Source of the DNA: Thermoanaerobaculia bacterium
Lineage (GTDB): Bacteria; Acidobacteriota; Thermoanaerobaculia; Multivoradales; UBA5704
Length of the DNA stretch: 64,000 bases
Direction of reading: 5' to 3'
NCBI GenBank assembly: GCA_035996875.1
Contig: DASYJD010000043.1
Coordinates: 6,724-70,723, forward strand
Within the stretch, counting starts at the first letter, position 1. Each line of letters begins with the position of its first letter. Both the position numbers and the translations under genes were made by a program. Under the pieces are notes generated by a model. It was not told the DNA's origin. It worked only from the letters and a program-made list of their open reading frames with translations, and ran no database searches. Below are positions 1 through 64,000 of the stretch, piece after piece.

Positions 1-237
1 GCAGCCGCGAGTCTGGAGGTCGAGGAACTTGCAGATGCTGCCGTAGGTCTCGTCCGGCTGGTGGCGTAGGATGACCTCGCCAGGCTCGTCGCCTTTCTTG
101 GTAAACTTCCGCGCGACCGTTTCGGAAGGAAGACCCAGGTGCTTGGCCAGGCGGACTATGTCCTCCTCCTGCACCGGGATTCGCGGGTAGGAGCAGCAGT
201 AGGCAGGGCAGCGGTTGCAGTTGTAGAAGTTTGCCAT
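1..237 (-). CDS. YkgJ-family Cys-cluster (CxxCxxCC) protein, 5' part only; continues past the window start
   Basis: Minus-strand ATG at 237 reads MANFYNCNRCPAYCCSYPRIPVQEEDIVRLAKHLG, in frame to position 1. Confidence 0.45.
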   Translation of the reverse strand, partial: MANFYNCNRCPAYCCSYPRIPVQEEDIVRLAKHLGLPSETVARKFTKKGDEPGEVILRHQPDETYGSICKFLDLQTRGC

Positions 238-297
238 GGTCAGGATTCTCTCGCGCAGTGTAGCCGTTTCGATGGAAATGTCTACCTTGGAGGTGCC

Positions 298-2277
298 ATG
301 AAGGGAAAGCTCGCTCTCATCCTACTCACCGCGCTGCTCACCGTCCCCTCGTCGAGGGCGGCCGAGCCGGCCGCGAACGTGCTGCCCGTGCCGGAGACCA
401 TCGCCGCGCAGGGCGTGCCGCCCATTCCCCTCGAGCATCTCGAGGGCCTGCTCCCCTACGAGAATATCCGCGGCGCGCTCGTCATGGACTGGCACCCGCG
501 AGAGCGCCGGCTGCTGATCCGCACCCGCTTCGCGGAAAGCCCGCAGCTTCACGAGGTGTCGACGCCGCTCGGCGCCCGCACTCAGATCACCTTCTTCCGC
601 GAGCCGGTGAGCACCGGCGCCTACCGGCCGGGACTCCCCGCCGAGATGCTGTATTCGATCGACGAGGGTGGCGCCGAAAACTTCCAGCTCTTCCTGCTCG
701 ACCGCAAGACCGGCCGGGCGAAGAGGCTTTCGGACGGCAAGCACCGCTACGTCTCTCCTCTCTGGTCACACGACGGCACGTGGCTGGCCTATGCGAGCAA
801 TGCCCGCAACGGCCGCGACATGGACGTCTACGTGGCCAATCCCTCCACAACGTCCAGCGAACGCCGGCTGACCGAGGCCCAGGGCTCGTGGGAGCCCCTC
901 GACTGGAGCCCGGATGGCCGCCGTCTCCTGGTCACAGAGCAAGTATCCGCCAACGAATCGTATCTCTACTGGCTGGATGTGGTGAGCGGCGAGCGCCACA
1001 CCCTCACGCCTCGCAACGCCAGTAAAACCGACCCGACCGTGTCCTACCAGGGCGGCAAATGGTCGGCGGACGGCAAATGGGTCTACGTGGCGAGCGACAA
1101 GGACTCCGAGTTTCTGCGGTTGGTGCGCCTCGAAGCCGCCACCGGCGCCGCCACAGTGATCTCGGGTGACGTGCCCTGGGACGTGGAAGACTTCGATCGC
1201 TCGGAGGACGGCAAGCTGCTGGCGTATCTGGTGAACGAGGACGGCTTCAGCCGCCTCCACCTGGTCGAGACCGCGACGGGCAAATCGCTCCCGCTTCCTG
1301 ACCTGCCGGCCGGCAGCGCCAACGGGCTGAAGTTCCGCCCCGGCTCGCACGAGCTCGCTTTCGCCGTGAGCTGGGCCCGGTCGTCGTCGGACGTCTATAC
1401 CTACGACTCGGACTCGCACCGGCTCGACCGCTGGACGGCGAGCGAGGTGGGCGGGCTCGATCCCGAAACGTTCGCGCTTCCGAAGCTCGTCCGCTATCCG
1501 ACCTTCGATATGGATTCGAAGGGAGCTCGCCGGACCATTCCGGCCTTCGTCTACCTGCCGCCACAGGATCGTTTTTCAGGCAAGCGGCCGGTGGTGATCA
1601 ACATCCACGGCGGCCCGGAGGGTCAGTCCCGTCCCAGCTTTCTGGGCAGCAACAACTACATCCTCAACGAGCTCGGCGTGGCGGTCATCGTGCCCAACGT
1701 CCGCGGCTCTACCGGGTATGGCAAGAGCTGGCTGAAGCTGGACAACAGCAAGCTGCGCGAGGACTCGGTAAAGGATATCGGCGCACTATTGGACTGGATC
1801 GCCACCCAGCCGAATCTGGACGCATCGCACGTGATGGTGACTGGCGGCTCCTACGGCGGCTACATGGTGCTCGCAACGTTGACACACTACAGCGACCGGC
1901 TGAGCTGTGCGTGGGAGTCGGTCGGCATCAGCAACTTCGTGACGTTCCTGGAGAACACGCAGGAGTATCGCCGCGACCTGCGCCGGGTGGAGTACGGCGA
2001 CGAGCGCGATGCGGACATGCGGGCCTTCCTCGAAGGAATCGCGCCGGTGAATCACGCGGACCGCATCACCAAGCCGCTGATGATCAGCCAGGGCGCGAAC
2101 GATCCGCGAGTGCCCCTCCACGAGTCCGACCAGATCGCCGCCGCCGTCCGCGCCAAGGGAGTGCCGGTCTGGTATCTCGTGGCAAAGGACGAAGGCCACG
2201 GTTTCCAGAAGAAGAGCAACTCGGACTATCAGCGGGCAGTATTGCTGGAGATGATTCGGATGTTTCTATTGAAGTAG
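298..2277 (+). CDS. Secreted S9 family serine peptidase (TolB-like beta-propeller N-domain plus prolyl-oligopeptidase-type alpha/beta hydrolase)
   Basis: Track ORF 139..2277. A signal peptide MKGKLALILLTALLTVPSSRAA starts at an internal ATG at 298. Active-site Ser motif GGSYGGYM with downstream D and H. Confidence 0.8.
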   Translation: MKGKLALILLTALLTVPSSRAAEPAANVLPVPETIAAQGVPPIPLEHLEGLLPYENIRGALVMDWHPRERRLLIRTRFAESPQLHEVSTPLGARTQITFFREPVSTGAYRPGLPAEMLYSIDEGGAENFQLFLLDRKTGRAKRLSDGKHRYVSPLWSHDGTWLAYASNARNGRDMDVYVANPSTTSSERRLTEAQGSWEPLDWSPDGRRLLVTEQVSANESYLYWLDVVSGERHTLTPRNASKTDPTVSYQGGKWSADGKWVYVASDKDSEFLRLVRLEAATGAATVISGDVPWDVEDFDRSEDGKLLAYLVNEDGFSRLHLVETATGKSLPLPDLPAGSANGLKFRPGSHELAFAVSWARSSSDVYTYDSDSHRLDRWTASEVGGLDPETFALPKLVRYPTFDMDSKGARRTIPAFVYLPPQDRFSGKRPVVINIHGGPEGQSRPSFLGSNNYILNELGVAVIVPNVRGSTGYGKSWLKLDNSKLREDSVKDIGALLDWIATQPNLDASHVMVTGGSYGGYMVLATLTHYSDRLSCAWESVGISNFVTFLENTQEYRRDLRRVEYGDERDADMRAFLEGIAPVNHADRITKPLMISQGANDPRVPLHESDQIAAAVRAKGVPVWYLVAKDEGHGFQKKSNSDYQRAVLLEMIRMFLLK

Positions 2278-4536
2278 GCCTTTGGAGCAGGCCAGAGCCG
2301 CCTGCCCAAGACTTAGGCCGCCGTCGTTGGCCGGTACCTCGCGGTTACACCACACCGCGAGGGAAGTCGTGCGCAGTAGGTCCACCAGTCGATCGAGGAG
2401 CAGGCGGTTCTGAAACACGCCTCCGGAGAGGACGACGGTGTCAAGCCTCTCGCGCGCTACGATCTCCAATACCGCACGAGCAACTCCCGCGGCCAATCCA
2501 TGATGGAAAGCGCGGGCGACATCGGGCGCGGGGCGCCCAGCCCTCCGATCTTCGATCACGGCTGCGATCAGCGGGCGAAAATCCAGCTCCTTCCCATTGA
2601 ACGGCAACGGATAGTCCTCGACGTCCTGTCGCCCGCCACGCGCCTGATGCTCCAACCAGATCGCGGCCTGCCCCTCGAAGCTGATCTCGCGCGTGAAGCC
2701 GAGCAGGGCGGCGGCGGTATCAAAGAGGCGCCCCGCCGAGGTGGTGGGAAACACTCGCAGGTTCTTTTCGATCAATTCCCGCGCCTGGATGTAACGGTGA
2801 GGAAAGTTGAAGGGCGCGGCGGTCAGGTCGGGAAGATCATCGAGCCCGGCCAGGAATCCGGCCGCCGCCTGCACGGGATGGCGCGCTGCCGCGTCTCCTC
2901 CGGGAAGGACAGCAGGACTCAGATGGGCCACGCGCTCGAAACCTTTCTCGACGCTGCCGATGAAAAATTCGCCACCCCAGATGGCGCCGTCGTCGCCGTA
3001 GCCGGTGCCGTCGAAGGCTACGCCCACGACGCGGCGGTCCAAGGCGCTGTGCTCGGCGAGGGCGCTCGCCACGTGAGCACGGTGATGCTGCACCGCCACG
3101 ATCTCGGCGGCGTCCAGGGCTTGGGCGAAGAGCGATGAGACGTACTCGGGATGTTGATCGTGAACGATCAACAACTCGTTCCAGTCTACCTCGTACATGG
3201 CGGTAAGGTCGCGCACCGTCTCCTGGAACGCTCGGAAGGCGTCGTAATTGCCAAGGTCTCCCAGATGCTGGCTGACGAAGGCCTCGCCTCCGACCACGAG
3301 GGTTATGGTGTTCTTAAGATCTCCGCCCAACGCAAGGATAGGACGATCCGACGGCAGCTTTGCCACGGCGCCGGGAGCGTAGCCGCGCGCCCGCCGCAGA
3401 ACTGCGGGACCCAGCGTGGTCACGGTGCAGACGGAGTCGTCCACCCGGCGGGCGATAGGACGTTGGCCGATCAGGAAGGCATCGGTGATGCCGGAGAGAC
3501 GCTCCAATGCCTCATCGTCCTCATAAGCGATAGGCTCGCTCGAACGGTTGGCGCTGGTCATCACCAGAACGTCCGGCGCTCCGTAGGCGAAGAGGAGATA
3601 ATGCAGGGGCGCATAAGGGAGCATCACTCCCAGATCGTCGTTCCCCGGCGCCACTCCTTCTAAAGACTCTTTGGCAGGCGCCAGCACCACGGGCCGCTCC
3701 AGCGAAGTGAGGAGCGACTCGGCCTCGGAGGACAGCTCGACTAGATCGCGGGCAACGTCGAGATCTCGCGTCATCAACGCGAACGGTTTTTCCTTGCGGA
3801 ACTTGCGCTCGCGCAGAGCGTTTACCGCGGCCGGATTCCGCGCGTCGCAGGCCAGGTGATAGCCGCCGAGCCCCTTGACGGCGAGGATCTCTCCGTCGCC
3901 GAGCCGGCGCGCCGCTTCGCGGATCGCCGCCTCACCCGTCTCCTCCCCAAGGTGGAAGTGCGGTCCGCAATCCCGACAGGCCACGGGCTGGGCATGGAAG
4001 CGGCGATCCAGCGGGTCGGCGTACTCCGCGGCGCAGCGCGGGCACATCGGCCAGTCCTTCATCGTCGTGCGCGGCCGGTCGTACGGCAATCCGAGGATGA
4101 TCGAATAGCGCGGGCCGCAATCCGTGCAATTGATATACGGATAGCCCCGGCGGCGATCCGTGGCTGAGAAAAGCTCGGCGAGACAGCTCGCACACACCGG
4201 GAGATCGGGGGAGATCCGGACCGTGGGAGCGATGCCGCCGGCCTCGCTGTCACGGATCTCGAATCCGGCGAAGCCTTCAGGCTTGACGTCGGCGAGATCG
4301 ATCTCCGCGATGCGCGATGCAGGCGGTGGTTGGGTTTGGAGATCTTGGACGAAACGATCGACGGCCGGAGCTTCGCCTTCGACATGAATTTGCACACCCT
4401 CGCCGGCGTTGAGCACCCAGCCGCGTAGTCCGTGGGAGTGGGCGAGGCGGTAGACGAAGGGCCGGAACCCCACTCCCTGAACCACGCCGTGAATACGGAT
4501 CGTTTGGGCTTTATTCAAGGCGCCGCCACGATACAA
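2266..4536 (-). CDS. hypF: [NiFe]-hydrogenase maturation carbamoyltransferase HypF
   Basis: 756 aa. Acylphosphatase N-domain (QGVGFRPFVYRLA), two Zn-finger CxxC pairs, YrdC-like and Kae1-like domains. TTG start. Confidence 0.9.
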   Translation of the reverse strand: MYRGGALNKAQTIRIHGVVQGVGFRPFVYRLAHSHGLRGWVLNAGEGVQIHVEGEAPAVDRFVQDLQTQPPPASRIAEIDLADVKPEGFAGFEIRDSEAGGIAPTVRISPDLPVCASCLAELFSATDRRRGYPYINCTDCGPRYSIILGLPYDRPRTTMKDWPMCPRCAAEYADPLDRRFHAQPVACRDCGPHFHLGEETGEAAIREAARRLGDGEILAVKGLGGYHLACDARNPAAVNALRERKFRKEKPFALMTRDLDVARDLVELSSEAESLLTSLERPVVLAPAKESLEGVAPGNDDLGVMLPYAPLHYLLFAYGAPDVLVMTSANRSSEPIAYEDDEALERLSGITDAFLIGQRPIARRVDDSVCTVTTLGPAVLRRARGYAPGAVAKLPSDRPILALGGDLKNTITLVVGGEAFVSQHLGDLGNYDAFRAFQETVRDLTAMYEVDWNELLIVHDQHPEYVSSLFAQALDAAEIVAVQHHRAHVASALAEHSALDRRVVGVAFDGTGYGDDGAIWGGEFFIGSVEKGFERVAHLSPAVLPGGDAAARHPVQAAAGFLAGLDDLPDLTAAPFNFPHRYIQARELIEKNLRVFPTTSAGRLFDTAAALLGFTREISFEGQAAIWLEHQARGGRQDVEDYPLPFNGKELDFRPLIAAVIEDRRAGRPAPDVARAFHHGLAAGVARAVLEIVARERLDTVVLSGGVFQNRLLLDRLVDLLRTTSLAVWCNREVPANDGGLSLGQAALACSKGLLQ

Positions 4537-4751
4537 CCCCGCCCCTGCCAGCCGATCTGGACGACCTTGCCGTCCTCAACGAGAACCGGCACGGTGCGCT
4601 GGCCCGTCAAGGCGACCATGCGCGCCAAGGCTTCGCCGTCCTCCTCGACGTCGTGCTCGTCGAATTCTTTCTCATCCCACTCCAGTTGCTCGCGTAGCTC
4701 CGTGGTGTACGGACAGCTCTTCGTGCCGTAAAGCTCCAATCGCTGACTCAA
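4515..4751 (-). CDS. Small glutaredoxin/thioredoxin-fold protein (about 78 aa)
   Basis: C-terminal 78 codons of track ORF 4515..5441: SQRLELYGTKSCPYTTELREQL...VPVLVEDGKVV. Probable TTG start overlapping the stop of the upstream SIS gene. The rest of the track ORF is a GC-rich frame artefact. Confidence 0.45.
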   Translation of the reverse strand: MSQRLELYGTKSCPYTTELREQLEWDEKEFDEHDVEEDGEALARMVALTGQRTVPVLVEDGKVVQIGWQGRGCIVAAP

Positions 4752-5905
4752 GCAGCTTCCTCCTCGACCAACAGCTCGAGCATGACGTGATACATCGAGG
4801 CCTGGATCTCCTGGATTCGGGGAACGTAATCGCACGGCACGACCAGCGGCAGCTCCGCGAGACCCCGCCGCACCGTCTCGCCGCCGTCGTAGCCAAGCAG
4901 CGCCACGGTGAGTAGGCCCCGCTTCTTCGCCTCCTCCAGCGCCGCGAGAATATTGGACGAGCCGCCGCTGGTGGAGATGGCGATGGCCACGTCGTGCGGC
5001 CGGGCCTGGGCGATGAGCTGGCGCAAGAAGACCGGCTCGGAGCCGAGATCGTTGGCGAGCGCGCTCACGATGGCCGGCTCCATGGCCAGCGACACCGCAG
5101 GAATCGGTCGGAAAGCTTTCAGCGGCGCAACGCAGTCGAGCGCCCAGTCGTTGGCGTCGGTGGCCGAGCCGCCATTGCCGAACAGGACGAGCTTGCCGCC
5201 TTGGGCGACCCGCTTGCGGATTGCCGCCACCGCGCTCGCGATCTTCTCCGCTTGATCGCGGGCGACCTCCTCGCGCAGCCGCTCGTCGTCCCGCGCCTTC
5301 ATCTGGATGGACGCCGCGACCTCGGCGATCAGGCTGTCCGTGTCCTGCTTCTGCTTGCCGAGATAGGGATAGAGGAAGCTCGACTTCCCCACCTCGTGTC
5401 CCAGCGCGCCGTGCTCGAAGAAGACGTGCACCGTCTCCCACAGCGTGTGGTAGACGATCTCGATCAGCTCCTGGTGGATATACGGATCGGGCGACGGCGA
5501 GGCGAATGAGAAGGTCTGAGCGCCACGGGTCCGCGCAAGGCCCAAAGCCTCAGAGATCTCGGTGTCCCCCGCCGGAGGCCCGAAGCCCATCACCATGTCG
5601 TCGGGCAGTACGAGGGCCGCGAGCCACTCCCGGAAGAAAAGCGAAAGATCGAGGGCTGGCAGCGCCCGCTTGCCGACGATTACCGGATGGACGAACTCGA
5701 CGGAGACGTGCTGGGCATCGGTCGCGTAATGGCCGCGCCCGAACACCAGCAGCCGACCGCCGCGCAGGAAGCGCCCGGCCATGTCCTGGCAAGCCCGCGC
5801 CAAGCGGTCGCTTTCGGCGGGGAAAAAGGTTGAGGAGATTCGATTGCGTTCGAGGAGGCGCTGGGCGACGAAGGTGGCTTGGGCGGTGGGGGTGATCGTG
5901 GACAT
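4748..5905 (-). CDS. Tandem SIS-domain protein (GmhA/DiaA-like sugar-phosphate isomerase fold)
   Basis: Two SIS domains (LVFGRGHYATDAQHV...; LVLFGNGGSATDANDW...ISTSGGSSNIL). Start trimmed to ATG at 5905 (MSTITPTAQ); the longer track ORF runs into a repeat element. Confidence 0.6.
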   Translation of the reverse strand: MSTITPTAQATFVAQRLLERNRISSTFFPAESDRLARACQDMAGRFLRGGRLLVFGRGHYATDAQHVSVEFVHPVIVGKRALPALDLSLFFREWLAALVLPDDMVMGFGPPAGDTEISEALGLARTRGAQTFSFASPSPDPYIHQELIEIVYHTLWETVHVFFEHGALGHEVGKSSFLYPYLGKQKQDTDSLIAEVAASIQMKARDDERLREEVARDQAEKIASAVAAIRKRVAQGGKLVLFGNGGSATDANDWALDCVAPLKAFRPIPAVSLAMEPAIVSALANDLGSEPVFLRQLIAQARPHDVAIAISTSGGSSNILAALEEAKKRGLLTVALLGYDGGETVRRGLAELPLVVPCDYVPRIQEIQASMYHVMLELLVEEEAA

Positions 5906-5985
5906 CGGGACTAAGGTAACAGATTGCGTGGACGGCAGTATGGGCGCTGACTTTGACGTCTCTTCAGAGCGCCCCCGTCCAAGAC

Positions 5986-6049
5986 CCTCATCACCCCGGC
6001 CCTCTTCTACCGACCCCCTCCGCCCCCTCACCGGGAGAAGAGGGAGAAC
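5986..6049. repeat. GC-rich structured repeat unit (copy A); stem ccctcttct/agaagaggg with a ~25-nt loop
   Basis: Near-identical to 20612..20675. Internal inverted repeat ccctcttct...agaagaggg. Confidence 0.7.
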
Positions 6050-6141
6050 AGCAGGAAGGCTCCAAAACCGGGTTCCCTCGCCCGGTAGCGGGAGGGCCCT
6101 CCACCCCCGCCCCACCCGATCCGCATAAACGTCCCCAACGT

Positions 6142-6185
6142 AGAGACGCCCACAGGGTAGCGCGAGCTACCCCGTGGGGCGTCTC
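6142..6185. repeat. REP-like palindromic hairpin, copy 1 (GAGACGCCCCACGGGG..CCCCGTGGGGCGTCTC family)
   Basis: Imperfect palindrome. The same element is perfect at 9088..9122 and recurs at 23653..23686. Confidence 0.75.
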
Positions 6186-6266
6186 AGGTGCGGCCATGAC
6201 GGTCCCGCTCTCCACGACCTGCCCGCGTGACGATAGAATTGACTTAAAACTCTCCGAAATCAAACC

Positions 6267-8693
6267 ATGCCCACTCACCCCAAGCCTCCAATCACGGGCG
6301 GCTCGCACACGCTGCCCTTCGACAAGCTCGCGCCCCTCGAGTTCGAGCGCCTCTGCCTGTGGCTCGTGCAGCGCGAGGGCTACTCCCGGATCGAACACCT
6401 CGGCGAAGCAGGAAGCGAAGGCGGACGCGACGTGGTGGCCTGGAAGGACGGGCTTCGCTTCGTCTTCCAATGCAAGCGGGTGCAGTCGTTCACTGCGTCC
6501 CACGCCCGCAAGGAGATCGAGAAGCTCCGCCGCTTGCCGGTAGAGGATCAACCCCACGAGTTGGTGTTCGTGGTGTCTCGGGCGGTCAGCGCCGACACGC
6601 GCAACGCCATCCGGAAGGAGTGGGGCGACGAGGCGACCTGCCACTTCTGGAGCGGCAACGAGCTTGACGAGCGGGTCAAGCGCCATCCGGGTCTCTCCGA
6701 AGAGTTCTTTCAGTTGCCGTCCGTGAGGACGCCAACAGCTTTCCGGCACAACCTCCCCTTCTCCTCCCTCGGGCACCTCTTCCAGGGCCGGGAAGAGATG
6801 ATCACGGTCCTGCGCGAGAAGCTCACCCAAACGCCCGCCGGGCGGGCAACGGCCATCGCCGGCAAGGCCGTCCATGGCCTGGGCGGGGTGGGCAAGACGC
6901 GGCTGGCCGTGGAGTATGCGTGGCGGCACGCGGACGATTACACCGCGCTGCTGTTCGTGGGGGCAGGCTCCCCCGCTGATCTGCGGCGCAACCTCGCGGC
7001 GCTCTGCGAGCGGCCTGTGCTCGACCTGCCGGAGCAGGAAGCGCCAGAGGAGGAGGTCCGCGAGGTGGCCGTCCTGCGCTGGCTTGGAGAACAACCGGGG
7101 TGGCTGTTGATCCTCGACAACGTCGACGCGGAAGACGCTGCGGCGGCGGTGAATGTCCTGGTCACCCGCCTCCACGGCGACCACGTGCTCCTGACCGGCC
7201 GGCTCGCCCGCTGGAGCGCCGAGGTCGAGCCACTCGAGCTCGACGTGTTGGCCGAGGACGCCGCTGCTGAATTCCTGCTCGCCCGCACGAAGGGGCGGAG
7301 GAGGCCGACCCAGGAGGACGATCGCCACGCCATCGCGCTCGCTCGCGAGCTTGGCTTTCTGCCCCTGGCCCTGGAACAGGCCGGTGCCTACATCGCAGAG
7401 CGTCGCCTCACCCTCGCCGCCTATCTGGAAGAGTGGCAGTCACGGCACGATCAGATTTTGACATGGTTCGATCCGCGGGTGAGTCACTATCCAGCGAGTG
7501 TCGCCGTAACCTGGCAGACTTCCGTCGAGCGCCTCTCCGCCCCGGCCCGGCGCCTGCTCGAACGGCTGGCCTGGCTGGGACCGGAGCCGATTCCTGAATC
7601 GCTTCTGAAAGTGCCCGTCCCCCATTCTCCCGAGGAACCGGACAGTCGCGACGCTCTCGTGGAACTGGCGACCTACTCCCTGGTGACCCGCGACGGCGAA
7701 ACGCCGACCTTCACCGTTCACCGGCTTGTGCAGGACGTCACCCGTCGCAGTCTGAGGAATGGCTCCGACAAAGGAGCCTTGACGGAGACTCTGGACGAGG
7801 CGCTCCACTGGATAGACGACGCCTTCGTGGGACATCCTCAGGATGTCCGCATTTGGCCGACCCTTGATCCCCTCGCCTCCCATGCCCACTCGGTGGCGAT
7901 GAATGCTGATGCTGTTGGAATCGCCGATCCCACCGCTCGCCTGATGAACCAACTGGGCAGTCTGCTTCATGCCAAGTCCTTGTTTCCTGAGGCCGAGCCG
8001 TTGATGCGGCGCGTGGTGACGATCGTCGAAAGCAGCCTCGGTGAAGATCACCCCAATGTCGCGACGACCCTCAACAACCTGGCGCAATTACTCAAGGCCA
8101 CGAACCGTCTCAGCGAGGCCGAGCCGCTGATGCGACGTGCGCTTGCAATCGATGAGAAAAACTTCGGGGCGGAACATCCCGACATCGCCCTAGACCTCAA
8201 CAACTTGGCCGCATTGCTCCAGGCCACGAACTGTTTCAGAGAGGCTGAGCAACTAATGCGGCGTGCGCTCGAAATAGACGAGAAGAGCTTCGGGACGGAA
8301 CATACCAAGGTCGCCATCCGCCTCAACAACCTTGCGCAGTTGCTCCAAGCCACGAACTATCTCAGCGAAGCCGAGCCGCTGATGCGGCGTGTGGTGACGA
8401 TCTTCGAAAGCAGTCTCGGTGAAGATCACCCCAACGTCGCGGCGGCCCTCAACAATCTGGCAGCATTGCTCCATGCCACGAACCGTCTCGGCGAGGCCGA
8501 GCCGCTAATGCGCCGCCACCTGGTCATCTTCCTCGATTTCACGCACCGCAACGGGCATGAGCATCCATATTTGCGGGCAGCCTTCGATAACTATCGGTAT
8601 CTGCTCCGGAAGATGGGCAAGTCCGACACCGAGATTGAGGGGGCGATTACAACCCTGGTAGGGTCTCCAGGAATGAGGCGTCTGGCTCTATGA
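6267..8693 (+). CDS. STAND NTPase with N-terminal Mrr-like PD-(D/E)xK nuclease, NB-ARC ATPase and C-terminal TPR array (candidate antiphage Avs/NLR-like protein)
   Basis: N-terminus has GGRDVVAWKDG...FVFQCKR, an Mrr_cat-type D...QxK motif. Walker A GLGGVGKTRLA, Walker B WLLILDNVD. About five 42-aa TPR repeats (LNNLAQLL...AEPLMRR). Confidence 0.8.
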   Translation: MPTHPKPPITGGSHTLPFDKLAPLEFERLCLWLVQREGYSRIEHLGEAGSEGGRDVVAWKDGLRFVFQCKRVQSFTASHARKEIEKLRRLPVEDQPHELVFVVSRAVSADTRNAIRKEWGDEATCHFWSGNELDERVKRHPGLSEEFFQLPSVRTPTAFRHNLPFSSLGHLFQGREEMITVLREKLTQTPAGRATAIAGKAVHGLGGVGKTRLAVEYAWRHADDYTALLFVGAGSPADLRRNLAALCERPVLDLPEQEAPEEEVREVAVLRWLGEQPGWLLILDNVDAEDAAAAVNVLVTRLHGDHVLLTGRLARWSAEVEPLELDVLAEDAAAEFLLARTKGRRRPTQEDDRHAIALARELGFLPLALEQAGAYIAERRLTLAAYLEEWQSRHDQILTWFDPRVSHYPASVAVTWQTSVERLSAPARRLLERLAWLGPEPIPESLLKVPVPHSPEEPDSRDALVELATYSLVTRDGETPTFTVHRLVQDVTRRSLRNGSDKGALTETLDEALHWIDDAFVGHPQDVRIWPTLDPLASHAHSVAMNADAVGIADPTARLMNQLGSLLHAKSLFPEAEPLMRRVVTIVESSLGEDHPNVATTLNNLAQLLKATNRLSEAEPLMRRALAIDEKNFGAEHPDIALDLNNLAALLQATNCFREAEQLMRRALEIDEKSFGTEHTKVAIRLNNLAQLLQATNYLSEAEPLMRRVVTIFESSLGEDHPNVAAALNNLAALLHATNRLGEAEPLMRRHLVIFLDFTHRNGHEHPYLRAAFDNYRYLLRKMGKSDTEIEGAITTLVGSPGMRRLAL
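7960..8560 (+). repeat. Near-identical ~126-bp DNA repeats encoding the TPR units of the STAND sensor domain
   Basis: 7984..8058 and 8365..8439 are >90% identical (gaggccgagccg.tgatgcggcg.gtggtgacgatc.tcgaaagcag.ctcggtgaagatcacccc). Spurious antisense ORFs in the track (8048..8353, 8253..8474) reflect this. Confidence 0.7.
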
Positions 8694-8756
8694 GCGCTCC
8701 TGCCACCTACCGGGCAGCCGCGTCTCCTCGGTGTTCGGGTTCCGTCCCGAGTGGGC

Positions 8757-8992
8757 GACCCTCGCCCCAGTGGGGCAACGTCTCCCCCGAATAGGGGAAG
8801 GCCTCCCCCAGTGGGGCAAGCCGTCGCCCAAGAAGGGAGAGGGTCCGTCCGAGTTGGGCAAGGCCTCGGCCCAGTTGGGCAACGCCTCCCCCAAGAAGGG
8901 GGAGACCTCGCCCCAGTTGGGCGAGGCTCGCCCCACTGGGGAAAGACCTCGCCCCACTGGGGAAAGCCTTCCCCCCGTTCGCCCAGCCCTTG
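8757..8992. repeat. Degenerate 21-bp tandem repeat array (~11 units), each with a mini-palindrome ccccagtgggg/ccccactgggg
   Basis: Units such as ctcgccccagtggggcaacgt and ctcccccagtggggcaagccg. Open in several frames on both strands (heptad LPQWGKP-like in +), so coding status is unresolved. Confidence 0.7.
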
Positions 8993-9087
8993 TTCCGGCC
9001 GGGTCCGGTCCTCATCCCGCTCGTGCAATCCGCAACGTAGACTGCCCGAGTAGGTCTCCTGACGCCTAGGAAGAACTCCCCGCCTCG

Positions 9088-9122
9088 GAGACGCCCCACG
9101 GGGTTCCCCGTGGGGCGTCTCT
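9088..9122. repeat. REP-like palindromic hairpin, copy 2 (perfect 16-bp arms, 2-nt loop)
   Basis: ggagacgccccacggggttccccgtggggcgtctc. Confidence 0.8.
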
Positions 9123-9330
9123 ACAGAGGGTACCCTTCCGGCACGGTATGCGCCGGCCTGAAGGGCCGTGATTCCTCAGCGAAGGGTACCGCCCTGGGAA
9201 GCGGAGATGGCAGACAGGACATCGAGACCGAATATCGCGCCCCGTTGGGGCGCACGGACGGCGGGCCGATCGGAACCCAGCCCGTTGGGCTGGGCTTAGG
9301 AATCCCGGACCTTCGGCCCGGGCCAACTTG

Positions 9331-10401
9331 TCAGCAGATCCGCGGCAACGGGTCCCCCACCAGCATGTCCACCACCCGCGTCCCGCCATAGGAAGCCGTG
9401 GCGAGCACGGTTCGCCGGGGCTGCTCGCGCACCTCACCGATGATCACGGCCTCTCCACCGCCGGGGACGGCGCGCACGGCGGCCAAGGCCGCGTCGGCGA
9501 GCTCGGGGGCCACCACGGCCAAGAATTGACCCTCGTTGGCAATGTGCAGAGGATCGAGGCCCAGCAGCTCGCAGGCGCCTCGCACAGCCTCTCTCACGGG
9601 AATCTGCTCCTCCTGGAGCACGATGCCGAGACCGCTGTCCCGCGCCAGCTCGTTGAGGGAGGTGGCGACCCCGCCTCGCGTGGGGTCTCGCATCCAGCGC
9701 AGGCCGGGCGCGGCGACATCGAGGATCGCTTCCACGAAGGGATAGACCGAGCGCGTATCCGAGCTCAGATCGGCTTCGAGATCGATCTCGCCCCGCGCCA
9801 GGAGAATCGTGATGCCGTGATCGCCGATGGGGCCGGAGAGGATCACCTGATCGCCGGGGCGCACGGACCGCGCAGACAGCCGAGCCCGCGGGTCCGCACG
9901 ACCGACGCCGGCGGTGGTGATGTACAGGCCGTCCGCCTTGCCGTGCTCGACGACCTTCGTGTCGCCGCCAACGATCTGGACTCCGGCCCGCTGCGCCGCC
10001 TCGGCGATTGCCCGCAGCTCGGCTTCCAGAGTCTCGGTGGCGATTCCCTCTTCGATCACGAAAGTGAGGAGCAGGGCGAGCGGTCTGGCCGCCGAGACCG
10101 CGAGGTCGTTCACCGTGCCGTTGACCGCCAGTTCGCCGATCGAGCCGCCGGGAAAACGCAACGGACGCACCACGAAGCTGTCGGCGGTCATCGCGATGCG
10201 GGCGCCGTCCACCTCCAGATAGGCGGCATCAGCGAGGGGGGCCAGAAGCGGCCCACCGAGGAGCGGCACGATCAACCCTTCAATCAGCCGCCGGCTGGCC
10301 TTGCCCCCGGCGCCATGGGACATCTCGATGCGGGCGTCACGAAAGCGGACCCGAGGGAGAGACTGAGCGTCCCCGACGGCCTCAGCCTCGGCGGTCTTCA
10401 T
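9331..10401 (-). CDS. hypE: Hydrogenase maturation protein HypE (carbamoyl dehydratase)
   Basis: AIR-synthase-related fold. N-terminal ...IEMSHGAGGKA. C-terminal PRIC, the conserved HypE Cys tail. Start trimmed to ATG at 10401, in an ATGA overlap with the hypD stop. Confidence 0.85.
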   Translation of the reverse strand: MKTAEAEAVGDAQSLPRVRFRDARIEMSHGAGGKASRRLIEGLIVPLLGGPLLAPLADAAYLEVDGARIAMTADSFVVRPLRFPGGSIGELAVNGTVNDLAVSAARPLALLLTFVIEEGIATETLEAELRAIAEAAQRAGVQIVGGDTKVVEHGKADGLYITTAGVGRADPRARLSARSVRPGDQVILSGPIGDHGITILLARGEIDLEADLSSDTRSVYPFVEAILDVAAPGLRWMRDPTRGGVATSLNELARDSGLGIVLQEEQIPVREAVRGACELLGLDPLHIANEGQFLAVVAPELADAALAAVRAVPGGGEAVIIGEVREQPRRTVLATASYGGTRVVDMLVGDPLPRIC

Positions 10402-11528
10402 CTTTCGAGGCTCTCCGCCGCGCCGGCCATCGCCATCCGGTGCACGTAGTTGTAATAAGCGGCGCAAGCTCCCTCGGAGGAGACCATGAGCGCGCCCACC
10501 GGCCGCTCGGGGGTGCACTCGGTGCCGAAAAGCTTGCACTGCGGCGGCTTGAGGACGCCCTTGAGCACCTCACCGCACTGCGCCGCCTTGGGATCGGTCA
10601 CCCGGATGCCCGGAACGTCGAAGCGGCGCTCGGAGTCCCACTCCGCGAATTCATCGCGCAGCTTGAGTGCCGACTGCGAGATGAAGCCGAGACCGCGCCA
10701 CTCGAAGTACGGCCGCAGCTCGAACACCTCTTCCAGCACACGCAGCGCCGGCAGATTTCCCTCCCACGGCACCACCCGCGCATACTGGTTCTCGACCTCG
10801 GACCGGCCTTCCGCGAGCTGGCGCAGGATCATCACCAGCGATTGCAGGATGTCCAGCGGCTCGAACCCCGAGACCACGATCGGCTTGCCGTAATCCTGGG
10901 TGATGAACTCATAAGGGCGGCAGCCAATGACGGTCGAGACGTGGCCGGGCCCTACGAAGGCGTCCAGACGCATGTCCGGCGAGTCCAGGATGGCGCGGAT
11001 GGCAGGGATGATGGTCACGTGGTTGCAGAAGACGGAGAAGTTGTCGAGGCCGAGCTGGCGCGCCTTGAGGAGCGTCAGCGCCGTCGACGGCGCCGTCGTC
11101 TCGAAGCCAATGGCGAAGAAGACGACGTGCTTGCCGGGGTTGTTCTGCGCCAGCTTGATCGCGTCGAGCGGCGAGTAGACCATGCGGATCTCGGCGCCCC
11201 GCGCCTTGTGCTCCAGCGGGCTCCCCTTGGTGCCGGGCACCCGCATGACGTCGCCGAAAGCGGTGAAGACGACGCCCGGCAACTCGGCGAGCGTCAGGCC
11301 GTCGTCGGTGCGGCCCATCGGCAGCACGCACACCGGGCAGCCGGGGCCGTGGATGAGCTCAACGTTCTCCGGCAGCAATCCTTCCAGGCCGAAGCGGTAG
11401 ATGGCGTGGGTGTGGCCGCCGCACACCTCCATGATCCGGTAGTGGCGGCCGGGCCGCGCCAGCCGGCGGATCTCGTCGGCCGCCTGACGGATGAGCTTCG
11501 GATCGCGGAACTCGTCGACGTACTTCAT
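10398..11528 (-). CDS. hypD: Hydrogenase maturation protein HypD
   Basis: CGGHTHA, GPGCPVC and CPVC motifs. Confidence 0.9.
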   Translation of the reverse strand: MKYVDEFRDPKLIRQAADEIRRLARPGRHYRIMEVCGGHTHAIYRFGLEGLLPENVELIHGPGCPVCVLPMGRTDDGLTLAELPGVVFTAFGDVMRVPGTKGSPLEHKARGAEIRMVYSPLDAIKLAQNNPGKHVVFFAIGFETTAPSTALTLLKARQLGLDNFSVFCNHVTIIPAIRAILDSPDMRLDAFVGPGHVSTVIGCRPYEFITQDYGKPIVVSGFEPLDILQSLVMILRQLAEGRSEVENQYARVVPWEGNLPALRVLEEVFELRPYFEWRGLGFISQSALKLRDEFAEWDSERRFDVPGIRVTDPKAAQCGEVLKGVLKPPQCKLFGTECTPERPVGALMVSSEGACAAYYNYVHRMAMAGAAESLER

Positions 11529-11543
11529 GGCGCGGCGTCTCCT

Positions 11544-11825
11544 TCAGGAAGGATCCTGGCCAAACTGGTAGCCCTCGATCTCCTGCATGGCCTCGTGGTC
11601 CTCCCCCATCATCGAGAGCATACGCATTTGCTCCTCGGCGGCATCCTGGCTGATCTTGCTCATCGCGAAGCCGACGTGGATGAGCACCCAGTCCCCAAGG
11701 CCGAGCCCCTCGTCCGTCAGCAGGTCGACGTTGACCTGACGCTTGACGCCCGACACCTCGACCATCGCCAGATGCGGCGTCTCGGTCATGAATTCCACAA
11801 CTTTCCCTGGGATCGCCAGGCACAT
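11544..11825 (-). CDS. hypC: Hydrogenase maturation chaperone HypC
   Basis: N-terminal MCLAIPGKV. Confidence 0.9.
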   Translation of the reverse strand: MCLAIPGKVVEFMTETPHLAMVEVSGVKRQVNVDLLTDEGLGLGDWVLIHVGFAMSKISQDAAEEQMRMLSMMGEDHEAMQEIEGYQFGQDPS

Positions 11826-11872
11826 GGCAAAGCCTCCTCAGTCGACTCCCGGACCTTCAGGGTCCGGAACCG

Positions 11873-11986
11873 CTACATCCGCTTGATCCGCATATAGCGG
11901 GCGATATCCGGCGCCTGAATGGCGAACACCGCAACTACGAGGACGCCGACGACGATCAGCACCCAGCTCCAAACGTTCATTCTCAT
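11873..11986 (-). CDS. Tiny (37-aa) single-pass membrane protein, translationally coupled to the maturation protease
   Basis: MRMNVWSWVLIVVGVLVVAVFAIQAPDIARYMRIKRM. Perfect SD AAGGAGG 6 nt upstream. Its ATG overlaps the protease stop as ATGA. Below the track's length cutoff and not listed there. Confidence 0.45.
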   Translation of the reverse strand: MRMNVWSWVLIVVGVLVVAVFAIQAPDIARYMRIKRM

Positions 11987-12498
11987 AAACCTCCTTCTTG
12001 CAAAATTCCGGCCGGATTGCCGGCAAGATTCTCTCTCGCGAGCACGTCGAGGATCAGCCCGATGGCCTCATCCACCGCCCCTTCGACGGGCGGGCTCAAA
12101 CCCATCTCCTCCTCCGTCGAAAGCGGCTCGCAGCCAACGATGAGGACTCGCCCAGGCGTGCCGCCCAGCGAGCGCAGGAGTCCGAAGACCGCGGCGGGCG
12201 TCATATCGTGAGCGTCCGCCGGCCCGCCCGCCGGTCCCGCCAGCGTTTCCAGGTCCGGCTCGATCAGGTACACCGTTCCGGGCTCGCCGCCGCGCGGCGT
12301 GACGTCGACCAGGATCGTCAGATCCTCCGGGTGCTCGAGGAGCTCGAAGGCGAGATGGAGACCGCGAATCCCGAAGTCAGCGACCCGCACGCCCGGCGGC
12401 AGCGGCTTGGACGCCAGCCGGCGCACGACCTCGACGCCGAAGCCGTCGTCGCCGAGGAAGATGTTGCCAATGCCGGCCACCAGGACGCCGGAGCTCAC
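11983..12498 (-). CDS. [NiFe]-hydrogenase maturation endopeptidase (HyaD/HoxM family)
   Basis: GIGNIFLGDDGFG motif; 171 aa. Confidence 0.85.
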   Translation of the reverse strand: MSSGVLVAGIGNIFLGDDGFGVEVVRRLASKPLPPGVRVADFGIRGLHLAFELLEHPEDLTILVDVTPRGGEPGTVYLIEPDLETLAGPAGGPADAHDMTPAAVFGLLRSLGGTPGRVLIVGCEPLSTEEEMGLSPPVEGAVDEAIGLILDVLARENLAGNPAGILQEGGL

Positions 12499-13922
12499 GG
12501 TCTATCCTCCAGAGGTTCGATCTCGTCCGGATAGAAGTAGAAGAACCGCCCGGTCGCTTCATGGAGATCGCCCGTCGGATCATCGTCCGTGAGGGACACC
12601 GCGACGTAGCAAGCATCCTCTACGTCGCGGTAGATGCCCGTCACCCGGGCGTCGCGGCCGGCGAGGAAGAAGTCCATCGAGTCGGCCCGCCGCGAAGGCC
12701 GCAGGCGCACTCGGGTTCCCTTCCCCACGAGGACGTCGGCGATGGTCAACGTGGCCTCCTCCGGCGGCGTCTCGCCCGGCGGATTGAGGAACTCCTCCCA
12801 GCCCGCGATGGCCGGCTCCAGGCGGCCGGAGAGCAGGGGCGCGAAGGGCCCCAAATCCTCCACGACCGGCGCCGATTCGACGGCATCGACACTCCGCAGC
12901 GAGCGCACGGCGCCATGCAAACGTTCCAGGATCTCGTCCGGAATGCTGTTGGCGCGATCGACGATGCGGCGCGCCCGCGGATCGGTTCCGCGCGCCTCGC
13001 GCTTCTCCTCGTCCGTCAAGGTCATAATGCGCAGCGTCAGGATCTCGTCGATCTCGGTCGCGTCGCAGAGGTCATTGGGGCTCTCCGGCGCGATCGCCGG
13101 ATGATCGTAGAGGATGATCGGCGACGACAACACGACCTCGCCGCTCCCCTCAGGGCCGGCAAGGACGGGCCAGGTGTGCAGATTGACGCACCCGGCAACC
13201 GCCTGCGCCGCCGCCTCCGGCGGGTCGAGCAGCGAGACGAAGCGGCCATCGCGCACCGCGAGCATGGTGTGGGCGGAGACCAGGGAGCGGCGCAGGGCCT
13301 CTTCGCGCTCCATTCCTTCAGGCCCCGGCGTCAGGTTCTCGATGCGAACGCGCAAGCGGAGATAATCGTCCACTTTCTCAGCCGACAGCCGGACGACCGC
13401 CGAGATCGGCCAGCGCCGCCGGACCAGCCGGCCACAGAGCTCGGCCTCGGGGGACTCGGACGCGCGCAGCTCTTCGTCCTCGCTGCCGCCGGGAAGATCG
13501 AAGGCGATCCGGCGCTCGCTGGCGCCGTCCCGGGCCAGGTCGCGGAGATCGATCCCACCCAGCTCCAGCTCCTGCTCGATTCCCTCGTCCCAGGCGACCA
13601 GCATCTCGTCGCCGACGTTGAGGAATTCGACCGGCCGGAAGGTATCGGGTCCAGTCGCCTCCTCCACGAGGCGCTCCTGGAGCTGAAGGCAGCGGATCTT
13701 CAGCTCGATCCGAGGAGCCAACTTCTGATCGATCGGCTCGACGAGGCATTCGGTCTGCATCTCCCAGGACTCGGACCCGCCCGCTTGGGAGTAATCGCGC
13801 GGAGCGACCACGCCCCACTGGAAGCGCACCTTGTTCTTCGACGACGAGGCGCGGTAGGGATAGAGCACGTAACCCTCGTAGAGGATCGCGTCCGCCACCT
13901 TCTGCGCCAGCTCGAAGCTCAC
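12495..13922 (-). CDS. Conserved hydrogenase-associated hypothetical protein (~475 aa)
   Basis: GTG start at 13922 (VSFELAQKVADAILYEGYVLYPYR...) overlapping the upstream stop as GTGA. The R-rich N-terminal extension in track ORF 12495..14600 is rejected. Confidence 0.5.
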   Translation of the reverse strand: MSFELAQKVADAILYEGYVLYPYRASSSKNKVRFQWGVVAPRDYSQAGGSESWEMQTECLVEPIDQKLAPRIELKIRCLQLQERLVEEATGPDTFRPVEFLNVGDEMLVAWDEGIEQELELGGIDLRDLARDGASERRIAFDLPGGSEDEELRASESPEAELCGRLVRRRWPISAVVRLSAEKVDDYLRLRVRIENLTPGPEGMEREEALRRSLVSAHTMLAVRDGRFVSLLDPPEAAAQAVAGCVNLHTWPVLAGPEGSGEVVLSSPIILYDHPAIAPESPNDLCDATEIDEILTLRIMTLTDEEKREARGTDPRARRIVDRANSIPDEILERLHGAVRSLRSVDAVESAPVVEDLGPFAPLLSGRLEPAIAGWEEFLNPPGETPPEEATLTIADVLVGKGTRVRLRPSRRADSMDFFLAGRDARVTGIYRDVEDACYVAVSLTDDDPTGDLHEATGRFFYFYPDEIEPLEDRP

Positions 13923-14566
13923 GACGGCACCTCGCTGAGCGGCACGTTGGCGAGCAGCGCCGCCACCGTGTCGTCCCAAGTCGGCAACGCGCGCTCGGCC
14001 TTGAAGCGCTGCAGGGCGTCGAGGCTCTCTCGCTGCAACCGGATCCAGGTGCCATTCGGAAAGTAGTGATCCATGGTCTGACGCCAGAGGCTCACCGGCA
14101 GCCGGAAAGCCGTCTCTTTCTCCCAGGGCACGCGCTCGACCATGAAGCCGGAGGCGCCCGGGGTGAACACCGTGCCGCTGAACAGGAACAGAAGGGGAAT
14201 CTCGCCTTCGTCGAGGCCTTCGAAGTACTTGGCGGCGGCGACCTCGAAGTCGTAGGTGCAGGTCATGTGCAGGTCCACCGTGACGGCGCCCTGAAAGCTC
14301 GGAACCATGACCGTAATGATGGTCCAGTGCAGCGGTTTCAAGGTCTCGCCCCAGCGCGCGGGCTCGCCGAACATCTCGAGCAGCTTGCCCTGTTCGGCCG
14401 ACGTGTGGGAGCGCCGGTTCGGCTGGATCTGAATCTGGCAGCGCAGGGCGACGGCGTGAATACGCTCGCCGCTCGCCTCCTCGATGCGCATCTGGAAAAC
14501 GATGGTGGGCACTGCCGCGTAAGGCTCGGCGCGCGCCCCGACGACCTGAAACGTCAGGTCTGCCAT
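13919..14566 (-). CDS. Conserved hydrogenase-associated hypothetical protein (215 aa)
   Basis: MADLTFQVVGARAEPYAAVPTIVFQMRIEE... Natural amino-acid composition. Overlaps neighbours at both ends, suggesting coupling. Confidence 0.5.
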   Translation of the reverse strand: MADLTFQVVGARAEPYAAVPTIVFQMRIEEASGERIHAVALRCQIQIQPNRRSHTSAEQGKLLEMFGEPARWGETLKPLHWTIITVMVPSFQGAVTVDLHMTCTYDFEVAAAKYFEGLDEGEIPLLFLFSGTVFTPGASGFMVERVPWEKETAFRLPVSLWRQTMDHYFPNGTWIRLQRESLDALQRFKAERALPTWDDTVAALLANVPLSEVPS

Positions 14567-15246
14567 GGCTCGCTCGCCGGGCTCGCGGTCGCCCCGGCAT
14601 TCAGCGCTGGCGGCTCGCCGCTCTTCTCGCGCACTCCGGCGAAGAAGGCGTCAATCTCGTTCCACGCCTCCTCGCCGCCCTGGAAACCTTTCCAACGCAG
14701 GCGGATGCGGCCCACCAACTCGTAACAGGCGTCGATCGGCACGACGTAGCACTCGAAGCCATCGGATCGTTTATAGACCAGTAGAGCCTCGACGTCCGCC
14801 TCGATACTCGCGAGGAGCGGGTTGGTCACGGTCAGCTCCTCCCAAATGCCGAGCGGCAGGAGCGACTCGGTGGCGCCGGCCGGGCTGGGATAGAAGGCCG
14901 CGCTGTGGCCGAGCGTGCTGTTGTGGAAGAAAAACGCAATGCTGACCGGAATCTGGAGGCTCTCCCACTGCGCCTCGGTGAGCACGAGGTCGCGGGCGAA
15001 GACGTAACGCTCGGGAATCGTGCGGTACTTGCCGCCCGCCGCACCGGCACGGGTGAATAGAAGGCCACAGGGACGGCAGGCGCAAACCAGGCTCCGGGTC
15101 TCAAGATTGACCATGTGACGGTGCTCGGGAGGAATGAGCGCGCCGCAAAGCTCGCAACGCTCCTCCACCGGGCGCGTACGGGGACGGGAGTTCAGCAGGC
15201 CCTTCAGCTTGCCGATCGCTTCGTCGCTACTGGGAACGCCTGCCAC
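14554..15246 (-). CDS. Hydrogenase-associated Cys-cluster protein (CxxC...CxCxxC)
   Basis: GTG start at 15246 just downstream of the NifU-like gene. CELCGALIPPEHRH...LVCACRPCGLLF. The N-terminal part of track ORF 14554..15525 overlaps the upstream gene and is rejected. Confidence 0.45.
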   Translation of the reverse strand: MAGVPSSDEAIGKLKGLLNSRPRTRPVEERCELCGALIPPEHRHMVNLETRSLVCACRPCGLLFTRAGAAGGKYRTIPERYVFARDLVLTEAQWESLQIPVSIAFFFHNSTLGHSAAFYPSPAGATESLLPLGIWEELTVTNPLLASIEADVEALLVYKRSDGFECYVVPIDACYELVGRIRLRWKGFQGGEEAWNEIDAFFAGVREKSGEPPALNAGATASPASEPWQT

Positions 15247-15257
15247 TCGATCGTTCC

Positions 15258-16187
15258 TCAAGGAGCCGCGGGAGATAAAGACAGCGAGGACGGTGAGGGA
15301 GGCGGCGACACCGACGCCACGCCCGGAATGGCGATCTTGAGCGTTCCCCTCTCGTCGAGCAAGGGCAGGGGCTGGAGCGGCGGCGATTGATTGTCGGCGG
15401 CGCTTCCCGCCCGCCGCACGTCGTAGCGTCGCGCGCAGGCGGCACAGCTCAGGAGACCGTCGTGCAGGGCGCCTGTGGCGAGCGGCGCGCCGCAGGCCGG
15501 GCAGGTATCCCGATAGGCGTACCAATCGTCCCCCGGCTTGCAGACGATCACCCGCACGCCCGAGACATCGACCACGGCGAGACCGCCGGGGCCGATCTCC
15601 GGCATCTCTACTGGAATCCAGCGGCTGCCGTTGATTCCCTTGCTCTTGCCGATCTGAATCGGTGCCGAGGGATCGACCGGGGTTGCTTCTTGAGTCTCAC
15701 CTTCGACTGCGATGCGAAGGATTTCCGGCGCCGCCTCCTCGATCGCTTTTTCGATCGCCAGCTTCATGGTGACGGTCGAAGAGGGGCAGCCCTGGCAGCT
15801 CCCTTCCAGGCGCAGCAGCACCACGCCCTCTTCGACGCTGAGCAGCTTGACGTCGCCACCGTGCGAGCCGAGGTAGGGACGGACGTGATCCAAAGCCCGT
15901 GCGACCCGGGTCTCCAGGTCGAGCGGGTGAAGGTCGTGAAGGATCATCAGGCTCGCGACGAGATCATCCGCCGCAAGACTGGCGAAGATGGGCCCGGCCG
16001 CCGCCTGACCGGCGTCGTCGACGACGGTCAGGATGCGGTCGAGCCCGGCACCGTAGAGCTGCATCAACAGGCGGACCAGCTCTTCGGCTTTGCCCTGGAC
16101 TGCCGGGCTGGCGGCGGCGAGCTCGCCCATGAGGACCTCGATGCGGTCGCCAACCACACGCAGCTCGTCCTGAGGCTTGCCGGTCAT
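15258..16187 (-). CDS. NifU/Nfu-like Fe-S scaffold-domain protein with C-terminal Cys-rich (Zn-ribbon-like) domain
   Basis: GSCQGCPSSTVTMKLAIEKAI (Nfu C-domain). C-terminal CKPGDDWYAYRDTCPACG...LSCAAC. Immediately downstream of the large subunit. Confidence 0.6.
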   Translation of the reverse strand: MTGKPQDELRVVGDRIEVLMGELAAASPAVQGKAEELVRLLMQLYGAGLDRILTVVDDAGQAAAGPIFASLAADDLVASLMILHDLHPLDLETRVARALDHVRPYLGSHGGDVKLLSVEEGVVLLRLEGSCQGCPSSTVTMKLAIEKAIEEAAPEILRIAVEGETQEATPVDPSAPIQIGKSKGINGSRWIPVEMPEIGPGGLAVVDVSGVRVIVCKPGDDWYAYRDTCPACGAPLATGALHDGLLSCAACARRYDVRRAGSAADNQSPPLQPLPLLDERGTLKIAIPGVASVSPPPSPSSLSLSPAAP

Positions 16188-17972
16188 CTACGTACCCGGG
16201 GCCAACATGTTGAGCGTCGCCGGCGAATGCCGCTGCTCGACCACCCGGCCGTTGGGCAGGGTCATGTGGACGCCGCAGGGCAGGCACGGATCGAAGCTGC
16301 GCACCGTGCGCATGATGTCGATGCCCTTGAACTTGTCGCCGCGGTTCTCCTCGAAGATTGGGCACCCGGTGACCGCGTCCTCGTAGGGTCCCGGCGTGCC
16401 GTAGACATCGCGCGGATTGGCGTTCCAGGGCGTCGGCGGGTACGGATGGTAGTTGGCGATCTTGCCGTCGCGGATCACCATGTGGTGCGACAGCACGCCG
16501 CGCACCGCTTCGGTGAAGCCGCAGCCGATGGCGTCCTGGGGCACCTTGAAGGGCTCCCAGGTCTTGGTGTGGCCGGCCCGCACTTCCTTGAGCGCCTGCT
16601 CCATGAAGTGCAGGGCGGCGCAGGCCGCGTAGGCCTGGAAGTAGGTGCGCGCGCGGTTGCGCTCGATGGTGTTGCTCCACTTCGGCACTTTCCACTCGAA
16701 GGTGACCGCCGGCTTCAGCACGGTTTTCGGCAGATTGAAGACGACGCTGTTGCCGGTCGCCTTGACATAGCCGATGTCCACCAGGCCGGCGAGCGCGGTG
16801 GCCCACAGGCGCGCCAGCGGACCGCCGCCGGTGTCGAGCGCGAGATGATCCTTGCCGTCGTACCAGCGCGGCGACATCACCCAACTGTAGTTGGCGTCGA
16901 AGTCGCGCTTCTGCGGCTTGGGGATCGTGTGTTGATTCCAGGGATGATGCTCGTCCACGGGATTGCCCAGCGGATCGTTCTTGACGAAGATCTCGTGCCC
17001 CTTCCAGTCCTCGTAATACGAGCTGCCGAGAAGGATGCGGATGCCGAGGTTGATCTTCACCAGGTCGTGAGTGACCAGCTTGCCGTCGACCACGACGCCC
17101 GGGGTGACGAACATCTTGTTGCCCCAGTTCGTCATGTCCTTGTAGTCGAAGTTGCAGACCTCGGGGTCCTGGAAGCTGCCCCAGCAGCCGAGCAGAATGC
17201 GGCGGTTCCCCACCTGCTCGTAGCCGGGCATCGCCTCGTAGAAGAAGTCGAAAAGGTCGTCGTGCATGGGAACGACCCGCTTCATGAACTCGACGTAGCG
17301 CATCAGGCGTGTGAGGTAGTCGGTGAAGAGCTGGATGGTCGCAACGGCACCGACGCCGCCCGGATAGAGAGTCGACGGATGGACGTGCCGGCCTTCCATC
17401 AGGCAGAACATCTCGCGCGTCATGCGGCTCATCTGCAGCGCTTCGCGGTAGAACTCGCCCTCGAACGGGTTGAGCGACTTCATGATGTCGCCGATGGTGC
17501 GGTAGCCGTGGTCGCGGGCGTGCGGCGCCTCGGTGGCCTCGGCCTTGTCCCACACGCCCGGGTTGGTCTCGCGCACCATCTTTTCGCAGAAGTCCACGCC
17601 GACCAGGTTTTCCTGGAAGATGTTGTGGTCGAACATGTACTCGGCGGCCTCGCCGAGGTTGACCATCCACTCGCCGAGGTGCGGCGGCTGGACGCCGTAG
17701 GCCATCTGCTGTGCGTAGCAGGAGCAGGTGCAGTGGTTGTCGCCGCAGATGCCGCAGATGCGGCTGGTGATGAAGTGGGCGTCGCGGGGATCCTTGCCCT
17801 TCATGAAGATGCTGTAACCGCGGAAGATCGAGGAGGTGCTGTGGCACTCCGCGACCTTCTTCTGGCCGAAGTCGATCTTCGTATAGATCCCCAGGCTACC
17901 GACAATTCTTGTGATCGGATCCCAATGCATCTCGACAAGGTTCGGGTTGGTCCCCTGGGTCGCGGTCGGCAT
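16188..17972 (-). CDS. hhyL: [NiFe]-hydrogenase large subunit, group 1h/5 (high-affinity type)
   Basis: N-terminal TSRICGICGDNH and C-terminal DPCLPCGVH Ni-Fe ligand motifs. 594 aa. SD AAAGGGGAG upstream. Confidence 0.9.
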   Translation of the reverse strand: MPTATQGTNPNLVEMHWDPITRIVGSLGIYTKIDFGQKKVAECHSTSSIFRGYSIFMKGKDPRDAHFITSRICGICGDNHCTCSCYAQQMAYGVQPPHLGEWMVNLGEAAEYMFDHNIFQENLVGVDFCEKMVRETNPGVWDKAEATEAPHARDHGYRTIGDIMKSLNPFEGEFYREALQMSRMTREMFCLMEGRHVHPSTLYPGGVGAVATIQLFTDYLTRLMRYVEFMKRVVPMHDDLFDFFYEAMPGYEQVGNRRILLGCWGSFQDPEVCNFDYKDMTNWGNKMFVTPGVVVDGKLVTHDLVKINLGIRILLGSSYYEDWKGHEIFVKNDPLGNPVDEHHPWNQHTIPKPQKRDFDANYSWVMSPRWYDGKDHLALDTGGGPLARLWATALAGLVDIGYVKATGNSVVFNLPKTVLKPAVTFEWKVPKWSNTIERNRARTYFQAYAACAALHFMEQALKEVRAGHTKTWEPFKVPQDAIGCGFTEAVRGVLSHHMVIRDGKIANYHPYPPTPWNANPRDVYGTPGPYEDAVTGCPIFEENRGDKFKGIDIMRTVRSFDPCLPCGVHMTLPNGRVVEQRHSPATLNMLAPGT

Positions 17973-18009
17973 CTTCGGCTCCCCTTTCCTGAATATGGTT
18001 TCGCCAGTC

Positions 18010-18228
18010 TCAGCTTATGGTTTTCTTGGGATCAACTCCGGTCTGGTCCCGCAGGGTGGACTTGCCCGCGGGACGACCGGAGCTCCCCTTCTCTTCCACG
18101 TCGTACCGGCCGGGCTCCTTGCCCTCCTTCTTCACCAGATCCTCACCCCTGTGGGTGGTGCTCTTGCCGACGTTCTGCGGGCCACCCTTTTCGTGACGGG
18201 TGACGCTGTCATGTGAGTCCTGAGCCAT
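18010..18228 (-). CDS. Small hydrophilic KGG-repeat (YciG-like) stress protein, between small and large subunit genes
   Basis: 72 aa, rich in K/G/E: HEKGGPQNVGKSTTHRGED...EEKGSSGRPAGKST. Strong SD AAGGAGA 6 nt before ATG. Confidence 0.5.
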   Translation of the reverse strand: MAQDSHDSVTRHEKGGPQNVGKSTTHRGEDLVKKEGKEPGRYDVEEKGSSGRPAGKSTLRDQTGVDPKKTIS

Positions 18229-18247
18229 GATGATCTCCTTGTGAGTA

Positions 18248-19309
18248 TTACCAGGTCTTCTGGTAGCCGGTAGTCAGCTCCTTGCCGCGGTGACGCCACT
18301 TCGGTTCCTTGTCGACGGTCCTCGCCGTGATGCCGCGCAGACCTCGGATGACACTGCCGTAGAGGCCACTCGCCATGGTCGACACCGTGGCGCCGGGCGG
18401 CTCGTCCATGAACGGCATGAACTTGTCGGGGAAGCCCGGCATGGTGCAGCCGATGCAGATGCCGCCGACGTTGGGGCAACCACCGATGCCGTTGATCCAG
18501 CCGCGCTTGGGCACGTTGCACTTCACCACCGGGCCCCAGCAGCCGAGCTTCACGATGCACTTGGGCGAGCCGTACTCATGGGCGAAGTCGCCCTGCTCGT
18601 AATAGCCGGCGCGATCGCAACCCTCGTGCACCGTGTGGCCGAACAGCCACGTCGGGCGCAGCTCCTCGTCGAGAGGAATCATCGGCGCCTGGCCGGTCGC
18701 CTGATAGAGAAGGTAGAGGATGGTCTCGGAAAGGTTATCGGGATGGATCGGGCAGCCCGGGACGCAGACGATCGGGATGCCGGCCTTCGACTTCCAGTTC
18801 CAGCCCAGATAGTCGGGCACGCCCATGGCGCCGGTCGGGTTGCCGGCCATGGCGTGAATACCGCCGTAGGTGGCGCAGGTGCCCACCGCCAGCACCACCA
18901 GCGCCTTTGGCGCGAGGCGGTCGATCCACTCGCTGGTAGTCATCGGCTGGCCCGTCGCCGGGTTGTTACCGAAGCCGCACCAGTAGCCTTCCTTCTTGAT
19001 CGCTTCGTTGGGGATGGAGCCCTCGATCACCAGCACGAAGGGATCGATCTCTCCCCGCTCGCCCTTGAAGAACCATTCGATGAAGTCGTCCGCCCCGCCC
19101 ACCGGGCCGCACTCGAAATCGATCAGCGGCCAGTGCACCGCGATCTTGGGCAGCCCCGGCAGGGCCCCCATGGCGATCTCCTCGATGCTCGGCTGCGTCG
19201 CCGCGGTGAGGGCGACCGAGTCGCCGTCGCAGCTCAGGCCCGCGTTGATCCAAAGGATGTGCACAACCGGTTCTTCGGCCGGCTTGGCAGCACTTGCCGT
19301 CGACGCCAT
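18248..19309 (-). CDS. hhyS: [NiFe]-hydrogenase small subunit, group 1h/5 (no Tat signal peptide)
   Basis: MASTASAAKPAEEPVVHILWINAGLSCDGDS... Multiple Fe-S Cys clusters and no RRxF Tat motif, consistent with a cytoplasmic group 1h enzyme. Confidence 0.9.
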   Translation of the reverse strand: MASTASAAKPAEEPVVHILWINAGLSCDGDSVALTAATQPSIEEIAMGALPGLPKIAVHWPLIDFECGPVGGADDFIEWFFKGERGEIDPFVLVIEGSIPNEAIKKEGYWCGFGNNPATGQPMTTSEWIDRLAPKALVVLAVGTCATYGGIHAMAGNPTGAMGVPDYLGWNWKSKAGIPIVCVPGCPIHPDNLSETILYLLYQATGQAPMIPLDEELRPTWLFGHTVHEGCDRAGYYEQGDFAHEYGSPKCIVKLGCWGPVVKCNVPKRGWINGIGGCPNVGGICIGCTMPGFPDKFMPFMDEPPGATVSTMASGLYGSVIRGLRGITARTVDKEPKWRHRGKELTTGYQKTW

Positions 19310-19478
19310 TCGCTACCCCCTTTCAGGAGAGAAGAAGGATCGAGTGGAGCTGATGAGAGTTGGAGAGAGAGAAGTCCGGGGCGGGGACCTGTTGCAGCGT
19401 CGGAAACTACCGTAGGTGAACCTGGCAAGACTATCACCTCACCCCCCAAGGACGACACGAGGGCGTCTTGGAATCCCC

Positions 19479-19495
19479 GTACACGTAGGGTGTAC
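19479..19495. promoter_or_regulatory. Palindrome gtacacgtagggtgtac in the hhyS/hypA divergent intergenic region (candidate regulator site)
   Basis: Perfect 6-bp arms with a 5-bp spacer, in the 270-bp divergent promoter region. Confidence 0.3.
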
Positions 19496-19578
19496 TGGGG
19501 TTCTCCCCCTGTCAACGCGAATATTCCTAGCAAGCAAAGTGCCAGGCGAGGCCCTGGTTCGGGTGTATCCTCCCCCGC

Positions 19579-19944
19579 ATGCACGAGCTGTCGATCGCCA
19601 TGAGCCTCATTGAGGCGGCGTGCGAGGAAGCGGCGCGCCAGGGCGACGTGCGTGTCGAGGCGCTTCACCTGCGGCTGGGGGCACTCTCGGGAGTCGTTCG
19701 CGAGGCGCTGGAGTTCTCGTTCGACCTCGCCGCCGCGGGCACGGCGATCGAGGGCGCCCGGTTGCAGATCGAGGAGATCCCGGTCACCGTGTATTGCCCG
19801 CAATGCTGTGAGGAGCGGCAACTGGCGAGCCTGCAACATTTTCGCTGCCCGGTGTGCGACACTCTGACGCCCGAAGTGGTGCGCGGCCGGGAGCTCGAGC
19901 TGAGAGCCTTGGAGATTTCAGAGAATGCCGTCCAGGATCGTTGA
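19579..19944 (+). CDS. hypA: Hydrogenase nickel-insertion protein HypA
   Basis: MHELSIAMSLIE...CPQC...CPVC zinc motif. Confidence 0.9.
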   Translation: MHELSIAMSLIEAACEEAARQGDVRVEALHLRLGALSGVVREALEFSFDLAAAGTAIEGARLQIEEIPVTVYCPQCCEERQLASLQHFRCPVCDTLTPEVVRGRELELRALEISENAVQDR

Positions 19945-20593
19945 AGTCCGGCAGGGGATCCTCAAGAAGAACGACCTGCTCGCCCACGGTCTGCGGCAGC
20001 GGTTCGAGGCTTCGAACGTCTTCGTCGTCAACCTCGTGTCCAGCCCGGGAGCGGGAAAAACGACTTTTTTGCAAGCCACTCTTACAGCGTTACACGCTCG
20101 CTGCCGCGTGGCTGCGCTGGTCGGCGATCTGGCGACCGAGCGGGACGCGGAGCGATTGGGACGCAGCGGAGCGCCGGTGCGGCAGATCGTCACCGGCACC
20201 GTCTGCCACCTCGAAGCCGAGATGGTAGGAACCGCGCTCGGGGACTGGGATCTCGCGGCGCTCGATTACCTCTTCATCGAGAACGTCGGCAACCTCGTCT
20301 GCCCGGCGAGCTACGACCTCGGGGAGAACCTGCGCGTCGTCCTCCTCTCGGTGACCGAGGGCGAGGACAAGCCGCTCAAGTACCCGACCATCTTCAGCGG
20401 CGCGGATCTGGCGATCCTCACCAAGATGGACATCGCCGAGGCCGTGGGCTTCGACCGCGACGAGGCGCTCCGCAACATCCAGGAAGTTCGCCCCGGCCTC
20501 GAGGTGCTGGAGACCTCGGCCCGCAGCGGCTTGGGGATGGAGGCGTGGCTGGCGAAGCTGGATCGCAGCCGGGCGAAGGCTTCGCCGACTTAG
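19925..20593 (+). CDS. hypB: Hydrogenase nickel-insertion GTPase HypB
   Basis: P-loop VSSPGAGKTT...ENVGNLVCPA. Overlaps hypA by 20 nt. Confidence 0.9.
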   Translation: MPSRIVEVRQGILKKNDLLAHGLRQRFEASNVFVVNLVSSPGAGKTTFLQATLTALHARCRVAALVGDLATERDAERLGRSGAPVRQIVTGTVCHLEAEMVGTALGDWDLAALDYLFIENVGNLVCPASYDLGENLRVVLLSVTEGEDKPLKYPTIFSGADLAILTKMDIAEAVGFDRDEALRNIQEVRPGLEVLETSARSGLGMEAWLAKLDRSRAKASPT

Positions 20594-20611
20594 AGCGCCC
20601 CCACCCAAGCC

Positions 20612-20675
20612 CCTCATCACCCCGGCCCTCTTCTCCCGACCCCCTCCACCCCCTCGCCGGGAGAAGAGGGAGAAC
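20612..20675. repeat. GC-rich structured repeat unit (copy B)
   Basis: ~95% identical to 5986..6049. Confidence 0.7.
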
Positions 20676-20772
20676 CGCCAGAACGCCCCAACCGAGTACC
20701 CCTCTCCCGGGGCGGGGGATGGGGTGGTCGGGAGAGGGGCAGGGGTGAGGGTCTGGGGCGGGGGGACTGCGA

Positions 20773-20804
20773 CGGAAGAAGAGGGCCGGGGTAATGAGGG
20801 TTCT
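20773..20804. repeat. Inverted partial copy of the same repeat unit (forms a long hairpin with 20612..20645)
   Basis: cggaagaagagggccggggtaatgagggttct is the reverse complement of the unit's 5' half. Lies between convergent hypB and the GGDEF gene. Confidence 0.6.
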
Positions 20805-21804
20805 ACACGGCCTGCACCGCCACTCTGTTGCGCCCGCTGCGCTTGGAGAGCAGCAGGGCATCGTCGGCGGCTTGGTAGAGGTCGTGGGGGGCGGTCATTG
20901 CCTTGCGCAGCTCGGCGACTCCGAAGGAGCAGCTCACGGCGATCTTGATGTCGCCATAGCGATGGTCGAAGTTGGCGACCTTGTCGCGCAGCTTGCTGGC
21001 CATGACCTCGGCACCCTCGGCCGTGGTCTCGGGAGCGAGGATGACGAACTCGTCGCCTCCGACCCGGGCGAGCATCTGCTCGGGGCGCACCAGCTCGCGG
21101 GCGATCGAGGCGACCTGCTTGAGAATGAAGTCGCCGCAGAGGTGGCCGTAGGTGTCGTTGATCGTCTTGAACTCGTCGAGGTCGAAGATGATGAGCGACA
21201 ACGGCCGCTGGTGGCGCTGGGCACGGGGAAGCTCGCGCTGCAGCTCCTCGTCGAACTTGCGCTTGTTGAAGATCTCGGTGAGGCCGTCCTTGGCCACCAA
21301 CTCGTAGATGGCGAGGTGATAGGCACTCTCGACGTCGGCCTCGTGCAGGAACTTGAAGTGGACGGCTGCGGTCTGGAAGCGGTCGCCGCTCCTCAGCACC
21401 GTGCGGCCGTGGACGGGCTGGCCGTTGACGTAGGTGCCGTTGGTGCTGCCCAGATCCTCGACGGTGACCACCGGCCCCATGTAGCGCAGGCGTGCGTGCT
21501 TGCGAGAGATCGACATCACCTCCGGCAGGCTGATGCCCACCGCGGCCGAACGGCCGATCTCCAGCGTGGTGCCCGGAGAGAGGCGGAAGCGGGAGCCCAG
21601 CCGCTGGCTCTCGGGATGGGCGATAAGGATGACGTCGGCCTCCGACTCCACGTGCATCGGGCCGCTGCCGCCGCTGCCCCGGCTGCTGCCCTCGAAGGTC
21701 TGCGTCGCGCCGCTCTCGTGGAGCGGTGAAAGGTCGATGTCGTCGGTGTCGGAGTCCCCTCGGGAGAGGACGTTGCGGGAGTCCGAGCGGTGGCGTTCGT
21801 CCAT
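20803..21804 (-). CDS. FHA-domain diguanylate cyclase (GGDEF)
   Basis: FHA region (LEIGRSAAVGISLPEVMSISRKHARL) plus GGDEF (RVGGDEFVIL). Start probably MDERHRSD at 21804 rather than the track start 21852. Confidence 0.75.
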   Translation of the reverse strand: MDERHRSDSRNVLSRGDSDTDDIDLSPLHESGATQTFEGSSRGSGGSGPMHVESEADVILIAHPESQRLGSRFRLSPGTTLEIGRSAAVGISLPEVMSISRKHARLRYMGPVVTVEDLGSTNGTYVNGQPVHGRTVLRSGDRFQTAAVHFKFLHEADVESAYHLAIYELVAKDGLTEIFNKRKFDEELQRELPRAQRHQRPLSLIIFDLDEFKTINDTYGHLCGDFILKQVASIARELVRPEQMLARVGGDEFVILAPETTAEGAEVMASKLRDKVANFDHRYGDIKIAVSCSFGVAELRKAMTAPHDLYQAADDALLLSKRSGRNRVAVQAV

Positions 21805-21900
21805 GGTCGAAGAGGTCCGCGGCTGCCGGGAAACAGGATAAAAGCCTAGCACCCCCCTCTGGAGGCGTCAAACCGGGAGTTTCCGGGCAAGATCATGCTC

Positions 21901-23208
21901 TCACTGGAGTTGCTTGAAGATCTCGCCGCCTTTCATCACGAAATCGATGTGTTCGAGAGTCCGCACGTCGGCGAGCGGGTTGCCGGGAGCAGCGACGACG
22001 TCGGCCAGCAGACCCGGATCGAGAGCGCCCCGGTCGTCGACGCCCAGCAGATCCGCGGCGGCCAGCGTGGCGGCGCGAATCGCGGCGAGCGGCGACATTC
22101 CCGCCGCGACCAGCAGCGCGAATTGCCTGGCGTTCTGGCCATGAGGAGCGGTGCCGGCGTCGGTGCCGTAGGCGATCTTGACGCCGGCGCGGACGGCCAG
22201 TCGTAGGCTCGCCGCCGCCCGCCGCTTGACTTCCACCATCTTGGCGCGCATGGCGTCCGGGTAGTCCGCATAAGCGTCGCCTTCGACTAAAATGGAAGTG
22301 GGTACGAGATAGGTGCCGCGCTCCTTCATCAGGCGGACCGCTTCCTCGTCGAGCTGCGAGCCGTGCTCGATCGAGGCCACTCCGGCGCGCACCGCGTGCA
22401 GAGTGCTGGCCAGGGAGTGGGAATGGGCCATCACCTTCAGATGGCTCCGCCTCGCCTCGTCGACGACCGTCTTCATCTCCTCGTCGGAGAACTGCAGGAT
22501 GTCGAGCGGCCGGTCGATGTCGCCGATGCCTCCCGACACCATGAGCTTGATGACCTCCGCTCCGTGCTTGATTTGATATCGCACGGCGCGGAGCAGTTTC
22601 TCAGGGCCGTCGGCGACGCCCTGCTCGGGGGTGGTCTCGAAGACGCCGGGAGGCCAGCCGGTGTTGTCACCGTGGCCGCCCGTCATGCTGATCTGGTAGC
22701 CGGCCGGCACGATGCGAGGTCCCACGGCAATCCCCTTTTCAATCGCCTTCTTCAGCCCGACGTCGATATAGTCGTTGTCGCCTGCCGAACGCACGGAAGT
22801 GAACCCGGCCAGCAGGGTGATGCGCGCGTTCTCGGCGCCGTTCAACGTGGCGTCGACCGGTCCGTCGAACAGACTCTCCGTGAACTTGTGGTGATGCGGG
22901 CCGCCGATGGACAGGTGCACATGCATGTCGAAAAGCCCGGGCAGCAGCGTGCGATCCCCGAGCTCGATCCAATGCGCACCCGCCGGTACGGCGACCGCCG
23001 AGCGCGTCCCCACGGCGCGGATGTGGCCGTCGGCGACGAGCACCACGGCATCTTCGAGCATTCGGCCGCTCCGCACGTCGAGCAGGCGTTGCGCGTGGAG
23101 GACGGTGTCCTCCGCCCAGGCCGGTCCGACAGCCATGATTGCGATCGTCGCGAGCCGAACCAGCGGCGCCAATCTGAGGTAACGCCAAAATGCAAACCTT
23201 GAGGTCAT
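21901..23208 (-). CDS. Secreted metal-dependent amidohydrolase
   Basis: Signal peptide MTSRFAFWRYLRLAPLVRLATIAIMAVGPAWA. LLPGLFDMHVHLSIGG metal-binding motif. ATG at 23208. Confidence 0.8.
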   Translation of the reverse strand: MTSRFAFWRYLRLAPLVRLATIAIMAVGPAWAEDTVLHAQRLLDVRSGRMLEDAVVLVADGHIRAVGTRSAVAVPAGAHWIELGDRTLLPGLFDMHVHLSIGGPHHHKFTESLFDGPVDATLNGAENARITLLAGFTSVRSAGDNDYIDVGLKKAIEKGIAVGPRIVPAGYQISMTGGHGDNTGWPPGVFETTPEQGVADGPEKLLRAVRYQIKHGAEVIKLMVSGGIGDIDRPLDILQFSDEEMKTVVDEARRSHLKVMAHSHSLASTLHAVRAGVASIEHGSQLDEEAVRLMKERGTYLVPTSILVEGDAYADYPDAMRAKMVEVKRRAAASLRLAVRAGVKIAYGTDAGTAPHGQNARQFALLVAAGMSPLAAIRAATLAAADLLGVDDRGALDPGLLADVVAAPGNPLADVRTLEHIDFVMKGGEIFKQLQ

Positions 23209-23209
23209 A

Positions 23210-23614
23210 TTACTCCCAATGCTTTGCAACCCGCGCCTGGCGCCGACCGCCAGCGACGGGATATTTGACCGCGTGCTCCGCGATGCGAGCCTTGACCAGC
23301 TTTCGCACCAGAGGAGCCGGCAACGGATGGTCCGCCGGAAAGCGAAGCGTGCCCTTGCTGGTGTCATAGCCCGCGAGCTCGTCCTTGAGGGCTTCCAGAG
23401 GATAGGCGCCGGGATAGAAGGCGCAGTGGTTCTTGGCGTCGCCGAAGGACACCAGCAGCCTGCCGTTCAGACGAAAGCCGGGGATCGCATAGCTGATGCA
23501 CTCCTCAGCCTCCGGCGCCGCGGCCTTGATGTCCCGCCGGAGCTTCGCGAGCGCCGCCCGGTGCTCGTCGCTCAAAGAAGCAAGATATTCGTCGATCGTC
23601 TTTGCCTTCGCTGC
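23210..23614 (-). CDS. DUF1801 (YdhG-like) domain protein
   Basis: AAKAKTIDEYLASLSDEHRAALAKLR...ISYAIPGFRLNG. Probable TTG start near 23614 after a GGAGAG SD. The track's N-terminal extension runs through a REP element. Confidence 0.55.
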   Translation of the reverse strand, partial: AAKAKTIDEYLASLSDEHRAALAKLRRDIKAAAPEAEECISYAIPGFRLNGRLLVSFGDAKNHCAFYPGAYPLEALKDELAGYDTSKGTLRFPADHPLPAPLVRKLVKARIAEHAVKYPVAGGRRQARVAKHWE

Positions 23615-23652
23615 CAAGGCTACTCTCCAATCACAAGGACCTACCCAAGGTA

Positions 23653-23686
23653 GAGACGCCCCGCGGGGAACCCCGTGGGGCGTCTC
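23653..23686. repeat. REP-like palindromic hairpin, copy 3
   Basis: gagacgccccgcggggaaccccgtggggcgtctc. Confidence 0.75.
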
Positions 23687-23750
23687 CGTCGCGGCGACAC
23701 CGCCCCAAAATCCCAAATCTCCCGCGGCCAACAGGAATCTTACTCTCCCT

Positions 23751-23785
23751 TTCTTCCCGTCTTCCCGTCTTCCCGTCTTCCCGAG
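23751..23785. repeat. 9-bp tandem repeat (cccgtcttc) x ~4
   Basis: ttcttcccgtcttcccgtcttcccgtcttcccgag, between REP copy 3 and the toxin-antitoxin operon. Confidence 0.6.
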
Positions 23786-23911
23786 AAACCCTACAACCAT
23801 CGCCGAACCCGCCCGCAGTACTGTTGATACTCGTCCCCAAACACCTGAAGCAGGCGCCGCTCCTACACCGGAATCACGAGACGAGGTACTGCCCCGAGGT
23901 TGACCAAACCA

Positions 23912-23937
23912 CATAGAGACTGTATAAAGTCTCTATG
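23912..23937. promoter_or_regulatory. Perfect palindrome catagagact-gtataa-agtctctatg overlapping the antitoxin start codon (candidate autoregulatory operator)
   Basis: 10-bp arms. The ATG of the antitoxin gene is the last 3 nt of the palindrome. Confidence 0.5.
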
Positions 23938-24228
23938 AAGACTCTCACTATCACCGAGGCCAAGAAGAACCTGGGCCGCTGGCTGGCGGCGGCGGCCGGC
24001 GGCGATGACGTAGGCATCATCTTGGGGGCCGATATCATCGCCCTTCGCAAAGTGGAAGTGGAATCCATAGACTATGCGCAGAGTGAGTACGGTGCGACTC
24101 CAGAGCAGGTGGCCGCCTTACAGAAAACCGTGGACGACCGCTATCGCCAGCTCAGGCCTTCAGGGAAGCTTTTGACGGTCACAGCGGCCGAGCTGAGAGG
24201 ACTTCTTGAAGAAGCTTCTCTCCCTTGA
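23935..24228 (+). CDS. Type II antitoxin, Phd/YefM family
   Basis: MKTLTITEAKKNLGRWL..., typical Phd/YefM N-terminus. 97 aa. Overlaps the downstream gene. Confidence 0.65.
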   Translation: MKTLTITEAKKNLGRWLAAAAGGDDVGIILGADIIALRKVEVESIDYAQSEYGATPEQVAALQKTVDDRYRQLRPSGKLLTVTAAELRGLLEEASLP

Positions 24229-24496
24229 TCCCGAGGTCTTGAAACGGCTGAAGAAGCTCAAAAAAAAAGAGCGAGTGGAATGTTTGCTGGCCCTTGTTGA
24301 GATGGCGGACACGTTTGGCCAGCCTCATAGCCACAGCGGGATTGGTATCCGCAAGCTCGGCGACCGTCTTTTCGAGTGTCGAGGCAACTTAGCCTTGCGT
24401 TTCGTGTTTGAGAACCGAGCCGAGGATCTCTTCGTCTTCTTCCTGGGTAAACACACAGAAGTCCAGAAACTTCTTCGCACTGGCAGCTTGGGCTGA
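24206..24496 (+). CDS. Putative RelE/ParE-superfamily toxin
   Basis: TTG start overlapping the antitoxin 3' end by 23 nt. ...LALRFVFENRAEDLFVFFLGKHTEVQKL. Contains an A9 homopolymer at 24260..24268. Confidence 0.45.
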   Translation: MKKLLSLDPEVLKRLKKLKKKERVECLLALVEMADTFGQPHSHSGIGIRKLGDRLFECRGNLALRFVFENRAEDLFVFFLGKHTEVQKLLRTGSLG

Positions 24497-24579
24497 GGTC
24501 GCGGAGGGCTATTGCCTGGGCGGAGCCTTATCCAAGGCCCGCTGCGGACAGTGCCCGGCTCCTCCCGGCGCGATCCCTC

Positions 24580-25293
24580 TCACCCCACCCGGAACACCTT
24601 CATCACCTCGTCCCCCAGGTGATTGATGACCTTCACCGCGATGCGTCCCGACTTGGGCTTGTCGAACGGGCGTGAGGTGTCGCTGTGGAGGGTGGCCCAC
24701 GCTTCTTCGTTGATCTCCGCCTTGAGGGTGGTCTTGAGCGCCTTGTAGGGATCGTTGGCGCCCAGGAAGTAGGCGTGGCGGACGAAGAAGCTCTCTTCGT
24801 TGTAGTCGGTGTCGATGAACCAGCAGGCGATGCCCTCGGCGCCGTCGCTGCGGACCTCTCCGGTGTTCGGGTGGAAAACGTCGACACCGTTGATCTTGAC
24901 CTGAACCTGACCATCCTCGGCGGGGAGGATGTCGATATCAGGCTCACCGAAGATCACGAAGAGGTTGCCCTTGCCGGTGTTCTTCAAGTCGCCAGCCATA
25001 TGAAGGTCGGCGTTCATGCGCGCCTTGAGCACCGGGATGCGGCCGAGCTTGTTGAATTCGGAGGCGTGAGCCTCGTAGTTGAACGCACAGGCGATCAACA
25101 CGTCGAAGTCGGCGTCGCCAGCCTCGCGCGCAGCAGTGACGAGGTCGGGACGCGTGACGGTGCCGAACTCCGGACCGATGAAAATCGCGGCGCGCCTCTC
25201 TTTTCCCCCTTCGCCTCCTTCGAGATAACGCCCCTCGGCGCAAACATGGTTTCCGGGCCAGGGGTTAAGCGCGGAGAACAGAATCTTATCCAC
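24580..25293 (-). CDS. Detached C-terminal domain of the Type III Mod methyltransferase, the displaced 3' portion of mod
   Basis: GTG start at 25293, then DKILFS encoded by the 18-bp inverted repeat, then a ~230-aa methyltransferase C-terminal-type domain (...GRIAVKVINHLGDEVMKV). In frame with the mod 3' end if the 25291..27617 segment is inverted. Confidence 0.55.
   Translation of the reverse strand: MDKILFSALNPWPGNHVCAEGRYLEGGEGGKERRAAIFIGPEFGTVTRPDLVTAAREAGDADFDVLIACAFNYEAHASEFNKLGRIPVLKARMNADLHMAGDLKNTGKGNLFVIFGEPDIDILPAEDGQVQVKINGVDVFHPNTGEVRSDGAEGIACWFIDTDYNEESFFVRHAYFLGANDPYKALKTTLKAEINEEAWATLHSDTSRPFDKPKSGRIAVKVINHLGDEVMKVFRVG
25273..25290. repeat. Left 18-bp inverted repeat (ggagaacagaatcttatc) of the invertible R-M segment
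   Basis: Perfect reverse complement of 27618..27635. Confidence 0.85.
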
Positions 25294-25521
25294 CTTGTGG
25301 TTGAGGTCAAAGGGTACCGTCGGGAGGATGCGAAAGAAAAGAAAGCAGTTATGGATTCGTATTGGATACCGGGAGTCAACAACCTCCGCACCTACGGCCG
25401 ATGGGCTTTCGCCGAGCTAACCGAGGTCTACCAAATCGAGAGCGACCTTGCGTCCAGGATCGAGTCTTTTTTCAACCAAATGATCGACCAAACGGTTGAG
25501 TCCGCCATGTATATCGTCTAA
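25291..25521 (+). pseudogene. Displaced 3' end of res: last 76 codons including the EVK of the PD-(D/E)xK nuclease motif
   Basis: Reads HLVVEVKGYRREDAKEKKAVMDSYWIPGVNNLRTYGRWAFAELTE...MYIV*. This continues the Res frame ...PDFVLLLDYGEQNLI across the inverted repeat when the segment is flipped. Stop lies 14 nt before the mod ATG. Confidence 0.7.
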
Positions 25522-25535
25522 AGAATGGATCAGCG

Positions 25536-27683
25536 ATGGCCGGGAAGAAAAGCAATCAAACGCCGAAGCAGATCGAAACGCTTATTCATGAGGAAGCGTC
25601 GCGCAAGAACATTCCCACGGCCGAGCTTCAGTCGGTCATGGCGAAGAACACCCAAAGCCCAATTCAGGTTGCCTACGAGCGCCGGAACCGCGATCTAGAT
25701 CCGCAACTTGTCTGGCGCGGCAAGGACGAGAAGGACTGGTCGGATCTGGTGGTGACGGCGCCCCCACTGTTCATTCAGGAGAAGGTGCATCCTAAAGCAT
25801 TGATCGACGATCTGGTCCAACGAAGCTCGCGCTCGAAGGAACAGGCGTCGGGAGTTCAGATCGATCTGTTCGCGGACTTCAACGGCGTTCCTGAGGGGGA
25901 CGCCAAGACCGAGTTTTACCAGCACGAAGCGAACTGGACGAACCGCATGATCCTGGGCGATAGCCTGCAAGTGATGGCCTCGCTCGCCGAGCGCGAAGGA
26001 CTGCGCGGCAATGTCCAGTGTATCTACTTCGATCCGCCCTATGGCATCAAGTTCAACTCCAACTTCCAGTGGTCGACCACCAGCCGAGACGTCAAAGACG
26101 GCAATACGGATCACATCACCCGTGAGCCCGAGCAGGTGAGAGCATTCCGTGACACATGGCGTGATGGGATTCACAGCTACCTGACGTATCTACGCGATCG
26201 GCTAACGATAGCGCGAGATCTGCTGAGAGAGAGTGGATCGATCTTCGTGCAGATCGGCGATGAGAACGTTCACCTCGTTAGGGCAGTGATGGATGAGGTG
26301 TTCGGCGAACCAAACTTCATATCTCAGGTTGTCTTCAAGAAAACATCATCAACTTCTTCCGAGGATCTTTCAAGCGTTTTTGACTACCTGCTTTGGTATA
26401 GGAAATCCGCGGTCTGCAAATACCGCCCGCTGTTTCAGTTCAAGAATCCTGGCGATGAAGGCGCTACTCAGTATTCCTTGGGGGAAAGCAAGCTTGGGGA
26501 GCGTCGCACACTAGCCGATTGGAAGGAAGAAAATGTTATCGCGGGTTCACTAAGGGTTTTCGCGCACGACAACATCACTAGTCAACGCCCAGCTCAGGGA
26601 GAAGACGTTCGGGCACTTGAGTATGAGGGGCGCTATTTTTCAATCAAAAAGGGTACCTTTAAGACTGATGCGATAGGGTTGCGGCGGTTATCCCAAACGA
26701 AGCGAATGATCTTCGTAGGTGGCACACTGCGTTACGTGCGCTACCTGGATGACTTCAAGGTTTTTCCTTACTCGAATCTATGGACCGATACCACGACTTC
26801 CGGCTTTGCCGACCCGAAGGTCTACGTCGTACAGACGAATCGGTCTGTAATCGAGCGTTGCCTTCTAATGGCCACCGATCCTGGGGATCTCGTTCTCGAT
26901 CCAACCTGCGGCTCGGGCACCACAGCCTATGTCGCGGAGCAGTGGGGGCGCCGGTGGATTACAATCGATACCTCGCGCGTGGCCTTGGCGCTGGCTCGCG
27001 CTCGGATCATGGGGGCCCGCTATCCCTTCTATCATCTCGCGGACAGCCGCGAGGGCCAGCTCAAAGAGGCCGAAGTCCGTCGCACCGGGCCGAGCCAAGC
27101 CTCGACACACGGCGACCTGCGCCAGGGTTTCGTCTACGAGCGTGTGCCTCACATCACACTCAAGTCGATCGCCAACAACACTGAGATCGATGTCATCTGG
27201 GAGAGGTTCCAGCAGGCGCTAGAGCCCCTGCGTGGACAGCTCAACAGAGTTCTCGGCGAGACTTGGGAGGAATGGGAGATTCCTCGAGCTTCCGAGCCGA
27301 AATGGTCAGCGGACGTAAGGGACCTGCACGGCCGGTGGTGGAAGGAGAGGATCGCCCGGCAGAAGGAGATCGATGCCTCCATCGCCGCCAAGGCCGAGTA
27401 CGAGTATCTCTATGACAAGCCTTACTCGGACGACAGGAGAGTCCGCGTTGCAGGCCCATTTACGGTCGAGAGCATCTCGCCGCACCGTACTCTGGGAGTC
27501 GACGAGAACGACGACTTGATAGACTCCCTAGAGAGCGCCCAATGCGAGAGGCCGGACTTCGCCACCATGATCCTGGAAAACCTGAAGACCGCCGGGGTGC
27601 AACAATCGCGGCTAGACGATAAGATTCTGTTCTCCGTAGTCCAAAAGCAAAACAAAGTCCGGCAAGTACGTGCGGGCTTCTGA
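25536..27683 (+). CDS. mod: Type III R-M methyltransferase Mod (beta-class N6-adenine), present form with a nonsense 16-aa tail
   Basis: YFDPPYG (motif IV) then DPTCGSGTT (motif I); N-terminal LVWRGKDE. Ends ...SRLDDKILFSVVQKQNKVRQVRAGF*, after DKILFS (the 18-bp repeat) instead of continuing into the C-terminal domain encoded at 24580..25272. Confidence 0.85.
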   Translation: MAGKKSNQTPKQIETLIHEEASRKNIPTAELQSVMAKNTQSPIQVAYERRNRDLDPQLVWRGKDEKDWSDLVVTAPPLFIQEKVHPKALIDDLVQRSSRSKEQASGVQIDLFADFNGVPEGDAKTEFYQHEANWTNRMILGDSLQVMASLAEREGLRGNVQCIYFDPPYGIKFNSNFQWSTTSRDVKDGNTDHITREPEQVRAFRDTWRDGIHSYLTYLRDRLTIARDLLRESGSIFVQIGDENVHLVRAVMDEVFGEPNFISQVVFKKTSSTSSEDLSSVFDYLLWYRKSAVCKYRPLFQFKNPGDEGATQYSLGESKLGERRTLADWKEENVIAGSLRVFAHDNITSQRPAQGEDVRALEYEGRYFSIKKGTFKTDAIGLRRLSQTKRMIFVGGTLRYVRYLDDFKVFPYSNLWTDTTTSGFADPKVYVVQTNRSVIERCLLMATDPGDLVLDPTCGSGTTAYVAEQWGRRWITIDTSRVALALARARIMGARYPFYHLADSREGQLKEAEVRRTGPSQASTHGDLRQGFVYERVPHITLKSIANNTEIDVIWERFQQALEPLRGQLNRVLGETWEEWEIPRASEPKWSADVRDLHGRWWKERIARQKEIDASIAAKAEYEYLYDKPYSDDRRVRVAGPFTVESISPHRTLGVDENDDLIDSLESAQCERPDFATMILENLKTAGVQQSRLDDKILFSVVQKQNKVRQVRAGF

Positions 27684-30440
27684 GCCGTAGCGATAGGGCA
27701 CCTCGAGACCGAGGTTGTAATTTTTCACGTAGGCCCGTACTCGCGGATGCGACTCGGCCACGCGGCAGAGCTCAGCCTCCCAGTCGCTGTCGCAGACAAT
27801 CCAGTTGATATGGCAGCGGCGTGGATCGGTCTGCCACCGAGTCTCCTTCGAGGTGGTGAAGTGGACGTGCCGGGTCGAGCCCGTGGGGTTGTACGGATCG
27901 AGCATCGCCTTGACCGGCCGTTCCCCCACCAGGCTCGCGACGATGCCGTGGGTGATTCGCTCGCAGGCCATATCCGCCAGCTCCTCGTACAGGAGCTGCG
28001 CGGGGTACGTACCTCCGGTGCAAACCAGATGATGGTCGAGCCATTCGCCGGTGATTCGCTTGAGCTGGCCGAACAGATGGAGCTTGGGTTCCTCGCCGGG
28101 ATCGCGCCACTTGGTGTAGAGCAGACGCCGGGTGAGGTGGTAGAGCAACGTCGAGCGGCGAAGCTCGCCGGTGTGCACCAGGTTCAGATCGACCGCCTCA
28201 CCGAGAATGCCCTGGTTCCGGGTCACCGAGGGACCCACGAGATCCGGGGTCAGCTCAAGGGTCGAGTCGTCGTCGAAGCGGGCAGAGAGTTTCTCCTCGG
28301 GCAGCTCGACGCGGTAGCCCTCGACCCGTGGAAAACGGATCTCGCAGGCATCGCGCTCGGGACGAATCGCCTGGACCAGGACTGTCTCGCGAGGCGGCTG
28401 CGGCGGCGCCACCACCGGCTTCGCGTTGAAGTCAAAGGGGATGCCGAGCACGTCCGCATACTCGACGTTGAACAACCCCTCGTCGTTCAGATCGTACGAC
28501 TGGCGCCGGAGCGCCCGGCCGATCACCTGCTCGCAGAGGAGCTGAGTGCCGAAGGCGCGCACGCCGAGCACGTGGGTGACCGTGTTGGCGTCCCACCCCT
28601 CAGTCAGCATCGAGACGGAGACGACACAGCGGATGGAGCCACCGAGGCGTCCCTGCTTGCCGACTGTGTTCATCACCTCACGCAGGAGGTCTTCGTCCGA
28701 AAGGTTCTCTGCTTGCCGCTGGTCACCTGTGCGTTCACGGATCTCACGCCGGAAGCGATCGATCTCGTCCGCGGCCATCTTGCGGAAGTTGTCGTCGAGC
28801 CCTTCGCCGGCTTCGAGCTGCTCGCTGTCGATCAGCAGCGTGCGCGGCCGGCCGAGCCTGGCGCCCGACTCATCGAAGTTCCGGAAGAGAGGCAGCCGGC
28901 CATTCTCGATGGTTTTCGTGCCGTCATCGTTGGCGCGTTCGAAACCGGAGACGTAGTCATAGACCAGCTTCGAGGTCGAGGTGTTGTTGCACACCACGAT
29001 GAAGCAGGGAGGCACACTGACTCCGGCCTGCTCCCAAAGCTCGAAGGTCTTGGCATAGTGGCCGTAGAGGGCATCGAGCGCCGTCTGGAGCTTCGTCGGC
29101 AGCTTGAGGGGATCCAATCCGCCCGCCTTCGCGCGTCCCCTCTTCGGCATCTCGGCGCGAATGTGATCCCAGAGGTTGCGGAAGACGGGCATCTCTTCCC
29201 CCGGGATGTTGTCCGCGACCGGCACCCGGGGGAGCTTCACGATGCCGCTTTCGATGGCGTCCATCAGGGAGAAGTCGCTCATGGTCCAGGGGAAGAGGGT
29301 GCCCTCGGCGTAGCCCGAGCCGCGGAGGAAGAACGGCGTCGCCGATAGATCGATCACTCGCAGCAGGCCGAGCTTGCGCTGGACTCTCTCCAGTCCGGAG
29401 ATCCAGAGCCGTGCAGCCTCCTGGTTGCGTTCGGCTTCCTGCCGGTCCTCTCCCTTCAGCTCGTCCTCGTCGGGCTCGCCAGGTTTTTGGCGGTAGCAGT
29501 GATGGGCCTCGTCGTTGAGCACGAGGACGTTCTTCATTCCCATCAGGTCGGGCATCACGCGCTGAAGCATCTGGCCTTCGGTTTCGAGGGTCGAAAGCTC
29601 CGGCCCACGACCTTGGAGCAGCGCCCGGTTCCCTTTCGACAGCTCAAGCACCTCGCGCAGCTTGAAGGCGTGATAGTTGGTGATGACGATTTTCGCCCTC
29701 CCGAGATCCCCCAGGAGATCGGGCGGCACCAGCTCTCGGCTCTGGTAGTAGCTGTCCGGGTCGTTCGGCTGTAGCACCCGCAGACGGTCCCGGATCGTCA
29801 GGCCGGGGGTGACGACGAGGAAGCCTCGGGTGAACCGGCGGCTGTTCGGCCGGCGCACCGCATTGATCGTCTGCCAGGCGATGAGCATCGCCATGACGGT
29901 CGTCTTGCCGGTTCCGGTCGCGAGCTTGAGCGCCAGGCGGGCCAGCCCTGGGTTCGCCTCCTCGTTCGCCGCCGAGAGGTGATCGAGAAACTTCTGGCCC
30001 GCGGCGCCCAGTTTCGGCGCCACCTCGACGAGCCAGATGATTGTCTCAACCGCTTCGACCTGGCAGAAGAATGGCCGCAAAGCGCTGAACTTGTGGTGCC
30101 GCCAGTGTGCAAGGAGCCGTGCCGTCTCGGGAGTCACCGCCCAGTCGTTGGCGTTCGGCAGCTCCCGCCAGGCGTCGACCGTTTGACGCAGGGCGTTGAT
30201 GACGGGCGTTGGGTCGTACTTCTGGCGCTCGGTCGACAGACCCATAGCATCCTGGAGAAGGAGCTCCCTCTGCCCTATCCGTTGCTTCTTTGCCTGCGGA
30301 ATCGGCGACACGTACTGCGCCGACCGCCGCCGCTCGATCACCCGGTTCGTCGGCTGTCCGCTCTCGTCGAGCTCCCAGTACTGCGCAGGATAGTCGTATG
30401 GCGAGTTGAGGATGGGACGGTCAAAAAACGACAGGGACAT
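27612..30440 (-). CDS. res: Type III R-M restriction subunit Res (SF2 helicase/ATPase), truncated in the PD-(D/E)xK motif in the present orientation
   Basis: Reverse complement from 30440 reads MSLSFFDRPILNSPYDYP... Walker A TGTGKTT, DEAH box VLNDEAHH. C-terminus ...PDFVLLLDYGEQNLIV* lacks the EVK. The track labels this ORF '+', but the + strand at 27612 is in the Mod frame. The gene is on the minus strand. Confidence 0.85.
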   Translation of the reverse strand: MSLSFFDRPILNSPYDYPAQYWELDESGQPTNRVIERRRSAQYVSPIPQAKKQRIGQRELLLQDAMGLSTERQKYDPTPVINALRQTVDAWRELPNANDWAVTPETARLLAHWRHHKFSALRPFFCQVEAVETIIWLVEVAPKLGAAGQKFLDHLSAANEEANPGLARLALKLATGTGKTTVMAMLIAWQTINAVRRPNSRRFTRGFLVVTPGLTIRDRLRVLQPNDPDSYYQSRELVPPDLLGDLGRAKIVITNYHAFKLREVLELSKGNRALLQGRGPELSTLETEGQMLQRVMPDLMGMKNVLVLNDEAHHCYRQKPGEPDEDELKGEDRQEAERNQEAARLWISGLERVQRKLGLLRVIDLSATPFFLRGSGYAEGTLFPWTMSDFSLMDAIESGIVKLPRVPVADNIPGEEMPVFRNLWDHIRAEMPKRGRAKAGGLDPLKLPTKLQTALDALYGHYAKTFELWEQAGVSVPPCFIVVCNNTSTSKLVYDYVSGFERANDDGTKTIENGRLPLFRNFDESGARLGRPRTLLIDSEQLEAGEGLDDNFRKMAADEIDRFRREIRERTGDQRQAENLSDEDLLREVMNTVGKQGRLGGSIRCVVSVSMLTEGWDANTVTHVLGVRAFGTQLLCEQVIGRALRRQSYDLNDEGLFNVEYADVLGIPFDFNAKPVVAPPQPPRETVLVQAIRPERDACEIRFPRVEGYRVELPEEKLSARFDDDSTLELTPDLVGPSVTRNQGILGEAVDLNLVHTGELRRSTLLYHLTRRLLYTKWRDPGEEPKLHLFGQLKRITGEWLDHHLVCTGGTYPAQLLYEELADMACERITHGIVASLVGERPVKAMLDPYNPTGSTRHVHFTTSKETRWQTDPRRCHINWIVCDSDWEAELCRVAESHPRVRAYVKNYNLGLEVPYRYGSEARTYLPDFVLLLDYGEQNLIV
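27618..27635. repeat. Right 18-bp inverted repeat (gataagattctgttctcc)
   Basis: Encodes DKILFS in Mod (+) and GEQNLI in Res (-). Confidence 0.85.
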
Positions 30441-30785
30441 TTAGCAGAGGATATCTCACTGCGGCGAATGAATCCCATCCTGGCCCGCGTCACCCTTGGC
30501 AGGGTTGGGGATGGTGGGGTTCGCAGGGGTCCCAGGGTTGCACCCTGGGCTAGAGGAATGCCGCCCTCCGGGCTCTCGGCGTCGTCCATTGAGCTTTCAA
30601 GAGCCGCTCAACGCTCCTCGGGTACCTGACCGAAGACCTTGGCACCTCTCGCCACAACACGCAGGCTGACTACAACCGTACTGGAAAGCAGCTTGGCGCT
30701 GGACGGACTGCAAAATACCCCACGCCTACGGCCAAGCCGGCTGCCGAGCGCGGCCGAGGCCTACCACTCCTCCCGGACCCGTGAC

Positions 30786-30930
30786 CGGCCCCTTCAGGCC
30801 ACGGGTCCCCGCGGGTCTGCCGATCGTCTCAGCACCTTCTGCGAGCGAGCGGACCCAGGGCCGGAGGGGCGGTTGGACTCCCGGCCCCCCGGCGGATTTC
30901 AGTTGTCAAAGAACCTGCTTCACCCCGATC
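30786..30930. repeat. Left arm of a long (~140-bp, ~85% identity) inverted repeat
   Basis: Includes ggccggaggggcggttggactcccggccccccggcgg and the flanking ...gttgtcaaaga motif. Reverse complement matches 31640..31790. Confidence 0.7.
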
Positions 30931-31224
30931 GATGAGACCTCCTCGCCGGGCACTGCCTCCAGGAGGCAGGATCATACACCAAGAGAATCTGAAAACGTCA
31001 ATGCCAGTGAGCGAGATTTTTGAAAATTTCTAGGCTATCGTCAACCTTCTCAGAGAAGGGCAGACGTTTTCCACCGCTTCAAGACGCGATCCGTCACCTT
31101 GGCAGGAGGCGACCGTCGCCATTCGGCGCCCGGCCGGAACCGGTGGAGCGACCGCCCGCCCCTAGGGGCTGACCTGCTCCGGCCTCCTGAGAGGCAGCGG
31201 CCAGAAGATCGAGCCGGTCCGCCG

Positions 31225-31505
31225 CTGTTGAAAGTCGACTAGCCGCCGGCGGCCGACGCCGCGCCGGCAGCGGCGAGCCTCCGGCCGGTAGCCGAAATCC
31301 TCTCGCCGGTAGCGGCAAGTCGTCGGCCGGCAGCGGCCAGTCGTTGGCCGGTAGCGGCGGATCGTTCGCCGCCAGCGGCCAGTCGTCGGCCGGCAACGGT
31401 TAGTCGTTCGCCGCCAGCAGCCAGCCGTCTACCGGTAGCGGCGAGCCTCCGGCCGGCAGCGGCGAGTCGTCGGCCGGTGCCGGCTAACCGTCCGCCGGTA
31501 GCGGT
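31225..31505. repeat. Second degenerate 21-bp tandem array (~13 units; ggccggcagcggccagtcgtt family)
   Basis: Heptad LPADDWP-like on the minus strand but interrupted by stops, so probably non-coding. Lies inside the long inverted-repeat element. Confidence 0.7.
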
Positions 31506-31639
31506 CAGATGCCGCGAAGCCTACAAATTTCGTCTCGCATTGGCCACAGAAACCGTCTGTTAGGTTTTGTTCCAAAATCTAACAGGGTACTTGACTTCTT
31601 CAGGTGCCATGGATGTATGATCCAGCTCCCCTTCGGCGG

Positions 31640-31790
31640 GAAGGTCCCGCCGGCCGGGGTAGGTAGGCTCTTTGACAACTTGAACCGCCGGGGGGCCGGG
31701 AGCCCAACCGCCCCTCCGGCCCTTAGATCCGCTCGAACGCAGAGGGTGCGGAGACGATCGAGCGGATCTCAACGACCCGTGGCCTTAAGG
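31640..31790. repeat. Right arm of the long inverted repeat
   Basis: Reverse complement aligns with 30786..30930. Confidence 0.7.
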
Positions 31791-32019
31791 CGGGCAGGCC
31801 ACGGGTTTGTTTGTGTTTGGGGAGACAGGAGGGGGTGGAGAGGCGGCCAGGAAGGCGGCTTCGACGGAGGGTCCCCGAATCTCCCCGGCGGGGGTTGTCG
31901 TTTGATTGGGGCGGGATTGCCGCCTCGGAGACGTCCCGCCATTCCCGGGCCTGCGGAGGGGTGGCGTGGTCGGGCTGGGAGCGTCTCTACCCCTCCGGCC
32001 AGCTCTTTTGACGAGCTCC

Positions 32020-32350
32020 TACTTCCCCGCCAGGAACGCCTTTAGGACATGCCGGGCGACTTCGGGGTTCTCGCGCAGCCTCCGCATGGAGTATGGATAC
32101 CAGTCCCGGCCATAGGGGACGTAGACGCGCAAGCGGTGGCCGGCGGCGAGGAGGATGCGGCGCAGCTCGTCGTCCACCCGAGCAGCATCTGGAACTCGTA
32201 GCGGTCGCGGGGCACACTGTGCTTATCGAGGAGGGCCGTGGCCTCGCAAGCCAGATACTCGTCGTGGGTGGCGATGCCCACATAGACGCCGCGCAGAATG
32301 AGCTTCTCCAGGGCGCTGACGTAGTTGGCCCGCACGGTGTCATACCCCTT
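32020..32350 (-). pseudogene. Duplicated 3' fragment of proline dehydrogenase, frameshifted
   Basis: ~95% identical to 34445..34775. Encodes ...YDTVRANYVSALEKLILRGVYVGIATHDEYLACEATALLDKHSVPRDRYEFQMLLG, then a 1-bp deletion (cgtcgtccacccgag versus cgtcgtccaccccgag). Confidence 0.75.
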
Positions 32351-32433
32351 CCACCTTCGCGGATCGCCACCGGCCCAGCGCCGGTCAGGGCGTTCAACAG
32401 TTCCCACCGCTTGCCGGTGAGCGTCCCTGGAAA

Positions 32434-33918
32434 CTACTGCACCTGGAAGTTGACCGTTAGTACGTAGTAGACCTTGACAGGTTTACCCTCGAGCGTGGCC
32501 GGCCTGAACTTCCACTCTTGGACCGCCTCCACTGCAGAACCGTCGAGGCCCATAGGCAAGCCCTTGAGCACGCGAACGTTGGTGACATTGCCACCGGTGT
32601 CGATGATGGCTTCGACGATTACCGTACCAGTGACGCGTGCGCGACGGGCGAGTTCGGTGTAGACCGGCTCGACCTTATTGATGATCTCCGGCCGAGTTAC
32701 GCCGCCGCTAACGCGCAAGGGAGCATCTTCAACCACGCCGCCGCCACCGCCCGTCATCCCGGTGTCAACAGCGGTCGGCTCGCTGATGCGGTCGGCCGAG
32801 CCCCCTGCCTTGTGCATCGCCGGCAAATCCGTTGCCTTTTTTCCCAATGGCTGCTTTGGCGATTTCTGCTTAAAAGATGGCTGCTCAGGTGATGGCTGCT
32901 CAGCTAATGGCGAGGCCCGTTTTGAACCTACTTCCAGATTGATCAATAGCGGGACGGCGATCATAGCCACCAAGGCTAAGATGACACCCCACCAACGCAA
33001 GCTTGCCCTTGGAGAGGCTGTAGGTGCGCCAAGGGTAAAGCTCGGAGGCGACGCTGTGGGCCAGGGAGGCGCGACTGAAGACCTAGGCGGGACGGAGGTC
33101 GGCCCGCTCGGAGCTGCTGGTAAAGGATTGGGACCCCACCGCGAAGCAGGGGCCTCGCGGGCCCTCTGGGGTTCTGGCTCCGCTTTCTTTTGAACCCTCG
33201 CGGCCTGGGCCGCTTCTCGCTCCGCCGCCACAGCCTTCGCCTTGGCGGCCACTTGCGTTGCCAGTTCCGCTGCCTCCGCTGCCGCAGCCCATCTGGCTCG
33301 CTCTTCTGCCGCGATTCTCTCTTTGACCGTCCTTTCCGCCGCCAGCTTGGAGGCCGCCTCTCGAGCTGCGGCCAGTTCCAGTTGGTGGGCGCGCCATCGG
33401 AGCAAGGCGGTTAGCTCCCATCGAGCGGCGCGCAGTTCCTCTTTTTCTCTGAGCGTCGTCTTGAGCACGTTCTCCAAGTCGCTCAGCAGGCGAGACAGGT
33501 GGGAGTCGAAGTCCTGGAAGGGATCGAGGGTGGCTCCGTCGCGCCAGCCGAGATCCTTCAATTCCTCGGGCAGTTGTTGCGGCCGAGGCATCTCGACGCC
33601 TGCCAAGCAGACCGGCACCACTGGCAGCCAGCTCCGCTTAAGACTCTCCGCGACCTCGTAGCGAACCCAGTCCCGAGGATCCTCCAGCCGCTCGGTCAGG
33701 AGCTGTAACCACGCCGGACCGATGATGACCAGCACGATGTCGGTTACGCGTAAAGCCCGATCGACTTTCACAGGGAAGGACAGTCCCGGGCTTCGAGAGT
33801 CGACGTCCAGGAAGGTGCTCTCTTCGCCATAGCGCCTGCGGAGCTCTCGGAAGATCATGTGCGCCAAGTATTTACCTTCCTGGTCGCTCCTCCTGTACGA
33901 GATGAAGAAGTGTGGCAT
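32434..33918 (-). CDS. TIR-domain protein with coiled-coil, Pro-rich segment, one TM helix and periplasmic TonB C-terminal domain (novel architecture)
   Basis: N-terminal MPHFFISYRRSD...RDWVRYEVAESLKR (TIR_2-like with a candidate catalytic Glu). Ala/Glu-rich coiled coil. TM helix WWGVILALVAMIAVPLLINL. C-terminal ...RPEIINKVEPVYTELARRARVTGTVIVEAIIDTGGNVTNVRVLKG...VQEWKFRPA (TonB_C). Confidence 0.75.
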   Translation of the reverse strand: MPHFFISYRRSDQEGKYLAHMIFRELRRRYGEESTFLDVDSRSPGLSFPVKVDRALRVTDIVLVIIGPAWLQLLTERLEDPRDWVRYEVAESLKRSWLPVVPVCLAGVEMPRPQQLPEELKDLGWRDGATLDPFQDFDSHLSRLLSDLENVLKTTLREKEELRAARWELTALLRWRAHQLELAAAREAASKLAAERTVKERIAAEERARWAAAAEAAELATQVAAKAKAVAAEREAAQAARVQKKAEPEPQRAREAPASRWGPNPLPAAPSGPTSVPPRSSVAPPWPTASPPSFTLGAPTASPRASLRWWGVILALVAMIAVPLLINLEVGSKRASPLAEQPSPEQPSFKQKSPKQPLGKKATDLPAMHKAGGSADRISEPTAVDTGMTGGGGGVVEDAPLRVSGGVTRPEIINKVEPVYTELARRARVTGTVIVEAIIDTGGNVTNVRVLKGLPMGLDGSAVEAVQEWKFRPATLEGKPVKVYYVLTVNFQVQ

Positions 33919-34089
33919 CTCGGTTCAGACGCTCTCTAGCGCTCCTCTAGGGACATTCCATGGAGCGCATGGACAGGCAATAACAATCCGACGCGCAAGT
34001 ATTTACGACGAGGACGATCAGAAGGCTAACGCTGGACGGTTAACGCTGTCAAACAGACGCGCCCGCGACAACCTGCATCTGCGACGTAG

Positions 34090-34434
34090 TCAGGCGTTTG
34101 CCAGCGCAACCACCAAGCGTTTGCCCACGGCGTCGGCGTAGCGCACGAGGGTCTCGATGGTAGGGTTGAGGCGTTGCCCGGTTTCAAGTTTCGAGAGAGC
34201 CGACCGATCCATGCCAGTCAGTCGAGTCAAATCCGAAAGGCTCAATCCTTTTTCTTCGCGGGCGGACTTCAGTTGGTGGACCAGGTCTGTCAACTGGTCG
34301 AGGGCTGCCATGCGCTCCTCATGCCGCGCGATCAACTCGGGCAGCTCTTCTGTAACCTGTTTCCGGATCTCGCGATTTTCCGCGGCTTCTTCAGGAGAGA
34401 GGCGGCTATCACGGGTGATACGCCGAAGGCTCAT
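34090..34434 (-). CDS. XRE-family HTH protein (HigA-like; C-terminal helix-turn-helix)
   Basis: LSLSDLTRLTGMDRSALSKLETGQRLNPTIETLVRYADAVG. 114 aa. Immediately upstream of the TIR gene and downstream of putA-like PRODH. Confidence 0.7.
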   Translation of the reverse strand: MSLRRITRDSRLSPEEAAENREIRKQVTEELPELIARHEERMAALDQLTDLVHQLKSAREEKGLSLSDLTRLTGMDRSALSKLETGQRLNPTIETLVRYADAVGKRLVVALANA

Positions 34435-34444
34435 CGCCGGCTCC

Positions 34445-35344
34445 CTACTTCCCCGCCAGGAACGCCTTCAGCACATGCCGGGCGACTTCGGGGTTCTCGC
34501 GCAGCCTCCGCATGGAGTATGGATACCAATCCCTCCCATAGGGGACGTAGACGCGCAGGCGGTGGCCGGCGGCGAGGAGGATGCGGCGCAGCTCGTCGTC
34601 CACCCCGAGCAGCATCTGGAACTCGTAGCGGTCACGGGGCACACTGTGCTTGTCGAGGAGGGCCGTGGCCTCACAAGCCAGATATTCGTCGTGGGTCGCG
34701 ATGCCCACGTAGACGCCACGCAGGATGAGCTTCTCCAGGGCGCTGACGTAGTTGGCCCGCACGGTCTCGTAACCCTTCCAGGCCACCTTGCGCGACTCGA
34801 TGTAGATCCCCTTGCAGAGGCGCACGGAGGCGCCTTCGGCGGGCAGGTCGTCGATGTCCTTCAGGGTGCGGCGCATGTAGGCCTGGAGGACGCAGCCGAC
34901 GTTGCCGTGGCGGGCCTGGAGGTCGCGGTAGATGCGCAGCGTGGCATCCGTCGTCGATTGGTCCTCCATGTCGATACGCACGGAGTTGCCCTGCGCCTTC
35001 GCCGTCTCGGCGATGCGGCCGATGTTGTCGCGGCAGAAACCCTCGTCGATCTTCAGCCCCAGGAGGGTCGGCTTGATGGAGACGTTGGCGTTCAGCTTCT
35101 CCCGTTCGATCGCCGCGAAGGCCCGGAGGTTCTCCTCGGTGGCGGCGAGGGCTTTCTCGCGCTCGCTGACCTCCTCGCCGAGGACGTCGACGGTCGCCAT
35201 GGCGCCTTCCTGATTGAGGCCGCGGATGATGCGGACGGCATCTTCGAGAGTCTCGCCCGCGACGTAGCGGGAGGCCACCCGGCGGACGACGGGTTTGGGC
35301 ACCAGAGGCAGGGTGGTGACCAGCAAGCGGTTGAACACACTCAT
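34445..35344 (-). CDS. Proline dehydrogenase (monofunctional PRODH)
   Basis: 299 aa. ...VRLCKGIYIE...YETVRANYVSALEKL...RLRENPEVARHVLKAFLAGK. Confidence 0.85.
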   Translation of the reverse strand: MSVFNRLLVTTLPLVPKPVVRRVASRYVAGETLEDAVRIIRGLNQEGAMATVDVLGEEVSEREKALAATEENLRAFAAIEREKLNANVSIKPTLLGLKIDEGFCRDNIGRIAETAKAQGNSVRIDMEDQSTTDATLRIYRDLQARHGNVGCVLQAYMRRTLKDIDDLPAEGASVRLCKGIYIESRKVAWKGYETVRANYVSALEKLILRGVYVGIATHDEYLACEATALLDKHSVPRDRYEFQMLLGVDDELRRILLAAGHRLRVYVPYGRDWYPYSMRRLRENPEVARHVLKAFLAGK

Positions 35345-35394
35345 CTCGCCCCTCTCCTCGGGTGCTCTTTAAGCGGATCTCGGGATTGTTGAGC

Positions 35395-36768
35395 TCAAGC
35401 GACGGGCTGACTGACCGAAGGCTGCGGCGCGGCCTTCACGGCCACCGCGGTTCCCGAGCCGATCACTGCCGGTTCGTCGGTCATCCAGCGCACCGACTTG
35501 GAGCACGGGCAGGCCCCGGCGACGCGGCGCAGGGCCGGCATCCGCCCAGCCGCCTGCTCGGGCGTCATCCGCCCTGCCTGGACCTCGATCAACGACTCTA
35601 CCGTCTCTTTGTAGTCGCGGCTGGCGAGGTAGGACTCGGGCAGGGTGCGAACCAGGTGCTGAAGGTACGTGGGAACGCTGGTGAAGGTCTCGCCCTGGGA
35701 GCCCACCATGCGGAAAGCGGGAACGCCCCGGCGGCGGAAGAAGTCCATGTGCGGCATATGGAGAAGATCCTCGCGGCGGACTCCCTCGACGGTCTCGCCG
35801 GCCAGAATGCGGTCGAGCGCATCCTCGGAGCTTACGTGGGTGAGGTTCTCGATGCGGGCTCGCAGGTAGCGGAGGTTGAGGTCGCGCACCAGCTTCTCCA
35901 CTTCCTGGTAATACTGCGCCTGAGCCTCGGAGTTCTTCATGGGCTTGAGGCCCAAGCGGACGTTCGTGCCGCCGCCGCGCTCGTCGCCGAACATCTCGAG
36001 GCCGCGCGGCAACCACTTGTTGATCGCCTTCTGCAGCACGTCCACGGTGACGAAGGTCTCGCCTCGGGCGGCGGAGGTGACCCAGCGCCGCATGGGCACC
36101 ACGCCCGCGGCCAAGTGGAATGCCTCCTCACGCAGCATCTGGGGCATGCTCTCCGCCATCGGCTGGTAGGCCGAGATCTTCTGCATGGCGAGCTGGTACT
36201 TGCCGACGCGGTCGATCAGGGCGCAGAAGACGACGTTGTCGACGAAGGAATCGAAGTCGATGTTGAAGGCGCCCAGGAGGTGAGAGCCGGTTGTCATCGA
36301 CAGCACGTCTTCGATCAGGTCGGAGGCGGATTCCTTGGAGACCGAGCTCCAGTCGTCCTCGACCAGCAGGTGGAGCATCTGATAGCCGTGGCGCAACTCC
36401 TCGGCCATCATGCGGAGGATCCAGAACTGCTCCTCTTCCTCCTGGGCACGGGCGAGCGTGAGGCGGTGCTGCTGGATGGAGCCGAACTCGGTGGAGGCCT
36501 GGGCGCGGATGGCGCCGAAGAGGTGATGCGCCTGCTCCGGAAGCATCTCGCCGGCCTTCTGGAACTTCGGCTTGCCCTTCATGTCGCCGCACTCGATCTC
36601 GGTGCACATGCCCATCTCGCGGAAGGCGCAGAGCTGGAACTCGGGATCGTTGGGAAAGTGCTTGTCCCAGTTCTCCATCAGGAAGCCGTAGTCGGGAAGG
36701 AAAACTTCCTGCCACTTCAGGACCGCTTCGTGAAATTGCTTCGGCAGGGTTGTGCTCTTCACGCTCAT
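35395..36768 (-). CDS. Ferritin-like di-iron carboxylate oxygenase, BoxB-like (benzoyl-CoA oxygenase component B family), orphan
   Basis: ~458 aa with two ExxH motifs (AEELRHGYQM; REEAFHLAAG). ATG at 36768 (MSVKSTTLPKQ). Confidence 0.45.
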   Translation of the reverse strand: MSVKSTTLPKQFHEAVLKWQEVFLPDYGFLMENWDKHFPNDPEFQLCAFREMGMCTEIECGDMKGKPKFQKAGEMLPEQAHHLFGAIRAQASTEFGSIQQHRLTLARAQEEEEQFWILRMMAEELRHGYQMLHLLVEDDWSSVSKESASDLIEDVLSMTTGSHLLGAFNIDFDSFVDNVVFCALIDRVGKYQLAMQKISAYQPMAESMPQMLREEAFHLAAGVVPMRRWVTSAARGETFVTVDVLQKAINKWLPRGLEMFGDERGGGTNVRLGLKPMKNSEAQAQYYQEVEKLVRDLNLRYLRARIENLTHVSSEDALDRILAGETVEGVRREDLLHMPHMDFFRRRGVPAFRMVGSQGETFTSVPTYLQHLVRTLPESYLASRDYKETVESLIEVQAGRMTPEQAAGRMPALRRVAGACPCSKSVRWMTDEPAVIGSGTAVAVKAAPQPSVSQPVA

Positions 36769-36804
36769 CCGGATCTCCCGCTCTCTCGCAAGTCGTATCA
36801 AGTT

Positions 36805-37263
36805 CTACAGGTTCTTGACGAACGGTCGCAGGCCCGCGGACTCGAAGCCCAGGGAGGAGAAGAAGCTGAGGATGTCCTCCCGCTCCTCGTCCACCAGGGT
36901 GCGCACCTTGTGGGCGCCGTGAGACCGGAAGTGCTCCAGCATGCCTTCCGCCATCCGCCGCCCCAGCGCCTTGCCCCGCTGGCCGGGGTCGACCCCCAGG
37001 ACTTCGATCCAACCCGTCGGTTCTTCCAGCCCGAACTCGCCGGAGCGAACCTCGCCGAGCATGAAGCCGGCGACCTTGCCATCGACCTCGGCGACCAAGG
37101 AGGCCTCGGGGGCCCGCCGTAGGTAATAACTGATTCGGCGCTCCCAAACTTCCGGCCGGTAGCGGCCGCTGATCGCCTCGTCGATGGCGACGATGGCGGT
37201 GATGTCCAACTCGTCGAGCGGACGGATGCGGATGCCGGCGGCGGTCTCGGTCATGGTTGTCAT
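36805..37263 (-). CDS. GNAT family N-acetyltransferase
   Basis: VLGVDPGQRGKALGRRM (acetyl-CoA binding motif). Confidence 0.8.
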   Translation of the reverse strand: MTTMTETAAGIRIRPLDELDITAIVAIDEAISGRYRPEVWERRISYYLRRAPEASLVAEVDGKVAGFMLGEVRSGEFGLEEPTGWIEVLGVDPGQRGKALGRRMAEGMLEHFRSHGAHKVRTLVDEEREDILSFFSSLGFESAGLRPFVKNL

Positions 37264-37366
37264 CAGTCAATCGTCCTGGAGTGGGAAAGGTTCCGCACCT
37301 TGTGCGGTCCGTCACAAGCGAGGATTCTAGCAGAAGGCAGCCCAAAATCGCCTATCCTCCGCGGGC

Positions 37367-38314
37367 ATGACCGAGCCCGTCTCCCGGACCGCCGCCGCCG
37401 CTACGCCAAAGCCGGCTCCGGCCTCGCGCGTCCACCTGACGCTGCTGCTCGTGCAGCTCTCGTTCGGCGGCTTCCACGTGGTGGCCAAGGCGCTGCTCAG
37501 CCACCTGTCGCCCTTGGCGATGGCGGCGATCCGGGTGGGCTTCGCGACGCCCATCCTGCTGGCGCTCGCCTGGCATCGGGACCGCGTCCTGCCTGGACGG
37601 CGGGACCTGCCGGTCCTTGCCCTGCTCGGTGGGTTAGGAGTCTTCGCCAATCAGGTGCTGTTCATCACTGGCCTCAAGCACACGACGGCGACCAATGCCG
37701 CCATCCTCATGCTCTCAGTACCGGTGTTCGCGACGGCCGCCGCCGCGGCTCTGGGGATCGAGCGGGTGAGCGCCGGGCGGCTGCTGGGGATCGCCCTGTC
37801 GATCGCCGGCGCCCTGGTGCTGGTCAATCCGCTCCACTTTTCCACCGATCCGCAAGCGGCCCAGGGCAACCTGCTGATCCTTGGCAACGGCCTATGCTAC
37901 GCCCTGTTCCTGGTGCTCCAGAGGCCGGTGCTGACCCGCCTGCCGTGGCGGACGGTGATCGCCTGGTCGTTCCTCTTCGGCAGCCTCGGCGTGCTGGCGG
38001 TGGCGGCGCCGGCCCTCGCCGCGTTGGAGCCGTCGCAGATCTCGGCCGCCACCTGGCTCGGCCTCCTCTACATCCTCGCCTTCCCCACCGTCTTCGCCTA
38101 CGCCGCAAGCACCTGGGCGATCCGCCGCTCCTCCCCCGCCCTCGTGGCCGCGTACACGACGCTCCAGCCGCTGGTGGCGGCGGCCCTGGCCGTGGCCTTC
38201 CTGGGTGAGCGCTTCGGCTGGGCGGAGGGGCTGGGATTCGCCCTCATCCTCGGCGGGCTATGGCTGGTGACGGTGGCGGCGCCGGCACCCGCGCGGGCAA
38301 TACCTCTACGTTAG
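37367..38314 (+). CDS. EamA/DMT family transporter
   Basis: Ten predicted TM helices with duplicated EamA domains. Confidence 0.8.
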   Translation: MTEPVSRTAAAATPKPAPASRVHLTLLLVQLSFGGFHVVAKALLSHLSPLAMAAIRVGFATPILLALAWHRDRVLPGRRDLPVLALLGGLGVFANQVLFITGLKHTTATNAAILMLSVPVFATAAAAALGIERVSAGRLLGIALSIAGALVLVNPLHFSTDPQAAQGNLLILGNGLCYALFLVLQRPVLTRLPWRTVIAWSFLFGSLGVLAVAAPALAALEPSQISAATWLGLLYILAFPTVFAYAASTWAIRRSSPALVAAYTTLQPLVAAALAVAFLGERFGWAEGLGFALILGGLWLVTVAAPAPARAIPLR

Positions 38315-39297
38315 GCCTCCACCGCCGGCTTCACGTGCTCGTGGGCGTGGTAGCTGCTGCGCACCAGGGGTCCGGCCTCGCAATGGACGAAGCCCAGAGA
38401 GAGGGCGAAGGCGCGGTGAGTCGCGAACTCGTCGGGGTGCACCCAGCGATCCACCGGCAGGTGCTTGGGGGTCGGCTGGAGATATTGGCCGAGGGTGAGG
38501 ATTTCGACCCCGGCGTTGCGTATATCGGTAAGGGTGGCTTCGATCTCGCCGGCGGTCTCGCCGAGGCCGAGCATGATTCCGGTCTTGATCCTTCCCTGAT
38601 AACCTCCCGCGGCTCCGGTGTCGCGCCGGCGGGAGGCCTCTGCGAGGAGACCCAGGCTGCGGTCGTAACGGCTGCCGGGCCGGGCCAGCCTATAGAGGCG
38701 GGGGACCGTCTCCATGTTGTGGGAGAACACCTCGGGACGCGCGGCGAGGACGACGTCGAGAGCCTCCGGCACGCCGCGGAAGTCGGGAGTCAGGACCTCG
38801 ACGGCCGTCCCGGGATTCTGCCGGTGAATGGCGGCGATGACCTGGGCAAAATGGTGGGCGCCGCCGTCCGGCAGGTCATCGCGGTCGACGGAGGTGATGA
38901 CGGCGTGGCGCAGACCCATGACGGCAACGGCTTCCGCCACGTGCTCGGGCTCCTCAGGGTCGGCGCCCGTCTGAGGCCGGCCGGAAGTGACGGCGCAGAA
39001 GCCGCAGCGGCGGGTGCAGATGTCGCCGAGGATCATAAAGGTTGCGGTGCCGTGCTCGCCCCAGCACTCGTAGATGTTGGGACAGCGGGCTTCTTGACAG
39101 ACGGTATGGAGGTTCAGCCGGTCGACCAGGCCGCGGACCCGATGATACGCGGCGGGCGTCGCCAGCCGGATGCGCAACCACTCCGGGCGCCCTTCGCGGC
39201 GGTCGGAAGGGGACGCAGCGGACTGCTGGCGGCCGATCTGGATCAGGGTTTCGCTCATAGGTTCGTAGTCTAACCGGTCCTGGGCGGAAGATGGCAT
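38311..39297 (-). CDS. lipA: Lipoyl synthase
   Basis: CPNIYECW and CTRRCGFCAV radical-SAM motifs. Confidence 0.85.
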   Translation of the reverse strand: MPSSAQDRLDYEPMSETLIQIGRQQSAASPSDRREGRPEWLRIRLATPAAYHRVRGLVDRLNLHTVCQEARCPNIYECWGEHGTATFMILGDICTRRCGFCAVTSGRPQTGADPEEPEHVAEAVAVMGLRHAVITSVDRDDLPDGGAHHFAQVIAAIHRQNPGTAVEVLTPDFRGVPEALDVVLAARPEVFSHNMETVPRLYRLARPGSRYDRSLGLLAEASRRRDTGAAGGYQGRIKTGIMLGLGETAGEIEATLTDIRNAGVEILTLGQYLQPTPKHLPVDRWVHPDEFATHRAFALSLGFVHCEAGPLVRSSYHAHEHVKPAVEA

Positions 39298-39392
39298 GGC
39301 ACGAAAGTCGCATAGGTACAAAGTCGTTGGATCGTCTCTAGGTCCAACCGCCGGAAAACAGGCTACTTACAGGTGCCTATGGGAGCACGGTA

Positions 39393-40628
39393 ATGAATTG
39401 GAAACGGACCTTCGCGACCCTTTCTCTCGGCGCCGCCACCCTGACGGGCGCGGCGGCCGGTGGAGTCCTCAGCGGAAATTGTCGCGTCGGCAATCAGCCG
39501 GCCGCCACGTTCCTCATTCCTTACTTCGAGGTGGACCTGAGCCAGCCCGGAGGCGCCAACACCCTCTTCTCGGTGAACAACGCCTCGGCCAAGCCGGAGA
39601 TCGCCCGTGTGGTGCTGTGGACCGACTGGGGCGTGCCGACGCTCGCCTTCGACGTCTACCTCACCGGCTACGATGTGCAGACCCTCAACGTCCGCGACCT
39701 CTTTGCCGGCAAGGTGCCGACGACCGGGCCGAGCTTGAGCCCCGTCGGGCTGGCGTCGAGCCCCGACTTGACCTCCGGTTGCGGCGGCAACGCCAGCGAC
39801 GGAGTCGACGGTCAATCGGCGCCGGCTCCGAGCGTCGACGTCGCCTTCCTCAAGGCCGCGCACTCCGGCCGAACGATCGTCAAGGAAACGCCGGCAAAAT
39901 GCATGGGCAGCCCCAGCGCGGACGTCAATATGGTGACGGGCTATATCACCGTGGATGCGGTGAACCGCTGCACACCGCGGTCGGTGGGCACTTCGGTCAA
40001 CACTCCGGCTCACCCGCTCTACTTCGCGGCCCACGGTACCGGCCTCGCGAGCGACGCCAACGTGCTCTGGGGCGACTACTACTACGTCAACTCGGACCGC
40101 AACCTGGCGAGCAGCCAGACGGCGGTCGCAATCGTCGCCGATCCGGACTTCTTCCACTCCGGTGACTACACCTTCTATGGCCGCTACGTCGGCTTCGACT
40201 CGCGCGACGACAGGATTCCCCTCTCCAGCCTCTATTACGTCCGCTACGCGAACGGCGGCACCTTCGATGGCGGTACGGACCTCGTGGTCTGGCGGGACAA
40301 TCGCCAAGCGGACGTGAACCCGCTCGACTGCGGCGCCCAGCCCTCCTGGGCACCGCTCGGCGAGCAGCAACTGGTGGCCTTCGACGAGGACGAAAATCCT
40401 CTGGGGATCGACAACAGCAATGCCTTCCCCCTTGCGACCCAGAAGGTCCACGTGGGCGGCCCGAGTCTCCCCGTCTCTCAGCCCTTCGGCTTCCTGGCGC
40501 TCGATCTCTGGCACCATAACGGTACCCACGCCCAAGGCTGGGTGACCGCGATGATGACTTCCGACGGGCGCTTCGGCACCGGGCACGAGGCCGTGCGGGT
40601 GGACGACATGTGCAACTTCGGGCAGTAG
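39393..40628 (+). CDS. Secreted hypothetical protein (signal peptide; Gly/Asp-rich)
   Basis: MNWKRTFATLSLGAATLTGAAAG signal peptide. No recognisable catalytic motifs. Confidence 0.5.
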   Translation: MNWKRTFATLSLGAATLTGAAAGGVLSGNCRVGNQPAATFLIPYFEVDLSQPGGANTLFSVNNASAKPEIARVVLWTDWGVPTLAFDVYLTGYDVQTLNVRDLFAGKVPTTGPSLSPVGLASSPDLTSGCGGNASDGVDGQSAPAPSVDVAFLKAAHSGRTIVKETPAKCMGSPSADVNMVTGYITVDAVNRCTPRSVGTSVNTPAHPLYFAAHGTGLASDANVLWGDYYYVNSDRNLASSQTAVAIVADPDFFHSGDYTFYGRYVGFDSRDDRIPLSSLYYVRYANGGTFDGGTDLVVWRDNRQADVNPLDCGAQPSWAPLGEQQLVAFDEDENPLGIDNSNAFPLATQKVHVGGPSLPVSQPFGFLALDLWHHNGTHAQGWVTAMMTSDGRFGTGHEAVRVDDMCNFGQ

Positions 40629-40718
40629 GACGCGGCTCCGAACCATCAAGCCTCCCTCCTTGTCTCTGGCAAGGAGGGAGCTTTCATCTACCGGGGTACC
40701 TGTGGCATCCTGCGATGT

Positions 40719-41017
40719 ATGGCCGTGATGTTCAGGTTTCCCGAAGAAAAGATTGCAGATCTATGTAAGCGCCATGGTATTCAGGAGTTGGCGCTCTTCG
40801 GCTCGGCCCTCACTGACAAATTTGGACGCCAGAGTGATGTCGACCTCCTGGTCACCTTCAGACCGGACACGCGTGTCGGTTTCCTGACTCTGGCGAGAGC
40901 CAGCACGAGCTTGAGGATCTACTCGGGCGCGCCGTGGACCTGGTGCCGAAAAAGGGGTTGAAACCAGCGATTCGCGACTCTGTGCTGGCGAGCGCCAGGG
41001 TTCTCTATGCGGCCTGA
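40719..41017 (+). pseudogene. MNT-type nucleotidyltransferase antitoxin (HepT/MNT TA family), frameshifted
   Basis: GS...SDVDLLVTFRPDTRVGFLTLARA then frame +2 continues ...ELEDLLGRAVDLVPKKGLKPAIRDSVLASARVLYAA*, the canonical MNT C-terminus. Frameshift near 40895-40905. Confidence 0.6.
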
Positions 41018-41105
41018 GCGGCTCTATCTGCTGGACATCCTCGAAGCTGCGCCCAGGTCAAGGCCATCGTGGCCCGGGAATTTCCCGGCGAAAAATCCTG
41101 ATTCG
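41007..41105 (+). pseudogene. HepT-like toxin remnant (N-terminal ~30 codons only)
   Basis: MRPERLYLLDILEAA... overlapping the MNT stop, then immediately truncated by nadC. Confidence 0.3.
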
Positions 41106-41112
41106 GGACAGG

Positions 41113-41982
41113 TCAGCCGTCGACATCCAGCGCCACGTCCAGCGACGGCGCGCTGTGGGTGAGCCAGCCCATGGAGAGCAGATCGACCCCCGTGGCCGCG
41201 ATGGCGGCGGCGGTCTCGGGGGTGATGCCGCCAGAAGCTTCGGTGAGGGCGCGGCCACGGGCGAGCGCCACGGCCTGCTCTAGGATCTCGACCGACATGT
41301 TGTCGAGGAGCACCACGTCCACCCCGAGGTCCAGGGCCTCGCGCAGCATCTCCAGGGAGTCCACCTCCACCTCGATCTTCACCAGATGACCCACCGCACC
41401 CCGGGCGCGTTCGACCGCGATGCGCAGGCCGCCCGCGAGGGCGATGTGGTTGTCCTTGATCAGCACGGCGTCGTCCAACCCGAAGCGGTGATTGTGGCCT
41501 CCGCCGCAGCGCACGGCATATTTTTCCAAAGCGCGCAGGCCTGGCGTGGTCTTCCGGGTGCAGACGACGCGGGCGCGGTGCGGCTCCACCCGGCGTACCA
41601 TCTCCCGCGTCGCCGTGGCGATGCCGCACAGCCGACCCAGAAGGTTGAGGGCCGTGCGCTCAGCGGAAAGCAACGTGCGGGCCGCGCCCCTCACGATAGC
41701 CAGGACGGCGCCCGCCGCCACGTCCTCGCCATCGGCGGCTCGGGTTTCGATCTCCATCTGGGGATCGAGGACGCGGAAGGCGGAAAGGGCCATGGGCAGC
41801 CCCGCCAGACGGCCTTCGGCGCGGGCCATGATCCGCCCCTCGCCTTTCAGATCGGGTGGCAGGATGGCATCGCTGGTCAGGTCGCCGGCCCGGCCGAGAT
41901 CCTCTTCGAGCGCCCTGCGGATCAGGGGCTCGTAGAGGATCGGGTACAAGGGTGCTGGAGGATGAACGGGACCGCCGCTCAC
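41113..41982 (-). CDS. nadC: Nicotinate-nucleotide pyrophosphorylase (quinolinate phosphoribosyltransferase)
   Basis: ...VVLLDNMSVE...GGITPETAAA. Confidence 0.85.
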   Translation of the reverse strand: MSGGPVHPPAPLYPILYEPLIRRALEEDLGRAGDLTSDAILPPDLKGEGRIMARAEGRLAGLPMALSAFRVLDPQMEIETRAADGEDVAAGAVLAIVRGAARTLLSAERTALNLLGRLCGIATATREMVRRVEPHRARVVCTRKTTPGLRALEKYAVRCGGGHNHRFGLDDAVLIKDNHIALAGGLRIAVERARGAVGHLVKIEVEVDSLEMLREALDLGVDVVLLDNMSVEILEQAVALARGRALTEASGGITPETAAAIAATGVDLLSMGWLTHSAPSLDVALDVDG

Positions 41983-43646
41983 GAAGCGCGGCTCCCGGCG
42001 ACGGCGAGGACGGGCGGGATGCTTTCTATACTGGAGGTACCGCCAGGATTGCCGGCGGCGGCTTCGAATCTCGGAGAGCCGTCCGGCGCGGCGGTCAGGA
42101 ACTGGCGGCGCTTCCAGGCGGGATCCGGTACCGGGTAGTCGGAACGGTAATGGCCGCCCCGGCTTTCGCGGCGGGCCAGGGCCGCCGCCGCCACCAGCCG
42201 GCCGACGCCGAGGAGATTACGGGCCTCCCCCGCCGCATGACGATGGCGGGCGGCGAGACGGTCGAGTTCGGCCAGGGCGTCGTTGAGGCCCGCCTCGTCG
42301 CGCACCAGACCGACTTTCTCCCACATCAGCCGGCGGATGGCCGTCACCAGCTCGCCGTCTCCCGAGGCGAGAATGGCCGGCGCGGCGCCCGCGGTGCTGG
42401 CCCGGAGGCTCCGCGGCGTTCGGGCCTCGGGCAGGCCCGCCCGCAGGTCCTCGGCCACCCGGCCGCCGAACACCAGGGCCTCCAGCAGCGAGTTGCTCGC
42501 CAGACGGTTGGCGCCGTGGACGCCGGTGGACGTCACCTCGCCCGCCGCCCATAGGCCCGGCAGCGAAGTGCGCCCCTGCTCGTCGACCGCGATGCCGCCC
42601 ATGTGGTAGTGGGCCGCGGGCGACACGGGAATGGGCTGCGTCCGCGGGTCCAACCCGTGCTCCTGGCACAGCCGGAAGACGGTTGGGAAGTGCTCGGGGA
42701 ACTCCTTCCCCACCGCCACGCGCGAGTCCAGGAACACCTGGTGCCCGGCCCGCAGTTGGCGCCAGAGGGCCCGCGCCACGACATCGCGGGGCGCGAGTTC
42801 CGCGTCCGGGTGCTCCTCGGGCATGAAGCGACGGCCCGTCTCGTCGACGAGAGTCGCGCCCTCGCCGCGCAGAGCCTCGGTGAGGAGGGGCATGGGATCG
42901 GCGCCGACGGCCAGCGCCGTGGGATGGAACTGCACGAACTCGAGATCCACCAGCCGCGCCCCGGCCCGCGCCGCCATGGCCAAGCCGTCGCCCGTTGCCT
43001 CGGGCGGGTTGGTAGTGTGGAGGTAGAGATGGCCCAGGCCGCCGGTGGCCAGCACCACTGCCGGAGCTAGGTGCAGCACCCGCCGGCCCTCGGCATGGAC
43101 GGCGACGGCGCCGATCACCTGCGCCCCGTCCATCACTAGGTCGATCGCGAAGGCGCCGTCGATCATCCGCACCTCGGGAGCGCTGCGCACCGCCGCCACC
43201 AGGGTGCGCACGATCTCGGCCCCCGTGGCATCCCGCGCGTGCAGGATGCGCCGCCGGCTGTGGGCGGCCTCGCGGCCGAGAGACAGCGAGCCGGCGTCGT
43301 CGAGGTCAAAATGGGCGCCGAGGGCGAGGAGGGCCTTCACCCGCTGCGGTCCCTCGGCGGTGAGGATGTCCACGATGTGGGAGTCGTTCAGCCCGGCGCC
43401 GGCCGCCATCGTGTCCGCGGCGTGCAGGGCCGGGGCGTCGTCCCGTCCCACCGCGGCGGCGATGCCGCCCTGAGCCCAGGGGCTGGAGCCGCCCGAGCCG
43501 TGGCGCACCTTGGTGAGTACCGTCACCCGGAGCGGCGCACAGCCGAGGGCCGCCGTCAGGCCCGCCGTGCCGCTGCCGATCACCAGCACCTCGGACCGCG
43601 AGACTCCGTCGACTCCCCTCAGGGCTGAAGGAAACTGTGCGCTCAT
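41979..43646 (-). CDS. nadB: L-aspartate oxidase
   Basis: [19 protein letters not shown] motif. ATG at 43646 with SD GGGAGGG. ATGA overlap with the nadA stop. Confidence 0.85.
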
Positions 43647-44680
43647 TTTCCCTCCCTTCTCCCGACGGCCAGCATGCGCTCCACCGCCAGCCTCGCACGG
43701 CCGGCCATTTCGGGGTCGACTTCCACCTTGGTTTCCATCGTCTCCAGCGAGTGCAGGATCTTCGGCAGCGTAATCCGCTTCATGTGCGGGCAAAAATTAC
43801 ACGGTCGGACGAACTCGATGTCCGGATACTCGACGGCGACGTTGTCGCTCATCGAGCATTCGGTGACCATCACCACCCGCTTGGGCCGCTGATCGCCCAC
43901 CCAGCGCTGCATCGCAGCCGTGGAGCCCACAAAGTCCGCTTCGGCCAGCACGTCCGGCGGGCACTCGGGATGGGCGAGGATCTGGATGTCGCCGCCCTGC
44001 GCCTGGCGGTAGGCTCGCAGCTCAGCGCCGGTGAAGCGCTCGTGCACCTCGCAGTGCCCCTGCCAGAGGATGATCTGGACCGATGTCTGCGAGGCCACGT
44101 ACTTGCCCAGGTACTCGTCGGGCAGAAAGATCACCCGATCCACGCCCAGCGATTCCACCACCGCCACGGCGTTGGCCGAGGTGCAGCAGATGTCCGACTC
44201 GGCCTTCACCGCCGCCGAGGTGTTGACGTAGGTCACCACCGGCACACCGGGGTAGCGCTGCCGGAGCAGGCGGACGTCCTCGGCCGTGATCGAAGCGGCC
44301 AGCGAACAGCCGGCCAGAGGGTCGGGGATCAGCACCGTCTTCTCCGGCGAGAGGATCTTCGCCGTCTCGGCCATGAAGTGGACCCCCGCGAGCACGATCA
44401 CGCCGGCGTCCGTCTTCGCCCCCTGCTGCGCCAGGGCCAGCGAGTCGCCCACGAAATCGGCCACGCCGTGGAAGATCTCCGGCGTCTGGTAGTTGTGGGC
44501 CAGGATCACGGCGTTGCGCTGCTTCTTGAGCTCGTTGATGGCGGCGATATAGGGCGCGAACACCGGCCACTCCAGGTCCGGGATCACCGAGCGAACGCGC
44601 TGGTGGATGGCCTCCGTCGCGCGGGCCACCGCGGGCGTGTAGTCGAGCGAAGCGTCCGGCCGTGCAGCTTCGAGGTTCAT
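43643..44680 (-). CDS. nadA: Quinolinate synthase
   Basis: ...[13 protein letters not shown]... Confidence 0.9.
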
Positions 44681-44750
44681 CGTCGATCTCCAATGCTCAT
44701 TCTGAGCATATGTGAGTTACAAAGAAAGGCCGGCACCGCCGGCCTGAGGC

Positions 44751-44770
44751 TTATACTAGACTTGAGTATA
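44751..44770. promoter_or_regulatory. Candidate NrtR operator: ttatact-N7-agtata palindrome between nrtR and nadA
   Basis: Near-perfect 20/21-bp palindrome. A second palindrome atgctca-ttc-tgagcat at 44693..44709 lies in the nadA 5' leader. Confidence 0.4.
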
Positions 44771-44799
44771 TCGATTTGTCAAGGGCTTGGGCGCCAGCC

Positions 44800-45774
44800 T
44801 CAACGCCGCACGCCCGGTAATCCCACGCCCGGCGCCGGTCGCTCGCGCAGCACCTCGCGGCGGAAGCCGAAGAGCTCGGCAGGACGGCCTCCGGTCTCCG
44901 CATCCAGCCGGCCGGTGCCTTCGACGAGGCCGGCGTTTTCCACCAGGCGGCGGAAGTTCTGCTTGTGCAGGCGCACACCGGAGAGAGCCTCGACCACGCG
45001 CTGGAGCTGCAACAAAGTGAACGTCGGCGGCAGCAGCTCGAACACCACGGGGCGGTACTTGAGCTTTCCCCGCAGCCGTCCGAGGGCGGTCGCCAGGATG
45101 CGGCGGTGGTCGAGAGACATGGGCCGGCCGAGCGGGGGCTCGGGAGTACCTGAAGGAAGCATCTCCTTCTCTCCTCGCTCGATCCGGTCCCGCCGGGCCT
45201 CGGGCACCAAGCCGGCCTCGTAGAGGATCTCGTAGCGTTCGAGGACGCGCTCGCCGTCCCAACCGACGCCGCCGAGCCCGAAGACGATCTCCGCGCGCTC
45301 CTGCCGCTCTTGCCGGCCGCGAGGCTCGGCCGCCGAAGCGGCCCACGGATCCAGCGCCGGAGCGATCGAGCGGTCGAGTACCCCCGGATGCCCGTCGCGC
45401 CAGTCCTCCCAGGGGAAGAATTCGTACCAGTCCCGCCAGCGGGCGCCGCCGCTCACCGACACCTCGCGCACCAGGGCCAGGTAGGCGACGGAGACCAACC
45501 GCGGGCCGCCATGGCTCTCGCGGGGGTCGCGATTCCGGTCGCCGAAGGTATAGAGCTGCTCGACATAGCCCAGTTCGAGGCCCGTCTGCTCGCGCACCCA
45601 GCGGCGCAGGCCGCGGTCGAGGGTGCGGTCGGTCTCGGGCTCCAGGGGACCGAAGGGGAGAGCGTCCTCGGCCGGCCCGCCGCCGGGGGGCTCGCGGCGG
45701 ATAGTCAGGATGCGCGGCACCTCCTCCGTCACCGCCACGATCACCGCGTTGAGGCCGATGGCGGCGTCAGGCAT
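44800..45774 (-). CDS. nrtR: NrtR-family regulator of NAD metabolism (Nudix domain plus C-terminal winged helix)
   Basis: Nudix-like N-domain; C-terminal ...FTLLQLQRVVEALSGVRLHKQNFRR. Immediately upstream of nadABC. Confidence 0.7.
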   Translation of the reverse strand: MPDAAIGLNAVIVAVTEEVPRILTIRREPPGGGPAEDALPFGPLEPETDRTLDRGLRRWVREQTGLELGYVEQLYTFGDRNRDPRESHGGPRLVSVAYLALVREVSVSGGARWRDWYEFFPWEDWRDGHPGVLDRSIAPALDPWAASAAEPRGRQERQERAEIVFGLGGVGWDGERVLERYEILYEAGLVPEARRDRIERGEKEMLPSGTPEPPLGRPMSLDHRRILATALGRLRGKLKYRPVVFELLPPTFTLLQLQRVVEALSGVRLHKQNFRRLVENAGLVEGTGRLDAETGGRPAELFGFRREVLRERPAPGVGLPGVRR

Positions 45775-46483
45775 TTTGGAGTTGGGGAACCGCCGCGACC
45801 AGCTCGCGGCCGAAGATCTCGCCGAAATGCCGGGCGACGGTGGCCGCCACGTCCTCCAGCGAAGGGGTGAGGCCCATAAGTCGCTCGATCGAGGTCATCC
45901 GCACCTGGTGCAGTCCGCAGGGAATGATCCCCGAGAAGTAGGAGAGGTCGGTCGCGACGTTCAAGGCGAAACCGTGGGTCGTGATCCACCGCGACAGATG
46001 CACGCCGATTGAGGCGATCTTCTCCTCCTCCACCCAGACGCCGATGTTCTCCTGGCCCTCCCCGGGCCGGGCGGCGATCCCGAAGCCTGAGAGCGTGCGG
46101 ATGAGAACCTCCTGGAGATCGCGGACATAGCGGCGGATGTCCCGCCGATCGGGGCTGAGATTGATGACCGGATAGCCCACGAGCTGCCCCGGGCCGTGAT
46201 ACGTGACCTGGCCGCCGCGGTCGCACTCCACGACCTCGACGCCTCGTGCCGCCAGCCACTCCGGGCCGGCCAGCACGTCGTCGCCGCTGGCGTTGCGCCC
46301 CAGGGTGTAGACGTGGGGGTGCTCCAGCAGGAAAAAACGCTCCGGCTCCTCGCCGCTCTTCAACGCGGCGCGGGCGGCGAATTGCAGAGCCAGGGCCTCG
46401 GCATAGGGGACGCGGCCGAGGAGCTCCCAGTGGAGAGGGCGGCGGGGTTCGGGCATAGAGTGATTGTAACGCGAGCCGCTCAC
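45767..46483 (-). CDS. lipB: Octanoyltransferase (lipoyl(octanoyl) transferase)
   Basis: ...VTYHGPGQLVGYPV... Confidence 0.85.
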   Translation of the reverse strand: MSGSRYNHSMPEPRRPLHWELLGRVPYAEALALQFAARAALKSGEEPERFFLLEHPHVYTLGRNASGDDVLAGPEWLAARGVEVVECDRGGQVTYHGPGQLVGYPVINLSPDRRDIRRYVRDLQEVLIRTLSGFGIAARPGEGQENIGVWVEEEKIASIGVHLSRWITTHGFALNVATDLSYFSGIIPCGLHQVRMTSIERLMGLTPSLEDVAATVARHFGEIFGRELVAAVPQLQNA

Positions 46484-46539
46484 CGAGATTCTTGCCGGAC
46501 ACTGCTATAAGATCCCACTCCTAGCGGGGGGAGGCGGCC

Positions 46540-47805
46540 ATGGAAAAAGTCGTGACAGCAATCTTGGGAGGTGGGCAGGGGAGCCGTTTGTGGCCCCTGA
46601 CGCGGGACCGCGCCAAGCCGGCGGTGCCGGTGGGCGGCAAGTTTCGCCTCATCGACATCCCCATCAGCAACAGCCTGTACGCCGGCATCGACCGGATCTT
46701 CGTCATCACGCAGTTCAACAGCGCCAGCCTGCACCGCCACATCGCGCAGACGTACCGCTTCGACGCCTTCTCAAGCGGCTTCGTCAACATCCTCGCCGCC
46801 GAGCTGACTACGGAGCGCCAGGATTGGTTCCAGGGGACCGCCGACGCCGTGCGCCAGACCCTGCCCCGACTGCTGGAGCCGAATCCGCCCGAGGTGCTGA
46901 TCCTCTCCGGCGACCAGCTCTATCTGATGGACATCGCCCAGTTCGTGAAGACCCACCGCGAGCGGGGCGCCGACCTGACCATCGCCGTCAAGCCAGTCAC
47001 CCGCGAGGAGGCGCCCGGCCTTGGCATCCTGCATCTCGATCCTACCGGCCGTGTCGTGAGCTTCGTCGAGAAACCGAAGGAAGCCGAGCAGCTCGACGCC
47101 CTGGCGCTCGACGAGCAGACCCGGGCCGCCCTCGGCTTCCCGGCGCCCCCGGGCTCCTATCTGGCCAGCATGGGCATCTACATCTTCCAGCCCAAAGTCC
47201 TCGAGGAGCTGCTCATCGGCAGCACCACGATCGACTTCGGCCGCGAGGTCATTCCCCAAGCGCTGAGTCAGTACAAGGTTTTCGCCTTCCCCCACAACAA
47301 GTACTGGGCCGACATCGGCACCATCCCCAGTTTTCACCAGGCCAACCTCGACCTGACGCTGCCGCTGCCGCCTCTCAATCTCTACGATCCGGAGTTCCGG
47401 ATCTACACCCACCCGCGCTTCCTGCCCGGCACCAAGGTGAACGAGTGCTTCGTCCAGTGCTCGCTTCTGGGTGAGGGCAGCATCCTCTCGGGCTCCCGCG
47501 TCACCGACTCCATCATCGGCGTCCGCGAGGTCGTGCGGGCAGGCGCCATTGTCGAGCGCTCGGTGATCATGGGCGCCAGCTCCTGGGAGAGCCTTCCTGA
47601 AGGCAGCACGCAGGTGCCTCTGGGCATCGGCCGCGACTGCCACATCAAGAACGCCATCGTCGATTTCGACGCGCGCATCGGCGACGGCAGCAAATTGATC
47701 AACGCCGGCGGAATCCAGGAGGCCGACGCGGACAACTATGTCATTCGCGAAGGAATCATCGTCGTCCCCAAGAACGCCGTCATTCCGCCGGGCACGGTGA
47801 TCTGA
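46540..47805 (+). CDS. glgC: Glucose-1-phosphate adenylyltransferase
   Basis: AILGGGQGSRLWPLT... Confidence 0.9.
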   Translation: MEKVVTAILGGGQGSRLWPLTRDRAKPAVPVGGKFRLIDIPISNSLYAGIDRIFVITQFNSASLHRHIAQTYRFDAFSSGFVNILAAELTTERQDWFQGTADAVRQTLPRLLEPNPPEVLILSGDQLYLMDIAQFVKTHRERGADLTIAVKPVTREEAPGLGILHLDPTGRVVSFVEKPKEAEQLDALALDEQTRAALGFPAPPGSYLASMGIYIFQPKVLEELLIGSTTIDFGREVIPQALSQYKVFAFPHNKYWADIGTIPSFHQANLDLTLPLPPLNLYDPEFRIYTHPRFLPGTKVNECFVQCSLLGEGSILSGSRVTDSIIGVREVVRAGAIVERSVIMGASSWESLPEGSTQVPLGIGRDCHIKNAIVDFDARIGDGSKLINAGGIQEADADNYVIREGIIVVPKNAVIPPGTVI

Positions 47806-47810
47806 TCGCG

Positions 47811-49265
47811 ATGCCCTACCGCATCTGCCAGCTCGCAGCCGAAGTCACTCCCTTCGCCAAGACCGGCGGCCTCGGCGACGTCGTCTCCGGCCTCTCCAGC
47901 TTCCTGGCGCGGGACGGCCATGACGTGCGGATCTTCATGCCGTTCTATGCCCAGATCGCCCGGCGCTCCGAGACGTTCATACCGGTGGATTTCGTTCAGA
48001 ACGTGCCGGTGGCGATCGGCCCTCGGCACTACACCTTCTCGCTGCTCACCACGCAGCTTCCGGGCAGCGATGTCCCGGTGTATTTCGTGGACTGTCCGGA
48101 GCTCTTCGCTCACGCCAGCATCTATCACGGCGACTGGACCGATTGGTTGCGTTTCGCCGTGCTCACCCGCGCGGCTTTCGAAGCCTGTCAGCGCATGGGA
48201 TGGGGGCCGGACGTCGTGCACTGCCACGATTGGCATACGGCGCTGGCTCCTATTCTTCTCAAGGCGCTCTACGGTTGGGACCGTCTGTTCGACCAGACTC
48301 GTACGGTGCTGACGATCCACAATCTGGCATACCAGGGTTACGTCCCCGCCAATGTGGTGAATGATCTGGGCTTGGGCAGCCATACCCACTGGCTGGACGC
48401 CGCGGACCTGGCGGCCGGCCGTCTCAACTTCCTGAAGACGGGCATCCTGCACGCCGACTTCCTCACCGCCGTCAGCCGCACCTTCGCCCGCGAGATCCAG
48501 ACGCCGGAGGACGGCTTCGGCCTCGACGGCCTGCTCCGTGCCCGTAGCGACCGGCTGGTGGGGATCGTCAACGGCGTGGATTATGGCGAGTGGGACCCGG
48601 AGGCCGATCCCCACCTTTTCTACCACTACTCCGCCCGCGATCTCTCCGGCAAGTGGAACTGCAAGCGCACATTGTTACGGGAGACGGGGCTCGACGAGCG
48701 CACGGCCGCGCCGGTGATCGGAATCGTCTCGCGTCTCACTCCGCAAAAAGGTTTCGATCTCTGCTTCGAAGTGCTGCCGGAGATTCTGGCCCGGCGCGAT
48801 CTGCGCCTGGTGGCGTTGGGCAGCGGCGAGAAGATCTATGAGGAATTCTTTCAAGCCCTGCAGGCGCGCTTCCCCGGCAAAGCGTGGTTCTTCAAGGGAT
48901 TCAACAACGAGCTGGCACACCGCATCGAAGCGGGAGCCGACATCTTCCTCATGCCGTCGAAATTCGAGCCCTGCGGCCTGAATCAGTTGTACAGCCTGAA
49001 ATACGGCACGCCCCCCATCGTCCACCGGACCGGCGGCCTCGCCGACACCGTGGAGCTCTTCGATTCCGCCACCGGTCAAGGCACGGGCATCGTCTTCGAT
49101 CACTTCGCTCCCGCCGGCCTGCGCTGGGCCCTCGACTACGCCCTCGACACCTACGCCCACCGCGCCACCTGGGAAAAGCTGATGGCCAACGGCATGGCGC
49201 AGGATTTCTCCTGGGACAAGCAGGGAAAGGAGTACGTGGAGCTTTATGGGCGGCTGGTGGGGTGA
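47811..49265 (+). CDS. glgA: Glycogen synthase
   Basis: ...TPFAKTGGLGDVVSGL... Confidence 0.9.
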   Translation: MPYRICQLAAEVTPFAKTGGLGDVVSGLSSFLARDGHDVRIFMPFYAQIARRSETFIPVDFVQNVPVAIGPRHYTFSLLTTQLPGSDVPVYFVDCPELFAHASIYHGDWTDWLRFAVLTRAAFEACQRMGWGPDVVHCHDWHTALAPILLKALYGWDRLFDQTRTVLTIHNLAYQGYVPANVVNDLGLGSHTHWLDAADLAAGRLNFLKTGILHADFLTAVSRTFAREIQTPEDGFGLDGLLRARSDRLVGIVNGVDYGEWDPEADPHLFYHYSARDLSGKWNCKRTLLRETGLDERTAAPVIGIVSRLTPQKGFDLCFEVLPEILARRDLRLVALGSGEKIYEEFFQALQARFPGKAWFFKGFNNELAHRIEAGADIFLMPSKFEPCGLNQLYSLKYGTPPIVHRTGGLADTVELFDSATGQGTGIVFDHFAPAGLRWALDYALDTYAHRATWEKLMANGMAQDFSWDKQGKEYVELYGRLVG

Positions 49266-49280
49266 GGTGAGAAACACAAC

Positions 49281-49304
49281 GAGCCCGGAGTCGCCTCCGG
49301 GCTC
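49281..49304. terminator. Bidirectional rho-independent terminator hairpin between convergent glgA and the E2 gene
   Basis: gagcccggag-tcgc-ctccgggctc. Confidence 0.6.
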
Positions 49305-49337
49305 GTGAATCACCGTGCTACTGGGGTTTTGCGCCGT

Positions 49338-50804
49338 TTACAGGTACGACTCCAGCTCCGTCCACGTATCCTGCTCGATCACCTTCTTGACGTCGATCAT
49401 GAAACGGTCGGCGTCGGCTCCGTCCACCAGACGGTGATCGTAGGTGATGGCGAGGTAGGACATCGTCTTGATGACGATCGCGTCATTGCCGTCCGCGTCC
49501 TCGACGACGATCGGCCGCTTCTCGACGGCGCCGATGCCGAGGATGGCCACCTGTGGCTGGTTGATGATCGGCGTGCCGAAGAGGCTCCCGAAGACGCCCG
49601 GGTTGGTAATGGTGAAGGTGCCGCCCTGCGTCTCCTCCGGCTTGAGCTTCTTGCCCCGCGCCCGGTCGGCGAGATCGTTCGCGGTTTTCGCAAGACCCAC
49701 CAGGCTGAGCTGGTCGGCGTGCTTGATCACCGGCACGATCAGGCCGCGCGACCCCATGTCGACCGCCATGCCAAGGTTGATGTCCTTCTTGTAGACGATG
49801 TTGGTGCCGTCCACGGCCGCGTTGAGCGACTTGTGCGCCTTGAGCGCCGTAGCCACGGCCTTGAAGATGAAGGGCATGTAGCTGAGCTTCGTGCCCTCCT
49901 TCTTGAAAAAGCCGTCCTTGGCCCGGGCGCGAGCACGGGCGACCTTCGAGAAGTCGATGTGGAAGACGGTCGTCACGTGGGCCGACGTGGCCTTCGAATA
50001 GACCATGTGGGCCGCCGTGATCTGGCGGATCTTCGACATCGGCTCGATCTCGACGTTCTCATTCGCCGTATAGGCCGGAACGTGGAAGCCCCCGGCCGGC
50101 CGCGAGGCGGCTGGAGCCGGAGCCGAGGCGGCCGGAGCGGGAGAAGCCGGCGCGGGAGCAGGAGCTGCTGCCGGGGCTGAAGGAGCCGCGGCGGCAGCCG
50201 GCGCCGCCGGAGCGGTCTTGCGCTGCTCCAGATAGCCAAGGATGTCGTCCTTCGTCACACGGCCCTGAGCGCCGGTGCCGGAGACCTCCTCGAGGTTGAC
50301 TCCCTCCTTGGAGGCGATGTTGCGCACCAGCGGGCTGGAGAATTTGCGCTGCCGTTCTTCGAGGCTCTCCTCACCCTTCTCGGACGCAGCCGGTGCGGGC
50401 GACGCGGCCTGTGGCGCGGGTGCCGGAGCTGGCGCGGCAGCGGGCGCCGGTTCCTCGCGGGCCGTCTCCTCGCGCTTGACCTCCTGAGAGGGAGCAGGCG
50501 CCGGCGCCTCGACCGCCGGAGCAGGAGCCGCCGCGGGCGCCGCCGCTTCGGCCGCGGGCTGCGCACCCGCCTCTCCGATCGACGCCACCACCTGATTGAC
50601 GGGGACGGTCTCCCCTTCCTGATTGCGGATCTCCAGCAACGTTCCCGCTGCCGGGCTGGGAATCTCAGCGTCGACCTTGTCGGTCGAAATCTCGAACAAG
50701 GGCTGATCGCGCTCGACCTTGTCACCCACCTTCACCAGCCAGCGGGTGATGGTGCCTTCGGCGATCGACTCACCCATCTGGGGCATCACGACTTCGGTTG
50801 CCAT
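49338..50804 (-). CDS. 2-oxoacid dehydrogenase E2 (dihydrolipoamide acyltransferase)
   Basis: Lipoyl domain ...EISTDKVDAEIPSP...; Ala/Pro-rich linkers; catalytic domain. Confidence 0.85.
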   Translation of the reverse strand: MATEVVMPQMGESIAEGTITRWLVKVGDKVERDQPLFEISTDKVDAEIPSPAAGTLLEIRNQEGETVPVNQVVASIGEAGAQPAAEAAAPAAAPAPAVEAPAPAPSQEVKREETAREEPAPAAAPAPAPAPQAASPAPAASEKGEESLEERQRKFSSPLVRNIASKEGVNLEEVSGTGAQGRVTKDDILGYLEQRKTAPAAPAAAAAPSAPAAAPAPAPASPAPAASAPAPAASRPAGGFHVPAYTANENVEIEPMSKIRQITAAHMVYSKATSAHVTTVFHIDFSKVARARARAKDGFFKKEGTKLSYMPFIFKAVATALKAHKSLNAAVDGTNIVYKKDINLGMAVDMGSRGLIVPVIKHADQLSLVGLAKTANDLADRARGKKLKPEETQGGTFTITNPGVFGSLFGTPIINQPQVAILGIGAVEKRPIVVEDADGNDAIVIKTMSYLAITYDHRLVDGADADRFMIDVKKVIEQDTWTELESYL

Positions 50805-50852
50805 AAGCTTTCCCCTATCTCTCTCTTCCGGTTCGCTTCGCAGTCAATACGA

Positions 50853-51833
50853 TCAGTAGGCGGACAGCTCGCGCACCTTGGCGACCAGCTTGTCCACGTT
50901 CGGCAGATAGGCCTCCTCGAGCGTCGGGCTGTAGGGGACCGGGGTATCCGGGCAGCAGAGCCGGTGGACCGGCCCGTCCAGCCACTCGAAGGCGTGCTGG
51001 CCGATCCGCGCGGCCACCTCGCCGGCGACGGAGCCGGTGATCTGCTCCTCGGTGAGAACGATCACCCGGCTGGTCTTGCGGACGGTGGCGAGGATCGCTT
51101 CCTGGTCGAGGGGCTTTAGGGTCCGTAGATCGAGGACTTCGAGATCGATCCCGTCTCCCTCCAGACGGCCGGCGGCCTCCAGCGCCACATGCAGCATAGC
51201 ACCGTAGGTTATGACCGACAGGTCGCGACCCTCGCGCGCCAGCCGCGCCTTGCCGATCGGCACGAGCTCATCGCCGGCCGGCAGCTCGTCCTTGAGCCGC
51301 CGGTACAGGTATTTGTGCTCGAAGTAGAGCACCGGATTGGGATCGCGGATGGCGGAGCGCAGCAGGCCGTAAGCGTCGGCCACGGTGCCGGGCGCCAGAA
51401 TCTTCAGGCCCGGCGTGTGCTGGAAGTACGACTCCGGGTTCTGGCTGTGATACGCCGAGCCGTGGACGTTGCCGCCCGCAGGTCCCCGCACCACCAGCGG
51501 CACCTTCTGGCCCCAACGGTAGTGGTTGGGGGCGGCGAAGTTGATGATCTGGTTGAAGGCGCAGGAGATGAAGTCGATGAACTGCATCTCCACCACCGGC
51601 AGCATCCCCATCATGGCGGCACCGATGGCGCAGCCGATCATGGCGGATTCGCTGATCGGCGTGTCGACGATCCGCACGGGCCCGAAGCGGTCGAGAAAGC
51701 CGGCGGTGACCCGGAAGGCGCCGCCGTAGGTGCCGATGTCCTGGCCGAGCATGAACACGCGCTCGTCCTTCTCCATCTCGTCCCACAGGGCTTGGCGGAT
51801 GGCTTCGAGGTAGGTGACGGTCTCGGCAGCCAT
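50853..51833 (-). CDS. 2-oxoacid dehydrogenase E1 beta subunit
   Basis: TPP-dependent transketolase-like beta subunit. Confidence 0.9.
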   Translation of the reverse strand: MAAETVTYLEAIRQALWDEMEKDERVFMLGQDIGTYGGAFRVTAGFLDRFGPVRIVDTPISESAMIGCAIGAAMMGMLPVVEMQFIDFISCAFNQIINFAAPNHYRWGQKVPLVVRGPAGGNVHGSAYHSQNPESYFQHTPGLKILAPGTVADAYGLLRSAIRDPNPVLYFEHKYLYRRLKDELPAGDELVPIGKARLAREGRDLSVITYGAMLHVALEAAGRLEGDGIDLEVLDLRTLKPLDQEAILATVRKTSRVIVLTEEQITGSVAGEVAARIGQHAFEWLDGPVHRLCCPDTPVPYSPTLEEAYLPNVDKLVAKVRELSAY

Positions 51834-52894
51834 CAGGCGCTGACCTCCGTCTCCGACGTCTCGTATACCCCTTCGAATGCCCTCTCAGGCGGCGGCATGG
51901 GCGAGGCGAGGGCGAAGTCCACCTCCTCGTTGAGTTGGGCGTCGATCTTCGCCACGATCTCCTTGAGGTCTTCCTCTTTCGCCAAGCCGCCGCCGAGCAG
52001 GTGACGCTCGAAGCGCTCGATCGGATCCTTCGGCCGCCACTCCTCGAACTGTTCCTTGGGCACGTAGCCCGCGTCGTCGTGCTCGGCGTGCCCCTTCATG
52101 CGGAAGGTTTTGGATTCAATCAGGCTGGGGCCGCCGCCGGAGCGGGCCCGCTCGACCGCCCGTTTCGTCGCCTCGTAGACCGCCAGCACGTCGTTGCCGT
52201 CTACGATCTCGCCCGGAATGCCGTAGGCCGCCGCGCGCGTCGCGATGTTCTTGATCTTCATCTGCCGCGAGGTGGGCGTCGAGTAGGCCCAGCCGTTGTG
52301 CTCGGCGATGAGGACGAAAGGCACGCCGAGCACCGCCGCGAGGTTCAGCCCCTCGTGGAAGTCGCCCGTCGAGGTGCCGCCGTCGCCGATGAAGGTCAGA
52401 GCCACGAGGTTCTTGCCCTGCATTCGGCCTGCCAGGGCCACGCCAGCCATCACCGGGATGACGGCGCCCAGCATCGAGATCGGCGCCACCAGGCCTCGCT
52501 TCAGGTCGCCGAAGTGGGTGTTGCCGTCCTTGCCGCCGGTGGGGCTGTCGCTCTTGGCCATGTACTGCATCATGACCTCCCGCGGCTTGACGCCCCGCAC
52601 CAGCATGGCGCCCAGGTTGCGGATGAGCGGTCCCATCACGTCCTGCGGCGCCAGGGCGTAGGCGCTGCCCACCGAGGTCGCCTCCTGGCCGCGGCTGGCA
52701 TAGAGCCCGCCCACCACCTTGCCCTGGCGGTAGAGGTTGCCCAAGCGCTCCTCCACCATGCGGTTGAGCTTCATGTAGGAGTAGAGCTCGAGCTGGCGCT
52801 CCCGCGGCAGCTCGGTCTTCGCCAGCTTCTCGGTCGTCTCCGCCGTCTCCACCTTGGGATGAAGAGGACCCCAGTCCTTGCCCAGTTTCGCCAT
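51833..52894 (-). CDS. 2-oxoacid dehydrogenase E1 alpha subunit
   Basis: ...IGDGGTSTGDFHE... TPP motif. Confidence 0.9.
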   Translation of the reverse strand: MAKLGKDWGPLHPKVETAETTEKLAKTELPRERQLELYSYMKLNRMVEERLGNLYRQGKVVGGLYASRGQEATSVGSAYALAPQDVMGPLIRNLGAMLVRGVKPREVMMQYMAKSDSPTGGKDGNTHFGDLKRGLVAPISMLGAVIPVMAGVALAGRMQGKNLVALTFIGDGGTSTGDFHEGLNLAAVLGVPFVLIAEHNGWAYSTPTSRQMKIKNIATRAAAYGIPGEIVDGNDVLAVYEATKRAVERARSGGGPSLIESKTFRMKGHAEHDDAGYVPKEQFEEWRPKDPIERFERHLLGGGLAKEEDLKEIVAKIDAQLNEEVDFALASPMPPPERAFEGVYETSETEVSA

Positions 52895-52904
52895 GGGATT
52901 CCCT

Positions 52905-54299
52905 CTAGATGTGAATCGCCGCGCCGTGGGCGGCGTGTGCCGCTTCCATCACCGCTTCGGAGAGAGTCGGATGGGCGTGCATGGTGCGCAGCAGCTCCTC
53001 GTCCGTACCCTCCAGTTGCAGGGCCACGCAGGCCTCGGCGATGAGATCGGTGGCGTGGACGCCGACGATGTGGACGCCGAGAACTTCGTCGTACTTCTTC
53101 TCGCGCACCACCTTCACGAAGCCTTCCGTCTTGCCCACGATCCGCGCCTTGCCGAGCGCCGAGAACGGGAACTTGCCCACCGCGACGTCGTAACCCCGCT
53201 CGCGGGCCTTGGCCTCGGTCAAGCCGACGCTTGCCACTTCCGGATCGCAGTAGGTGCACGACGGGACGCGGTCGTAGTTGAGCGGCTTCACCGGCAGGCC
53301 CGCCATGTGCTCGACGGCCAGGATGCCCTCCGCCGAGGCGACGTGCGCCAGCCAGGGAGTGTTGACGACGTCACCGATGGCGTAGATCGACGGCACGGCG
53401 GTCTGCATCAGGGGATTGACCTTGACGTAGCCGCGCTCCAGCTCGATGCCCAGGGCTTCGAGGCCGATGTTCTCGGTGACCGGCCGGCGGCCGATGGCCG
53501 AGAGCAGAAGCTCGGCCTCGACGACGTCCTTCTTGCCGCCTTCGAGGTGCAGGCGCACGCCGGTCTCCGTCCTCTCGACACTCGACATCTTGGTGCCGGC
53601 CATGACGTCGATCCCCCGCTTGCGCAGGGCGCGCTGAAGCTCGGCGGAGCAATCCTCGTCCTCGATGGGGAGGATGCGCGGCAGCATCTCGATCAACGTC
53701 ACCTTGGTGCCGAAGGAGGCATAGACGGAGGCGAACTCGGTGCCCACGGCACCCGCGCCCAGCACGGCCAGCGAGGCCGGAACCTTGCGCAGCTCCAGAA
53801 TGTGATCCGAGTTGAGGATGCGCTCGCCGTCCGCCGGAGCGATCGGGATGTCCCGCGGCACGGAGCCAGTGGCGATGATGACGTTCTTCGCGCCGTAGGC
53901 AACCTTACCGTCCGCCCCCTCGACCGTCACCTCGTTGGGGCCGGTGAGGCGGCCGAAGCCGCGCAGAACCGTCACCTTGTTCTTCTTGAACAGGTAATCG
54001 ATACCCTTGGAGTTGGCGTCCACCACCTTCTGCTTGCGGTCCTGGGCCTTGTTGATGTCGAGCACCGGCGCGCCCACGACGATGCCGAGGTCTTCGGCGT
54101 CGCGGATCTCGTCCAGCACCTCGGCCGTGTGCAGCAGCGCCTTGGTGGGGATGCAGCCGCGCAGCGTGCAGGTGCCGCCCACTTTCGGGTCCTTCTCGAC
54201 GACGGCCACCTTCATGCCGAGCTGCCCCGCCCGGATGCCGGCGACGTAGCCGCCCGGGCCGCTGCCGATGATGATCAGGTCGAACTCTTCTCGGGCCAT
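52905..54299 (-). CDS. lpdA: Dihydrolipoyl dehydrogenase (E3)
   Basis: FAD motif IIGSGPGGY; redox-active GTCTLRGCIPTK. Confidence 0.9.
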   Translation of the reverse strand: MAREEFDLIIIGSGPGGYVAGIRAGQLGMKVAVVEKDPKVGGTCTLRGCIPTKALLHTAEVLDEIRDAEDLGIVVGAPVLDINKAQDRKQKVVDANSKGIDYLFKKNKVTVLRGFGRLTGPNEVTVEGADGKVAYGAKNVIIATGSVPRDIPIAPADGERILNSDHILELRKVPASLAVLGAGAVGTEFASVYASFGTKVTLIEMLPRILPIEDEDCSAELQRALRKRGIDVMAGTKMSSVERTETGVRLHLEGGKKDVVEAELLLSAIGRRPVTENIGLEALGIELERGYVKVNPLMQTAVPSIYAIGDVVNTPWLAHVASAEGILAVEHMAGLPVKPLNYDRVPSCTYCDPEVASVGLTEAKARERGYDVAVGKFPFSALGKARIVGKTEGFVKVVREKKYDEVLGVHIVGVHATDLIAEACVALQLEGTDEELLRTMHAHPTLSEAVMEAAHAAHGAAIHI

Positions 54300-54344
54300 C
54301 AGATCTCCGTATTTTGGATTTAGATTTGGATTGGGAAAAGAAGC

Positions 54345-55196
54345 TCAGGCTGGTGCTTCGGCCGGATGCGCCCGATAACGACCGGGCTTCTCCTCTACGA
54401 TGCGGGCGAAAGGGATGTCGGGATCATGCTCGAAGACGCAGAGCCAGTTTCCCTCGACCGCCCGGGGCAGCCAGAGCTTCTTGTTGTCAAGTGTCGTCAA
54501 TGGGTACAGGTCGTAGCTCATGATCCAGGGATAGGGAACGTGGGCGGTCATGGGCACCAGGTCGGCCCAGAACACTCCCTTGGCGGTCTCCCCGCCATCC
54601 AGTAAAACGATACACATGTCCGCGTTATGCCCGGGCGTGCGCACCGCCTTGACGCCGGGGATGGGCTCGGCCTCCTCGCCGAACAGCTCGGCCACGCCCG
54701 CCGCGAAGAGCGGCTCCCAGTTATCGGGGAAGTAGCTCGCCCGGTCCCGCTCGTTGGGCCGGCGGGCGTGCTCCACCTCTCCTTGCTGCAGCCAGTAGCG
54801 GGCCTTCGGGAAGGTCGGGACGATCTTCCCCCCCTGCTCCCGGGTGTTCCAGCCGCAATGATCGAAGTGGAGATGGCTGAGGAGCACGTGGGTGACATCC
54901 CCGAGCTCGTAGCCCGCGCGGCGGATGGCCTCCGGCAGGCGCACGGCCTGCGAGTCCATGGCGTACATCTGTTCGAACTTGGCGTCGTGCTTGTCGCCGA
55001 TACCGGTGTCGATGAGCAGCAGGTCGCTCCCGCGGGCCACCAGCAGGCAGTTGGTGCCCATGCGGATGCGGTTCTCGGCGTTCGGCGGGCACGGCTTTTC
55101 CCACAGCACGCGCGGCACGACGCCGAACATAGCGCCGCCGTCCAAACGAAATTCGCCGTCGCTGACCCGGGTCAGCTCGAGGTTCCCCAGCTTCAT
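54345..55196 (-). CDS. MBL-fold metallo-hydrolase
   Basis: LLSHLHFDHCGW. Start trimmed to MKLGNLEL at 55196, downstream of the cytochrome c stop. Confidence 0.75.
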   Translation of the reverse strand: MKLGNLELTRVSDGEFRLDGGAMFGVVPRVLWEKPCPPNAENRIRMGTNCLLVARGSDLLLIDTGIGDKHDAKFEQMYAMDSQAVRLPEAIRRAGYELGDVTHVLLSHLHFDHCGWNTREQGGKIVPTFPKARYWLQQGEVEHARRPNERDRASYFPDNWEPLFAAGVAELFGEEAEPIPGVKAVRTPGHNADMCIVLLDGGETAKGVFWADLVPMTAHVPYPWIMSYDLYPLTTLDNKKLWLPRAVEGNWLCVFEHDPDIPFARIVEEKPGRYRAHPAEAPA

Positions 55197-55221
55197 CACG
55201 GGCAGAGTGTATCTGATGCGA

Positions 55222-55782
55222 TCAGTCGTGGTGTTCCCCGTGCTCATGCTCCTCGTGCTCCGCGCCGGGAGCCCCGAGCCCGGCCTGTTGGACCATGGCC
55301 TGGTACTCCTGAGGATTGAGCTTCGGCATCTTCTGCAAGAAGGCGACGATGGCCCAGATCTCCTGATCGGTATGAGTGACGCCAAAGGCCGGCATGCCCG
55401 TCATCTTGAGCCCGTTCTTGACGATCCAGAAGGTCTCGCCCGGCGGGTCGCTGGCCACGTGGGCCGCGAGCTCCGGCGGATAGGGATTCAAGCCCTGGCC
55501 GATCTCGGAGATCTTGACCCCGGGAGCGCCGTGGCAGGTCGTGCACATCTCGTGGTAGTGAACGAGGCCCGTCCGGATCATTTGCGGATCGTCCAGCTTC
55601 GGCGGCGTGATGCCGTCGGCCCGCCGTGCTACCGAGCGGTTGCGCGTGGTATCGAGAATGCTCTTGAGGAACCCGTTATCGGGCGTGCTGGCGGCGACGT
55701 CGTATTGACCCGAGTACACGAAGGCGACTCCTGCCAGGGCCAGCAGGACCAGCACGAACACCAGAGTGCGAATCGTTTTCAT
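55222..55782 (-). CDS. Secreted mono-haem cytochrome c with His-rich C-terminus
   Basis: Signal peptide; CTTCHG haem motif; C-terminal HEEHEHGEHHD. Confidence 0.75.
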   Translation of the reverse strand: MKTIRTLVFVLVLLALAGVAFVYSGQYDVAASTPDNGFLKSILDTTRNRSVARRADGITPPKLDDPQMIRTGLVHYHEMCTTCHGAPGVKISEIGQGLNPYPPELAAHVASDPPGETFWIVKNGLKMTGMPAFGVTHTDQEIWAIVAFLQKMPKLNPQEYQAMVQQAGLGAPGAEHEEHEHGEHHD

Positions 55783-55813
55783 TTCCCCTCGTCCTCACGT
55801 AGAGTGAGCGGCT

Positions 55814-56995
55814 GTGTTGACTTCGCGCTCAGGCGGCGATCATCTCACGGCGGCCGGTTCCGCGGCCAGGGGAGACCTCGCCCTGGTGCTCACCGGCGGC
55901 GGGGCTCGAGGAGCCTATCAAGTCGGCGTGCTTCGGGGCCTGTCCAGGCATTTCCCCGACTTGAGCTTCCCGATCCTCGCCGGCGTCTCCGCCGGAGCCA
56001 TCAACGCCAGCTTTCTTGCCGCCCATCCAGGCAACCTCGCCGAGGCCACAGAGGAGCTCTACGGGATCTGGAGCCGTCTCGAAGCCGAAGACATCTTCCG
56101 CATCGACACCATCTCCCTCGCCCGCCACTTCACCCATTGGGCGGCCCAGCTCGCCTCCGGCGGCATGAGCCTCCCGGAGGTACGCGGTCTGGTGGACACC
56201 CGGCCCCTCCACGACACCATCCGGCACGCTTCCGCCACGGTGGACGGCGAGCTCATCGGCATTCAGCGCAACCTCGAGCGGGGAACGCTCAAGGCCCTGG
56301 CGCTGACGGCCCTCAATTACACCACCGAGCAGACGGTGACCTGGGTGCAGGCCCGAAAGGTCCAGCCTTGGAGCCAGCCGAGGCACCGCAGCCTGCCCGC
56401 CCGGATCACGACCGAGCACGTGATGGCCTCCGCCGCCCTGCCGCTGTTCTTCCCCGCCGTGCGCCTGGGAGACGATTGGTACGGCGACGGTGGCATTCGC
56501 CTCTCGACTCCGCTGGTCCCCCCTCTCCGCCTGGGAGCACGGCGCATCCTCGCCATCTCGCCTCACCACGAGCCCACCCAGGAGGAGGCCAACCGGGCAA
56601 AGAACGATGGCTATCCCCCGCCTGCCCAGATCCTGAGCCAGCTCATGGACGCCGTTTTCCTCGACATCCTGGACGAGGACGTGCGCCGCCTGGAGAGCAT
56701 CAACAGCCTGGTGACTCAGCTACCATCCGGGGCCGAGCGAGGGCCGCGAGAAGTGGCGATCCGGACCGTCCGTCCCTCTCAGGCCCTCGGCAGAATTGCC
56801 TCGTCCTACGAGCCCTGCCTGCCCGCGGGCTTCCGCTATCTCACCCGTAGCCTGGGCACCCGGGAGACGGACTCCTCGGACCTCCTGAGCTTCCTCATGT
56901 TCCAGCCGGACTATCTCCAGCGCCTCCTCAAGATGGGCGAAGAGGACGCCGAGGCGCGGCTGGACGACCTGCGCAGCCTGCTCGCGCCGGACTGA
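55814..56995 (+). CDS. Patatin-like phospholipase
   Basis: GGGARGAYQVG and GVSAG (GxSxG) motifs. Confidence 0.8.
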   Translation: MLTSRSGGDHLTAAGSAARGDLALVLTGGGARGAYQVGVLRGLSRHFPDLSFPILAGVSAGAINASFLAAHPGNLAEATEELYGIWSRLEAEDIFRIDTISLARHFTHWAAQLASGGMSLPEVRGLVDTRPLHDTIRHASATVDGELIGIQRNLERGTLKALALTALNYTTEQTVTWVQARKVQPWSQPRHRSLPARITTEHVMASAALPLFFPAVRLGDDWYGDGGIRLSTPLVPPLRLGARRILAISPHHEPTQEEANRAKNDGYPPPAQILSQLMDAVFLDILDEDVRRLESINSLVTQLPSGAERGPREVAIRTVRPSQALGRIASSYEPCLPAGFRYLTRSLGTRETDSSDLLSFLMFQPDYLQRLLKMGEEDAEARLDDLRSLLAPD

Positions 56996-56998
56996 CCC

Positions 56999-58084
56999 TC
57001 AGGCCACCGTCACCTCGGGACACAGGAAGACGTCCTGGATGATGCGGAAGAGCTCGATGCCCTCTTTCATTGGTCGCTGGAAAGCCTTGCGGCCGGAGAT
57101 CAGCCCGGAGCCGCCGGCCCGCTTGTTGATCACCGCCGTGCGCGCGGCGTCCGCGAAGTCGTCCGCCCCCTTGGATTCGCCGCCGGAGTTGATCAGGCTG
57201 GCGCGCCCCGAGTAGCAGTTCACCACCTGCCAGCGGTTCCAGTCGATGGGATTCTCGGTGACCAGCTCGCCGTAGACCTTGGGGCTCGTCTTGCCGAAGT
57301 TGATGGCCTTGTAGCCGCCGTTGAGCGTCGCCTGCTTCTGCTTGACGATGTCCGCCTGAATCGTCGCCGCCAAGTGGTTGGCCTGGCCGGTGAGGTCCGC
57401 CGACGTGTGATAGTCGACGCCGTCCTTCTTGAAAGCATCGTTGCGGGTATAGGCCCAGAGAACCGTCGCCAGCCCGAGCTCGTGGGCATGGTAGAAGGCT
57501 TCGGAAATCTCCACGATCTCGCGGTCGGAGTCGTCGCTGCCGAAGTAGATGGTGGCGCCCACGGCCGCCGCTCCCATCTCCCACGCCTGGTCGACGTTGC
57601 CGAAAAGGATCTGCTGGAACTTGTTGGGATATGTCAGCAGCTCGTTGTGGTTGATCTTGGCGATGAAGGGGATCTTGTGGGCGTATTTGCGGGCCAACGA
57701 GCCCAGCACCCCGACGGTGGACGCCACGGCGTTGCACTGCGCCTCGACCGCCAGCCGGACGATGTTCTCCGGATCGAAGTAGATGGGGTTCGGCGCGAAG
57801 GAAGCCGCCGCCGAGTGCTCCACTCCCTGATCCACGGGAAGGATCGACAGGTAGCCCGAATTCGCCAGCCGGCCCGAGCCGTAGAGCCGTTGCAGGTTCA
57901 CCAGTACAGGCGCTTTGCGGTCCGAGAGCCCCCAGGCCTGGGCGACGTGATCGGGGCCCGGCAGCATGATCTGGTCCTTGGGAATCCCCTTGCAGGTGAA
58001 GGAGAGAAGATTGTCCGCGTCGTTGCCGAGATACTCCACGATGTGGTCGATGGCGCCGCTTCCCGTACGCTCCACTATGGCCAT
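56999..58084 (-). CDS. fbaB: Class I fructose-bisphosphate aldolase (FbaB type)
   Basis: Near-colinear similarity to E. coli FbaB (...DADNLL...[13 protein letters not shown]...VINKRAGG...). ATG at 58084. Confidence 0.85.
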
Positions 58085-58213
58085 TGGGGTCGTCCCTCCC
58101 TGTCGTTCTCTCAAAGTTGGACGCGTCCGCAGCGGGCCGCGCGCCGCCTATCTTATCAGCCCGATCCCGGATGGTAGGATCTCCGCGGTTTTTTCCCAAC
58201 TTCGAGGAGGCCC

Positions 58214-59728
58214 ATGACCGACACGCTGAGAAGCCTCGCATTCGGCGCTATCGCAACCCTGCTCGGCATCGCCGTGGGCTGTGCCAGCGCCGCCCCGCCC
58301 CGGCCGGCGCACACGCCGATGGCGAAAGCAGCCCCGGCTCCAGTTCCGAAGATCCCCCAAAAGGACCCCGAGCCCGCGGCTCCCCCACCGGCGGCAAAGC
58401 CCGCCGAGATCGCTTTCCCGTCCACCTACAAGCCGATCCCCTCCAAGCCCATGCTCATCACCAACGCCACGCTCCTCACCGCCGCTGGCGACCGCATCGC
58501 CAACGGCTCGATCCTGCTGAGCGACGGCAAGGTCGTCGCCGTGGGCGCGAGCGTCACCGCCCCGGCCGGCGCCACCGTCGTCGACGGCACCGGCAAGTGG
58601 GTGACGCCGGGGATCATCGACCCCCATTCCCACCTGGGCGTCTACGCCGCGCCGGGCGTCGAAGCCAATTCCGACGGCAACGAGGCTACGAACCCGAATA
58701 CGGCCGAGGTCTGGGCCGAGCACTCCGTGTGGCCCCAGGACCCGCAGTTCCCCCTGGCGCTCGCCGGCGGCGTGACCACCATGCAGATTCTCCCGGGCTC
58801 CGCCAACCTCTTCGGCGGCCGCAGCGTGACGGTGAAGAACGTGCCGGCCCGCAGCGTCTACGACATGAAGTTCCCCGGCGCCCCCTACGGCCTCAAGATG
58901 GCCTGCGGCGAGAATCCCAAGCGGGTCTACGGCAGCAAGGGGCGAAGCCCCGCGACCCGCATGGGCAACGTGGCCGGTTATCGAACGGGCTGGATCAAGG
59001 CCCGCGAGTACATGGACAAGTGGGACCGGTACGAGGCGAGGAAGAAGTCCGGCAAGGAGCCCGCTCCCGGTGGCCGGGAGGCCGAGCCGCCCACCCGCGA
59101 TCTCCAACTCGAAACTCTGGCGGGCGTGCTTCGCGGCGAGATCCTGGTGCAGAACCATTGCTATCGCGCCGACGAGATGCTCACCATGATCGACGTCGCG
59201 AAAGAGTTCGGCTACAAGGTCACGGCCTTCCACCACGCCGTCGAGGCGTACAAGATCGCCGACGTGCTGGCCGCCAACGGCATCTGCGCCGACATGTGGG
59301 CCGACTGGTGGGGTTTCAAGATGGAGGCCTTCGACGGCATCCGCGAGAACATCGCCCTGGTCGAAAAGGCCGGCGCCTGCGCCATCGTCCACTCCGATTC
59401 GGCCGACGGCATTCAGCGCCTCAACCAGGAAGCCGCCAAGGCCATGGCCGCCGGCAACCGGATGGGGATGCACCTGCGGGAGGAGGACGCCATCCGCTGG
59501 CTGACGATCAATCCCGCGCGGTCGCTGGGGATCGACAAACAGACCGGAACTCTGGAAGCGGGCAAGATGGCGGACGTCGTGCTGTGGAGCGGCAATCCGT
59601 TCAGCGTCTACAGCCGCGCCGAAAAGGTTTACATCGACGGCGCCCTGATGTACGACCGCAACGATCCCTCTCACCAGCCGGAGATGGACTTCGAGCTCGG
59701 TATCCGTGATGCCGGGGAGGGCCAGTGA
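58214..59728 (+). CDS. Amidohydrolase-family lipoprotein
   Basis: Lipobox LLGIAVGCAS; metal-binding GIIDPHSHLG. Confidence 0.8.
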   Translation: MTDTLRSLAFGAIATLLGIAVGCASAAPPRPAHTPMAKAAPAPVPKIPQKDPEPAAPPPAAKPAEIAFPSTYKPIPSKPMLITNATLLTAAGDRIANGSILLSDGKVVAVGASVTAPAGATVVDGTGKWVTPGIIDPHSHLGVYAAPGVEANSDGNEATNPNTAEVWAEHSVWPQDPQFPLALAGGVTTMQILPGSANLFGGRSVTVKNVPARSVYDMKFPGAPYGLKMACGENPKRVYGSKGRSPATRMGNVAGYRTGWIKAREYMDKWDRYEARKKSGKEPAPGGREAEPPTRDLQLETLAGVLRGEILVQNHCYRADEMLTMIDVAKEFGYKVTAFHHAVEAYKIADVLAANGICADMWADWWGFKMEAFDGIRENIALVEKAGACAIVHSDSADGIQRLNQEAAKAMAAGNRMGMHLREEDAIRWLTINPARSLGIDKQTGTLEAGKMADVVLWSGNPFSVYSRAEKVYIDGALMYDRNDPSHQPEMDFELGIRDAGEGQ

Positions 59729-61008
59729 TGCGCCGCTCAATCTCGATCTTCCTATTTTCTCTTTCAGTTCTCGCCGGCCCGGTCCTCGCCGAAACGGTGG
59801 CGATCACCGGCGCCACGATTCACACGCAAGGTCCGCAGGGAACGATTCAGAACGGCACCCTGGTGATCGAAAACGGCCGCGTCCGTGCAGTCGGCGGCCC
59901 GGCAGTCAAAGTGCCCGCGGGCGCCCGCCGGATCGACGCTCACGGCAAGGTCGTCACCCCCGGCCTCTTCGACTCCCTCTCGACGCTGGGCGTCGTCGAG
60001 GTCGGCGCCGTCGAGGGCACCCGGGACGCCCGCGTCCAGGACGACCGTGTCACCGCCGCTTTCAGCGTCGCGGACGCGATCAACCCGCGCTCGGTGCTCA
60101 TTCCGGTAAACCGCATCGAAGGGCTGACCCGTGCGGTGATCGCACCCAACCCCGGCAAGAGCCTCATCGCCGGCCAAGGCGCCATCATGACTCTCGGGGG
60201 ACCCGGCGACTTCCTGGTCCGCTCGCCCATTGCCATGTTTGCCGTCTTCGGCGAGCAGGGAGCCCATCTCGCGGGCGGCTCGCGGGCGGCAGCTCTGCTC
60301 CGTCTCAAGGAGGCGTTCCAGGACGCTCTCGACTACAACGCCAACCGCAAGGCGTTCGACACCGGGGACCGGCGCTCCTATGCCCTCTCGCGCCTCGATC
60401 TGGAGGCTCTGCTGCCGGTGATCAAGGGAACGCTCCCGCTGGTGGTGGCCGTCGATCGGGCGAGCGACATCGAAACCCTGCTGCGCTTCGCCAAAGAGTG
60501 GAAGCTCAAGCTGATCCTCTCCGGCGCCGCGGAGGGATGGAAAGTGGCGGACCAGATCGCCGCGGCCAAGGTGCCGGTCCTCGTCAATCCGATGAACGAT
60601 CTGCCCGACAGCTTCGAAAGCATGGGATCGACTCTGGAGAACTCAGCGCGCCTTCACAAAGCGGGAGTGACCTTCGCCTTCATGACCGGCGACGCCCACA
60701 ACGCCCGCAACCTCAAGCAGGGCGCCGGCAACGCCGTCGCCTACGGCCTCCCCTGGGACGCCGCCTTAGAAGCCATCACCACCGCGCCCGCCCGCATCTG
60801 GGGAATCGCCGATCATTACGGCAGCCTCGAGCCCGGAAAAGACGCCGACGTTGTGATCTGGGACGGCGATCCCCTGGAGCTCTCCACCTTCGCGGACGCC
60901 GTCTTCATCCGCGGCAAGGAAATGCCGATGAAAAGCCGGCAGACCGAGCTGCGGGACCGCTACAAGGATCTCGGGGGCTCCGTCCCCCTGGCCTACAGAA
61001 AGCCCTGA
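59725..61008 (+). CDS. Amidohydrolase-family protein (secreted), tandem paralogue
   Basis: Signal peptide; 4-nt overlap with the upstream amidohydrolase. Confidence 0.8.
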   Translation: MMRRSISIFLFSLSVLAGPVLAETVAITGATIHTQGPQGTIQNGTLVIENGRVRAVGGPAVKVPAGARRIDAHGKVVTPGLFDSLSTLGVVEVGAVEGTRDARVQDDRVTAAFSVADAINPRSVLIPVNRIEGLTRAVIAPNPGKSLIAGQGAIMTLGGPGDFLVRSPIAMFAVFGEQGAHLAGGSRAAALLRLKEAFQDALDYNANRKAFDTGDRRSYALSRLDLEALLPVIKGTLPLVVAVDRASDIETLLRFAKEWKLKLILSGAAEGWKVADQIAAAKVPVLVNPMNDLPDSFESMGSTLENSARLHKAGVTFAFMTGDAHNARNLKQGAGNAVAYGLPWDAALEAITTAPARIWGIADHYGSLEPGKDADVVIWDGDPLELSTFADAVFIRGKEMPMKSRQTELRDRYKDLGGSVPLAYRKP

Positions 61009-61709
61009 GATCGGTAGGACGACGTGGGGGCCGGCGACGGCCCCCACAATGTAAACAAGCTGTACGTCACCGCCCAAGCCCCCACCACGTCCACCGTGTA
61101 GTGAAGATGCGAGAGCATCACGACCGCCACCGTCGCCCAGTGGCCCAGGGCGGCGGTGCGGCGGAGCCAGGGGGTCTCGCGGCGGCAGTAGAGCCAGAGG
61201 AGGAAGGTCGAGGAGACGTGACCGGAGAAGAAGAGGTCTTTCGTCAGGTAGACCTGCGCGGCGTTGCCGAAGAGAGTCGCGAACGGATTCACGAGCGCCA
61301 GCCAGGCGTGCAGGATCGCCGTACCGTGGAGACCGGCGTTGACGTCCGGGCCGATGACGGGACCCAAGCCGGTCAAGCCGACGCAAAGCCCCCGCGCGAG
61401 GCTTACGATTCCACCCAGATAAAGAAAGCGCAGGAAGGCCGGCCGGTCCCGCCGCCAGAGCCACAGCGCCATGGGGATGTAGCACAACAACCAGAGCCAG
61501 TAATTGTGATCCGCGATCCACGACACCCGCGGCAGCCGGTCGAGGACGAGATCCGGCAGCGACGGCGCCGGCCGGCCCTCGGTCAGCAGGGACAACAGGA
61601 GCATCGCTGCGTGGCAAGCGTATCGCCACGCCACGGCCAGGGCGACGGCCGTCCACCCCGGCCCCCAGAGGAGCTTCGAAACCCGCGACGGGGAGGACTC
61701 TTCGCTCAC
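60993..61709 (-). CDS. PAP2-superfamily membrane phosphatase
   Basis: FFSGH...SHLHYTVDVVGA motifs. GTG start at 61709 overlapping the permease stop (GTGA). The track's N-terminal extension is rejected. Confidence 0.6.
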   Translation of the reverse strand: MSEESSPSRVSKLLWGPGWTAVALAVAWRYACHAAMLLLSLLTEGRPAPSLPDLVLDRLPRVSWIADHNYWLWLLCYIPMALWLWRRDRPAFLRFLYLGGIVSLARGLCVGLTGLGPVIGPDVNAGLHGTAILHAWLALVNPFATLFGNAAQVYLTKDLFFSGHVSSTFLLWLYCRRETPWLRRTAALGHWATVAVVMLSHLHYTVDVVGAWAVTYSLFTLWGPSPAPTSSYRSQGFL

Positions 61710-64000
61710 TCCCGCCGCAACGCCACCAGGGGATCCACCAGCGCCGCGCGGCGCGCCGGCAGATAACAGGCCATGAAGCCGACGAGGGACAACACCGCGA
61801 GAACGAGGGCGAAGATCGCCGGGTCCGTCGCCGTGACGCCGAAGAGCAGGCTCGCCAGCACCTTTCGCAGCGCCAGCGCGCCCACCACACCCAGCGCCAG
61901 CCCGATCCCCACCAGCCACGCGCCCTGGGCCAACACCATCGCCAGCACCTCCCGCACCTGAGCGCCCAACGCCATCCGCACGCCGATCTCCTGCGTCCTC
62001 TGCTCCACCATGTAGGCGAGGACTCCGTAGATGCCGATCGCCGCGAGCGCCAGCGCCACCACGGCGAAAACCAGCACCATGAAGGTGATGAATCGCGGCT
62101 GCGCCATCGACCCATAGACCACGTTCGAAAGCGGCTGGAGGCTCGCGACCGGCAGCGACGCGTCGAGGTCCCGCACCTGGCCGCGGACACTGGTGGCGAG
62201 CCGCATGGGATCGCCCGCCGTCCGAATCACCAGGTACAGATCCCCCTCGCGTCCGCCGAACGCCTCTTCGACCTGGCCGTGGGGAAGGTAGAGCTCGGTC
62301 CCTGTCTTCTGGTCGAGCCCCTGCTGCTTCACGTCGGCCGCCACACCGACGATGGTCAGCCACGGGCTCTTGTCTCCTCCCGCCCGCAACCGCCGGCCGA
62401 TCGGGCTCCTGCCGGGGTAGAACAGGTTGGCCAGGGTCCGGTTGACGATCACCACACCCTGCGTGCCATGGCCGTCCTGCGGCCCGAAGGTCCGCCCTTC
62501 GAGCAATGGGATGCGCATCGTCTTGAAGTAGTCGCCGGCCACGATCTGCCAGAAGTCCACGTTCTGAGGCGGGGCGTCCGGCGTCTTCGGCAGCCCCTCG
62601 AAATCGGTGTCGTTGGCGTTCAGGTCGCGAACGGGCGGCATGCCGTCCATGGCGGCCACGGATTCAACACCCGGCAGGGCGCCCAGCCGGGTAAGGAGAG
62701 ACTGATAGAAATCCCGCACGTTGTGCGCCTCGGGATAGGTGGCCCTGGGCAGGGCGATCTCGCAGGAGAGGACGTTTTTCGGATCGAACCCGGGGTTGAC
62801 CTGGAGCAGCTTCCAGAAGCTGCGGATCATCAGGCCGCCGCCGATCACCAGCATGGCGGCCAGCGCCACCTCGACGATCACCAGCCCCCGGCGCAGCCGC
62901 TGCCGGCCCGTGCCCGCCGTCGTCCTCTGGCCCCCTTCCTTCAGCGTGGCGAAGAAGGTGCTGGCGCGCGAGTGGAAGGCCGGCGCGAGGCCGAAAAGCA
63001 GGCCGGTGACCACGGAGATGCCGAGAGTGAAAAGCAGAGTCCGCCCGTCGAGCCCGATCTCGTCCACCCGCGGCAGGCTCTCCGCGTTGGCGGCGACGAT
63101 CGCCTTCACGCCTCCGAAGGCCAGCGCCAGCCCGAGAACGCCGCCGATCAGCGACAACAGCACGCTCTCCGTAAGGAACTGGCGAACCAGCCGGGAACGG
63201 TCGGCGCCCAGGGCGGTGCGGATGGCGATCTCCTTCTGCCGCGCCTCGGCCCGCGCCAGCAGCAGGTTGGCGACGTTGACGCAACTGATGAGCAGCACCA
63301 GCCCCACCGCCCCCATGAGCATGCTGATCTTGGGCCGCACCGAACCCACCAGATCGTCCTGCAGAGGCTGAATGACGAAGGGATGATTATCGAGGCTGGG
63401 CGTGTGCATCTTCTGCCCTTCCTGGCGCCAGCGGGCGAGAAGGCCGTGCATCTCGCCGCGCGCCTGCTCCAGGGAGACGCCCGGCTTCAGCCGGCCCACG
63501 AGCCACAGGTAGTGATTTCCCCGGTTTCCCGGCTTGAGCGGGTCGAGCGCCAGGGGCACCCAAGCGTCCACCCGCTTGTCGCCGACGGTGAAGCCGGGCG
63601 GCATTACGCCGATCACCGTGCGATCCAGGCTGTCCACCTTGATGCGCCGGCCCAGGATGCCGCGGTCGGCTCCGAAGGCCCGGCGCCAGAGCGCGTCGCT
63701 GAGCACTACCACCTTCTCGACGTTGGGCAGATCCTCGGCAGGAGTGTAGAAGTGACCCAACTCCGGCCGCACGTTCAACGCGCTGAGCAGCCCGGCCGAG
63801 GCCACGGCAGCCTGCACCCGCACCGGCTCGTCGCGGCCCGCCACGTTGGCGAACGTGGGGCGATAGGCCCCCAAGTCCGAAAAGCTCTGATTGCGCTCGT
63901 GGTACTCCGTGAACTCCACGGGATCGACCCAGAAATGATTGAAGCCCATGCCGGGAAACTGGCTGTAGACGATCGCCAGCCGGCTGGAGTCGGGGTACGG
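61706..64000 (-). CDS. MacB/FtsX-type ABC transporter permease, 5' end beyond the window
   Basis: FtsX domain C-terminus and large periplasmic domain. The frame stays open through position 64000 (...PYPDSSRLAIVYSQFPGMGFNHFW). Confidence 0.8.
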   Translation of the reverse strand, partial: PYPDSSRLAIVYSQFPGMGFNHFWVDPVEFTEYHERNQSFSDLGAYRPTFANVAGRDEPVRVQAAVASAGLLSALNVRPELGHFYTPAEDLPNVEKVVVLSDALWRRAFGADRGILGRRIKVDSLDRTVIGVMPPGFTVGDKRVDAWVPLALDPLKPGNRGNHYLWLVGRLKPGVSLEQARGEMHGLLARWRQEGQKMHTPSLDNHPFVIQPLQDDLVGSVRPKISMLMGAVGLVLLISCVNVANLLLARAEARQKEIAIRTALGADRSRLVRQFLTESVLLSLIGGVLGLALAFGGVKAIVAANAESLPRVDEIGLDGRTLLFTLGISVVTGLLFGLAPAFHSRASTFFATLKEGGQRTTAGTGRQRLRRGLVIVEVALAAMLVIGGGLMIRSFWKLLQVNPGFDPKNVLSCEIALPRATYPEAHNVRDFYQSLLTRLGALPGVESVAAMDGMPPVRDLNANDTDFEGLPKTPDAPPQNVDFWQIVAGDYFKTMRIPLLEGRTFGPQDGHGTQGVVIVNRTLANLFYPGRSPIGRRLRAGGDKSPWLTIVGVAADVKQQGLDQKTGTELYLPHGQVEEAFGGREGDLYLVIRTAGDPMRLATSVRGQVRDLDASLPVASLQPLSNVVYGSMAQPRFITFMVLVFAVVALALAAIGIYGVLAYMVEQRTQEIGVRMALGAQVREVLAMVLAQGAWLVGIGLALGVVGALALRKVLASLLFGVTATDPAIFALVLAVLSLVGFMACYLPARRAALVDPLVALRRE

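Follow-up and report, generated by a model that had tools for sequence, protein, structure and literature searches.

A horizontally acquired acidobacterial gene encodes a membrane-anchored SARM1-type TIR domain joined to a TonB C-terminal domain predicted to be periplasmic

A 64,000-nucleotide stretch of a Thermoanaerobaculia (acidobacterial) genome, referred to here as the window, carries a horizontally acquired gene for a membrane protein that, by its predicted topology, combines a cytoplasmic TIR domain of the SARM1 type with a genuine periplasmic TonB C-terminal domain (CTD). The layout, in which a TIR domain is joined through a transmembrane (TM) helix to an extracytoplasmic sensor, recurs in other bacteria, and papers on it were not found in our literature searches. 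We give about an even chance to the interpretation that the protein is an envelope-coupled TIR NADase receptor, and that the gene probably acts in conflict or defence; its trigger, role, NADase activity and topology are what we infer.

The open reading frame at 32434..33918 (-) in the list for the window encodes 494 amino acids, and an XRE-family open reading frame of 114 amino acids is located upstream on the same strand across a gap of 171 nt, the pair that a sequence-only reading of this DNA had described. From the N- to the C-terminus the protein consists of the TIR domain, a helix of about 110 residues, a Pro-rich spacer, one TM helix, a linker of about 90 residues and the TonB C-terminal domain (Table 1). 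The fusion is unlikely to have arisen as a chimera in assembly, since a 137-kb JGI contig and a 2.2-kb Logan contig, which was assembled separately, both carry the same XRE and TIR-TonB_C pair. With these two, the protein has so far been located only on three contigs, all with the same gene pair, and its cluster at 90% identity is a singleton. Its public annotation is 'TonB family protein'.

Table 1. Coordinates in the window of the TIR-TonB_C gene, its parts and its surroundings
Feature	Position in window	Strand	Basis
Type III R-M Mod	25536-27683	+	Pfam N6_N4_Mtase 116.5 bits
Type III R-M Res	27612-30440	-	Pfam ResIII 33.8 bits; PADLOC REase_III match weak
Direct repeat copy A, displaced pseudo-fragment of the 3' end of the proline dehydrogenase (Pro_dh) gene, 1-nt deletion	32018..32353	.	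Identity to copy B
Stop codon of TIR-TonB_C gene	32434-32436	-	
TonB C-terminal domain, residues 417-494	32437..32670	-	Pfam, TIGR01352, AF2, Foldseek
Periplasmic (predicted) linker, residues 329-416, Gly/Pro/Ser/Lys-rich	32671..32934	-	Composition
Single TM helix, residues 309-328, WWGVILALVAMIAVPLLINL, RASLR just before	32935..32994	-	Kyte-Doolittle
Cytoplasmic (predicted) Pro/Ala/Ser-rich spacer, residues 251-303	33010..33168	-	Composition
Long Ala/Glu/Arg-rich helix, residues 137-246, putative coiled-coil stalk	33181..33510	-	AF2, composition
TIR domain, residues 1-136, SARM1-like, Glu E88	33511..33918	-	Pfam, AF2, Foldseek, family profile
Conserved region upstream of TIR gene, putative own promoter or 5' UTR	33919..34052	-	Identity to L003
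XRE-family HTH gene, 114 aa; HTH residues 55-107 (window 34114-34272)	34090..34434	-	Pfam HTH_3
Direct repeat copy B, 3' end of the intact Pro_dh gene	34444..34780	.	Identity to copy A
Intact Pro_dh gene	34445-35344	-	

The N-terminal domain was recognized by Pfam TIR_2 (residues 4-138, 34.2 bits, cut-off 28). AF2 models were built for two halves of the protein, residues 1-260 and residues 395-494. The first (pLDDT 92.4) showed a TIR fold at residues 1-136, made of five beta-alpha units in a flavodoxin-like five-strand alpha/beta arrangement, and one unbroken helix at residues 137-246. In Foldseek searches the top PDB matches of the TIR model were SARM1 TIR domains (E 1e-7, TM 0.84), and plant and bacterial TIR domains were matched too. 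The TIR family profile matched SARM1 TIR with an E value of 5.6e-19 and 72 bits, versus an E value of 0.046 for BtpA, and the TIR domain is 25% identical to that of SARM1. SARM1 is by far the best match in sequence and structure, and the catalytic Glu and the residues of the NAD site are shared: in the family-profile alignment Y8/R9/R10, D38, W84 and E88 correspond to SARM1 Y568/R569/R570, D594, W638 and E642. E88 (in DWVRYE) and D38 do not vary among 88 aligned family sequences, in which W84, Y8, R9 and R10 are family-typical or conserved to at least 90%. The conserved Glu that had been pointed out in the TIR_2-type domain is E88, which aligns with the catalytic E642 of SARM1. By its residues, the domain looks catalytically competent. 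The protein described here lacks the ARM and SAM domains of SARM1; in their place are the putative coiled coil, the TM helix and the TonB CTD, which is predicted to be periplasmic. According to PMC13142454, the SARM1 TIR domain branches inside a mainly bacterial clade, and tethering to the membrane holds a bacterial-type TIR NADase in check.

PADLOC and NCBIfam scans gave no significant match to known defence TIR families. The best scores were 18 bits for Thoeris ThcB4 (cut-off 220) and 16 bits for SAVED_TIR, the latter a partial match in PADLOC confined to the TIR part of the model. A TIR domain likely to act on NAD+ is what this protein has in common with ThsB of Thoeris and with CBASS and Pycsar TIR effectors. 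However, PADLOC gave no ThsB match and no ThsA-like gene of the SIR2/SLOG or Macro-TM kind was present in the neighbourhood; Pfam searches found no SAVED, STING or cNMP-binding sensor in the protein, and no cyclase gene was present in the neighbourhood.

At the other end, Pfam TonB_C was matched at residues 417-492 (68.6 bits, cut-off 24.6) and NCBIfam tonB_Cterm (TIGR01352) with 51.5 bits (cut-off 27.1). The AF2 model of residues 395-494 (pLDDT 89.1) was matched by the TonB CTDs 6i97_D, 1u07 and 2gsk_B (TM 0.76-0.83, Foldseek), and its fold agrees with TonB structures bound to FoxA, BtuB and FhuA. Thus, the Pfam searches and structure predictions proposed with the sequence-only reading recovered both domains that it had assigned, each as a profile match and as a fold. 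Over the CTD, identity to a canonical TonB from a tonB-exbB-exbD operon is 76% and, because of this closeness, docking onto TonB boxes is plausible as judged from sequence.

The closeness of the CTD to that of a real TonB, together with the public name, would suit an ordinary TonB paralogue, an ExbBD-energised transducer of outer-membrane transport with an unusual N-terminal extension. We consider this extremely unlikely. In TonB, a conserved Ser/His pair (SxxxH) in the signal-anchor TM helix couples the protein to ExbB-ExbD. The TM helix at residues 309-328, unlike the N-terminal signal-anchor of TonB, has no His and no SxxxH anywhere; the related canonical TonB in L016 does have a His in its TM helix, and the two helices are unrelated. 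Genes for ExbB and ExbD (MotA_ExbB, ExbD) were absent within 10 kb on either side, in the window and on its contig, and the protein scored far under the cut-offs of the full-length TonB equivalog models (at best 27 bits versus 265, and 21.8 versus 418). In both proteins the CTD is C-terminal behind a flexible periplasmic linker, predicted as such here; TonB has a short N-terminal tail, whereas this protein has 300 residues of TIR domain and coiled coil, predicted to be cytoplasmic. Failure of the domain profiles, or a TonB paralogue next to exbBD with an N-terminal domain other than TIR, had been named as findings that would overturn the sequence-only reading. Neither was found, since exbBD genes are missing within 10 kb and the N-terminal domain is a real TIR. 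A kinase-TM-TonB_C protein of the same clade, P0077, indicates that TonB CTDs are used as extracytoplasmic modules for cytoplasmic signalling enzymes.

The two domains are connected by segments of very different nature. The helix at residues 137-246 was modelled as a single helix with pLDDT >95 over most of its length; it is rich in Ala (30%), Glu (16%) and Arg (11%), and it is conserved with family members P0004-P0011. Pro makes up 28% of residues 251-303. A single segment is strongly hydrophobic, the one at residues 309-328 (counted on the printed sequence), and the best 19-residue Kyte-Doolittle window (312-330, score 2.53) overlaps it. Composition, AF2 and Kyte-Doolittle values agree with the putative Ala/Glu-rich coiled coil, Pro-rich spacer and one TM helix seen before. 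The absence of a signal peptide, the positive charges of RASLR before the TM helix and the N-termini of related TonB_C proteins all point to a TIR domain in the cytoplasm and a TonB CTD in the periplasm, the topology that had been predicted. These relatives, of about 310 amino acids (e.g., P0036), start with a hydrophobic segment taken by eye as a signal peptide, which would put their TonB_C domain outside the cytoplasm. No homologue of residues 284-399 was found among 326 fetched proteins. From residue 354 on, the linker aligns with that of the canonical TonB P0285, the only protein that matched into it. P0285 was considered as a fragment of a second TIR-TonB_C gene and rejected; it is a canonical TonB adjoining exbB-exbD.

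The TIR and coiled-coil part belongs to a mobile and modular Thermoanaerobaculia family, of which this protein is, by sequence, a domain-swap variant with an interchangeable C-terminal membrane module. Relatives that are 60-88% identical in this part carry at their C-terminus a multi-pass membrane module, TMEM43, a second TIR domain or nothing, and wider relatives consist of a TIR domain with one or two TM helices. Homology to the closest relatives stops at about residue 283, inside the spacer, and the blastn alignment with the P0004 gene of the related genome L003 ends at window position 33068. In this protein the usual C-terminal module is replaced by the TM helix, the linker and the CTD, the last derived from a TonB-type protein. 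In the TIR-TMEM43 member, the module is joined to a duplicate of the adjacent TMEM43 gene, which indicates that the TIR-coiled-coil part fuses opportunistically to whatever adjoins downstream. No second copy of the TIR or TonB_C domain that could have served as donor was found in the window. Since most family members carry C-terminal modules other than TonB_C, TonB-box sensing cannot be the general mechanism of the family.

A singleton with an orphan TM-plus-linker segment could be a recent fusion that has not been on trial by selection. In that case, recombination would have attached a TonB-type tail to the TIR-coiled-coil module; the TonB domain would sense nothing and would at most anchor the protein in the membrane or periplasm, and the gene may be neutral or in the process of being lost. 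The sharp breakpoint near residue 283, the low complexity of the TM-plus-linker segment, which has the lowest GC3 in the gene (0.58-0.67), and the manner in which the TIR-TMEM43 fusion was made are all compatible with such an origin. Nonetheless, we regard it as decidedly unlikely. The frame continues unbroken through a well-formed TM helix, the flanks of which follow the positive-inside pattern, and through a complete CTD with a confidently predicted fold, and the layout arose independently at least twice more. P0418 has the identical order TIR-coiled coil-TM-TonB_C with a TIR domain of another lineage, and P0032, P0327 and P0328 (TIR-TM-PASTA-TonB_C) are three diverged members of 55-91% identity; these independent origins argue that the layout is selectable.

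More than 1,600 TIR-TM-PASTA-type proteins were found in many phyla. The architecture is not the one-off that it had seemed from this DNA alone; the statement that no defence or toxin system with it had been described stands, as literature searches on TIR with TonB, TonB_C or PASTA, and on bacterial TIR with transmembrane and periplasmic parts, returned no paper describing it. The 'TIR/TonB_C' matches in these searches concerned TIRF microscopy in Myxococcus gliding, and experimental studies of TIR-TM-PASTA or TIR-TM-TonB_C proteins were not found. In these proteins, P0418 and the P0032 group, as in the present one, an N-terminal cytoplasmic TIR domain, followed in some by a coiled coil, is connected through a single TM helix to a binding domain outside the cytoplasm. 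They differ in that their TIR domains, about 34% identical to the one described here, are of a different lineage and that most of them use PASTA rather than TonB_C. P0327 adjoins a PadR regulator and a MacB-type ABC transporter, a context of the envelope-stress type. One TIR-PASTA member sits among nSTAND-WD40, TIR and SIR2-TIR genes, and the neighbourhoods of the other TIR and TonB_C proteins are not clearly defensive.

The XRE and TIR-TonB_C genes form a 2.4-kb cassette flanked by a 337-nt duplication of the 3' end of Pro_dh. The two copies are 95% identical (319/337 positions), and identity to the L003 Pro_dh gene is about 87% for each. A site-specific integrative element was considered and rejected, as the interval between the repeats has no integrase or transposase gene and the repeat itself is the 3' end of a host gene. 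The arrangement fits better with a single crossover of the Campbell type, involving a circularised fragment from a relative of about 95% identity, or with a duplication by unequal crossover. The codon composition of the cassette is foreign: GC3 is 0.70 in the TIR-TonB_C gene and 0.67 in the XRE gene versus 0.889 +/- 0.029 in core genes. The cassette occupies a variable hotspot between Pro_dh and FHA-GGDEF, the content of which differs between the two related genomes. Synteny with L003 is lost between window positions 34444 and 21808; the hotspot of L003 holds two TIR genes and RelE/HTH, and that of the window holds a type III R-M system. A defence-type neighbourhood is borne out as a feature of context by this hotspot and the adjoining R-M genes. 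Other members of the TIR-coiled-coil family are scattered at unrelated loci adjoining TA modules. An Rfam scan of 30.3-34.5 kb found no RNA families, a scan of the cassette for sigma-70 promoters and terminators gave nothing above shuffled expectation with a consensus that may not suit Acidobacteriota, and blastn of the cassette against phage genomes gave no match.

The same layout could serve the physiology of the cell rather than immunity. A TIR-TM protein ending in PASTA or TonB_C would then monitor the cell wall or outer membrane and generate an NAD-derived signal or act as a metabolic brake, with no link to phages. PASTA domains are the sensors of the PASTA kinases that monitor the cell wall, and their use in a very large sister class spread over many phyla speaks for this reading, as do the kinase-TM-TonB_C protein P0077, the neighbours of P0327 and the lack of PADLOC matches to known defence families. 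Although it has these points in its favour, we think it unlikely. The gene is compositionally foreign and flanked by a duplication, it is missing at the syntenic site of the closest relative, where different TIR variants sit, an R-M system adjoins it, and the family is scattered over unrelated loci beside TA modules; because of these features, an accessory conflict gene fits better than a housekeeping sensor.

As an envelope-coupled receptor, the protein would be a type-II-oriented membrane protein, with the TIR NADase and the coiled-coil stalk in the cytoplasm and the linker and TonB CTD in the periplasm. In the resting state, the membrane-tethered TIR domains would be held apart or inactive. 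We propose that the CTD cannot be energised by ExbBD because the TM helix is of a different type; instead, it would bind a beta-strand ligand such as the exposed TonB box of an outer-membrane receptor or an invader protein bearing a TonB box. Binding would cluster or re-register the coiled-coil stalks so that the TIR domains meet and a composite active site forms. NAD+ would then be cleaved, resulting in NAD+ depletion or an ADPR-type signal, and the outcome would be growth arrest or abortive infection.

Parts of this scheme have parallels in known proteins. SpbK is a cytoplasmic protein. Like the protein described here, with its presumptive NADase, it combines a TIR NADase and a sensor part in one polypeptide; SpbK is a defence protein acting by abortive infection, whereas the sensor of the present protein is predicted to be periplasmic and the protein is known here from its sequence. 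According to the available text of PMC12847820, SpbK is activated by sensor-driven oligomerisation of its TIR domains, interacts with the phage protein YonE and assembles into filaments, a membrane anchor not being mentioned in that text, and TIR NADases in general, SARM1 and bacterial ones among them, depend for their activity on attached domains that drive self-association. The same layout logic is seen in Toll-like receptors and PASTA Ser/Thr kinases, in which one TM helix connects a ligand-binding domain outside the cytoplasm to a signalling domain inside it. In Toll-like receptors this domain is likewise a TIR, but the orientation is reversed, the TIR domain here being N-terminal and inside, and their TIR domains are scaffolds whereas the present one appears to be enzymatic and of the SARM1 type; the analogy is one of layout, not homology of the whole proteins.

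To our knowledge, the bacterial TIR immune proteins described so far detect infection from within the cell, by way of phage proteins, nucleic acids or second messengers. If the proposal is correct, a TIR NADase wired across the membrane to a periplasmic TonB or PASTA domain would couple an envelope event to NAD+ destruction. It would be a bacterial receptor with the logic of Toll-like receptors, built on the TIR type that gave rise to SARM1, and the TonB CTD would have a new use as a ligand-sensing module uncoupled from ExbBD. A broader version of the proposal, rather improbable in our view, is that SARM1-type TIR NADases with a TM helix and a PASTA or TonB_C sensor form a class of trans-envelope immune receptors in the style of Toll-like receptors. 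Its TonB_C variants would be un-energised decoys or sentinels for exposure or mimicry of TonB boxes at receptors hijacked by phages or colicins, triggering NAD+ depletion before or during genome entry. As TIR-TM-PASTA relatives are many, results on this small, single-gene, easily tested protein would generalise. Separately, the family, which sits between duplicated host gene segments and fuses to whatever adjoins downstream, offers a natural example of how new receptor architectures are assembled.

The XRE protein was matched by Pfam HTH_3 (46 bits). It had been proposed as the paired partner of the TIR protein, which the neighbourhoods of homologues do not bear out: an intact XRE gene was found in one of seven TIR-family genomic contexts, that of the window, and none in five. 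In the remaining one, in L003, a remnant that has lost the HTH (residues 6-46) lies upstream of an intact P0005. The XRE gene is therefore dispensable. It is very unlikely that the two genes form a TA or regulator-effector module in which XRE neutralises or represses a TIR toxin. The genes are adjacent on one strand in the same duplicated cassette and similarly low in GC3 (0.67 and 0.70), and in PADLOC the XRE protein resembles HTH regulators of defence systems (capH 34.8 bits, HTH_VI), although this is a generic HTH match only. The remnant upstream of P0005 indicates that the pairing is older than the divergence of the two genomes. Against such a module, the gene is missing from most contexts and no antitoxin family of NCBIfam was matched above cut-off. 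In addition, the gap between the genes contains a conserved TIR-specific upstream region of about 130 nt that is 81-83% identical to those of both L003 TIR genes (9872-10000 and 13427-13482). Rather than an obligate partner, the XRE gene is most likely a local accessory regulator or a passenger.

The protein encoded by the 494-aa ORF (here, the query) was compared with Pfam and NCBIfam profiles, and both of its ends were recognized. In Pfam, residues 4-138 match TIR_2 (34.2 bits versus a cut-off of 28) and residues 417-492 match TonB_C (68.6 bits versus 24.6), both above cut-off as proposed from the sequence alone, and the upstream gene encodes an HTH_3/XRE protein. The sole NCBIfam support came from the TonB C-terminal domain model (51.5 bits versus 27.1), and the query scored far under the cut-off for every full-length TonB equivalog. 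A hydropathy scan identified one strong transmembrane (TM) segment, WWGVILALVAMIAVPLLINL, preceded by RASLR, at residues 309-328 (counted by hand from the printed sequence; the best-scoring window is 312-330). Between the TIR domain and this segment, residues 146-250 contain 30% Ala and 16% Glu, and residues 251-303 contain 28% Pro. The SxxxH motif was not found in the query. Every descriptive statement that the sequence-only reading had made on the two genes was borne out. An identical protein has already been deposited from a Thermoanaerobaculia (Acidobacteriota) MAG under the annotation 'TonB family protein', which is wrong and names the protein after its minor domain. Because the XRE and TIR-TonB_C gene pair recurs on a JGI contig of 137 kb and on a Logan contig that was assembled separately, the fusion is unlikely to be an assembly artefact.

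Features of the window and of related loci (L-numbers)
Feature	Location	Strand	Description
TIR-TonB_C gene (query)	window 32434..33918	-	ORF, 494 aa
XRE gene	window 34090..34434	-	ORF, 114 aa
Variable hotspot	window 21900-34443		between conserved Pro_dh and FHA-GGDEF/CobW/HypA
Type III Res	window 27612-30440		hotspot
Type III Mod	window 25536-27683		hotspot
Direct-repeat copies	window 32018-32353 and 34444-34780		Pro_dh 3' end
Element with imperfect inverted repeats	window 30857-31723		around ~790 nt of non-coding DNA
Tandem repeats	window 31263-31504		inside the preceding element
Multi-pass module genes	L003 10001-11536 and 13487-15160		examples
XRE remnant	L003 13028-13169		upstream of the intact P0005 gene
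Pyr_redox_2 duplication	L007 6972-7892 and 9807-10730		920 nt, 95.6%
TMEM43 duplication	L009 6700-7862, 8665-9808		86% identical
tonB with in-frame stop	L016 824-1528		upstream of exbB-exbD
TIR-PASTA gene	L014 7001-8290		

The TIR half was modelled with AlphaFold2 (residues 1-260, pLDDT 92.4), and the TIR fold expected from the sequence was obtained at residues 1-136, as a beta-alpha structure followed by a single unbroken helix at 137-246. When the model was compared with the PDB using Foldseek, SARM1 TIR domains ranked first (E 1e-7, TM 0.84, 25% identity) and plant TIRs next, while AbTir, BtpA and PdTIR were clearly poorer matches (TM 0.5-0.6). The TIR family profile also put SARM1 first, with E 5.6e-19 for SARM1 and about 0.04 for the best other matches. 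In the family-profile alignment, from which the SARM1 numbering is taken, FISYRR of the query aligns with Y568/R569/R570, the FLDV aspartate with D594, and DWVRYE with W638...E642, E642 being the catalytic glutamate. D38, D83, E88 and several core residues are invariant among the 88 family sequences of the TIR alignment. Because SARM1 tops both the fold and the profile matches and the active-site residues are aligned, the query TIR is, by its sequence and predicted fold, of the SARM1 type, with an apparently complete active site. The SARM1 TIR has been reported to nest within a mainly bacterial clade (PMC13142454). ThsB, SAVED-TIR and other catalogued defence TIRs gave no significant match to the query in PADLOC or NCBIfam.

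The C-terminal domain (CTD) was modelled with AlphaFold2 from residues 395-494 and an alignment of 45 relatives, with a pLDDT of 89.1. The TonB CTD fold was confirmed by Foldseek matches to TonB C-terminal domains, FoxA-, BtuB- and FhuA-bound copies included (TM 0.76-0.83), while TolA domain III reached merely E 0.2-0.5. P0285, the sole protein matching also into the query linker, is a canonical TonB with a His-containing N-terminal TM helix, a poly-Pro spacer, and exbB and then exbD downstream of its gene. Its CTD shares 76% identity with that of the query, but the TM helices are unrelated and neither exbB nor exbD occurs in the 10 kb flanking the query gene on each side. Since its fold matches TonB CTDs and it shares this identity with a canonical TonB, the query CTD is a genuine TonB domain that plausibly binds TonB boxes. 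The same likeness would be expected of an ordinary TonB paralogue beside exbBD with a non-TIR N-terminal domain, which the sequence-only reading had named as the contrary case. However, the N-terminal domain is a TIR and the query as a whole lacks what defines a TonB that transduces energy (TM helix, nearby exbBD and equivalog scores), and we regard an ordinary TonB paralogue as an extremely improbable explanation of the query.

The final ~95 residues of the query share 70-80% identity with many Thermoanaerobaculia 'TonB family' proteins. Many of these are non-canonical, with an apparent N-terminal signal peptide (judged by eye), TonB_C and a helical/TPR domain, as in P0036; the TonB_C domain is used far outside canonical TonB in this group. 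Many relatives carry two to five tandem C-terminal TonB_C domains (e.g., P0199-P0203, P0216), and P0077 has a Ser/Thr kinase-TM-TonB_C layout. At L016, an in-frame stop between the TM segment and the poly-Pro linker of the canonical tonB gene, reflecting a sequencing error or else a pseudogene, led the gene caller to split it into ORFs of 48 and 153 aa.

The N-terminal ~283 residues of the query share 60-88% identity with about 30 Thermoanaerobaculia proteins, in which the TIR and coiled coil are followed by a multi-pass membrane module with Cys motifs (P0004-P0011, P0019, P0020), a TMEM43/DUF1625 module (P0013), a second TIR (P0002, P0003), a single TM tail (P0017), or nothing (P0121, P0124, P0126). 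Remoter TIR relatives are ~233 aa long and carry one TM helix or two. DNA homology to the genes of the closest relatives, P0004 and P0005, both located at L003 in the related genome GCA_036275055.1, ends at window ~33068 (residue ~283), just ahead of the TM helix, and none of the 326 proteins fetched is homologous to residues 284-399. The query is a domain-swap member of this modular TIR-coiled-coil family, and its exact fusion is a singleton in a family that swaps C-terminal modules freely. The commonest module, seen also in P0029, is a ~280-residue domain in which CxxC...CxxC motifs (CEACxxWC ... CxKCG) come after 3-4 TM helices, and it has no Pfam match. P0002 (473 aa) and P0003 (633 aa) consist of two tandem TIR and coiled-coil units, with two C-terminal TM helices added in P0003.

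Among the proteins retrieved with an exhaustive scan that covered 1.84 billion representatives and gave 87,394 hits, both halves were combined in the query and P0032 only. A search started from P0032 uncovered a very large family in many phyla, with 1,629 matches at E <= 0.001. Proteins of this family begin with a TIR, followed by a TM helix and PASTA domains. A TonB_C domain is added at the C-terminus of P0032, P0327 and P0328, and caspase, DUF1566 or TPR modules occur in others. In P0418 (441 aa) the parts stand in exactly the order of the query: TIR, a coiled coil rich in Glu and Ala, TM helix, linker and TonB_C. The TIRs of these four TonB_C proteins are merely about 34% identical to that of the query. 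Because a separate TIR lineage yields these proteins and the TIR-TM-PASTA family, the arrangement of cytoplasmic TIR, TM helix and extracytoplasmic binding domain is a genuine recurrent design, with TonB_C among its rarer sensor modules. The architecture had been thought undescribed; literature searches found no paper on TIR-TonB_C or TIR-PASTA proteins, but the layout is not confined to the query. Fusions of a TIR NADase to a sensor are a kind already known. The searches turned up no description of the TM receptor layout that ends in a TonB CTD, which belongs to a large, unstudied class. The nearest literature concerns TM-anchored PASTA, OmpA and PEGA modules of iSTAND conflict systems (PMC7159879). 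The proteins retrieved in the search from P0032 are P0329-P0445, and the TIR-PASTA member at L014 lies amid three nSTAND1-WD40 genes, one TIR gene and one SIR2-TIR gene.

From this anatomy we propose that the query is a membrane-tethered SARM1-type NADase. The periplasmic CTD would capture a ligand, most plausibly a TonB-box-like beta strand, and the long stalk would pass on or impose the oligomeric state dictated by the CTD, so that ligand capture would cluster the TIR domains and cause NAD+ cleavage. TIR NADases are switched on when attached domains gather TIR domains (PMC12847820), and a membrane tether has been reported to hold back an acquired bacterial-type TIR NADase (PMC13142454). The analysis establishes the architecture, both folds, the active-site conservation, the modularity, the mobility and the genomic context, and from these the topology, the activity, the trigger and the biological role are inferred. 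We consider this reading about evenly balanced between right and wrong. Because it combines a SARM1-type TIR, a receptor topology and independent recurrence, it offers a testable, potentially general mechanism. Defence is a candidate role: the query lies in a hotspot with type III R-M genes and a TIR-PASTA gene lies beside nSTAND-WD40 and SIR2-TIR genes, as a defence-island setting would predict, but the neighbours of the remaining TIR+TonB_C genes are uninformative or envelope-type (PadR, MacB-type ABC transporter, RHS toxin). A sensor of envelope status outside immunity, with which such neighbours would be consistent, seems unlikely. The query might also be a young chimera whose CTD is merely an anchor; the singleton fusion and the lack of a fetched homologue for residues 284-399 would suit this, the recurrence of the same order in P0418 speaks against it, and we find this quite doubtful.

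The XRE gene had been read as paired with the TIR gene, and this pairing did not hold: the gene is intact only in the window, one of seven family contexts. At L003 a remnant (residues 6-46, 80% amino-acid identity), from which the HTH domain has been deleted, precedes the intact P0005 gene. The window, P0004 and P0005 share a conserved stretch of about 130 nt ahead of the TIR start, irrespective of XRE. The XRE gene is therefore an old yet dispensable neighbour, and its product may be a local regulator. An XRE-TIR toxin-antitoxin pair would suit the adjacent position on the same strand; an obligate antitoxin is contradicted by the single intact copy and by the HTH-less remnant, which makes this explanation highly unlikely. 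Family members elsewhere occupy unrelated loci, usually near toxin-antitoxin modules (HicB, PhdYeFM, PIN, RES, RelE).

Synteny between the window and L003 runs through EamA, acetyltransferase, PaaA/C-like and Pro_dh genes, stops exactly at the Pro_dh stop codon, and is back at FHA-GGDEF, CobW and HypA (window 21808). In the window, the hotspot in between contains the XRE and TIR-TonB_C genes, a Pro_dh pseudo-fragment, a repeat-rich non-coding stretch, the type III Res and Mod genes, small ORFs, DUF1801 and an amidohydrolase; at L003 two genes of the TIR family (P0004, P0005) and a RelE/HTH pair take their place. GC falls to 0.57-0.58 at window 24-28 kb, and the TIR-TonB_C, XRE and adjacent methylase genes have GC3 values of 0.70, 0.67 and 0.68, versus an average of 0.889 +/- 0.029 for core genes (n=14). 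The 2.4-kb XRE and TIR-TonB_C cassette lies between 337-nt direct repeats of the Pro_dh 3' end, which are 95% identical, the distal copy having a 1-nt deletion. Such host-DNA duplications flanking family genes suggest insertion via Campbell-type recombination or unequal crossover, from which new fusions can result. Family genes were repeatedly found between duplicated host DNA (window, L007, L009): nearly the whole Pyr_redox_2 gene is duplicated at L007, and at L009 an in-frame fusion joins the TIR module to a copy of the adjacent TMEM43 gene. The repeat-bounded element in the window looks MITE-like, with no further copies in the window and no Rfam match; its inverted-repeat core is 39 nt with 1 mismatch and, across a small indel, reaches about 55 nt, and the element encloses 11.5 degenerate 21-nt tandem repeats.
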